Source of the DNA: Pseudomonadota bacterium
GTDB lineage: Bacteria > Bdellovibrionota_G > JALEGL01 > DATDPG01
Direction of reading: 5' to 3'
NCBI GenBank assembly: GCA_043809315.1
Contig: JAZDDX010000012.1
Span: 1 to 43,796, forward strand
DNA: 43,796 nucleotides
The translations under genes were made by a program, and so were the position numbers. Shown here one piece after another: positions 1-43,796 of this stretch (its first letter is position 1; the number at the start of each line of letters is the position of its first letter). The notes under the pieces are model-generated. The model was given only the letters and a program-made list of their open reading frames with translations. It was not told where the DNA came from and did not search any database.

Positions 1-83
1 TCGAGAATGGCATTGAACCCCCCCGCCGAAGTGATGGTCGGAGTGGTCAGGCTGGGGCCGGTATCACCTTTCAAGAGTCCCAT
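1..83 (-). CDS. N-terminal fragment of a protein running off the window, possibly a bactofilin (polymer-forming cytoskeletal protein)
   Basis: ATG at 83-81 preceded by an AAGGAG SD; translates MGLLKGDTGPSLTTPTITSAGGFNAIL. The bactofilin guess rests on the NAIL start of a possible beta-helix and the position downstream of parB, as in Myxococcus; only 27 codons are visible. Confidence 0.45.
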   Translation of the reverse strand, partial: MGLLKGDTGPSLTTPTITSAGGFNAIL

Positions 84-119
84 TTCGATCTCCTTGTTGA
101 ACAGACTTCGTGCCGTGGG

Positions 120-149
120 GTGGTAGTCAAAAACCCCCTAAGGTGTCAA
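120..149 (-). promoter_or_regulatory. Possible sigma70 promoter for the gene starting at 83
   Basis: TTGACA (149-144), 18-nt spacer, TACCAC (125-120). Confidence 0.35.
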
Positions 150-168
150 GAAGTTATCGGTCCGGGTT

Positions 169-891
169 TTAGTCCTTGAAAACCAGGTAGGAGGTGGCGC
201 CGATGGTCGTTGTTTTCGTCTTCTCCGGGGTGGGGTTGGAAGCATCGTAGTAAATCCAGTGAAGTTCCCCGATCGGAACGGTTTCCTTGGGAGTGAATAT
301 GTACGGCTCTTTTTCGGTCAGGGCCCCGAACACGTCGGGGGAATAGGCAAGACGGAACACCTTTCTTCCCGGAGCTTGGAACATGATCTCTCCGGACAAG
401 CCCCCGACCCGGACAAACTCCGTATCGTCGTAGGGACCGAAGTAGACTTTCTCCCGCTCGCACGCTTCCTGACTGGTCCAATCGTCTCCGAGCCGCATTA
501 CGGCAAGTGTCAGGGCCTTTTCATACCCCGTCTCCGGCGGCAGCGGCTTCCCGGTGGCGAGGTCCGTCATCGTTACGCGCGCCTTCCCGAAACGAAAATG
601 CATCGTCTTCGCACAATAATCCCGGTGGGTACCTTGGTATTGCTTGCTTTCCACCCACCCCGTGGCTTCCGTCTCGTACTCGAGAAACAGGTCGACACGA
701 AACTCTCCCTTGAACTCCTTGTTTGGATGCACGACGCACCACGGAACCCCCGGCTGACAGTCGCCGTCATCCAGATACCCTGTCTTCGCGAGATCGATCG
801 TTCCCGAAACGTGTTGGCGCCGTGTTTCAGCGGCGGCGGAAAGAGCGATCAGCAGGAACAGGGCCGAAAGCAACTTCGATATTTTCGTCAT
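169..891 (-). CDS. Hypothetical exported protein, 240 aa
   Basis: Signal peptide MTKISKLLSALFLLIALSAAA; GGAG SD upstream; protein-like composition with four Cys; no family recognised. Confidence 0.75.
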   Translation of the reverse strand: MTKISKLLSALFLLIALSAAAETRRQHVSGTIDLAKTGYLDDGDCQPGVPWCVVHPNKEFKGEFRVDLFLEYETEATGWVESKQYQGTHRDYCAKTMHFRFGKARVTMTDLATGKPLPPETGYEKALTLAVMRLGDDWTSQEACEREKVYFGPYDDTEFVRVGGLSGEIMFQAPGRKVFRLAYSPDVFGALTEKEPYIFTPKETVPIGELHWIYYDASNPTPEKTKTTTIGATSYLVFKD

Positions 892-942
892 CGGTTTCTC
901 TCCATCTCGAAACCTTCAAGAACCGTTTTACAACGCCGCGTG

Positions 943-2070
943 TTATCGCGGCGCCGGTTTCGGTGTCAAGGGCTCCCTCGTCCGCGTTGCATCTGCCCGG
1001 GCGACCGAGTGGAGGTAGGCCGAAAGGGCGTTGAGCCCCCCGCCAACAGCTCCAAAGAGTCCCAACTTGACCAACCCCGCCCGAATCGCCCAACGTTCGT
1101 GCTAGGTCAGATCGATCCGCTCGGAACATTCCGAGATCAGGCTGAACAGCTCCGCCCCTTCGTCAAACAGGCCCGGGATTCCGATCTTCGACCAGTCCGG
1201 TTTCGACGAGAAGAGAAAGACTCGCGAGACGACGGCGAGATAGAGGAAGAAGACTGCGAACGGGTCGAGATAATCGACCGCTGCGGGGTCTCTCCCAGAC
1301 TCTTTCCGGCTCCTCTGGTGAACGAGCGCCTGGAGCCCCGCCGCCACCGCGGAGGCAGGTAACATCAGGTTTCCAACCCCGGCTGCGAGGATCTTCCACA
1401 TTTGAGGATTCGAAAGACACCGCCGGATCGTCTCCCCGGATTCCAAGACTCGTTCCAGAATATCTCCGCCGAGGCCGCTCGCCTGGAGAACCAGGGCGCC
1501 GTAGGCATTCAGCAGAACGGTCAGTTCCTGTCTGAGGCCGGCATCTTTCCGGATCGTTCGCGTCAACTGTTCCATCGAAAGATTCGAAAGGGCGTGCGTC
1601 GCAAGAAAGTCGGCCATCAGGATCTCGAGGCCGATGATCGTCGCGGACGTTTCAAGTAGGTCGGATTGCGGCGCTTTCGGCGCAACGTACGTCGACGAGC
1701 GCGGGGCAACGTAAAACCCTTCCGCGGTCAATTGGTTCGCTCTTGCCACCCGGATGCTGAGCGAGTCGAACTGATCTTTGAAGATTCGGTCGACTTCCTT
1801 CATCCATTTCTCGTCGAACTCGCTCGACGCTTCGACCGCTTCGTTCCAAACCATGGCGAGCGGTTTCCGATTGGCAATGGCTCCGGCGGCCAGGGTACCT
1901 ACAAATAGCGCGGCCCCCGCTGCCCCTACGGCCGCCTCCCAGGTTAGCGGCGAGAGAACGATCTGCCACTGTGCCTCGGCACGATTGCTTTTCGAAAATG
2001 GTACCGGAGCAACGGCAACCGCCGCCACAACAAGCACTGCCGTCGTTTTCTTGAAGAAACGTAAATTCAT
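943..2070 (-). pseudogene. Hypothetical exported/membrane protein interrupted by one in-frame TAG at 1104-1102 (alternatively an intact CDS ending at 1102)
   Basis: Signal-like N-terminus MNLRFFKKTTAVLVVAAVAVAP from ATG 2070 and several hydrophobic helices. After the TAG the same frame continues for 52 codons (HERWAIRAGLVKLGLFGAVGGGLNALSAYLHSVARADATRTREPLTPKPAPR) to TAA at 945-943. Confidence 0.6.
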
Positions 2071-2117
2071 CACGTGCAACCCTGGGCTTCAACGATTGGG
2101 AAAAACCTTGGCTTGTT

Positions 2118-3011
2118 CTACCGCGTCCCGATCAACCGGTCGGTCAGGCGCTTCAAGTCTTCGGGGGCGTAATACTGGATCCGGATCTCCCCCCCCTTCC
2201 CTTTCGCCGTCACCTCGACTCGCGTTCCGAGCGCGCGCTGGAGTTCATCGGAAAGGTGCCGCAGATTCGCGTCCCCACGAACCTGATCGGTCAGTCTCCG
2301 GGCCCCGGGGGCCAGCTGTTTGAGCATCGACCGGACCAGATTCTCGACCTGCCGGACCGACAACCCCTCGCTTTCGATCTTGTGGGCCAGTGCTTCTTGT
2401 CTCCGTCCATCTTCGATCGGAAGAAGCGCCCTCGCATGCCCCATCGAAAGCGCTCCCCCGGCCAGCATCTCCTGGACCGCCGGCGGAAGTTTCAGCAAAC
2501 GCAGAAGATTCGAAACGGTGCTTCGCTCTTTCCCGACCCGCGCCGCGATCTCTTCTTGGGTCAGGTTGAACTCGCGCGAGAGGCGGTCGTACCCCGACGC
2601 CTCCTCGATCGGGTTCAGGTCTTCGCGCTGCAAATTCTCCGTCAGCGAAAGTTCGAGTTGGTCCTGATCGTTCCCGCTCCGGAAGACCACCGGTACTCGC
2701 TCGAGCCCCGCCCGCTTGGCGGCACGAAGCCGTCGTTCCCCGGCGATCAGCTCGTACCCCGCATCCGTCTTTCGGACGACGAGTGGTTGAAGGATGCCGT
2801 TCCGCCGAACCGACTGTGTCAGCTCTTCGAGCGCCGCCTCGGAGAAGCGCCTCCGCGGCTGCCGCGGGTTCACGCGGATCGACGCCGTCGGGACCTCCGT
2901 CTCCGGCGCAGGTTCCCCAACGGTTGTTTCAGTCCGTGGCGGTTGGGCCGGCCGATAGACCGGGATCAGCGACGAGATCCCTCGTCCCAGCACTTTCCTT
3001 GGCTCGCTCAT
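2118..3011 (-). CDS. parB: Chromosome partitioning CTPase ParB
   Basis: N-terminal LGRGISSLI ParA-activating motif, GILQPLVVR, IAGERRLRA arginine patch, ENLQREDLNPIEEA, HTH; AGGAGG SD. Confidence 0.98.
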   Translation of the reverse strand: MSEPRKVLGRGISSLIPVYRPAQPPRTETTVGEPAPETEVPTASIRVNPRQPRRRFSEAALEELTQSVRRNGILQPLVVRKTDAGYELIAGERRLRAAKRAGLERVPVVFRSGNDQDQLELSLTENLQREDLNPIEEASGYDRLSREFNLTQEEIAARVGKERSTVSNLLRLLKLPPAVQEMLAGGALSMGHARALLPIEDGRRQEALAHKIESEGLSVRQVENLVRSMLKQLAPGARRLTDQVRGDANLRHLSDELQRALGTRVEVTAKGKGGEIRIQYYAPEDLKRLTDRLIGTR

Positions 3012-3798
3012 TCGTTCCTCCTACTGAAATTGTTTTGCCTCGCCGCAAAAATTCTTCAGCCAGCGCCAGATACGCCTGCGCACCGGCCGAGCGGATGTCG
3101 TACAACAGAATCGGTTTTCCAAAACTCGGCGCCTCCGAGAGGCGAACGTTCCTCGGGATCCGAGTCTCCCAAAGCTTCGGCCCGAAATGATCGCTTACCT
3201 CTTTTGCAACCTGATGCGCGAGGTTGTTTCGTCGGTCGAACATCGTCAGAACGATTCCCTCGAGGGATAGTTTCGGATTCAGGCTTCGTGCGACCAAATC
3301 GATCGTTCCGACGAGGCGCCCAAGCCCTTCGAGCGCGAAGTACTCGCACTGAAGCGGCACCAGCACGCTGTCGGCGGCCGTCAGCGCGTTCACGGTGAGC
3401 AGGCTCAAAGACGGCGGACAGTCGATCAGAATGTATTCGTATTCCTCCGCGACCGACGCGAGCGCGCTCTTCAATAGCGACTCCCTCTCCGGCAGATCGA
3501 GCGCCTCGATCTCGAATCCGATCAGGTCGGCGGTGGCCGGAAGAATCTTCAGGTGCGGAATGGCCGTTTCGTAAATTACTTCGCGGATCGGACGTTCCCC
3601 GAGGAGGACGTGATAGATCTGTTTCGACTCGACGTCGGGACCTCCGACCCCAACCCCGCTCGATGCGTTCCCTTGCGGGTCGATGTCGACCAAAAGAGTC
3701 TTCCGCTCGAGCGCGCCGAGCGACGCCGCCAGATTGACGGCGGTGGTCGTTTTTCCCACCCCCCCCTTCTGGTTCGCGACGGCAATGATTCTTCCCAT
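2929..3798 (-). CDS. parA: Chromosome partitioning ATPase ParA/Soj
   Basis: NQKGGVGKTTT deviant Walker A, DIDPQGNAS, IDCPPSL, IPRNVRLSEAPSFG. ATG at 3798 overlaps the upstream TGA (TGATG). Confidence 0.97.
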   Translation of the reverse strand: MGRIIAVANQKGGVGKTTTAVNLAASLGALERKTLLVDIDPQGNASSGVGVGGPDVESKQIYHVLLGERPIREVIYETAIPHLKILPATADLIGFEIEALDLPERESLLKSALASVAEEYEYILIDCPPSLSLLTVNALTAADSVLVPLQCEYFALEGLGRLVGTIDLVARSLNPKLSLEGIVLTMFDRRNNLAHQVAKEVSDHFGPKLWETRIPRNVRLSEAPSFGKPILLYDIRSAGAQAYLALAEEFLRRGKTISVGGTNERAKESAGTRDLVADPGLSAGPTATD

Positions 3799-4229
3799 CA
3801 CCGCCATCCTTCCGGTCTGTCTTTTTGCCTGGTCAGTTCGTTTTCGAGGATTTTGACGTACGCCTCAAGGTCGGCGACTTCCTGTTTCTTTTCCGACAAG
3901 AGCTGTTCCCGTTCTTTGAGGCGAATGTCTTTTTCGGCGATCAGTTTCTCGCTCATCAGGAGATAGTGATGAAGGGCCTTGCTCGAAAACTCGACGATGC
4001 TCGTAACGTTCGATCCTTGCGGCGCCACAAGCGTCGCCGAGTGAAGATCGTCAACCTCTTCCCGAAGCGTCGGTTCCGGGGCTGCAGAAACCGCCCCGTC
4101 GGGGGGTTGGATATACCAATGCTTGCCGAATTTTTTGGCGAAAAGACGCCCTTCCTGGATCTGCCGACGGACCGTCGAGATCGAGACCCCCATCCGATCC
4201 GTGTATTCACGAATGGAGTACCAGCTCAT
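3798..4229 (-). CDS. MerR/excisionase-like (HTH_17-type) helix-turn-helix protein with C-terminal coiled coil
   Basis: YSIREYTDRMGVSISTVRRQIQEGRLFAKKFGKHWYI is a winged-HTH pattern; heptad-rich tail EKDIRLKEREQLLSEKKQEVADLEAYVKILENEL. Confidence 0.85.
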   Translation of the reverse strand: MSWYSIREYTDRMGVSISTVRRQIQEGRLFAKKFGKHWYIQPPDGAVSAAPEPTLREEVDDLHSATLVAPQGSNVTSIVEFSSKALHHYLLMSEKLIAEKDIRLKEREQLLSEKKQEVADLEAYVKILENELTRQKDRPEGWR

Positions 4230-4297
4230 ATTCTTGAATACCTATCTGACCACGTTGCGATGCGCCAGTTAAATCTTCTTGTTTTTATCTCAGACAC

Positions 4298-6166
4298 TTA
4301 GGCGTGGCGTTCTGAACGAAATTTGCGCAAATAAATACTCAAAACTCCGATCGCGGCGGGGGTCACGCCGGAGATCCGGGAGGCTTGCCCGAGAGTCCTC
4401 GGTTGATGTCGGATCAGCTTCTCCCGAACTTCAAACGAAATGCTCGGCAGGGTCTGAAAGTCAAAGTCGTCGGGGATCTCCTCCCCCTCGTCCCGAAGAG
4501 CCCTGGCGATCTCCTCCCTCTCCCGCACCAGATATCCTTCGTATTTGACCGAGATCTCGACCTGCTCCGCGACGGCCGGGTCGGTCCCTTCGAGCTCCGG
4601 CTCCAGGCCGACAAGCGTCCCCCAGGTCACTTCGGGGCGGCGGAGAAGTTCGGCTAAGCGGGTCGGCGTCCGGATTGGTGGGATCTGGAGGTTGGCGAAA
4701 CGGTCACGCGTTTCCCGTGTTGGCTTGAGGGTCTTGCGGTTGATCCGCCCCGTTACCTGCGCGAGCTCCGTCATCTTTCTCTGGAAAAGGTTGTCGACTT
4801 CCGTGGTGATCAAACCAAGACGTTTTGCGTGCGGGTGCAGCCGTTGATCGGCGTTATCCTCGCGCAGGGCAAGGCGGTGCTCGGCACGAGAGGTGAACAT
4901 CCGGTACGGTTCCGTGACCCCCTTCGTGACCAGATCGTCGATCAGAACCCCGATGTACCCCTCCCCCCGCTGGAGAACAAACCGGTCTTTTCCTCCCAAG
5001 GAGAGAGCCGCATTGATCCCGGCAACGACCCCCTGGGCTCCGGCCTCTTCGTACCCGGTCGTGCCGTTGATCTGTCCCGCATGGAACAGTCCGCGGATTT
5101 TCTTCGTCTCCAACCACGGCTCGAGTTCGGTCGGATCGACGTAGTCGTATTCGATTGCATATCCAGGTCGCAGCACCTCGACTTTCTCGAGCCCCCGGAT
5201 CGTCTGGAGAAAATCGACCTGGACCGAAAGTGGCAAAGAGTTGGAAAGTCCGTTCGGGTAGACCTCCTGCGTGGAGAGCCCTTCCGGTTCCAGGAAGATC
5301 TGGTGACTCCCCTTCTCCGAAAATCGGACCACCTTGTCCTCGATGCTAGGACAGTACCTAGGTCCAATTCCGAAAATTTTTCCTCCATATAGTGCTGATT
5401 TAGATAAATTATTTCGAATGATTGCGTGTGTCTTCTCGTTTGTGTGGGTAATGTGACACGATATTTGTCGCTGAAGTGGGGCGTTATGGAAAAAAGAAAA
5501 CGTTCTTGGTGGCACATCTCCACGTTGTTCTTCTAGGTCGTCATAACAAATTGTTTTTACATCTAATCTTGGCACTGTTCCGGTCTTGAGACGTCCCACT
5601 TTTAACCCGTTTTGAGTCAAACTGTCGGAAAGATGGGTTGATGGCTGATCCCCCGCCCTACCCGCCCGCTCCCGGTAGTCGCCGATGTGGATCAGACCGT
5701 TCAGAAACGTTCCGCTGCAGATTGCGGTAGCTCCCGCTCGGAGTTCCTCCCCCGTTTGGGTTCGAACGCCAAGGCAGCGCCCCCGCTCTACCAACAGGTC
5801 GGCCGCCATTCCCTGTTTCACGTGAAGCAATTTGTGGTTTTCAAGCCGTCCTTTCATCCTTCGGACATAGAGTTGGCTGTCGGCTTGCGCTCGAGAGGAC
5901 CAAACGGCTGGCCCTTTCTTCGTGTTGAGGCGACGGAACTGAATCCCGGTCTCATCGATCGCTCTCCCCATCTCGCCACCGAGCGCGTCGATCTCCTTCA
6001 CCAGATGCCCTTTTCCAACCCCCCCGATTGCTGGGTTACAAGACATGTGACCAATCCGCTCGGGGTTGCTCGTCAGAAGGCAGACCTGTGCCCCCATCCG
6101 AGCAGCGGCTGCGGACGCTTCGATGCCGGCATGCCCGGCACCTACGACCAGAACGTCAAACTTCAT
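4298..6166 (-). CDS. mnmG: tRNA uridine-5-carboxymethylaminomethyl(34) synthesis enzyme MnmG (GidA)
   Basis: [14 protein letters not shown] motif, [50 protein letters not shown] at 6166 lies in an ATGA overlap with the upstream gene. Confidence 0.98.
5814..5829. promoter_or_regulatory. parS site inside mnmG
   Basis: TGTTTCACGTGAAGCA, 1 mismatch to the consensus palindrome TGTTTCACGTGAAACA. Confidence 0.85.
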
Positions 6167-6897
6167 TCCTTGATGGTGCTCCGGGGAGCGTAATACCTGT
6201 TTCGGACTGAAATTCCAGGGTAGACGAGACACTTCTTCCCGAGGAGGGCGCCGGGGTTCAGAACCGAGTTACACCCGGTCTGGCACCCGTCGCCGAGAAT
6301 CGCCCCCATCTTCCGGAGGCCGGTCTTGACCTTCTCCTCCCCGAAGTGGACGACCACTTCGTCGTTCGTGATCTTCAAATTCGAAATCTTCGTCCCGGCC
6401 CCGAGGTTCACGTTCGCTCCAAGGATCGCGTCCCCGACGTAGGCGAAATGCGGGGCTTTGGCTCCGTTCAAAAAGAGAGAGCTTTTTACTTCGGAGGTAT
6501 GGCCGATCACACATCCCTCCCCCGTCGCGACCCCGCCGCGAACGTAGGCGCCGTGTCGAACGGCGGTCCCCTCCCCGAGGATCGTCGGTCCCGCCACCCA
6601 GGCCCCCGCCTCGATGATCGTCCCGTTCCGAAGTTCGATCTCGTCCCCGACCAGATAGCTCCCCGCCTCGACCGTCGCGGTTTCTTTTCCGGATTGGATC
6701 GTTGTCGTCTTGAGAACCAGCGACCCCTCTCTCGGAACGGTCGAGACGTTCCCCTTCAGTCGTTTCCGGATCCACTCCTCTTTGAGTTTCGGAGCGAGAA
6801 CCCCCCAGACATTTTCGGATGCCGAAAAGATCTCGGCGAACCAAAGGCCGGTGAGGTCGAAATAGTGGCTTGTGAGATTTGTTTCACGTGAAACCAT
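6163..6897 (-). CDS. Left-handed beta-helix (hexapeptide repeat) acetyltransferase resembling the C-terminal domain of GlmU / sugar-1-phosphate nucleotidyltransferases
   Basis: Hexapeptide repeats; [28 protein letters not shown] and [22 protein letters not shown]; no N-terminal nucleotidyltransferase GxG(T)R motif. Confidence 0.88.
6880..6895. promoter_or_regulatory. parS site over the first codons of the LbH gene
   Basis: TGTTTCACGTGAAACC, 1 mismatch to consensus; encodes (M)VSRET on the minus strand. Confidence 0.9.
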
Positions 6898-6906
6898 GGC
6901 GCGATC

Positions 6907-8277
6907 CTACTTCCCGATACAGAAACGGGAAAATATTTCGTCGAGAATCGTTTCGATTCCCTCCTCTTTTCCGATGATTCGCGACGCCGCCCGATAGGCC
7001 TGGCGAAACTCGAACGCCACGAATTCCGGCGAAGCCCCTTTCTTCCATTCCTTTTTCCCTTTTTCGACCGCCGCGAGAACCGTGTCGAGAAGCTCCCGTT
7101 GTCGGTCGTTCGCAATTCCCCCCTCGGCAATCACCTCGCTTGCCTCCCGCGCCGCTGTTCCGATCGCTTCCCGAAGTTCTTTGATTCCATCGCCGCGGAG
7201 GGCGGAAACGGCGTGGTCGCTCGAATTTCTTGTCCCGGCGGAACCCGTGTGCCTTCGGTCGATTTTGTTCGCCACTCGCCAAAGCTTGTTTGTGGGTAGT
7301 TTTGAGAGGAATTGCTGATCTTCGGGGGTGAGGCCTTCGTCGGCTGCAAAAACCAAAAGAACCAGGTCGGCGCGTTCGCTCTCCGTGGTCGCGCGCTCGA
7401 TTCCGATTTTTTCGATCGCATCGCCGGTTTTTGTTCGCAATCCTGCCGTGTCGATCAGGCGAACGCGACGTCCGGAAAGAATCAACTCCTCACGAAGAAC
7501 GTCGCGCGTGGTTCCGGGCTGCGCGGTCACGATCGCCCGATCCGAAGAGAGTAGGGCGTTGAAGAGAGAGGACTTCCCGACATTCGGCCGCCCGACGATC
7601 GCGACCGAAAAACCGTCCTGAAGTCTGCGGTTTGAGTCGTATGTCGAGCGCAGGCGCCGCGCAAGCGTTTGTATTTGTTCTGTTTTTGTCGTTATTTTCG
7701 TTTTCTTCTCTTCCGGAAGTTCTTCCTCCGGAAAGTCAACGCTCGCTTCCAGGGTCGCGAGAAGGGCGATTGTTTTTTCACGTAACGTCTCGACGACTTC
7801 GGAAAGTCTTCCATCCAGCCGTCGTCGGGCGCTCTCCGCCTCCGCTTCCGACTGCGCGTGGATCATCTCCGCGACCGCCTCCGCCTGTACGAGGTCGATC
7901 TTTCCGTTCAAGAATGCGCGCCTCGTGAACTCCCCTGGCCCTGCGAGCCTTGCCCCGTGCGCGAGCGCAAGCGACACGATCTCCGAGAGAACCACCGGAC
8001 TTCCGTGCGTCTGGATTTCGACGACCTCTTCTCCGGTGTAGGAGTTCGGTGCCGCCATTCGGACGGCGAGCCCGTCGTCGAGCTCTTTTCCGTTTTCGTC
8101 GCGAACGACGCCGTAAAACATCTCGTGCGACGGCCAGGGGAGGGGCGGGGGCGTTTTCGGAACGAAGATCTGTCGTGCGATTTCCGCTGCCTGCGACCCC
8201 GAAAGGCGCACGATCCCGACGCCGCCGCGGCCGGGGGCCGTGGCGACCGCCACGATCGTCTCCGGCGCGGCCGTCAT
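6907..8277 (-). CDS. mnmE: tRNA modification GTPase MnmE (TrmE)
   Basis: TIVAVATAPGRGGVGIVRLSG, SYTGEEVVEIQTHG, GRPNVGKSS, PGTTRD, DTAG, NKID, C-terminal FCIGK. Start taken at ATG 8277, after the khpB stop. Confidence 0.98.
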   Translation of the reverse strand: MTAAPETIVAVATAPGRGGVGIVRLSGSQAAEIARQIFVPKTPPPLPWPSHEMFYGVVRDENGKELDDGLAVRMAAPNSYTGEEVVEIQTHGSPVVLSEIVSLALAHGARLAGPGEFTRRAFLNGKIDLVQAEAVAEMIHAQSEAEAESARRRLDGRLSEVVETLREKTIALLATLEASVDFPEEELPEEKKTKITTKTEQIQTLARRLRSTYDSNRRLQDGFSVAIVGRPNVGKSSLFNALLSSDRAIVTAQPGTTRDVLREELILSGRRVRLIDTAGLRTKTGDAIEKIGIERATTESERADLVLLVFAADEGLTPEDQQFLSKLPTNKLWRVANKIDRRHTGSAGTRNSSDHAVSALRGDGIKELREAIGTAAREASEVIAEGGIANDRQRELLDTVLAAVEKGKKEWKKGASPEFVAFEFRQAYRAASRIIGKEEGIETILDEIFSRFCIGK

Positions 8278-8287
8278 CGTTCGATTC

Positions 8288-9403
8288 CTATCGTTCTTTT
8301 TCCTGCGTATCGGGGCTTTCCGAGGATTCCTGTTCCTCGGTCGTCTGCGTCGGTTCGATCGGTTCCGTCGTCTCCGGAGGCGTCCCCTCCTCGTTTTCCT
8401 CGTGGAACGCGAGAACGTCCTCGTCGCTTTCGAACATGTCGTCCGGGACCGAGGGAACATCGAACGAGTCGTGCATCCGCGCCGGTCCTTCCGGCCGCTT
8501 CCGCGGCGGTCGCGCCGCCGAAGAGGCCGACCGCCGGTTCCCTCCCCGCTGTTCCGGCCCGCCGTCCCGCCGCGGGCCTCGCGGGCCACGGCGTCTGCTG
8601 GGCCCTTGATCGTCCGTGCGGCCCGAATTTTCGTCGACATTCCCCGTGAAATTCCGCGGGACCACGACGACCTTCCGGCCGGCCCCTTCTCCCACGCTCT
8701 TGGTGGTCACGTCGCGGTCCTCTTTGAGCGCCATGTGCAGGATCCTGCGATCGACCGCGTTCATCGGCTCGACGGAGATCGGTCTTCGTTCGCGCAGGGC
8801 GCGCTTCGCCACGTTATGCGCAAGCGCCTCCAGCGCCTCCTGCCGGCGAGCGCGATACTTCTCGGAATCAACCAGAATCCGTTTTCCGGATCGCCGGTCG
8901 AGCCCGAGCATTTTGGCGACCAGGTGCTGCAAGGCCTCCAGCGTCGCCCCCCGCTTTCCAATGAAGAGACCGCTTCCGTTCCCGAGGATTTCGAGATCGA
9001 CCTCTTCGGTCGTCTCGTGGATCTCGACCTGTGCGCTTTCGTCGATATGTTTCAGGATCCCGAGGAGAACTTCTTTCGCTTTCAGGCCCAGCTCGGACGG
9101 TTCCGCGAGCGGTGTCGGCGGCGGTCCCGCCTCATGCCTGACTTCGGCTCCTTCCGCTCCGTCCGCCGTCTCCACCGGTTCCGTTCCTTCGGCGACCGGC
9201 GCTGCCTCCGTCCGCGGCGCCGTCTCCGGCGTGCGCGGGTTCTCAAGTTTGCGCGCGCGGATCTTCGTTCCGTTCCCCCCGACCACTCTGTACTCGAGGT
9301 AGGGGAGGGTGGCGTTCAGGGCGTTGCAGGCGCGCTCCAGCGCGTCGTCCTTCGATCGTCCTTCGATTTCCAACCATTCTTCTTGCGGATCGTCTTCGAA
9401 CAC
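8288..9403 (-). CDS. khpB: RNA-binding protein KhpB/Jag/EloR (Jag_N, KH, R3H) with a long low-complexity tail
   Basis: IEGRSKDDAL Jag_N, IGKRGATLEALQ KH GxxG loop, MNAVDRRILHMAL R3H; canonical position between yidC and mnmE; GTG overlaps the yidC TAG. Confidence 0.93.
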   Translation of the reverse strand: MFEDDPQEEWLEIEGRSKDDALERACNALNATLPYLEYRVVGGNGTKIRARKLENPRTPETAPRTEAAPVAEGTEPVETADGAEGAEVRHEAGPPPTPLAEPSELGLKAKEVLLGILKHIDESAQVEIHETTEEVDLEILGNGSGLFIGKRGATLEALQHLVAKMLGLDRRSGKRILVDSEKYRARRQEALEALAHNVAKRALRERRPISVEPMNAVDRRILHMALKEDRDVTTKSVGEGAGRKVVVVPRNFTGNVDENSGRTDDQGPSRRRGPRGPRRDGGPEQRGGNRRSASSAARPPRKRPEGPARMHDSFDVPSVPDDMFESDEDVLAFHEENEEGTPPETTEPIEPTQTTEEQESSESPDTQEKER

Positions 9404-11097
9404 TATTTACGACTCACTTTCTCGGCGACTTTGGCCGGTGATGCGAGTTCCCGTTGGACCCAGTACTGCTGGACAACACCCCAAAGGGTACTCACGAAAA
9501 TGTAAAGGTTCAATCCTGCCGGCAAGAAAACCATCATCGCCGTGAAGATGATCGGCATGAACTTGAACATCGCCTGCTGCGCCGGATCGGCCCCTGGGCT
9601 CGGGGTCATCTTCTGCTGCAGGAACATCGCGATCCCCAGGAGAACCGGCAGGACGAAGAACGGATCATGCGCGGACAGGTCCCGGATCCAGAAGATAAAC
9701 GGGGCGTGGCGGAGTTCGATCGAGTTCCAGAGGACCCGGTAGAGGGCGAAGAAGATCGGCAGCTGGGGCAGGATCAGGAGGCATCCCCCCATCGGGTTGA
9801 TCTTGTGCGATCGCATGTAGCTCATCAGCTCGCGCGAGTACCCCTCCTTGTCGTCCTTGAACTTCTCCTTGAGGGCGTCCATCTGCGGTTTGTGCTCCTG
9901 CATCTTCCGCATCGAGCGCGCCTGTTTCTGCGCCAACGGGAACATGAGGAGCCGGACAACGACGGTCAAAAGAATGATCGCAAGGCCGTAGTTCGGAAAA
10001 ATCGAGTAGAGCCAGCGGAGGAAATAGAGCATCGGCCGGGCGATCCATCCGAGCCAGTCCCCCAAATCGATCGCTCGGTCGAGATCGTGCCCCACCCCCT
10101 GAAGGACACCGATGTCCTTCGGGCCGAGGAAGAGGCGCAGCGTGTAGCTCTGCGTCCCCCCGGTGGGGATTTCGTAGGGGGGGTAGATCATCGTCAGGTC
10201 GGCCCGGTCGGAGATCTCTTTCCCGCTCGTTTCGTCCTTTCGGGAGGTGGCGCTCATTTTGATCTCGTTCCAGCGCGCCTCGACCGGGACCGCCGTCATC
10301 AGGAAGTACCGTGAGTCGAACCCCGCCCATCGGATCTCCCCGGGGGGGATCGCCTTTCCGCTCAAGACCTCCTCGGTCGTCCAGTAAACCGCCTTCTCGT
10401 TGATGAAGGCGCTGACCCGAAGCGGGGTCGGCCGGTTCCCCAGGTACGAGGAAACCCCGGACGAGCGAAGCTCCTCGTGACTGTCGCCGCTCGAGAGGGT
10501 CACGGAGGAGCGAAGCTTGACTGGTTCCCCCTTTCGGTTGGTGACCGATACCTTCTGTTCGATCCAATAACTCGACAGACTCCAGGTTAGGTTTTTCGAA
10601 ACGATCAGGCCGTTGTCGAGCGCCTTCTCGTAGATAAGGTTCGTTTCTCCGGCACTGGTTTTCCGGTACTCCGCCCCGTCGTCCGTCCAGCTCTGCTCCC
10701 CCGCGCCGAACGTCCACCGCAGCGGGGGAGGGGCCGCTCCTTCGAACGGAACGACTCCGATGTTCGGCGTCTTTCCGCTCTCCCCGACGTGGAACTTTCG
10801 AAGCGTTGCGCGGGCCAGGGACCCGGGCTGGTTCGTGAAGAGAAGGTCGTAGAGCGGCGTTTGTCGTTCGTCCGTGACCGCCGCCGTTTGTGCCGGCGGG
10901 GTCGCCTCTTTCCGCTCCGTCGCGGCCGGGGCCGTGGGCGCTGCGGATTTCGTCGCTTGGGCCGTGGGTTTTGCCGTCGCTACCTCAGGTTTGGGCGCCG
11001 GAGCCGGCTTCGGGGCGAGGTATTCGCTCCAAACGAAGAGGAACCCCATGATCAGCGCCAGGGTCAGGAGAAAGCGGTGTAGGTGTTCTTTGTCCAT
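9403..11097 (-). CDS. yidC: Membrane protein insertase YidC
   Basis: N-terminal TM, large periplasmic domain, NYGLAIILLTVVVR, NPMGGCL, ELRHAPFIFWIRDLS, PAGLNLY. Confidence 0.97.
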   Translation of the reverse strand: MDKEHLHRFLLTLALIMGFLFVWSEYLAPKPAPAPKPEVATAKPTAQATKSAAPTAPAATERKEATPPAQTAAVTDERQTPLYDLLFTNQPGSLARATLRKFHVGESGKTPNIGVVPFEGAAPPPLRWTFGAGEQSWTDDGAEYRKTSAGETNLIYEKALDNGLIVSKNLTWSLSSYWIEQKVSVTNRKGEPVKLRSSVTLSSGDSHEELRSSGVSSYLGNRPTPLRVSAFINEKAVYWTTEEVLSGKAIPPGEIRWAGFDSRYFLMTAVPVEARWNEIKMSATSRKDETSGKEISDRADLTMIYPPYEIPTGGTQSYTLRLFLGPKDIGVLQGVGHDLDRAIDLGDWLGWIARPMLYFLRWLYSIFPNYGLAIILLTVVVRLLMFPLAQKQARSMRKMQEHKPQMDALKEKFKDDKEGYSRELMSYMRSHKINPMGGCLLILPQLPIFFALYRVLWNSIELRHAPFIFWIRDLSAHDPFFVLPVLLGIAMFLQQKMTPSPGADPAQQAMFKFMPIIFTAMMVFLPAGLNLYIFVSTLWGVVQQYWVQRELASPAKVAEKVSRK

Positions 11098-11100
11098 GGA

Positions 11101-11310
11101 TTATCCGACTTTCTTGGGGACCGGGTCGTATCCGCCCGGATGAAGAGGGTGGCATTTCCCCAGACGACGAAGCGCGAGCCAGGCCCCCTTTCCGGCGCCG
11201 TGTTCCTCGATCGCCTTCTCGGCATAGCGAGAACAGCTCGGGTGAAACCGGCATCGGGCACCCAGAACGGGGGAAAGAACCGCCCGGTAGGCCGCGAAAA
11301 GAAATTTCAT
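11101..11310 (-). CDS. yidD: Membrane protein insertion efficiency factor YidD
   Basis: [11 protein letters not shown] and [14 protein letters not shown] motifs; synteny. Confidence 0.96.
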
Positions 11311-11669
11311 CGTTCGCTCGCTTTCGAAAAAAGAGCGCGGAGTTCGTCGCGGGCGGCGGGGTCCGGCTTGCCGCGAACGCTGCTCTTGACGATCACGACC
11401 TCGTCCCCCCCGGGGGGCAAAAGTTCCCGCTCACGACGGAACAGATCGCGGATCACGCGTTTCCACCGGTTCCGAATGACGGCCCCTCCTGTTTTCCGGG
11501 TCACGACGACCCCCAGGCGGACGGCTCCCGCCTCGTTCGCGAGGTGCAGAAGAACGAATCGCTTGGTCGCAAACCGTCTGCCGTTGTTCTGACATTGGGT
11601 GAACTCCGATCGCCTCCGGAGCCGATTTCCGGGCCGAAGGCGGGCACCGCCCGTTTTTGTCCCGGTCAC
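11307..11669 (-). CDS. rnpA: Ribonuclease P protein component
   Basis: [32 protein letters not shown] (RNR motif); synteny. Confidence 0.95.
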
Positions 11670-11815
11670 TTCGAAGCGACAGTGACGGTCAGTCGTTTTC
11701 TTCCCTTGCGACGACGTCGGTTGATCACCGCCCGTCCCGCCTTGGTACTCATCCGTTCGCGAAATCCGTGCGTCCTTTTCCGGCTCGTGTTGCTTGGCTG
11801 ATACGTGCGCTTCAT
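11666..11815 (-). CDS. rpmH: 50S ribosomal protein L34
   Basis: [42 protein letters not shown], 49 aa from ATG 11815. Confidence 0.98.
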
Positions 11816-12049
11816 GGTTTCATTTCCGGTCGCAAAAAAGCTGCACGTATCAAACATACCCCCCGCGTGCTGTCAAGCTGCTTCTCTGCGTCCGCGCGCG
11901 GAACTTCGCGCAGCGTCGCGCGCCGGATTTCCCTGTCGTTTTCCCGTGGGCCTCCCTCGCGGGGCTCCGCATCATCGTCCGTTTCATCCCGGCAGGCTGC
12001 GAGGGTCGCCGTCACCTCTTCGTCTGCGCCGCGGCGGGGACTAGTCAAG

Positions 12050-12058
12050 CCATCCACA
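12050..12058 (+). promoter_or_regulatory. Degenerate DnaA box upstream of dnaA
   Basis: CCATCCACA (2 mismatches to TTATCCACA); the identical 9-mer recurs in oriC at 13649-13657. Confidence 0.5.
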
Positions 12059-12212
12059 GGGCCGCGCGTCCATCGAGATAAATATCGCGGTCGGGTCCCG
12101 GCCGATTTCGAGCGGCTCGTCCGGAAAAATTTTCTTTCCGCTCACCTTGTAAAATGTTTCTCGAAACGATCGCTTGACCTTTCCACGTCCCGGACTCAAA
12201 AACGCGCTTCGC

Positions 12213-13550
12213 ATGAAGGATTGTTGGAACCGGGCTGTCGCGCATTTTCAGTCCTCGTTGACCCCGCACCTGTTTGATACCTGGCTGCGTCCGCTGCAGT
12301 TCCGGTCTCTCGACGAGGCGCGTGTCGTTGTTGAAGTTCCGAACTCGTTCTACCGCGACCGCCTCGAGGAAACCTACGCCCGCCCCCTGCGCGACAAGCT
12401 GCGCGAGCTCGCCGGAGCGCCGCTCCTGGATTTGACGTTCGTCCTCGCCGAGGAGCCTTCTTCCGCCGCGCCCGCGCCAATTTTCCCTCCGCCGGTCCCC
12501 GTCGGGCGAACCCCGGCCGTCATCGAACCCGACGGCCCCGCATCGAACCGGCGGTATACGTTTGAGGCGTTCGTGGTCGGGACCAGCAACCAATTCGCGC
12601 ATGCCGCCGCTTCGGCCACCGCCGCCTCCCCCGGGAAAACGTATAACCCGCTGTTCATTTACGGCGGGGTGGGGCTGGGAAAGACCCATCTTCTCTGCGC
12701 CGTCGGAAACCGGATCGCCGCCCAGCCTGGGATGCGCGTTGTATACCGGTCGACGGAGCAGTTCATGAACGAGCTGATCAATGCGATCCGGTTCGAGAAG
12801 ACCGAGGAGTTCCGCACAAGATACCGGAAAAATTGCGACGTTCTTCTGCTCGACGACATCCAATTCCTGAGTCGGAAAGAACGGACCCAAGAGGAATTCT
12901 TCCACACCTTCAACGCCCTCCACCAGGCGAACAAACAGATCGTGATGACGTCGGATCAGACCCCCAGGGAGATCCCCGATCTCGACGAGCGCCTCCGCTC
13001 CCGTTTCCAGTGGGGTCTTTTCTGCGACATCCAGCCCCCGGATGTAGAAACACGGGTGGCGATCCTGAAAAAAAAGGCGGCCGCTTCCTCGGTCGAACTC
13101 CCGGACGACGCCGCGCTTTTTCTCGCGACGCAGGTCAAATCGAACGTTCGGGTTCTGGAGGGGGCTTTCATCCGCCTGTCGGCTCACGCCTCCCTCTCCG
13201 GCCAGCCGATCACTCTGGCCCTGGCCCGGGACACTTTCGCCTCTGCGGCCGCGGAAAGCCCCGGGCTCTCGGTCGAAACGATCCAGCGCCGGGTGGCGGA
13301 GTTCTTCAACCTCAACGTCTCCGACCTCAAATCCCCGCGCCGTCACAAGGTCGTCGCCCTCCCGCGCCAGATCGCCATGTACCTTTCGCGGAAACTCACC
13401 CCGGCGTCCTTCCCCGAAATCGGAGAGCGTTTCGGCGGGAAAGATCACACCACAGTCATGCACGGGGTTTCAAAAATCGACCGAGTCCTCGCCTCGGATC
13501 CCCGCATCCGGTCTACACTTGCGGCAATCGAACAAAGCCTTTTGAGCTGA
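12213..13550 (+). CDS. dnaA: Chromosomal replication initiator DnaA
   Basis: YNPLFIYGGVGLGKTHL Walker A, LLDDIQF Walker B, RLRSRFQWG, GGKDHTTVMH domain IV. Start ATG 12213 preferred; TTG 12174 is an alternative. Confidence 0.98.
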   Translation: MKDCWNRAVAHFQSSLTPHLFDTWLRPLQFRSLDEARVVVEVPNSFYRDRLEETYARPLRDKLRELAGAPLLDLTFVLAEEPSSAAPAPIFPPPVPVGRTPAVIEPDGPASNRRYTFEAFVVGTSNQFAHAAASATAASPGKTYNPLFIYGGVGLGKTHLLCAVGNRIAAQPGMRVVYRSTEQFMNELINAIRFEKTEEFRTRYRKNCDVLLLDDIQFLSRKERTQEEFFHTFNALHQANKQIVMTSDQTPREIPDLDERLRSRFQWGLFCDIQPPDVETRVAILKKKAAASSVELPDDAALFLATQVKSNVRVLEGAFIRLSAHASLSGQPITLALARDTFASAAAESPGLSVETIQRRVAEFFNLNVSDLKSPRRHKVVALPRQIAMYLSRKLTPASFPEIGERFGGKDHTTVMHGVSKIDRVLASDPRIRSTLAAIEQSLLS

Positions 13551-13779
13551 GTTTCCGTCGTTGCTTCTTGGGGATAAATGTGTTTGAACTGTGCCGCGGT
13601 GCTTGCAACTCGACCGATCTGTGTATGAAACGATTTCGACTACCGTGCCCATCCACAAGCTCGAACCGCCGGAATATGCGGCCGTGTAGATCTTTCCGAA
13701 CGATCCCTCGTTTATCCACAGCGACTACTACGACTACTATTTTAGATAAGACTAAAGAACAAAGATAAGAGGGTTGTGT
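13551..13779 (+). other. Replication origin oriC (dnaA-dnaN intergenic) with DnaA boxes, DnaA-trios and an AT-rich unwinding segment
   Basis: Boxes TGGGGATAA 13569-13577, TGTGTATGA 13620-13628, CCATCCACA 13649-13657 and perfect TTATCCACA 13712-13720. These are followed by CGA-CTA-CTA-CGA-CTA-CTA (13722-13739) and an AT-rich stretch at 13740-13769. Confidence 0.92.
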
Positions 13780-14901
13780 ATGAAGATCGAGTTTGACCGA
13801 AACCAGCTTTTGACCGGCCTCCAAAAAATAGGTGCCGTCGCCGAGAAGAAATCGACGATGCCGATTCTTGGAAACCTTCACCTGGAAGCGAAGGGTGAAA
13901 GCCTGACGATTTCCGCCACCGATCTCGAAATCGGCATCCAAACCACCTGCCCGGTGAAGGTGGTAGCGGAAGGAAAAGTCTGCACCCCCGCACACCAACT
14001 GATCGAGATCGTCAAACAGCTTCCGGAAAAAAACGGACGGCTCCAAAAAACAGAGAACGACTGGATCACGCTCAGTTGCGGGAAGGCACAGTTCCGTCTG
14101 GCCGGAGTTGCGGCAGATGAATTCCCGCAGGTCGTAAACGCGGGGGAGTTCAAGTTCTCGAACCTCAAGACGAACACGATTCAAACCGCGATCGAAAAGA
14201 CCGGCTTCGCCATCTCGACCGACGAGATGCGGTACAATCTGAACGGAGTCTACCTCGAGGTAAAAAAAGAAAAGGGGGGGATCGCCTTCCGGATGGTCGC
14301 CACGGACGGACACCGTCTCGCCATGTTCACCCGAGACCTTGCTGACGACGAAACCCTGACCCTGGCGAAGGGAGTCATCCTCCCGCGGAAAGGGATCAAC
14401 GAGCTGCGCCGCCTTCTCGAGGGGGTCGAGGAAAAACAGGTCGAGGTATCGGTGACCGGCACGAACGCCTGCTTTCGGCTCAACCGCACAATCCTCTCGA
14501 TGCGCCTCGTGGTCGGCGAGTTTCCCGATTACACAGCGGTGATCCCGAAGGGGAACAAGAAAAAACTGGTGGTCAACCGGAACGCTTTGAACGATTCGTT
14601 GCGCCGGGTTTCGCTTCTTTCCGAAGGGAAATCGAAATGTGTGAAGTTCGGGATCCGCGGCGCGGGAATTCACCTGGCGGCAACGACCCCCGAACTCGGC
14701 GAGGCGGAAGAAGATATCGCCGGGGAGTTTGACGGGGGCGAACTGGAGATCGGCTTCAACGCACGGTATGTTCTGGATGCGTTAGCGGCGGTCGACGGCG
14801 ACAAGGTGCTCTTCGAGTTGGATCACGAACAGAGCCCCGGAATCATCCGCGCGCCGAACGATCCGAGCTATTTCGGCGTGATCATGCCGATGCGCATCTA
14901 G
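13780..14901 (+). CDS. dnaN: DNA polymerase III beta sliding clamp
   Basis: TMPILGN, ATDLEIGI, VATDGHRL, GEFPDY, IGFNARY, VIMPMR; GAGGG SD before ATG 13780. Confidence 0.98.
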   Translation: MKIEFDRNQLLTGLQKIGAVAEKKSTMPILGNLHLEAKGESLTISATDLEIGIQTTCPVKVVAEGKVCTPAHQLIEIVKQLPEKNGRLQKTENDWITLSCGKAQFRLAGVAADEFPQVVNAGEFKFSNLKTNTIQTAIEKTGFAISTDEMRYNLNGVYLEVKKEKGGIAFRMVATDGHRLAMFTRDLADDETLTLAKGVILPRKGINELRRLLEGVEEKQVEVSVTGTNACFRLNRTILSMRLVVGEFPDYTAVIPKGNKKKLVVNRNALNDSLRRVSLLSEGKSKCVKFGIRGAGIHLAATTPELGEAEEDIAGEFDGGELEIGFNARYVLDALAAVDGDKVLFELDHEQSPGIIRAPNDPSYFGVIMPMRI

Positions 14902-14907
14902 AGCGGA

Positions 14908-18510
<3,603 letters not shown>

Positions 18511-18511
<1 letters not shown>

Positions 18512-20979
18512 TGGCGACGACGGAAACGCAAAAAATCCTTCCGAGAACAATCGAGGACGAAATGAAATCGGCGTACCTCGATTACGCGATGAGCGTGATC
18601 GTGGGGCGCGCCCTGCCGGACGTCCGCGACGGGCTCAAGCCGGTTCACCGGCGCTGTCTGTACGGGATGTACGACATGGGGAACGTCCACGGGAAGCCGT
18701 ACCGGAAATCGGCCCGCGTGGTCGGAGACGTGATGGGGAAATACCATCCCCACGGCGATGCGGCGATCTACGACACGATCGTCCGAATGGCGCAGGACTT
18801 TTCGTTGCGCTACATGCTGGTCGACGGGCAGGGGAACTTCGGCTCGGTCGACGGCGACGCCGCGGCGGCGATGCGGTACACCGAGATCCGCCTCGCGAAG
18901 ATCACGGAGGAATTCCTCTCCGACATCGACAAGGACACGGTCGCCTTCGGCCGGAACTACGACGACACGCTCGACGAACCACTTCTTCTTCCGACGCGGA
19001 TCCCGAACCTTCTGGTGAACGGATCGGCCGGCATCGCCGTCGGAATGGCGACGAACATCCCGCCGCACAACCTGACCGAAGTCTGCGACGCCCTGATCGC
19101 GATGATCGAGAAGCCGGACCTCGACAACAAAGCCCTCTTTGCGATCGTCAGGGGGCCGGACTTCCCGACCGCCGGGTTGATCTACGGCAAAAAGGGGATC
19201 CGGGAGGCGTACGAGACCGGGCGCGGAAAGTTCATGGTCCGGGCGCGTGCGCTGATCGAGGAGGTCGGCAAGGGGGACCGGCAGCAGATCATCGTGAGCG
19301 AGATCCCCTATCAGGTGAACAAGGCACGCCTGATCGAGACGATCGCCGAATTGGTTCGCGACAAGAAGATCGAAGGGATCAGTGACCTGCGCGACGAAAG
19401 CGATCGCGACGGGATGCGGATCGTGATCGAGCTCAAGCGCGACGCGACGCCGGGGATCGTCTTAAACCAACTCTACGTCAACACGCAGATGCAGACCTCG
19501 TTCGGGGTGATCATGCTGGCGCTGGTCAACAACCGACCGAAGGTCATCACGCTTCACGAGGCGCTCCAGCTCTTCATCGACCACCGGAAAGAGGTGGTGA
19601 CGCGGCGGACGGTTTGGGAACTGAAGAAAGCGGAAGACCGCGCGCACATTTTGGAGGGGTTGAAGATCGCGCTCGAGAATATCGATGCCGTGATTGCCCT
19701 GATCCGGAAATCGAAAGACCCGGAAGTCGCCAAAGCAGGCCTCTGCGAGAAGTTCAAACTGTCGCCGGTCCAGGCGACGGCGATCCTCGAGATGCGTCTC
19801 CAGCGGCTCACGAATCTCGAACGGGAGAAGATCCTCGATGAGTACAAGGGGACGATGAAGCTGATCGAGGAGCTCCAGAAGATCCTCGCGAACGAGAAGC
19901 TGGTCTACGACCTGATCGTCAAAGAGCTCAACGAGGTCAAGGAACGGTACGGCGACAAGAGGCGGACGGAGATCAAGGCCCAGCTCGAGGAGTTCTCGGA
20001 AGAGGACCTGATCGAGGAAGAGGAGATGGTCGTCACCGTCACGCACGCCGGGTACATCAAGCGGAATCCGATCACGCTCTACCGCAGCCAACGGCGCGGC
20101 GGAAAGGGGAAGGTCGGAACGGGGGTCAAAGAGGAGGATTTCGTCACCTCCCTCTTCGTCACGTCGACCCATTCGTACCTGCTCGTCTTTTCCGATCGCG
20201 GGCGCCTCTATTGGGTCAAGGTCCATGAGCTGCCGCAGGCGGGAAGGGCGGCCAAGGGGAGGCCGATCGTAAACCTCGCCCAATTGTCGCCGGGGGAATC
20301 GGTCGCGGCGCTCTTGCCGGTCTCCGAGTTCGTCGAGGGGAAGTACATCATCATGGCGAGCCGGAACGGGATCATCAAGAAGACCGACCTGATGCAGTTC
20401 GCGAACCCGCGCGCGAGCGGGATCATCGCCTGCGGGATCGAGGACGGCGATCGGATGATCGCGGCGGCATTGACGACCGGGACGAGCGACATTTTCCTGG
20501 CAACGAAGAACGGGCAAGCGATTCGGTTCAACGAAGACGAGGTCCGCGCGATGGGGCGGCAAGCGGTCGGAGTCTGGGGGATCGATCTCGACAAGGGGGA
20601 CGCGGTTGTCGGGATGCAAGTTCTGCAAGCGGAGGGGACGCTTCTGACCGCGACGGAGCACGGTTACGGGAAACGGACGGAGACGACTGAATACCGCAAA
20701 CAATCCCGAGGGGGCAAAGGCGTCATGACGATCCGCGTGATCGACAAGAACGGGCCCGTCGTGGGCGTGGCGCAGGTGGCGCAGGACGACGATGTGATGC
20801 TGATCTCCGATCAGGGGCAACTGATCCGCGTCCGGGCAAAAGATATTTCACTCATCGGCCGTGCGACCCAAGGGGTGCGGCTCATCAACGTGGCGGAGAA
20901 CGAAAAGCTCGTCGCGCTCGCGAAGATCGTCCCCGAGGACGACGAAGAAAACGGCGCTGCGACCGAGGGGAACGCCTAA
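18511..20979 (+). CDS. gyrA: DNA gyrase subunit A
   Basis: [24 protein letters not shown] active-site Tyr, QRRGGKG GyrA-box, acidic tail; TGATG overlap with gyrB. Confidence 0.98.
20952..20979 (+). repeat. Left copy of a 28-bp direct repeat (gyrA 3' end including stop)
   Basis: CGGCGCTGCGACCGAGGGGAACGCCTAA; 26/28 identical to 23715-23742. Confidence 0.9.
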
Positions 20980-21070
20980 GCCGGAAAGAACCTCAGTGCA
21001 TGTGCTCATTTTCTGCGCTCCCGACAACCCGCAGCGCATCGCAAGAAGCTGAATTTACAACCATATTTAT

Positions 21071-21086
21071 TGGCATGTAGCCTGCA
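21071..21086 (+). promoter_or_regulatory. Sigma54 (-24/-12) promoter of the secreted metalloprotease
   Basis: TGGCAT-GTAGC-CTGCA vs consensus TGGCAC-N5-TTGCW, with correct GG/GC spacing; IHF-like CAAGAAGCTGAAT at 21042-21054. Confidence 0.65.
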
Positions 21087-21100
21087 GCAAGGAAGTCCTG

Positions 21101-23479
21101 GTGCCGAAAACGGTCGCGATTAGGAATTGGATCTGGGGTCTTTTGGGCCTTTTCCTGTTCTCGGCGCACGGGAGCTACGCACAAACGACCTCCGCGAAGG
21201 ACCCCCTTGCAGAGACCGCCCAACGATTAGCCCGAGAATACAACGTCACACTGGTGGGGAGTTGGAGTGGGGGGGACCTGGCAAACGCCAAGTACCTGAT
21301 CCGGATCTTTGAGCTGCTCGGCCGTCGTTCGAGCCCGATCGAGCTGGAGTACACGAACGAACTCTTTTATCCTCCGGTCCGCGGCGGCCGGGACAAAAAC
21401 ACACTGGTTCTTTCCCACGACGCGTTCGAATTACGTCCCCCGACCTCGGACGACACCCTGCCGCCGGGCTCGGGAGAAACGTACGTGACGTACCGTATGG
21501 ACCTCTTGAAGTCCCTGCTCGCGGAGTTGGCGGACGAAAAAGACCTCGCCCGAATTCTCAAGAAAAAATTCGGACTCAGCCTCGGCCCGCCGTCGAGCAC
21601 GCTCCAGCCCGAGATGTTCGGGACATTCACACGAGACGAGCTCCTCCCTCTCGTGCAGTTACTGCTCGACATTCACCCGGACCACACGCGGATCAAGAGC
21701 CTCGAACGGATCGTCCGCGCGGCTCCGGGAATCCGGGTGGAACATCCCAGGATGCCGGGAACCTTCGTGGCCGCTCAGTACGACGGCGCGCTCCGCGCGC
21801 TCGTCTTTTTCGACGACGCCTTCGGCGGCAAGTCGCCGTCGATCGATCACATCGTTGCGCATGAGTACGGCCATGCCGTTTGGGAAGGGTTGGGAGACGA
21901 TGTCAAAGAAGGCTACGCGCCAACCGCGGAGGAGATCCTAACTGACTACAGCATGGTTTCGAAGGAAGAGCTCTTCGCGGAACACTACGCCCTGTACATG
22001 GTCGAGCCGGACCGATTCAAGAAGACCGCCCTGAACCACTATCGTTTCTTCGAGCGGCGGGTGTTCAACGGGACCCGATATTTCAAAACCGTCGCGGATC
22101 AATACAAGGTCTATGTGGAGCAGAAGGGGGCCGCCGACACGCAGCCTCCGACATTCGAAGACGTGGAAGGGGCGATTCAGCTCGTCGATCGACCGGCCCG
22201 CACGGATTGGAATCGGACCGTAACCTTCACCCTTCTGTTCAAGACGGTGGCGGACGACTTAAGCGGAGTCGATCACGGGACGCTGTATTTTCAATCGGAA
22301 CAGGGAGACATCCAACAGAGCGGTCAGGGGTTTCGATATGACGTAGGCCGGCGGGGATATTTTGCCACGGCGTGGGTCGACCTTGCCCGGGCGAAAGCAA
22401 CGCGGCTTTACCTGACCGGATTCAGCCTCGTCGACGCCGCCGGGAATGAAAGAAGGTTCAGCTTCGACCCCGGCGCGCGAGCCAAACGACTGTCGATCGA
22501 TGTCCCGGGAACCTCCGAACGGGACACCCGCCCGGTGAAGATCGCGGTCGGTACGGCCGAGGATGTGCATCTCCGAGTTCTTCCGGATGATGGGGAGATG
22601 TCGGGCCATTTCGTCAAGGGGATGGCGACCGTGGTTGAGATCTCGTTTCCCATCAAAGTCGCTGGCGGACAGAAGATACCGAACGGGACGGCGTGCCTCC
22701 GGCACCCGAAGACCGAGCAGCGACTTTGCGCGCCGATTTTCGTGCACGATGAGCAGAAAACCCCGGGGCGCCTTATCGGGGAGTTCTTGGTGGATGCGTT
22801 CCGGCCGAGTGGAACATGGAAGCTCGAACGGATCGAGGTTCAGGACCGAAACGCGGCGGGCGGGAACACCGGGCTCGGGGTCGATGCGCTCAACATCTCG
22901 ATCAATATCCCGACCAAGTTGCCGGACAATGCCCCGGCCGAAATCGACCTGAAGGGGGTTCGTCCGCGAGTGGTTCAGGAAAATGGCGGCTCGGAAGCGG
23001 GGACGTCCATTGAGGTGGAGGTTCCCTATTCCAAAGCGAGCGGACAGACAAGGATCACGGTCTGGATCAACGATCCGAACGGAAAGAGTTTCTGCAGCTC
23101 GATATCGGCGCTCGATCGCCCGGCCAAGGACACAAAAACGGGGGCCGTCGTCAGCTATGAGTCCTGCGCAAGACACCGCATGCCCGAAATTCAAAGAGCC
23201 TATCAAGCGTTCATGGACGGTTCGTTCGAAGGCAAGGCCGACAGCCGATTCCAGTGGGTCACAGGGGAACAATCCGGAGTAGGGAAGGTTCGCGTGAAGC
23301 TCCCCCCCTATTTTACGGGAGGGGTCTACACGATCGAGTACATCTCGATCGAAGAGGAAGACGCCTTCACGGCCTCATCGATGGACTCCCCGCGATATTC
23401 CAAAGGGTACAGCCTCGTTCAGCGGAACATCCAGTACAAGATTTCGGTTCAGCGACCGCGCGAGGCGCCCAAGCACTAG
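21101..23479 (+). CDS. Secreted zinc metallopeptidase (HExxH plus downstream E) with C-terminal beta-sandwich repeats
   Basis: Signal peptide ending SYA-Q; AHEYGHAVW and YS..SKEELFAEHYALY (lethal-factor-like/gluzincin pattern); repeated Ig-like motifs (DDLSGV..., SLVDAAGN, GTWKLERIEVQD, GVYTIEYISI). Confidence 0.85.
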   Translation: MPKTVAIRNWIWGLLGLFLFSAHGSYAQTTSAKDPLAETAQRLAREYNVTLVGSWSGGDLANAKYLIRIFELLGRRSSPIELEYTNELFYPPVRGGRDKNTLVLSHDAFELRPPTSDDTLPPGSGETYVTYRMDLLKSLLAELADEKDLARILKKKFGLSLGPPSSTLQPEMFGTFTRDELLPLVQLLLDIHPDHTRIKSLERIVRAAPGIRVEHPRMPGTFVAAQYDGALRALVFFDDAFGGKSPSIDHIVAHEYGHAVWEGLGDDVKEGYAPTAEEILTDYSMVSKEELFAEHYALYMVEPDRFKKTALNHYRFFERRVFNGTRYFKTVADQYKVYVEQKGAADTQPPTFEDVEGAIQLVDRPARTDWNRTVTFTLLFKTVADDLSGVDHGTLYFQSEQGDIQQSGQGFRYDVGRRGYFATAWVDLARAKATRLYLTGFSLVDAAGNERRFSFDPGARAKRLSIDVPGTSERDTRPVKIAVGTAEDVHLRVLPDDGEMSGHFVKGMATVVEISFPIKVAGGQKIPNGTACLRHPKTEQRLCAPIFVHDEQKTPGRLIGEFLVDAFRPSGTWKLERIEVQDRNAAGGNTGLGVDALNISINIPTKLPDNAPAEIDLKGVRPRVVQENGGSEAGTSIEVEVPYSKASGQTRITVWINDPNGKSFCSSISALDRPAKDTKTGAVVSYESCARHRMPEIQRAYQAFMDGSFEGKADSRFQWVTGEQSGVGKVRVKLPPYFTGGVYTIEYISIEEEDAFTASSMDSPRYSKGYSLVQRNIQYKISVQRPREAPKH

Positions 23480-23691
23480 TCGGATTGGACGTAGGCAGCC
23501 TCGCCCCCCCGGCCATCGCGTGTAACCACGACAAAAACCAGATTGTGATCGGCCGGTGCGGTCTCCGCCGGGGTATATGCAGTCGCCGCGCCGGGGTCGG
23601 TGACTTTGAGCGAGAGGTCGCCGAAGGAGGTCGTACGTTTCGACAAGCCCGACGGCAAGTAAAGTCCCCATGCGGCTGGGGTATGTACCAT
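23476..23691 (-). pseudogene. Probable 3' remnant of a gene truncated at the islet boundary
   Basis: Protein-like C-terminus ...AYTPAETAPADHNLVFVVVTRDGRGGEAAYVQSD* whose stop overlaps the metalloprotease stop (CTAG). There is no room for an N-terminus before the repeat at 23715. Confidence 0.45.
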
Positions 23692-23714
23692 CGGGAGCTA
23701 TCGGTTGTCGACGC

Positions 23715-23742
23715 CGGCGCCGCGACCGAGGGGAACGCGTAA
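23715..23742 (+). repeat. Right copy of the 28-bp gyrA-tail repeat
   Basis: CGGCGCCGCGACCGAGGGGAACGCGTAA, encoding GAATEGNA* like the end of GyrA. Confidence 0.9.
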
Positions 23743-23747
23743 ATTCT

Positions 23748-26504
23748 TTAGAACCGGTACCCGCTGACCTGCATGAAGCCGTCGAAGTCGAGGTAGATCT
23801 TCATCCCGTCCTCGAGGGTGAGCGCGAATCGAGCAGGGCGGAAGGTGTCGCTCACCAGATCCAGCGCTTTCCCCTCCACCTGAACCGACTTGATCTTTCC
23901 CAGGGCGTTGCCGTTCAAGTCGAGGTTCGCGATGGGGGCTTCGCGGGTTCCGACCTTGGAGAGATCGCCCAGTTCGCTCACCGGCCCCTTCGGGGACTCC
24001 TGAATGGAAACTCGGACGGCCCCCCGGTTTTTCGTGAGGAAGACCAGGGCGTCTCCGTTGGCCATCTCCACGCTGACGACGTCGGTCGCTCCGTTTCGAG
24101 GGTAGCGCGTGACCCCGGCGAGTTCATCGCGAAGGCCGCCGAAGGCCTTTAACGCCTTCTCCCCTTTCCCGAAGAACGCAATCTCGTTGGTCGGGAGGTT
24201 AAAGAAATTGCTCAAGCGATTCCCGGCATGAACGGGGGTGTTTCTCAGGAAGATACCGTTGTCGGGGGTCAGGATGTTCAGTTCGACGAGCGTGTTTCCC
24301 TGGGTCGGGACTTCGACGAAGTTGGCATTCATCCGGGGTTTTCCCCAAACTTGGTGGGTTGTCGCGGTTGCGTAGTAGTCGTCGAGGGCGCGTGCGTTTT
24401 TCGCTTGCCGGCGGAGATATTTGGTCTTGCCGACGATCGCGTCGTCGAAGATGCGAGCAATCCGTTGGGGAGGAGCGAAGGCGGGGGTTCGAGTACCCTT
24501 CGAAAGGATCAGGTCGCCGATCTCGTAGTAATCAATTGCAGGGCCGAAGGAAAGCGGCTCCGGAGCCGGGTGGATGATCATGTTGTCCGGGAGGTTGGCG
24601 GGAACGTTCGCCGGTCGCGGACGGAGGAAGTCGTCATTCCGCCGGAGGAGCGAAGAACGATCGATTTCAAGGGATTTGAACTCATGGGTCAGTTTTTGAA
24701 GCTTGGCGAGGTCAGTCTTCTCGATGGTGAGTTTCGCGACCGCAGCACCATCGAAAGAGTTCGGAAGCTTGCCGCCATGATTTTTCTTGAGGATCATTTC
24801 AATCAGATCGAGGAACTCACGCTCGGCGGCATAAAACTTCGGTGCAAACGTCTTCGTCACATAGCCCTTAAACATCGAAATATCGGACAGATTCTCAAAC
24901 AGAAGCGTTTGGGTTTTGGTGACCCCCTTGATCTCCAGCCGGTTGATCTGCCTGAACGTGCCATCTTGGAGTCGGATTTCAACAACATCCGCGCGGTCTG
25001 CAATGCCCAGTTTGTGTCCCGAGTAGGTCGTCCCGTCTTTCAACTCGATCTTGAGCAGCTCACGAGGCCCGATGTCGTCGAGATATCCGGGCCATTCGAT
25101 CTTTGCTTTCTTGATCGCCGACTTCGAAAACGTTCTGGTTCCCCCAGTCTCCAGCTCAAGCGTGATCTCGTCTTGGGTGATTTTCACCCGACGACCGACA
25201 TAGGTGTTCATACTCCCGGAGGTCGGATCCTCGATCCCGATCGAGATCCGTTCGTCGGGATGGGCGCGGTCGATCTTCCCCTGCCAGGTGCTCGGCTCTT
25301 CGGTGACCGATGTCTTTTTCTTCCTTGTTTCGGCAACCGTTTTTGAAGGGCTCTTCGCCATCGCGAGATTCGTCACGACCGGCGAGACGGATGCAAGCCC
25401 CGATTTTGGCGCAACCGCCCCCGCAACCCCGACGAGTGACCCAGCCGGAAGCTGTTCGCCGGCGGTGGTCACCAGAACAGCACCGGATGGCGGGAGCTCC
25501 CCAGCCTGGCGAATCACCCGACCGATTTCGGCTAACTCCTTGGCAGTTCCCCGAACGAAAGAGACGCCCCCCTTTGCCGCGAAGGCAAAGAGGGCCCCCT
25601 TCACGGTAAGTTGTGTGACTTGCGTGGTCACCTCGTTGTAACGATCGTTCTTGAATGCCCCGTACGCGGCGCCGGCATGGTCGGCGATCTCGCCGGCCGG
25701 TTTGCAGACCATGAGATCGGTTCCCTGAACCCAGAGCCAGGCGAGCCGCTTGGTCGCGAGGTTGAGGCGATCGAGAGACTTCGGAAAGAAGTCGGGGGAT
25801 CGGTAATGTTTCCAGATCCCGGCAGCCCAATCGGGAATCGAGTCATCGTCTTCCATCGACGGCACGGTGGAAAGGCGGTCGAGGCTGCCCTGCGCCGAGC
25901 CGATGAGTTCGGGGGCGTGGGTGATCATCTGCCAGATTCCGCTGAACATGCTTCCGATCGTCTGGGCCGCCGTGACCCCGGCAAGCTCCACATTTTTCAG
26001 GAGAACGATCGGGAACGGTTTTTTCGGGTCGTAGTGGAGGATTTTGATCTCCCCCGCCGGCGTGAATTGGGCATAAGCAAGAACGCGACCCCAGAACGTG
26101 ACGTGGAGTCGAAGACGACCCGACTCGGCTTTGACCTGGATATCGCGAACGAGCGTCGTGTTTCGGCGATTGAATTCGTGGGAATCGAGATCGATCCGGG
26201 ACGAAGGCGACGCGTGGAAAAGGTCGATGTCGACAAAGTCATCCCCGTAGGTGACGTTACCGAGAGAGGTTGCACCACTCACGATCGAGGCTTTTCGTTC
26301 CCCCCGGCAGGCGGGGGAGAACTCCAACCCAACCGACTTCCCTTCAAAGGAAGGATGAAGGGGGCCGAGGTCGAGAACCGCGATCTTTTCGTATTTCACG
26401 ATTTGGGAAGGTTCCTCGCGGACGTGGATCGTTGCGCCGGAGTTCTGCGCCAGCGCGGGAACAGAGCCCAACAAGAGGACCGCAGCTATGGACCGAAAGT
26501 TCAT
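23748..26504 (-). CDS. Large secreted multidomain hypothetical protein, 918 aa
   Basis: Signal peptide MNFRSIAAVLLLGSVPALA-Q; central Ala/Gly-rich helical region; two Sm/SH3-like beta repeats; unrecognised C-terminal domain. Confidence 0.85.
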   Translation of the reverse strand: MNFRSIAAVLLLGSVPALAQNSGATIHVREEPSQIVKYEKIAVLDLGPLHPSFEGKSVGLEFSPACRGERKASIVSGATSLGNVTYGDDFVDIDLFHASPSSRIDLDSHEFNRRNTTLVRDIQVKAESGRLRLHVTFWGRVLAYAQFTPAGEIKILHYDPKKPFPIVLLKNVELAGVTAAQTIGSMFSGIWQMITHAPELIGSAQGSLDRLSTVPSMEDDDSIPDWAAGIWKHYRSPDFFPKSLDRLNLATKRLAWLWVQGTDLMVCKPAGEIADHAGAAYGAFKNDRYNEVTTQVTQLTVKGALFAFAAKGGVSFVRGTAKELAEIGRVIRQAGELPPSGAVLVTTAGEQLPAGSLVGVAGAVAPKSGLASVSPVVTNLAMAKSPSKTVAETRKKKTSVTEEPSTWQGKIDRAHPDERISIGIEDPTSGSMNTYVGRRVKITQDEITLELETGGTRTFSKSAIKKAKIEWPGYLDDIGPRELLKIELKDGTTYSGHKLGIADRADVVEIRLQDGTFRQINRLEIKGVTKTQTLLFENLSDISMFKGYVTKTFAPKFYAAEREFLDLIEMILKKNHGGKLPNSFDGAAVAKLTIEKTDLAKLQKLTHEFKSLEIDRSSLLRRNDDFLRPRPANVPANLPDNMIIHPAPEPLSFGPAIDYYEIGDLILSKGTRTPAFAPPQRIARIFDDAIVGKTKYLRRQAKNARALDDYYATATTHQVWGKPRMNANFVEVPTQGNTLVELNILTPDNGIFLRNTPVHAGNRLSNFFNLPTNEIAFFGKGEKALKAFGGLRDELAGVTRYPRNGATDVVSVEMANGDALVFLTKNRGAVRVSIQESPKGPVSELGDLSKVGTREAPIANLDLNGNALGKIKSVQVEGKALDLVSDTFRPARFALTLEDGMKIYLDFDGFMQVSGYRF

Positions 26505-26520
26505 CGGACGGCCCTAGTAC

Positions 26521-26536
26521 TGCAAACCTTGCGCCA
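26521..26536 (-). promoter_or_regulatory. Sigma54 promoter of the 918-aa gene
   Basis: Minus strand TGGCGC-AAGGT-TTGCA, 1 mismatch to consensus; adjacent IHF-like TTTCAATGGGTTG at 26552-26540. Confidence 0.75.
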
Positions 26537-26658
26537 AGGCAACCCATTGAAATCATTAAAGTGAAATTCTGGCCGGGTGGCAAAAAATGGGAACAAATGT
26601 CTCGGGCTTTGTCGAGTGGCCAACGGGGTGGAACTGCGGTAGGGAATCAATCTCTCGA

Positions 26659-27465
26659 ATGCGATTCCGGTCATTTTACTCAGGGGTTTTGCTCTCGGTG
26701 GTCCTGACCGGGGCATTCTCCTGCACCACCTCCGACTTCCGGTCGGCGGAGGAGATGCTCCGTCATCGGAAGTTCTATAACGCGATCGAATTGTACCTGT
26801 CGTTCGTGCGCGACCATCCGGATCACCGGCGTGCGACGGAGGCGCTGTTCCAGGTGGCGAACATCGAGCAGATGATGCTGAACGATCCCGCCAAAGCGCT
26901 GGTCACGTATCGAAAGTTGGTCAGCGCGTTCCCGGTCAGCGAATACACGATCCTCGCCCAGCGGCGGGTGGCCGATCTTCAGAAGAACCACTTCGCAAAC
27001 TTCCACCAGGCGATCGTCGAGTACGAAAAGCTGATCAAGATCGTGCCGAACCACGCCGATGCCCCGGCGTTCCAGTTGGAGGTCGCGCGCTGCTACACCC
27101 TTCTCCACAACTTCGATCAGGCGGCGATCGAGTATCAAACCCTTCTCAAGAAGCATCCAAACTACGATAAGCTGGACGAGGCGTACTTCGAGATGGCGAA
27201 CAATGCGTATATCGCCGGGAAGTATGATCGGGCGATCGCCGCGTACGAGGCGGTATCGGCGAAGTACCCGAAGTCGCTCTTGCGGGTACAGGCGATCTTC
27301 GGCGCGGCCTCCTCCTATGAGGAGATCGACGACATCGATAATGCCCGGCGTCGGTACAAGGAGATCGAAAAAGAGTATCCATCCCCGAAGGTCGTGGCGA
27401 TCCGGCTGGCGGGGCTTGAAAAACGGGAGAGGATGAGGAACAAGCCGGGGGTTCCGATCAAATAG
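26659..27465 (+). CDS. TPR-repeat lipoprotein (BamD/CpoB-like)
   Basis: Lipoprotein signal MRFRSFYSGVLLSVVLTGAFS-C; repeated A..Y..L...(Y/F)P TPR helices. Confidence 0.85.
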   Translation: MRFRSFYSGVLLSVVLTGAFSCTTSDFRSAEEMLRHRKFYNAIELYLSFVRDHPDHRRATEALFQVANIEQMMLNDPAKALVTYRKLVSAFPVSEYTILAQRRVADLQKNHFANFHQAIVEYEKLIKIVPNHADAPAFQLEVARCYTLLHNFDQAAIEYQTLLKKHPNYDKLDEAYFEMANNAYIAGKYDRAIAAYEAVSAKYPKSLLRVQAIFGAASSYEEIDDIDNARRRYKEIEKEYPSPKVVAIRLAGLEKRERMRNKPGVPIK

Positions 27466-27473
27466 GGAGGCAT

Positions 27474-28760
27474 ATGGGAAGCGGAAGTCTTTCGAGAGAG
27501 TTGTGGCTGGCGTCGCAAAAGCTGATGCCGGGCGGGGTGAACTCGCCGGTCCGGTCGTTTTCCGCCGTCGAGGGGGACCCGATCTTCATCGAGCGGGCGA
27601 AAGGCTCGAAGATCTTCGACGCCGACGGCCGCGAGTATCTCGACTACGTGATGAGTTGGGGGCCGCTGATCCTGGGACACGCCCACCCGGAGATCCTCGC
27701 GAAGATCCGCAAGGCCCTCGATCGCGGCACGTCGTTCGGCGCGCCGACCGGATTCGAACTCGAACTCGCCAAACTCGTGACCGACGCCTTCCCCTCGATC
27801 GAGATGATCCGTTTCGTGAATTCCGGGACCGAGGCGACGATGTCGGCGATCCGTCTCGCCCGCGGCGTGACGGACCGAAACAAGATCCTGAAGTTCGACG
27901 GCTGTTATCACGGGCACGCCGACTCGCTTCTCGTGCAGGCGGGATCCGGGGTCGCGACCCTCGGCATTCCGAGCTCGCAAGGAGTTCCTCTCGAACTGGC
28001 GGCGCTGACGGTGAGCGTCCCTTACAACGACCTCGACCAGACGAGGCGGGCGTTCGAAAAAGACCCGACCGGGTTCGCAGCGATCATCGTCGAGCCGGTG
28101 GCCGGAAACATGGGGGTGGTTCTCCCGGAGAACGGGTTCTTGAAAGGGTTGCGTGACCTGGCGACCGAGTACGGGGCGCTGCTCATTTTTGACGAAGTGA
28201 TGACCGGGTTCCGCCTGGCGATGGGCGGAGCGCAGGAGAAGTACGGGATCCAGGCGGATCTGACCTGTTTGGGGAAGATCATCGGTGGCGGCCTGCCGGT
28301 CGGTGCGTACGGCGGAAAGCGTGAGTACATGGAAAAGATCGCCCCGCTCGGAAAAGTCTACCAGGCCGGAACGCTCTCGGGGAACCCGATCTCGATGGCG
28401 GCTGGGATCAAGACCCTCAAGCTTCTGCGCGAGCCGGAGATGTACGAGAAACTCGGCTACCGGACCAGCTATCTGGCGGACGAACTGGTGAAGCGCGCCC
28501 AGAAAGCCGACATGCAAGTTACGGTGAACCGGGCCGGATCGATGCTGACCCTCTTCTTCCACAAAGGACCGGTCCGGAACTTCGCCGACGCGCAACAGTC
28601 CGATCGCGCGCGGTTCGTCCGGTACTTCCAGGGGATGCTGGAGGAGGGGATCTACCTGCCCCCTTCGCCGTACGAGGCGTGGTTCCTCTCGATGGCGCAC
28701 ACGACGGAGGATCTTGAGAAGACGCTCGTTGCGCACGAACGGGTGCTCAAGAAGCTGTAG
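27474..28760 (+). CDS. hemL: Glutamate-1-semialdehyde 2,1-aminomutase
   Basis: MPGGVNSPVR, SWGPLILGH, NSGTEATM, GCYHGH, FDEVMTGFR, GKIIGGG (PLP Lys), YQAGTLSGNP; GGAGG SD. Confidence 0.98.
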   Translation: MGSGSLSRELWLASQKLMPGGVNSPVRSFSAVEGDPIFIERAKGSKIFDADGREYLDYVMSWGPLILGHAHPEILAKIRKALDRGTSFGAPTGFELELAKLVTDAFPSIEMIRFVNSGTEATMSAIRLARGVTDRNKILKFDGCYHGHADSLLVQAGSGVATLGIPSSQGVPLELAALTVSVPYNDLDQTRRAFEKDPTGFAAIIVEPVAGNMGVVLPENGFLKGLRDLATEYGALLIFDEVMTGFRLAMGGAQEKYGIQADLTCLGKIIGGGLPVGAYGGKREYMEKIAPLGKVYQAGTLSGNPISMAAGIKTLKLLREPEMYEKLGYRTSYLADELVKRAQKADMQVTVNRAGSMLTLFFHKGPVRNFADAQQSDRARFVRYFQGMLEEGIYLPPSPYEAWFLSMAHTTEDLEKTLVAHERVLKKL

Positions 28761-28770
28761 TTTCAGAGTC

Positions 28771-28798
28771 TTGACTGGGGAGGTTTTTGCTGTAAAAC
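28771..28798 (+). promoter_or_regulatory. Possible sigma70 promoter of the atp F0 cluster
   Basis: TTGACT, 16-nt spacer, TAAAAC in the hemL-atpZ gap. Confidence 0.4.
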
Positions 28799-28825
28799 CA
28801 GCACCTTCGCTGGATCGGGCAATCT

Positions 28826-29068
28826 GTGGCCTCAAATTCATCACGGCACCGCCGGGGGTATCGGATGGCGGCTTTGGCCACCGAAGCCGTGCTTTCCCCC
28901 GCAGCCGGTGCCTGGTTTGGATTACAGCTCGATCGGCGATACGGGTGGTCCCCGTACGCGATGATCGCAGGGCTTGTTTTGGGGGGCGCGGTAGCGCTCA
29001 AGCTGTTCTTGGAAATGGGCCGATGGGACGAAGAGAAAGAGGACGATGAAAACGGACCCGCTTCATAA
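28826..29068 (+). CDS. AtpZ/AtpI (ATPase gene 1) family small membrane protein
   Basis: G.WFG.QLDRRYG.SP.AMIAGLVLG pattern; first gene of the atp cluster; start uncertain. Confidence 0.8.
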   Translation: MASNSSRHRRGYRMAALATEAVLSPAAGAWFGLQLDRRYGWSPYAMIAGLVLGGAVALKLFLEMGRWDEEKEDDENGPAS

Positions 29069-29417
29069 GATCGATCTCCTGAACGCCGCGGTGACGGTAG
29101 TCGCCACGGTCGTCGGGTTTTCGGTCTTCTCTGCGAAGGTCGGAGTCGGTCTTCTGTGCGGGGCGGGGTTGATGGCTCTCAATCTGTTTGTTCTCCGCCG
29201 CCTGGTCGGGGCGATCGTCAACGCCAGCCCGAAGGGGATGTTCGTGACGGTGAGCCTCCTGTTCTTGAAGCTCGGACTCTTTTTCACAGCCGTCTGGGCC
29301 GCCATGACCTATCTCCCGATCAACCCGTTCGCGTTCGGGCTCGGCGCCGCCGCGATCATCGTCACGATGGCGGTCACGGCGTCCCTCCAGAAGCAGACCC
29401 CGACGGGAGCAGGCTGA
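29046..29417 (+). CDS. atpI: ATP synthase protein I
   Basis: Four hydrophobic segments, G..LMALN, INPFAFGLG; directly upstream of atpB. Confidence 0.8.
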   Translation: MKTDPLHKIDLLNAAVTVVATVVGFSVFSAKVGVGLLCGAGLMALNLFVLRRLVGAIVNASPKGMFVTVSLLFLKLGLFFTAVWAAMTYLPINPFAFGLGAAAIIVTMAVTASLQKQTPTGAG

Positions 29418-30166
29418 TGGGGAAGAGCTACACCTTCTTCGAGGCGTTTCTTCCCGGCGTAACCGAGGAGAACCTCCACGTCGTTACCGCGACCTTCGTC
29501 GTTCTGTTTCTGTTCGTTGCTTCATTCCTGATCTACCCCAAGCTCCGGGACGCGAAGAAGAACGTCCTTCCTGAAAAGAAGTTCAGTCTTCGAACCGTCT
29601 TCGAAGTCCTGATCGAGATGATCGCCGGACTCTGCGACGACATTATCGGTCACGGTGGCCGGAAATATCTCCCGTTTACCGGCTCGATCTTCTTCTTCAT
29701 CTTCTTTTCCAACCTGATCGGCCTCGTCCCGGGATTCCTCCCCCCCACCGACAACTGGGTGACCGGCGCCGCGGTGGCGACGATCTCGTTTATCGCCTTC
29801 AACTATTTCGGTTTCCGGGAGAACGGGATCGGATATCTCAAACATTTCTTCGCCCCCGTTTCCCCCGGACCGATGAAGGGCGTTGTCCTTTGGGTCGTGA
29901 TCATGATCCCGATGATCGCCTTTCAAGCGATGTTCCTCGGGATCGAACTGTTGAGCACGGCGTTCCGGCCGATCACACTCTCCGTTCGTCTTTTTGCGAA
30001 CATGTTCGCCGACCACACCGTCCTCGGAATCTTTTCGGGGTTGGTGCCGTATCTCGTCCCGGTGCCGTTCTTGGTGCTCGGGATCTTCGTTTCGTTCGTT
30101 CAAGCTTTTATTTTCACGTTGCTCACGACGGTTTACATTTCAGGGGCGGTGGCCCAGGAACATTGA
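29417..30166 (+). CDS. atpB: ATP synthase F0 subunit a
   Basis: NLIGLVPGFLPPT, RPITLSVRLFANM (essential Arg), QAFIFTLLTTVY; ATG 29417 in a TGATG overlap. Confidence 0.97.
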   Translation: MGKSYTFFEAFLPGVTEENLHVVTATFVVLFLFVASFLIYPKLRDAKKNVLPEKKFSLRTVFEVLIEMIAGLCDDIIGHGGRKYLPFTGSIFFFIFFSNLIGLVPGFLPPTDNWVTGAAVATISFIAFNYFGFRENGIGYLKHFFAPVSPGPMKGVVLWVVIMIPMIAFQAMFLGIELLSTAFRPITLSVRLFANMFADHTVLGIFSGLVPYLVPVPFLVLGIFVSFVQAFIFTLLTTVYISGAVAQEH

Positions 30167-30176
30167 GAAAGGAGTC

Positions 30177-30518
30177 ATGAAAGTGCGGAATCAGAAGTTG
30201 TTCGGAATGTTGTTCGGGACCGTCTTGGTCCTTTTCGCGACCCAGGCGCTCGCCGCCGACGAGGCGGTGAAGGTACCGCTCGGGGACGAGGTGAAGAAAT
30301 GGCTGGCGGTCGGCGCCGGCTTCGCCATCGCTCTGGCGAGCTTCGGCGGGGCGCTCGGACAGGCGCGCGCGATCGCATCCGCGGTCGACGGGATCGCTCG
30401 GAATCCGGGGGCGGCCGGGAAGATCTTCGCACCGACGTTGATCGTCGGTCTCGCGTTGATCGAATCGCTGGTGCTCTACGCCTGGATCGTGGCGCTCCAA
30501 CTCAGCGGCAAGATCTGA
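30177..30518 (+). CDS. atpE: ATP synthase F0 subunit c with an N-terminal signal-like extension
   Basis: GGALGQA, GIARNP loop, [11 protein letters not shown] (essential Glu); AAGGAG SD. Confidence 0.96.
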
Positions 30519-30522
30519 GCCT

Positions 30523-31629
30523 CTGACCAAGCGGGACTATTACGAGATCCTCTCCGTCCCGCGCGACGCGCCGGACGGGGAGATCAAGCGGGCCTACCGG
30601 ACGCTGGCGAAACAGTACCATCCGGACCTAAACCCCGAGAACCGCGAGGCGGAGGATCGATTCAAGGAGGCCTCCGAGGCGTACGAGGTTCTCCGGGACC
30701 CCGAGCGAAGACGGATTTACGACCAGTATGGTCACGCCGGGCTCGAGGGGCGAGGGTTCCACGGCTTCTCGGGGGTCGAGGACATCTTTTCGAACTTCGG
30801 GGACTTGTTCGACACCTTCTTCGGGTTCGGCGGCTCGACCGGCCGGCGACGGAGCGGCCCGATCGCGGGGGACGATCTTCAAACCCAACTTCGGATTCCG
30901 TTCCAAGACGCGGTTTTCGGTTGCAAGCGAGAGATCGACGTCGCACGGGACATCGCCTGCAACGTTTGCGGCGGGTCCGGCGCGGAGCCGGGACACACTC
31001 CGGAACCCTGCCAGACCTGTGGGGGGCGGGGACAGGTCCTGCGCTCCAGCGGCTTCTTTTCGATTCAAACCACCTGTCCGCGCTGCCACGGCTCGGGACA
31101 GTTCCGCTCTCACCCCTGCAAGAACTGTCGCGGAAAAGGGCGGGCGGAGGAGCGAAAAAAAGTGACGGTCGAGATCCCCCCCGGGGTCGATCACGGGATG
31201 CAGATCCGGCTGGCCGGAGAGGGGGAGGGAGGGGTCCGCGGAGGCTCACCCGGCGACCTTTATCTCCGTCTTGCGGTGGAGGAGGACCGGCGGTTCCGTC
31301 GTGAGGGGGAGAGTCTGTTCCGGGAGATCGAGATCCCGATGGTACAAGCAGCGCTCGGTGCGGAAATCGAGGTCGAAACGCTCGACGGACGGGAACCGGT
31401 TGCGATCCCGCGCGGAACCCAGCCGGGGGATGTCGTCACGCTTCGCGAGAAAGGGGTCCCGCGCCTGAGGAAATCGGGCCGGGGGGACCTACACCTGATT
31501 GTCCGGGTCGCGATCCCGAAGCGGATGACGCAAAAACAGGAAGAACTTTTGCGGGAGTTTGCTGGCGAATCGGGAGAAAATGTAGCAGCCTCGAAAAAAG
31601 GGTTTTTGGGTCGACTGAAGAAAAAATGA
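30523..31629 (+). CDS. dnaJ: Class A J-domain chaperone DnaJ, apparent CTG start
   Basis: KRDYYEIL...YHPD J-domain from 30523, G/F region, four CxxCxGxG repeats, C-terminal domain. The ORF track starts only at 30805 because there is no ATG/GTG/TTG ahead of the J-domain. Confidence 0.95.
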
Positions 31630-33797
31630 GACACCTTCTTCTTGTTTTCTGGATTCTCCTTTCCACCGTCGCGCGGGCGGAAGACGCCGCGGCGATCCGC
31701 TATCGACAGATGGGGCAGGAGTACATGCGCTCCGGGCAGTACGCTGCGGCGGCGAACGAGTTCTCTCGAGCCGCCATTCTCGAACCGAAATCGGCCGACT
31801 ATTTGTGCGATCTGGGGAACGCTCAGCTGGCGGCCAAGCGATTGGATGAGGCGGAGGAAACGTTCCGAAAGGTCGTGGTCCTCGACAAGAAATCGGCCGC
31901 AGCCCACGCCGGGCTCGGAACGATCTATTTCGAACGCCACAACGACACGGTGGCGGTTCAAGAGCTGGAACAGGCGCTCAAATACGACCGTGGCCTGCCG
32001 GGCGCGAACCGTCGTCTGGGGGATCTCTACCTTCGGATGGGGAATTTGAAAGAGGCGCAACGGCACGTCGAAACGGCCGCGATGGAAACACCGGACCAGG
32101 CCGACACCTGGATGCTTCTCGCCGACCTCCAATGGAAACAGGGTGCGATCCGAAATGCCGTCTACAGCTACGGACGGGCGCTCGGGGCCGATCCAAGACT
32201 GGAGTTGGCGCACCGGCGTTTGGGGTTGGCGGCCCTCGACGAGAAAGAGTTCCGAAACGCGGAAGAGCACCTGAAAGCGGCGACCGAACTCGATCCAAAC
32301 CGGGCCGACACAAACTCCGGAATGGCGCTGGCCCTGCTTCGACAGGGGAAGGGGGCGGACGCCCCCCCCTATATCGAGAAGGCACTTCGGCTCGACCCGA
32401 AGCCGGCGGAGAGCTGGAAGATCGCCGGCGAAATCTATTCGGTTCGAAAGGAAAACAGCCGGGCAAGGCAGGCGTATGCCGGCTATGTGGAGCGGCGCCC
32501 GGACGATCCGGTCGGGCAACGCTTGTTGGGGACCGAAGAGCTGGGCTTGGGAGATCTCCGCTCCGCGGGGCGACATCTCAAGAAAGCCGCGGACCTCGAT
32601 CCGAAAAACGCCGAGACTCAGCAACGGCTCGGACAGCTATTCGTCCGCGCAGGCGATTTGCCGGGCGGAATTCGAGCGTACGAGCAAGCGATCCGGCTGA
32701 ACCCGAAGTTGTTCGATGCCCACTTCGAATTGGGGAAAGCGTACGCAAGTCAGAAATCGTATCCGCTGGCGGAAAAGAGTTTCGAAAAAGCGGTCGACCT
32801 GGATGACGATCGGATCGACGCGCGGTATGCGCTCGTGTCGATGCGAATGGTGCAGGAGAATTGGAGTGGGGCGATCCCCGAACTCCGCAAAGTCACCCGG
32901 AGCGATCCGAACCACCGTGCCGCCTGGACCGATCTTGGGCGGGCCTACGAGGAGACCGAGGAGTTCCGATCGGCCGCGGAGGCTTACGATCACGCGGCGG
33001 GGCTCGCGACCGGGGACGCCGAACTCAAATTTCACGGCGGGCACGCCTACCTGAAAGACAACCAGATCGACAAGGCGATCGAGCGGCTGGAGGCGGCGGT
33101 CGGCCTGCGGGACAAATACCCGGGGGCGCACGCCCAGCTCGGAATCGCCTACTTCAAGAAAGAGGAATTCCCGGCGGCGAAGAAACATCTCGAGACGACG
33201 CTCGCTCAAAATCCGGCGGACATCGAGGCGCGCTATTACCTCGGATGGCTTGCGTTCAAACAGAACGACTACGATCGAGCGCGGCCCGAGCTGGAACGGG
33301 TGGTGGCCCAGAAACCGCAACACTCCGACGCCCAAGCCCTCTTGGGGGAGATTTACGGGAAACTCGGCATGGAAACGAAGGCGATCGCTGCGACCGGCCG
33401 GGCGATCCAGCTGGAGGGGGCGGCCGCCTCCACGAAACCGGAGAAGCATATCGATTTCGGATCCCTCCTGCTCGAGGGGGGGGATGTGGGAGGCGCCATC
33501 GCGGAATACCGGCGCGTTTTGGACCGGAAGCCGACCCAGCATGAGACGAGAATCAAGCTGGCGGAGGCATACACGCTGAACGAAGAGTGGCAGAAAGCGG
33601 AAAAGGAATACCGGAAAGTTCTCGGGGCGGAGCCGAAGAACGAAGAGGCGAGGTTCGGGCTTGCGGAAACGTTATGGGAGCTCAAGCTCTATCCTCATGC
33701 GAAAGGTCAGTATCGGCGGTATCTTCGCGACCACCCCACGGGCCCGCACGCCGACGAAGCCAAGAAGCGAATCGCGAAGCTGACCCAGAAAAAGTGA
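31626..33797 (+). CDS. Exported long tetratricopeptide-repeat protein
   Basis: Signal peptide ending ARA-E; continuous 34-aa TPR periodicity; ATGA overlap with dnaJ. Confidence 0.92.
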
Positions 33798-35512
33798 AGC
33801 GCGGCACGATTCAGATTCTCGCCGCCCTTCTGACGTTGGTGTGGATCCGGCTCCTTCTCGCGGTTTTCTATTTCGACACGCCGATTCCGATCGGTCCGAT
33901 CTCCGACTCTTGGATCTATTTCGGTCTCGGCCGTTGGTTCGGGGCCACGGGAACGATGCCGGCGGAGGCGGTGTTCCACCCGCCTCTCTACCCCTATCTT
34001 CTCGGCTGGATCTTCCGCCGGTTCGGCCCATCGCCGATCCCGGTTCTCGCGCTTCAGAGTCTCGCGGGGATTACGTGGGGACTCATCGTGATCCGGTGGA
34101 CGCAGCGGTGGGCGGAGCGGAGCTGGATGCCATGGGTGACGCTCGGGGTTCTCGTCTTCTCGGCCACCCCGGTCGTCATGATGGAGTGGCGTCTCCTTCC
34201 GGAAACATTCGCACTCCTGGCCGAGGTCGCGGCGATCGAAGCTCTCTGGCAGCTTCAAAAAGGAACGTGGCCGAACCTCGGGTCGGTGATCGTCTCCCTC
34301 ATCATGGCGTTTCTCATCCTCCTGCGTCCGAACTTTGTTCTGGCGGTTCCGATCGTCTGGATTTGGGGTTTTCGGGAACATCGAAAGGGAAGAGTTTCTC
34401 TCGGGTTCTTCGCCTGGAACATTGTCGTCCTGGCGATCGTCACGGCGCCGATCGTGGCGCGGAACCACGGATGGGGGGCGGGAATCGCGCTGAGCGCGAA
34501 CTCGGGGATCACGTTTTATCAGGGGAACAACCCGGCCGCGCGCGGGGGATATACCCAGCTACCCGGGGTCGATTCCGACGTCACACGACAGAACGAGGAC
34601 GCCCGCCGCCAGTCGGGGGAAGGAGATCTTCAAACCTCCGACCATCATTGGTGGCGGGAGGGGGCAACGTTCCTGGCGGGGAATCCCGGTCGAGCGGCGC
34701 TTCTCGCGCTTCGGAAAGGGGGCCTCTTCGTCAACCCGACCGAGCCGGGAGGCGACATTCCGTTTCTGTTCGAACGCCAGCGGCTTCCGGTTCTCTATCC
34801 GCTCGGCACGCTCAACTTCACCGTCCTTCTTCTGCTGGCGATCGTCGCCGTTCGTTTCGGGCGAAAGAAAAAAACGCCGTGGGGATTGTTCGCTGGATGG
34901 GGCGCCGTATCGTTCGCCACCTGCATGCTGTTCTACGTGAACGGGAGATATCGCCTTCCGATCTGGCCGATTTTGGTCTTCCTTTCGGTGCTCGGCCTGG
35001 AGGAGGGGGTGAAACGGCGGAAAGAACCGGTGGTTTGGTTGGTTCTCCTGGCGCTCCCCGCAATGATCTGGATCGGCTGGCGCGTCCCCACGGCACCCCG
35101 AACCCAAGTCACCGGATGGCACAACTGGGGGACCGCCTGGGAGCATTTCGGTTTCGTGGAGCGGGCTCTTCCTTCCTATCGGAACGCGCTCGCGATCGAT
35201 CCGGGTCATCGGCCCACCCTCGAAAACATGAGCCGCGTCTATTTGGCCGTTCCCCGGATCGATCGCGCCAAAACCGTTCTTACCGAACTGATCACGCGGC
35301 ACCCGGATTCGTTCGTTGGGCACAACAATCTGGCGGTGGTCTATCTCTTGGAAAGAACCTGGGACGAGGCGATCTCGGAAGCGACGATCGCGCTCCGCCT
35401 CCGACCGGGGAACAAAGCGGCGGAATTCAATCTCCGGAGGGCACGGGAACTGAAATCGATCTCGGTAATCGGACGAAGAAAAGCAATGCTTCAGGGACCG
35501 ATTTCCCGGTGA
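33794..35512 (+). CDS. Polytopic membrane glycosyltransferase (GT-C, ArnT/PMT-like) with C-terminal TPRs
   Basis: DS..Y, PPLYPY, RPN, FYQGNNP, RYRLP motifs, many TM segments, then TPRs; GTGA overlap start at 33794. Confidence 0.8.
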   Translation: MKRGTIQILAALLTLVWIRLLLAVFYFDTPIPIGPISDSWIYFGLGRWFGATGTMPAEAVFHPPLYPYLLGWIFRRFGPSPIPVLALQSLAGITWGLIVIRWTQRWAERSWMPWVTLGVLVFSATPVVMMEWRLLPETFALLAEVAAIEALWQLQKGTWPNLGSVIVSLIMAFLILLRPNFVLAVPIVWIWGFREHRKGRVSLGFFAWNIVVLAIVTAPIVARNHGWGAGIALSANSGITFYQGNNPAARGGYTQLPGVDSDVTRQNEDARRQSGEGDLQTSDHHWWREGATFLAGNPGRAALLALRKGGLFVNPTEPGGDIPFLFERQRLPVLYPLGTLNFTVLLLLAIVAVRFGRKKKTPWGLFAGWGAVSFATCMLFYVNGRYRLPIWPILVFLSVLGLEEGVKRRKEPVVWLVLLALPAMIWIGWRVPTAPRTQVTGWHNWGTAWEHFGFVERALPSYRNALAIDPGHRPTLENMSRVYLAVPRIDRAKTVLTELITRHPDSFVGHNNLAVVYLLERTWDEAISEATIALRLRPGNKAAEFNLRRARELKSISVIGRRKAMLQGPISR

Positions 35513-38500
35513 TCGAACGAAGAGCCTCGGCGTAGAGAGAGAGCTGGGGGGCGTATGCCTCCACACGGGCGGCGAGATCGGCGTCGGACACCCGATCGGT
35601 TTTGTAGTCGACCACGATCAACCCCCCGGGTTCCTCGAAGATCAGATCGATCACTCCCTCGTAAAGCGTCCCTTCTTTCCGGAACGAGAACGGCGTCTCC
35701 CGATAAACCGCACGGGCCCGTGCAATGCGAGCGAAAAGATCGGATTGGAGTGCGTTCCGGGCGAGCATTTGAAGCTCGGCGGCCGCGTCCGGAACTCCGA
35801 ACTCGGCTGCGGTTGCGTGGCAGAGAGTGGGAAGGGTCTCCATCCGGGGTACGGGATCGATCCGCTCCAAAATCGCGTGGAGGGCCGATCCGATCGCAGC
35901 CGCCGATGAAGAACGGAGGCCCGAAGAAACCTTCGGTCGATTGTGCCGGACCAACTCGGTCGCGGTCCGGATCGCGAGGCCCGGGATCCAACCCGAATTC
36001 CGCTCATCCAAGAGCTTCCGGACCCGAACGTTCTGCCGCTGGAGAACATCGTCCGGTTCGGAGCGGGTCACCTCTTCGTCGGAGCGGCGGGGCTCCCGGA
36101 GAGGGAGGGCGGAAACCGGAATCGTTTCCGTCCACGGGGCGCCGGCCGGGAGCGCCGGCTCGAGAAGCGCCCAGAGATTCCCGGGCGCGCCTCGCTGGGT
36201 CGGGAAGTAAGGGAGGATCAGAAGATCCCGCGTGCGGGTGCAGGCGACATAAAGAAGACGGCGGCGCTCCTCCTCGCACCTTCCCTTTTCCGCCGCCGAC
36301 AACCCCTCGAACTCCGGTGTCGCGAACCGTTTTTCTTTCGCTCCGATCCCGAGCGCCAACTGCCCGCGGAAGCGGTCGGCGACGACGATCTCCCGTTGAT
36401 CGGACTGCGCGGTCAGTTTCGCCAGAACCACTACGGGGAACTCGAGCCCCTTCGCTTTGTGAACCGTCATCAGGCGGATCCGCCGCTCCTCCTCCTCGGT
36501 TAGAGGGGACTCTCCCTGTCGCTCCGCCTCCTCCGTCCGTTCTCGGGCCCACTCGGTGAAACGGTCGAGGCTCGCCCCCTCAAGACGTTCGTGCGCGCGG
36601 GCCAGCGACAGGAACCGCTCGAGATTCGCGACCGCCTGCTCGCCGTGGGGTCGTGCGAGGGTCAACGGGATCGCGGAAGTTCTACGGAACAGTTCCCGCA
36701 CGATCTGCGACGGAGCCAGAGATTCGTGCACCGCATGGAGATCCCTAAGGACCGAGAACGCGGCGGGGATCGGCTCGGGAAGTCCGGAGGTGTCGGCCCG
36801 GCGGTAGTCGAGCGGGATGCCGGTCCGGGCCAGAAGCGAGAGATCCTGATCGGAAAGAGCGAACAGAACGGAGCGGAGCGCGGCGACGACGGCGATCGGG
36901 TCGGTGGGGTGGGCGATCGCATCGAGCACGGAGAGGGCGGAATGGATCTCGGTCCGTTGGTAGAAAAGTTGACCCCCTTCGAGGGAGAAGGGGAGGTCGT
37001 AGCGGCGCAGGGCCTCCTCGTAGAGATCGATGTCGGTGGTGGAGGGGAACAGAATCGCGACATCCTGCGGCCGGATCGGGCGGAGAACTTCGGTTCGGGG
37101 GTCGAAAATACGGGGGCGCGGATCATCGATCAGCGAACGGAGACAGGCCGCGATCGCATCCGCCTCGGCCCGCCGGGCAGCCGGAGCGCTGTCCGCGGGG
37201 CCGGGGACGGGATCCTCCACGCGGAGCACCGAAGGGAGACCGGGCGGGGAAAGGTGGCCGGCATCCGCCTCGATCGTCTCGTAGCCTTCGGAAAGGACAG
37301 TTCCGAAGATGGCGTTGATCCAGGAGACGAGCGGCGGGGAGGCGCGAAAATTCTGCCGGATGACGAGGCGGCTTCCCGCGCGAGCCACATGGTCCCGCGC
37401 GGCCGCGTACACCTCGATCGAGGCGCGCCGGAACCGGTAGATCGACTGCTTCGGATCCCCGACGATGAAGAGTTTTCCCGACGTGAGGGGCAGCGCATCC
37501 CAGCGGGAGGGCGTGCGGTCCCCCTCGGAAGCGAGAAACCAGATCAATTCCGTCTGAACCGGGTCGGTGTCCTGGAATTCGTCGACCAGGATGAACCGGT
37601 ACTTCCTCCGAAAATATTCGCGAACATCGGCACGGAGCTTGACGAGGTCCCGCGCCTTGAAGAGGAGGTCGTCGAAATCGAGTTTTCCGGCCGACGCCTT
37701 CTCTCGTTCCACGAACGAGACGAACGAGGAGAGCCAGCGCAGCAGATCGGCGAAGATCTCCGCCCGCAATCGGCCGTGCGCCTGTTCCAGGCGCTCGCCG
37801 AGCGCCTTCATCCGGTCCTTCTGTTCGCGGCAGATCTCGGGGTCGGCCCAGTTGGCGCGGTTTCCTTTGGCGGAGGCGCGCAGGCGGATCAGAAGAGCGC
37901 GTTCCTTGGTTGCCCGCGTGGCGTCGCGAACGGCGTCCGCCTCGCGGTGCAGCGCCTCGATCTCCCGGTAGCCGGCGTCCTCGACGTTCACGCACGAACG
38001 AGAGGCGAGGGACCAGAGCGCTTCCGTTTCCCGGAGAAGGGCCGCGAAAAAAACCTCCGGATCGAAGGTCGAGCGGACGAGCGAAAGCCCGGGCAGAAGG
38101 TCCCGGTGGGCGTAGAGCTCCATCGCGAGCTCCCCCACCCGGTCGAGGGAGATCCCGGCGGCCAACGCGCGGCTCAGCGGATCGACCGACGCGGGGATCC
38201 GGTCGAGCGCCGAGGCGAGCCATCGGTCGTACGCTCCCTGGAGGAAGAGGTTCCCGGCGAACGCATCCAGCTGTTCGAAATTCGGATCGACGGCGGCCTC
38301 GAATGGGCGCTCGCGCAAGAGCGAACCGGCGAACGAATGGATCGTCGAAATCGGGGCCCGGTCGAGCTCCTCGATTGCGTCGACGCGGTTTCGCTTCGTG
38401 AGTTCCTCGCGGATCTTGTCCCGGAGCTGGGCGGCCGCCTTCTCCGTGAACGTGATCGCCACGATCTGGGAGGGGGTCGCGGCTCCGCTTTCCACGAGGT

Positions 38501-38633
38501 GAACGAACCGGTGGGTCAGAAGGTAGGTCTTCCCGGTCCCGGCCCCCGCCTCGACGCTTACGGGGCGGGCGGTCTCCGTGATCGCCCGGTGGCGCACGTC
38601 ATGATCGACCGGGCGGATCTCTCGCGCACTCAT
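35427..38633 (-). CDS. addA: UvrD-type helicase with C-terminal PD-(D/E)xK nuclease (AddA-like)
   Basis: AGAGTGKT, TFTEKAA, STIHSF, VDEFQDT, VGDPKQSIYRFR, MTVHKAKGLEF, RLLYVACTR, GVIDL...VDYKT. Confidence 0.9.
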   Translation of the reverse strand: MSAREIRPVDHDVRHRAITETARPVSVEAGAGTGKTYLLTHRFVHLVESGAATPSQIVAITFTEKAAAQLRDKIREELTKRNRVDAIEELDRAPISTIHSFAGSLLRERPFEAAVDPNFEQLDAFAGNLFLQGAYDRWLASALDRIPASVDPLSRALAAGISLDRVGELAMELYAHRDLLPGLSLVRSTFDPEVFFAALLRETEALWSLASRSCVNVEDAGYREIEALHREADAVRDATRATKERALLIRLRASAKGNRANWADPEICREQKDRMKALGERLEQAHGRLRAEIFADLLRWLSSFVSFVEREKASAGKLDFDDLLFKARDLVKLRADVREYFRRKYRFILVDEFQDTDPVQTELIWFLASEGDRTPSRWDALPLTSGKLFIVGDPKQSIYRFRRASIEVYAAARDHVARAGSRLVIRQNFRASPPLVSWINAIFGTVLSEGYETIEADAGHLSPPGLPSVLRVEDPVPGPADSAPAARRAEADAIAACLRSLIDDPRPRIFDPRTEVLRPIRPQDVAILFPSTTDIDLYEEALRRYDLPFSLEGGQLFYQRTEIHSALSVLDAIAHPTDPIAVVAALRSVLFALSDQDLSLLARTGIPLDYRRADTSGLPEPIPAAFSVLRDLHAVHESLAPSQIVRELFRRTSAIPLTLARPHGEQAVANLERFLSLARAHERLEGASLDRFTEWARERTEEAERQGESPLTEEEERRIRLMTVHKAKGLEFPVVVLAKLTAQSDQREIVVADRFRGQLALGIGAKEKRFATPEFEGLSAAEKGRCEEERRRLLYVACTRTRDLLILPYFPTQRGAPGNLWALLEPALPAGAPWTETIPVSALPLREPRRSDEEVTRSEPDDVLQRQNVRVRKLLDERNSGWIPGLAIRTATELVRHNRPKVSSGLRSSSAAAIGSALHAILERIDPVPRMETLPTLCHATAAEFGVPDAAAELQMLARNALQSDLFARIARARAVYRETPFSFRKEGTLYEGVIDLIFEEPGGLIVVDYKTDRVSDADLAARVEAYAPQLSLYAEALRSITGKSVPEALLFFVRLPRSISVPVPSGD

Positions 38634-41611
38634 TCGATCTCCTCCAGCGCGGAAAGGGAGGCGACGGCGCCGGTGACCCCCTTCCGTTCAAAGATTCGAA
38701 GGACCAGCCGGCCGCAGATCGTCGAAAAATCACAGGCCCGGCAATGCTCGCGCCCCTCCCCGGGGAAAGGGGGAAAGAGACCGGAGCGGACGCCGTGTAA
38801 AACGGTCGAGAGAATCGTCTGGAATTCGGTCTGGCGGGCGGCGAGGGTGGCGCCGGAGAAATGTACTCGCCGGAACCCGGCCCCGTACGACGTCGACAGA
38901 AGAACCGCCTCGCTTTGCGCGAGGTCGACCTCGGGATAAAGCGCGGGCAAAGCCGACAGATAAACCGGCAGCTGCACCCCCTTGCCACGGTCGAACATCT
39001 CGTCCTTTTGCCGTTTCAGATCCCCGGTCTTGTAGTCGACGATCCGGGCCCGGCGCCGTTCAGGGGAGAGGTCGATCCGGTCGATCCTCCCTCGGAGGGC
39101 CAGCCGCTCCTTCCCGACCGTGATTTCGACCCGGTGTCCCTCCCCCGCCCGATCGGTGCCGAACGGAACCTCGAACGCCTCGGGGCGGAAGTTGGATGCC
39201 TCGCGAATCTCCGCGTCGAGAAGAGCCCGGAGATCGGAGAGGAGGAACGCTCGCTCGGTTCCCCAGAGGAGGCTGGGCCCCAGGGGGAGCTTGGTTTCGA
39301 GATCGACAAAGACCTCCTCGGCGATCCGGAACAGAGTTTGGTCGATCTCCCGGCGGTTCTCCTCGCGAAGCGGAAGAAGGTCCGATCGTTTCAAATCGAC
39401 GAAAAGACGATGGAGAATTTCGTGGAGAATCCTCCCGCGATCGGTCGCACGAAGCTGACGAACGCCGTCGGGGCGGACCAAGAGCCGGAGCCCGATCTTC
39501 TGTTTCAAGAAGAACCGGTAGGGACAGGTGGCGTAATCGGACAGGTCGGTCGCGGAAAAGACCGGAACCTCGCCGCCCTCCGACTCGGGCGCGATGACAC
39601 CGTCATACGCCCCCCACGAGGGGGATCCGACTTTCTCCCGCATCCAGGCCAAAGCCGAAATCGCGAGCGGGGTCCAGGCAACGAGCTCGCGGAGAGCCGC
39701 CGAGCGATCGGCAACGACCCGGGCGGCGACCGAGCTTCCGAGCCAATCTTCCTCGTCGAGCCAGATGTCGGCAACCTCGCGTTGCCATGAGAGGCGGGGA
39801 CGGTCGTCGATCTTCCCTCCGCGACGGACCAGTTCCGAAACAAGCAAGGAGGAGGGGAACCGTTGGCGGTCTTCGGAGGCGGAGCCTCGCGGGTAGGAAG
39901 CTAGGAGCGCGGAAGTCCCTTGAGAAACCATGAGGCCGAAGAGGGCCGTCTCCTCGGCGAGTCGCGCTTCTTTGATCGGGAGCTCGGCCTTTCTCTCTGC
40001 GTTCAACTTTCGGCGCTCGGAGTCGAGGAGAATCGGATCGGGACGGGGCGGGACCGGAAACGACCGCTCGGCCAATCCGGGGATCGCGACGCAATCGAAC
40101 GGGATCGCTCGAACCGGGATCGGAGATCCGAGGTAGAGTCCGGCCCCCTCGAACGAACCGGCCCGCAACCGAGCGTTGGAGAGCCGTTTCTTCAAAATCC
40201 TCCGAGCGGTCGGAAGATCGGGTTCGAGGCCGAGATCTTCGAGATCGGAAAGAGCGAAGCAGGCGTCGGCGACCGCATCGGTTTCGGCATCTTCCGGGGC
40301 GAACGCGCGGACCCAGTCGGCGACGCTCGCGCCGAACGAGCCCCAGCCGGAGAGCACCTCGACGCGCGTCAACGCCGTGAAGTAGGAACGGGCCAGCTTC
40401 AGGAACTTTCGCACCCGCGGATCCCGTTTCCCGAGGACGGAGATCCGGGTCAGGAGCGGCTCGATCCCGGAAGAGACGAACGCCTCACGGCTCCACCGGT
40501 CCCAATCGGCCGAGGTTCCGGTCTCCTCGGCGGCAACGAGCTCTTCGCGGAACGGAAAAGAGGTAAGGAGGCGGATGACTTCCGTTCGGCCCCAATCGGA
40601 ACCGACAAGATCGAGGCCAGCGGCGACCGCCCGTCCGATCCTGGTCTCGGAGAGCGGTTTTCCCCCCTCCCGATAGAAGGGGATCCGGGCACGGTCGAGC
40701 GCCTCGACGAACGCCGGGAGTTGGTCGTCCGGATTCCGGAGGAGAATCGCGATCCGATGCAGCGGGCGACCACGACCTGCCGTAAGTACCCATCGAGCAA
40801 CCTCTTCCGCTTCTGTGTATGGGTCCGATACAGAGACAGCATGTAAATTCGCCGCGAGCTCAGGTCGCGGGACCGCCCCCGGCGGTCCCACCAACCCCTC
40901 AAAGAACCGCAGAGCCTTTTTTGTCGTCTCCGGCGCTCGTTCGGGAACCGGAACCCAAGCTCGTAACGAGATGCGGGACGCCAGCGCAGAGAGAAGGCGA
41001 CGTTGGGTCACCGTCAGGTCGTAGAACCCGTAACAGTAGAGAAGATCCGTTCCGAACCGGGAGCCGAACCGTTCGGCGAAAGAGGCGCTCTCGGCGATCC
41101 GATCGGCGGATGCGGCGAACCTCGGGAAATACCGCTTCCGGTGTTCGGAAAGAAGTTCCGAGAGTTCGCGGAGTTTCCGGCCACCCTTGGGGAGTTCAGT
41201 GACCCCGGCATCGACGAGATCGTGGAACGTCGAACGGAGCGCCCGATGGAACCCTTCTCGTTCCCGGACGTCGAAAAAGAGCGAATCGGAACCGAGCCCC
41301 GCGCAAAGTTTCCCGATCAGGAGTTCCTCCGCCTCCGCGGGGAAATCGCGCCGGCCGGCACGGAGATACTCTTCCCGTGTCAGACGCTCGGCCAGATCGA
41401 CAAACGTCACGAAGCGGACGTTGGCGTGTCCCCCCGTTTTTTCCGCGAGTGCGTGCCGGAGATGAATCCCGAGAAGGTTCGAGCCGACGAGAATGACGCG
41501 GGGTCGGAGAGGGTCGGAGGCGGAGTCCGAACGGAGGGCGGACAGGAACGACTCCTCGAAGCGGTCCGAGAAAGGGCCGGCGAACAACGTTCCCGGCCTA
41601 TTTTCGGTCAA
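38630..41611 (-). CDS. addB: AddB-like inactive helicase / PD-(D/E)xK nuclease with Fe-S cysteines
   Basis: No intact Walker A; CPYRFF and CRACDFSTIC supply four Cys; GRIDRID...VDYKTG nuclease motif; ATGA-coupled to addA. Confidence 0.87.
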   Translation of the reverse strand: MTENRPGTLFAGPFSDRFEESFLSALRSDSASDPLRPRVILVGSNLLGIHLRHALAEKTGGHANVRFVTFVDLAERLTREEYLRAGRRDFPAEAEELLIGKLCAGLGSDSLFFDVREREGFHRALRSTFHDLVDAGVTELPKGGRKLRELSELLSEHRKRYFPRFAASADRIAESASFAERFGSRFGTDLLYCYGFYDLTVTQRRLLSALASRISLRAWVPVPERAPETTKKALRFFEGLVGPPGAVPRPELAANLHAVSVSDPYTEAEEVARWVLTAGRGRPLHRIAILLRNPDDQLPAFVEALDRARIPFYREGGKPLSETRIGRAVAAGLDLVGSDWGRTEVIRLLTSFPFREELVAAEETGTSADWDRWSREAFVSSGIEPLLTRISVLGKRDPRVRKFLKLARSYFTALTRVEVLSGWGSFGASVADWVRAFAPEDAETDAVADACFALSDLEDLGLEPDLPTARRILKKRLSNARLRAGSFEGAGLYLGSPIPVRAIPFDCVAIPGLAERSFPVPPRPDPILLDSERRKLNAERKAELPIKEARLAEETALFGLMVSQGTSALLASYPRGSASEDRQRFPSSLLVSELVRRGGKIDDRPRLSWQREVADIWLDEEDWLGSSVAARVVADRSAALRELVAWTPLAISALAWMREKVGSPSWGAYDGVIAPESEGGEVPVFSATDLSDYATCPYRFFLKQKIGLRLLVRPDGVRQLRATDRGRILHEILHRLFVDLKRSDLLPLREENRREIDQTLFRIAEEVFVDLETKLPLGPSLLWGTERAFLLSDLRALLDAEIREASNFRPEAFEVPFGTDRAGEGHRVEITVGKERLALRGRIDRIDLSPERRRARIVDYKTGDLKRQKDEMFDRGKGVQLPVYLSALPALYPEVDLAQSEAVLLSTSYGAGFRRVHFSGATLAARQTEFQTILSTVLHGVRSGLFPPFPGEGREHCRACDFSTICGRLVLRIFERKGVTGAVASLSALEEIE

Positions 41612-41972
41612 GACTGATCCGCCCGGGGCCGAACGCGACGATCTGCAGGAGGCCGCCGAAGATCGCCAAATTCTTCAGAAGCTGGATCGTTTGCATCCGA
41701 TCCCCCGGATGGAAATGGAAGTAGTAGGTGACCGGGACCAGAAAGGCGGCGAGAAGGAACGCGGCAAACCGCGCGCGGGTTCCCAGCGCGAGAAGAAGTC
41801 CTCCCCCGAGCTCGACGGCGACGGTTGCGTAAAAGAGCCCTCCCGCATACGGGATTCCGACCCCCCCCATCATCTCAACGGTGTGGGCGTGATCGAGAAT
41901 CTTTCCGAACCCGGAAAGAAAGAAGATCGCCGCGATCGAAAGGCGCGCGAGAAGTGCGAGAAACGACGGCAC
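41598..41972 (-). CDS. DoxX family membrane protein
   Basis: R...A.IF..SG.GK, ELGGGLLL.LG..R, KNLAIFGGLL, GPGRISLD. Confidence 0.92.
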   Translation of the reverse strand: MPSFLALLARLSIAAIFFLSGFGKILDHAHTVEMMGGVGIPYAGGLFYATVAVELGGGLLLALGTRARFAAFLLAAFLVPVTYYFHFHPGDRMQTIQLLKNLAIFGGLLQIVAFGPGRISLDRK

Positions 41973-41974
41973 GC

Positions 41975-42472
41975 TCAGAGCTTCCCGGCAAGATCGGAAA
42001 GGATCTTCTCGATTCTCGCCAGAAGGTCCGGCTCCTCCCGCTCCATTTTGAGGATCCGGAGTTTTCCGTTCAGAAGCTCGAGCCTCGAAGGGGTTTCGTT
42101 CTCGGCGAGCTTCATCAGCCGGTCCAGGACCTGGCCGACGAAAGCGGCGTCACGATGGTCGAGAAGGCGCAGAAGGTCGTCCCACTGTTTCGGTAGGCCG
42201 TTCTTTTCGACGTAGGCGGAGGCGCGGATCGAGAAGTTCTTCGGGCTCCCACCCAAGACCTTTTTCCATTCCTCTTCCTGCTCCTTCGACTTCTTTCCCT
42301 GGAAAAATCCCTCGAGCGCCTTCAGGGCGGCCGAATCCTGCCGTTTTTCGAAATCCCGCTTCGGCCGTTCCTCCGCCGGATCGCGGCGGACGTGGAAACT
42401 TCCGTCCCGTCGCTGATCGATCTCGCGCCAGCTCAAACGTTCTTTCGGTTCATCGTCCCGTCGTTCCGGCAT
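41975..42472 (-). CDS. Hypothetical cytoplasmic helical protein, 165 aa
   Basis: Starts MPERRDDEPKERLSWREIDQRRD at ATG 42472 (TGATG overlap); fills the gap between the M48 and DoxX genes. Confidence 0.8.
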   Translation of the reverse strand: MPERRDDEPKERLSWREIDQRRDGSFHVRRDPAEERPKRDFEKRQDSAALKALEGFFQGKKSKEQEEEWKKVLGGSPKNFSIRASAYVEKNGLPKQWDDLLRLLDHRDAAFVGQVLDRLMKLAENETPSRLELLNGKLRILKMEREEPDLLARIEKILSDLAGKL

Positions 42473-43389
42473 CAGAGTTTCACCTGGGTAAAGATCGTCC
42501 CGAACCGGTCTGCCAGAAGCGGGAGCCCCGCTGAGCCCTGAAACTCCGGCTTGGCGAGGACGGTTCTCAAATTGTCGATGCGGACCTGTGTGTCGGGGTG
42601 AGTCTTCGCCCATCCCCGGCTGCCGGTGTGGATGGACGGCTTCAAAACCGTCAGGAAGGCGCGCAGACCGTTCGGATCGTACCCGACGCGGTAGGCGAAG
42701 TCGGTTCCGACGGCATCCGCCTCGAACTCTTTCTCCCGTCCGATCCCGTTCTCGAGAATCATGTTGGTCGCCTCCTTGACGAGGGAGTCGAACATCTTCG
42801 GATCCTTGTCGAGGGCGGTGAGCGTCACCTCGGAGATCCCGGAGAGCGCCTTCGATCTGCGGATCGAGTCGAGGGCATGCTTCCGGGCGACGTGGGCGAT
42901 CTCGTGTCCCAGGACGCCAGCCAACTCCGCCTCGTTCTGAACCAAACGCAAGAGCCCCTTGCTGATGAAGATGTACCCGCCGGGGCAGGCGAAGCCGTTC
43001 GGCTCTTCGGCGTTCAAGATGCCGAAGAAGTACGGGATGTCGGGGCGATCGGAGGTCGACGCGACGGCCGCGCCAACGGTGGCGACATATTTCTCGACTT
43101 CGGGGTTCTCCCAGAGGCCGCCGAAACGGGCGACCGCTTCGAGGGCAACGGCCCCGCCGATCGCAACCTCTTCCTGGTATCCGATCGGCATCAATCCCTG
43201 GAGGGTTTTCAGCCCCCCGAAAATCAGCGACTCGGTTTTGCTCCTCTGGGGCTGTTGTTGCCCGCCGGATGGAGCCTGGGTTGGTTGCGGCTTCGTAATC
43301 CCCCGAAGGAAGCTTTTGAACTGTGCCTCCGACGACGAAGCAAACAGTAAAATCATCACGAGCCCAAGGCCGGGGGCAACGCGCTTCAC
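42472..43389 (-). CDS. Exported M48 family metallopeptidase
   Basis: Signal peptide; PNGFACPGGYIFI, EAELAGVLGHEIAH, EFEAD, THP motifs. Confidence 0.93.
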   Translation of the reverse strand: MKRVAPGLGLVMILLFASSSEAQFKSFLRGITKPQPTQAPSGGQQQPQRSKTESLIFGGLKTLQGLMPIGYQEEVAIGGAVALEAVARFGGLWENPEVEKYVATVGAAVASTSDRPDIPYFFGILNAEEPNGFACPGGYIFISKGLLRLVQNEAELAGVLGHEIAHVARKHALDSIRRSKALSGISEVTLTALDKDPKMFDSLVKEATNMILENGIGREKEFEADAVGTDFAYRVGYDPNGLRAFLTVLKPSIHTGSRGWAKTHPDTQVRIDNLRTVLAKPEFQGSAGLPLLADRFGTIFTQVKL

Positions 43390-43796
43390 TGCACACCCCC
43401 AAACTCGCCCAACTTGCCTGCTTTAAGGAATTGTTCGACCTCGGCCTTGCTCACCTTGATCGACTCCATGTGCTTGACCATCGCGACCTGGGCCGGGCCG
43501 ATCGAAGCGCGCCCGGCATATTTCTCGGAGGTCGGACTCAGGCCGCGCAGGGACGAAGCGGTCGATCCTTCACGGGCCGACGCGCCCCCTCCGCCGAGAC
43601 CGGCCAGAAGCGTCCCGCCGTCAGATGGTTTGGACGTCGCGAGTTTGAATTTGTAGACCCAGCCGGTTTTTCCCGCGGCGCTCCCCTGGACCCAGTTCCC
43701 CTGTTTGGAGACGACATTGACCGCCGTCCCCTTCGAGAGTTGGGCGAGAACTTGGGCGTTGGCGGCGGTCGAGCTTTTGAGCTCGGCGGTCGCCTT
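43386..43796 (-). CDS. Bacterial SH3-domain protein (5' end outside the window)
   Basis: Hand translation: ...AQVLAQLSKGTAVNVVSKQGNWVQGSAAGKTGWVYKFKL...SLRGL...AEVEQFLKAGKLGEFGGVQ*; its TGA overlaps the M48 GTG. Confidence 0.8.
   Translation of the reverse strand, partial: KATAELKSSTAANAQVLAQLSKGTAVNVVSKQGNWVQGSAAGKTGWVYKFKLATSKPSDGGTLLAGLGGGGASAREGSTASSLRGLSPTSEKYAGRASIGPAQVAMVKHMESIKVSKAEVEQFLKAGKLGEFGGVQ

Follow-up and report, generated by a model that had tools for sequence, protein, structure and literature searches.

A repeated gyrA 3' end around a single accessory gene, possibly a recombination scar

Genes and composition of the locus

The window, by which I mean the whole stretch of DNA that was analysed (one contig of 43,796 nt), carries gyrB at 15980-18511 and, following it, gyrA at 18511..20979 on the plus strand. 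GyrA is 822 aa long, matches PF00521 (E 8.6e-168) and PF03989 (E 3.8e-74), and has orthologues in five relatives (G001-G004 and G014) at 71-78% amino acid identity over the parts fetched. Behind gyrA come a spacer of 121 nt (20980..21100, plus strand, GC 0.51) and a gene for a 792-aa protein (21101..23479, plus strand). A simple scan of the spacer gave no match to the sigma-70 consensus, and an AGGAAG, read by eye, stands 5 nt ahead of the gene's GTG start. Facing these genes from the other side is a convergent 918-aa gene (23748..26504, minus strand), beyond which the plus strand encodes a TPR protein (26587-27465) and a class III aminotransferase (27474-28760), both recognised by Pfam. The last two genes also accompany gyrA elsewhere: tblastn recovered them from the same five relatives at 53-60% and 64-78% identity, respectively, and always downstream of gyrA. 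The DNA between gyrA and the 918-aa gene is bracketed by two copies of the gyrA tail and is referred to below as the islet.

The cargo of the islet is the 792-aa protein (P0001), which has a signal-peptide-like N-terminal segment, as judged by eye, and an HEYGH motif at residues 254-258. P0001 itself matches no Pfam family at E<=0.01. It has 97 distant relatives at E<=1e-3, none more than 33% identical to it; across 37 aligned relatives H254, E255 and H258 are invariant, and 31 of the 37 match PF15890 (Peptidase_Mx1-like; best E 1.5e-10). A profile search also gives a weak match (E 3.2e-5) to the zinc metallohydrolase lipoprotein PDB 9urd_A. Since it is these relatives and not P0001 that match PF15890, the assignment is by transitivity, and P0001 is probably a distant relative of the Peptidase_Mx1-like family, outside its scored membership: a putative zinc metallohydrolase with a long C-terminal extension. 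Searches of 15 family- and order-level relatives did not find the 792-aa gene, and weak partial matches in three more distant genomes all lie away from gyrA.

The 918-aa gene is a lineage-specific orphan. Its product, which again begins with a signal-peptide-like N-terminus (by eye), has no Pfam match, every match in a protein atlas fell below the stated bars, and a search of 5.8 billion proteins returned only the protein itself; the 40 relatives searched yielded no copy of the gene. The composition of the islet is typical of the genome. Among 219 genome windows, the tetranucleotide distance of the 792-aa gene ranks at the 15th percentile and that of the 918-aa gene at the 28th, and their GC contents are 0.598 and 0.585, with 0.597 for the genome.

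The preliminary description of this locus, made from the letters alone, had reported that the islet contains no integrase, and this holds. No ORF in 23254-23742 matches Pfam or PHROGs, PHROGs give no sign of phage genes in the islet, and scans of the region for tRNAs and Rfam families returned no match. There is no recombinase in the islet or anywhere on the 43.8-kb contig; the genome does have ten matches to PF00589 and one to PF00239, all on other contigs.

The two copies of the gyrA tail and the gene fragment beside them

The left copy of the repeat, CGGCGCTGCGACCGAGGGGAACGCCTAA at 20952..20979 (plus strand), is the working 3' end of gyrA and spans its last eight codons and the TAA (GAATEGNA*). 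The right copy, at 23715..23742 on the same strand, is a stranded, non-coding gyrA tail that agrees with the left at 26 of 28 bases. The two mismatches lie at position 7 (T/C) and position 25 (C/G), leaving 17 nt as the longest identical run. Both fall in the third positions of four-fold degenerate Ala codons and are silent, so that the right copy still encodes GAATEGNA* in frame, exactly as the preliminary description had it. Also as described there, the right copy ends 5 nt from the convergent gene: its TAA ends at 23742 and the stop codon of the 918-aa ORF begins at 23748.

This repeat is unique at every scale examined. Not one of 100 dinucleotide-preserving shuffles gave two matches to the 28-mer, the second-best ungapped match in the window is 19/28, and the 17-nt core occurs exactly twice in the 2.42-Mb assembly. 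A genome-wide search for the 28-mer, which the preliminary description had proposed, thus found these two copies and none beside an integrase, and a sensitive self-BLAST of the islet revealed no further copy. Upstream of the 28-mer the two copies share no further similarity, and the homology stops at the gyrA stop codon. The distal end of the 918-aa gene showed neither tandem accretion nor a third tail copy. That both differences are silent is the pattern that two working gyrA alleles would leave; given that 22 of the 81 possible single changes in the 28-mer are silent, the probability of drawing such a pair at random is ~0.07, which makes the pattern suggestive but not strong.

The truncated gene remnant that had been placed next to the right copy is real and can now be named. 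It occupies 23479..23704 on the minus strand and is a decayed 3' fragment (approximately residues 183-278) of a 278-aa lipoprotein-type gene, recognised by its match to P0101, a JGI metagenome protein of that length with a lipoprotein-type N-terminus and no close relative among species-representative genomes. From 23628 to 23479 on the minus strand, 43 of 50 residues (86%) are identical to P0101 residues 229-278, the C-terminus of that protein. A frame-shifted continuation at 23659-23621 reads LAVGLVETYDLLR where P0101 has LAAGFAETYDEIR, and weaker similarity extends up to 23704. The pseudogene is therefore 5'-truncated, carries one frameshift and lacks about 18 codons; its assignment is secure over 23479-23659 and weak over 23660-23704. 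It reaches to approximately 10-55 nt from the right repeat, and the joint is placed only within that range because 23660-23714 is weakly assignable to the pseudogene. Its GC content is 0.63, compared with 0.50-0.51 in true spacers nearby.

Intact homologues of the lipoprotein gene (32-54% identity) are present in seven of 11 order-level relatives and in none of four family-level relatives. In the order-level relatives they always sit behind a partner gene of ~480 aa, which was not found in this genome with the copy from G007 as the query. On this distribution the lipoprotein gene is part of the lineage's own gene pool.

Relatives, reads and similar tails at other loci

The interval between gyrA and the TPR gene differs in all six genomes compared. 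Its contents in the relatives are ordinary genes (a molybdopterin oxidoreductase, Sir2 and a TSP3-repeat ORF), and no repeated gyrA tail is present in the five examined. The suggestion that gyrA acts as a landing pad consequently stands as far as the variability of the interval goes, but the ordinary contents of that interval and the single copy of the tail in relatives do not bear it out. When the DNA of 20300-24600 was compared with 40 relatives, a set with no genome of the same genus, only the gyrA part matched; the nearest relatives belong to other genera, with 64-75% DNA identity in the 3' part of gyrA, and the best GyrA C-terminus on metagenome contigs is 58% identical. Neither a conspecific genome, nor an empty site, nor a donor arrangement was found among the 40 relatives or in the metagenome, genome and viral collections. 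No empty site of the form envisaged in the preliminary description, gyrA facing the 918-aa gene with nothing in between, turned up among these 40, because searches detected the 918-aa gene in none of them. Among public sequencing runs, only one subsurface metagenome (X1) holds the region, with a 0.12 share of sampled words. Its contigs are fragments that cover 19902-20255 and approximately 23008-23507, none spanning a junction, and a second run of the same study contains nothing from the region. On paper, recombination between the two copies could remove the islet cleanly, but they share no identical run longer than 17 nt.

Stranded tails of the same kind occur at other loci. In this genome, one S8 peptidase gene lies between copies of a 24-nt tail of a TetR-family gene (C29), and one DUF4143 ATPase gene between copies of a 31-nt tail from a sigma-54 activator gene (C16). 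In G003, a perfect 80-nt tail of that same activator gene surrounds a DUF2442/DUF4160 pair. None of these three inserts contains a recombinase. The G004 locus equivalent to C16 has an uninterrupted layout, with the activator stop codon overlapped by a convergent gene. TetR/radical-SAM synteny was considered as the empty site of C29 and was rejected, the TetR-family gene not being beside the radical-SAM orthologue in G001, G002 or G004. Together with gyrA (C12) these make four loci in two genera at which the repeat extends 0-3 nt past a stop codon, and since the repeated sequences differ between them, one site-specific enzyme cannot explain them all. A scan for isolated 24-mers (<=3 mismatches) repeated within 12 kb downstream found four at stop codons, compared with 0-9 at 19 control offsets, and exact-word and genome-wide versions gave no clearer excess. 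As the controls are unclear, I claim no statistical excess at gene ends. It is conceivable, although improbable, that all four record recombinase-free, homology-addressed gene cassettes that repeatedly settle behind stop codons in this bacterial family, duplicate 24-80 nt, and loop out and re-enter related genomes through conserved tails, with the ends of housekeeping genes as their addresses.

Origin of the repeat and known systems

The repeat may well be the scar of short-homology or illegitimate recombination that joined DNA from a close relative at the end of gyrA, with no working attachment site; I put this at about an even chance. Its two expected features are present, a homologous junction in a conserved gene (the gyrA end) and an illegitimate junction that cuts a gene (the 5'-truncated lipoprotein pseudogene). 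The second is recognised because the truncated fragment runs right up to the stranded tail and so looks like an illegitimate joint. In the proposed event, whose direction, donor and enzymology I infer, a piece of ~2.7 kb from a closely related strain would have entered the chromosome exactly where gyrA ends. This piece would have run from 28 nt before the gyrA stop codon, through the 121-nt spacer and the 792-aa gene, into the middle of a convergent lipoprotein gene, and would have been joined on one side by the short gyrA homology and on the other by an illegitimate join. Two routes could achieve this. A fragment that had become circular could have integrated by one Campbell-type crossover inside the 28 nt of homology, or gyrA could have been the anchor for homology-facilitated illegitimate recombination (HFIR). 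Either would leave the end of gyrA intact and strand one 28-nt copy 5 nt from the stop codon of the resident 918-aa gene, and the lipoprotein gene would have arrived already cut and decayed afterwards. The native-like composition implies that the donor was a close relative or that the event is old. About 30 bp is the length for efficient RecA-type recombination in E. coli, as quoted in PMC2884548; with 28 nt, 17 of them in one identical run, at or below that length, the event would have been rare. It also speaks against a scar that the repeats at all four loci end at stop codons or within 3 nt after them, which a random process does not predict unless selection is invoked.

The anatomy would be explained equally well by an import in mirror image, in which a fragment anchored on the right (the TPR and aminotransferase side) brought in the 918-aa gene together with the donor's last 28 nt of gyrA. 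The resident chromosome would then already have had gyrA, the 792-aa gene and an intact convergent lipoprotein operon; in the donor, a relative, the 918-aa gene would have stood 5 nt behind gyrA; and the left end would have been joined illegitimately within the lipoprotein gene, deleting its 5' part and the ~480-aa partner, so that the stranded tail is the donor's and not the resident's. The truncated pseudogene at the tail, the silent differences and the native-like composition all follow. Moreover, gain of the 2.76-kb 918-aa gene against loss of ~0.55 kb of lipoprotein gene and a partner of ~1.4 kb fits the size of deletion known for HFIR, and a hitch-hiking tail shorter than ~30 nt would escape ordinary two-sided homologous replacement. 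Nevertheless, this import needs an earlier, separate event to place the 792-aa gene directly after the gyrA stop codon, and at C16 the uninterrupted layout in G004 makes a single tail insertion more parsimonious than two events, which leaves it unlikely. Unlikely to a similar degree, and less likely than a recombination scar, is a decayed site-specific element. Here the copies would be attL and attR of an element that targeted the gyrA 3' end and brought its own substitute for it, like e14 at icd, now a CIME-like, integrase-less remnant that might be mobilised in trans. An integrative element is classically recognised by direct repeats, one of them restoring the 3' end of the gene that was entered; such repeats are present here, and their last three bases are the stop codon. 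Apart from its ten tyrosine-recombinase matches, the genome has several islands at tRNA ends that carry an integrase and have repeats of 39-89 nt, as well as a 1.2-kb, single-gene islet without integrase at a tRNA 3' end (C38), which makes decayed att-flanked islets plausible in this genome; integrase-less att-flanked elements are, besides, a recognised class. However, the attL/attR reading offered in the preliminary description gained no positive support from the searches. The islet and contig lack a recombinase, and there is no third copy of the core: it occurs nowhere else in the genome, so that no attP-like partner lies beside any integrase in the assembly (96% complete). A degenerate pattern of the gyrA tail found no viral, metagenome or species-representative genome record, and a limited literature search turned up no report of the gyrA 3' end as an integration site. 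The DNA at the supposed attR is cut, native-type coding sequence with a GC content of 0.63 and not an arm region, the composition is not foreign, the five relatives have no repeated tail, and the three other tail duplications, with their unrelated sequences, would each require an integrase of their own. Of the two alternatives in the preliminary description, then, recombination with a related strain that stranded the gyrA tail is the better fit.

The four loci share one anatomy, with repeats that end 0-3 nt after the stop codon and a cargo of one gene or one gene pair each, and this could point to a dedicated, undescribed process that inserts single accessory genes directly after stop codons and in doing so copies 24-80 nt from the end of the preceding gene. 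Such a process is quite doubtful. The loci share neither a common junction motif nor an enzyme gene nearby, the repeats differ in length (24, 28, 31 and 80 nt), stop codons do not stand out clearly in the control scans, surviving junctions could come to lie there simply because selection keeps the flanking genes intact, and the gene fragment at the right end of the gyrA islet is not expected from a clean cassette mechanism. AGAACC, at +8 to +13 after both TAAs, and GAACCGG, near three junctions, were considered as shared junction motifs and are treated as chance because they are common in the genome (0.86 and 0.57 per kb, respectively). A transposon with target-site duplication was likewise rejected: there is no transposase-like ORF and no inverted repeat at the inner ends, and 28 nt far exceeds known target-site duplications. 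Least probable is that the repeat reflects chance similarity or faulty assembly. The assembly is of metagenome type, in 44 contigs, and X1 offers only fragments of the region; yet a 26/28 match in exact stop-codon register, with its shuffle result and a next best of 19/28, is hardly chance, a mis-join would not produce the junction of pseudogene and tail, and independent X1 contigs match 23008-23507 with 0-2 differences. The k-mer lengths usual in metagenome assemblers are likely to exceed 17 nt, so that a graph mis-join across the identical run would be unlikely.

As it stands, the finding is one of ordinary genome plasticity, with no sign of current mobility. Its interest is that the gyrA locus is a clean natural example of a small accessory gene added behind an essential gene that stays undamaged, and that the stranded gene tail and cut neighbour form a datable scar of the event. 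Islets flanked by direct repeats in uncultured genomes are easily over-read as mobile elements, and such scars separate gene gain driven by recombination from islands driven by an integrase. If a cassette cycle through conserved gene tails were true, as the three further loci would allow, it would be a route of gene mobility that needs no recombinase.

Among known systems, the islet can be set beside CIMEs, cis-mobilisable, att-flanked remnants of integrative elements that lack recombination genes and share att sites with a resident or related ICE or IME whose integrase acts on them. Like a CIME, it is a small, integrase-less piece of DNA between direct repeats of which one overlaps the 3' end of a gene; unlike a CIME, it has no partner element or second att copy that I could find. 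A closer parallel in outcome is e14 of E. coli K-12, which PMC13626634 describes as flanked by icd and the C-terminal pseudogene icdC. There, too, a housekeeping gene receives a new 3' end from the inserted DNA, and its own former end survives as a direct repeat beyond the insert. On excision the gene is rejoined to that former end, and few amino acids, if any, change. However, e14 is 15 kb long, has its own integrase and is excised in the SOS response, whereas the gyrA islet is 2.7 kb long and has no recombinase.

With respect to mechanism, the nearest systems are the HFIR and single-crossover events described in PMC3240628 for S. pneumoniae, A. baylyi, P. stutzeri and E. coli conjugation. 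HFIR has one homologous end and one illegitimate end at 3-10 bp of microhomology and usually removes a stretch of resident DNA comparable in length to the insert; single crossovers of circular molecules duplicated the homologous segment in 56 of 60 events. The gyrA islet resembles both in its junction in a conserved gene, its gene-cutting illegitimate joint, its kilobase-sized insert and its want of a dedicated recombinase, and its insert, like that of a single crossover, stands between direct copies of the homologous segment; it differs in that the experimental duplications of PMC3240628 are 109-950 bp long and this one is 28 nt. Shorter repeats are familiar from the survey in PMC2884548, where 10-18% of variable segments in E. 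coli, S. aureus and S. pyogenes are flanked by direct repeats, mostly under 30 bp, which are attributed to illegitimate or short-homology recombination, with HFIR proposed for loci with two alternative contents. The segments of that survey are mostly small and within-species, whereas the gyrA islet holds a whole gene and a gene fragment. Finally, HFIR has been proposed in PMC5361080 as the mechanism behind T6SS effector-immunity arrays and the orphan tips of Rhs and CDI systems, in which, as at gyrA, accessory DNA behind a conserved anchor displaces the older end and strands a fragment of the anchor gene. In those modules, however, the anchor is the conserved core of a toxin gene and the stranded pieces stand in front of orphan toxin or immunity genes, which may be put to use again, whereas the anchor of the islet is a housekeeping gene and its 28 stranded nucleotides head nothing.

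The duplicated gyrA tail and the remnant beside it

The window is one entire 43,796-nt contig (C12) from an assembly of 2.42 Mb and 44 contigs; it has a GC content of 61% and carries gyrB (15980-18511) and gyrA (18511-20979), both identified with certainty by Pfam. A second copy of the terminal 28 nt of gyrA (20952-20979) is present at 23715-23742, identical at 26 positions. The longest identical run between the copies is 17 nt, and the likeness ends abruptly both on the 5' side of the 28-mer and, on the 3' side, at the stop codon. None of 100 shuffles reproduced the match, the second-best match to the 28-mer in the window reaches 19/28, and the whole assembly contains the 17-nt core just twice, so a chance origin is ruled out. 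The copies differ by GCT/GCC and GCC/GCG, and both encode GAATEGNA*; with 22 of 81 possible single changes silent, two silent differences would arise by chance at a probability of about 0.07, which is suggestive only.

Next to the right copy, the 235 nt at 23480-23714 have a GC content of 0.63, as against 0.50-0.51 in true spacers nearby, and are a gene remnant. Its minus-strand stretch 23628-23479 shares 43 of 50 residues with the C-terminal end of P0101, a metagenomic protein of 278 aa whose N-terminus is of lipoprotein type, and a frame-shifted continuation of the pseudogene (23659-23621) aligns with residues 198-210 of the same protein. Approximately 18 codons are absent between the two pieces. 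Since the pieces extend to 23659 and a weaker likeness to 23704, the cut end lies some 10-55 nt from the stranded gyrA tail. The preliminary description had reported the tail duplication, its two silent differences and the truncated gene beside the right copy, and every detail of this, the remnant included, is confirmed.

Intact homologues of the lipoprotein are present in seven of 11 order-level relatives and in none of four family-level relatives, and in every case a same-strand gene of about 480 aa lies ahead of the lipoprotein gene. A search of the present genome with the copy of this partner gene from relative G007 did not find it. In the two relatives where both the lipoprotein gene and gyrA were located (G006 and G014), the two genes lie on separate contigs, and approximately 1.5 kb on either side of the lipoprotein gene in seven relatives contained no match to window ORFs of at least 100 aa, gyrA included.

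Two smaller observations belong to this region. The word AGAACC lies at +8 to +13 past the TAA of each gyrA tail (20987-20992 and 23750-23755), after seven unrelated bases; this coincidence is probably due to chance, because GAACC-type words are common in the genome and the right one falls within the last codons of the convergent 918-aa gene (23748-26504, minus strand). Separately, a contig of depth 2.3 from one public subsurface-metagenome run matches 23275-23507 and resumes at 23569, with eight other letters in place of the 61 nt at 23508-23568. With a far side of 18 nt only, it weakly suggests a second deletion variant in the pseudogene of a near-identical strain.

Cargo and the interval behind gyrA

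A 121-nt spacer (GC 0.51) directly follows the left copy and precedes a 792-aa ORF (21101-23479, plus strand), in which a hydrophobic signal-like N-terminus and the motif HEYGH were recognised by eye. The protein has no match in Pfam. A search of 5.8 billion proteins turned up nothing closely related to it, and an exhaustive HMMER search recovered 97 distant relatives, all at 33% identity or less. Across a 37-sequence alignment of its relatives, H254, E255 and H258 are invariant, 31 of the 37 match PF15890 (Peptidase_Mx1), and the family profile gives a weak match (E 3.2e-5) to 9urd_A, a solved zinc metallohydrolase lipoprotein. I read the protein as a putative secreted zinc hydrolase, distantly Peptidase_Mx1-like. 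Only three of 40 relatives yielded matches to its gene, all weak and partial, and gyrA was not nearby in the two of these loci that were fetched (G016 and G015).

Downstream of gyrA in five relatives (four other genera of the same family, and G014), and on its strand, come a TPR gene and then an aminotransferase gene of class III, whose orthologues in the window are at 26587-27465 and 27474-28760. The interval between gyrA and the TPR gene is different in every genome compared. It is empty in G014 (34 nt; locus L025) and G004 (377 nt; L024), holds a convergent TSP3-repeat ORF in G001 (about 1.1 kb; L022) and a molybdopterin oxidoreductase gene in G002 (1476 nt; L021), and in G003 (1997 nt; L023) contains a Sir2 gene together with the same oxidoreductase as in G002. 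Among relatives it thus ranges from 34 nt to 2 kb; here it measures 5607 nt and contains the 792-aa gene, the pseudogene and the 918-aa gene. This interval is a long-standing variable spot, and the earlier view of gyrA as a landing pad holds loosely, in that sense alone.

The 918-aa gene was found in none of the 40 relatives and, given that the contents of the gap differ in every genome, it and the 792-aa gene are both lineage-specific. The stranded tail sits between them. A duplicated gyrA tail is absent from all five relatives, whose GyrA tails vary (…PPGNA*, …PAGEA*, …VAGNA*, …PVGSA*); the sequence repeated here is therefore lineage-specific.

Tail duplications elsewhere in the genome

A self-comparison of the genome identified the same anatomy at two further loci. 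On contig C29 (L098), a perfect 24-nt direct repeat (3251-3274 and 6871-6894) encloses a single gene for a 1168-aa secreted-type S8 peptidase (3362-6868). The repeat spans the end of a TetR-family gene (2456-3271), from its sixth-last codon through the TGA to 3 nt past it. The right copy begins 2 nt past the stop of the peptidase gene, directly before a radical-SAM gene, and there is no recombinase between the copies. The C16 locus has a repeat (130054-130084 and 131391-131421; L099 5055-5085 and 6392-6422; 29/31 identical) of the final 31 nt of a gene for a 467-aa sigma-54 activator on the minus strand. Its copies flank one DUF4143 AAA ATPase gene, with the stranded copy adjoining the stop codon of a convergent gene of 417 aa. 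Of the sister genera, G004 (L126) has an uninterrupted layout at this activator gene and G003 (L129) independently has 80 nt of the activator tail perfectly duplicated on both sides of a DUF2442/DUF4160 pair, past which lies a Zeta_toxin-family ORF. The repeat sequences are unrelated between loci, which speaks for a general process behind the tail duplications rather than a single site-specific enzyme. In control scans, such repeats were not clearly in statistical excess at stop codons, and their recurrence is a lead and not a result.

Contig C38 (L100) carries a 32-nt direct repeat (34595-34626 and 35840-35871; 31/32) composed of 13 nt of a tRNA 3' end and 19 further nt, a classical att position. 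Its 1.2-kb islet holds one gene, for a 329-aa alpha/beta-hydrolase with a signal-like N-terminus, and no integrase. Ordinary tRNA-end islands are found at C24 1-12552, C17 131103-137843, C17 59687-66862 and C7 ~7400-38300; their 23-89-nt direct repeats, which include tRNA 3' ends, and the tyrosine-recombinase genes inside or adjoining them show this genome to have active or recent integrase-driven islands. On C43 (L102), a family of 42-54-nt repeats is irregularly spaced (4164, 6114, 6989, 9723, 14140, 15227 and 16414), and one 54-nt pair (96% identical) encloses an SPFH/Band 7 gene.

Mobile element or recombination scar

The preliminary description had left two possibilities: attL/attR of an element mobilised in trans, or recombination with DNA of a related strain. 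Pfam and PHROGs detected no recombinase within the islet, and the genome's 10 tyrosine-recombinase matches and one serine-recombinase match all lie off this contig. Scans of the region for tRNA and Rfam RNAs were negative, the inner ends of the islet have no inverted repeats, and no third tail copy exists beyond the 918-aa gene or elsewhere in the assembly. The tail pattern is likewise absent from viral, metagenome and species-genome collections. Read data are thin: contigs of the one public run that holds parts of the region cross neither junction of the islet. With no recombinase on the contig and the core present only twice in the assembly, neither an active nor a trans-mobilised element is supported. 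A decayed att-flanked element, of the kind described for e14 at icd/icdC (PMC13626634), would account for flanking copies but requires several additional assumptions, and I consider it unlikely.

The second possibility is favoured by the cut gene beside the tail, the lack of a recombinase and the genome-like tetranucleotide make-up of the 792-aa and 918-aa genes (15th and 28th percentile of 219 windows). Taking the illegitimate joint at the cut gene together with the homologous joint in gyrA, the native-like DNA and the missing recombinase, I give roughly even chances to the repeat being a recombination scar, at which DNA of a close relative was joined in at the gyrA end. The imported fragment of the relative's chromosome would have begun 28 nt ahead of the gyrA stop and ended midway through the lipoprotein gene. 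It would have entered by a crossover within the short gyrA homology, thereby leaving the resident gyrA tail ahead of the resident 918-aa gene. In the mirror-image version, the 918-aa gene would have been imported with 28 nt of donor gyrA and have replaced the 5' part of the lipoprotein operon; this matches the anatomy equally well, and I regard it as unlikely.

Published work describes mechanisms that could leave such a scar. Homology-facilitated illegitimate recombination, as reported in PMC3240628, joins one homologous end and one illegitimate end at 3-10-bp microhomology, and the same report attributes duplications of the homologous segment in E. coli to single crossovers of circular molecules (56/60 events). 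A three-species comparison found flanking direct repeats, mostly <30 bp, at 10-18% of variable segments and proposed this type of recombination as the cause of two-state loci (PMC2884548). The same mechanism has been put forward for the origin of orphan modules displaced behind conserved genes (PMC5361080). The event at gyrA is a new example of a kind already known.
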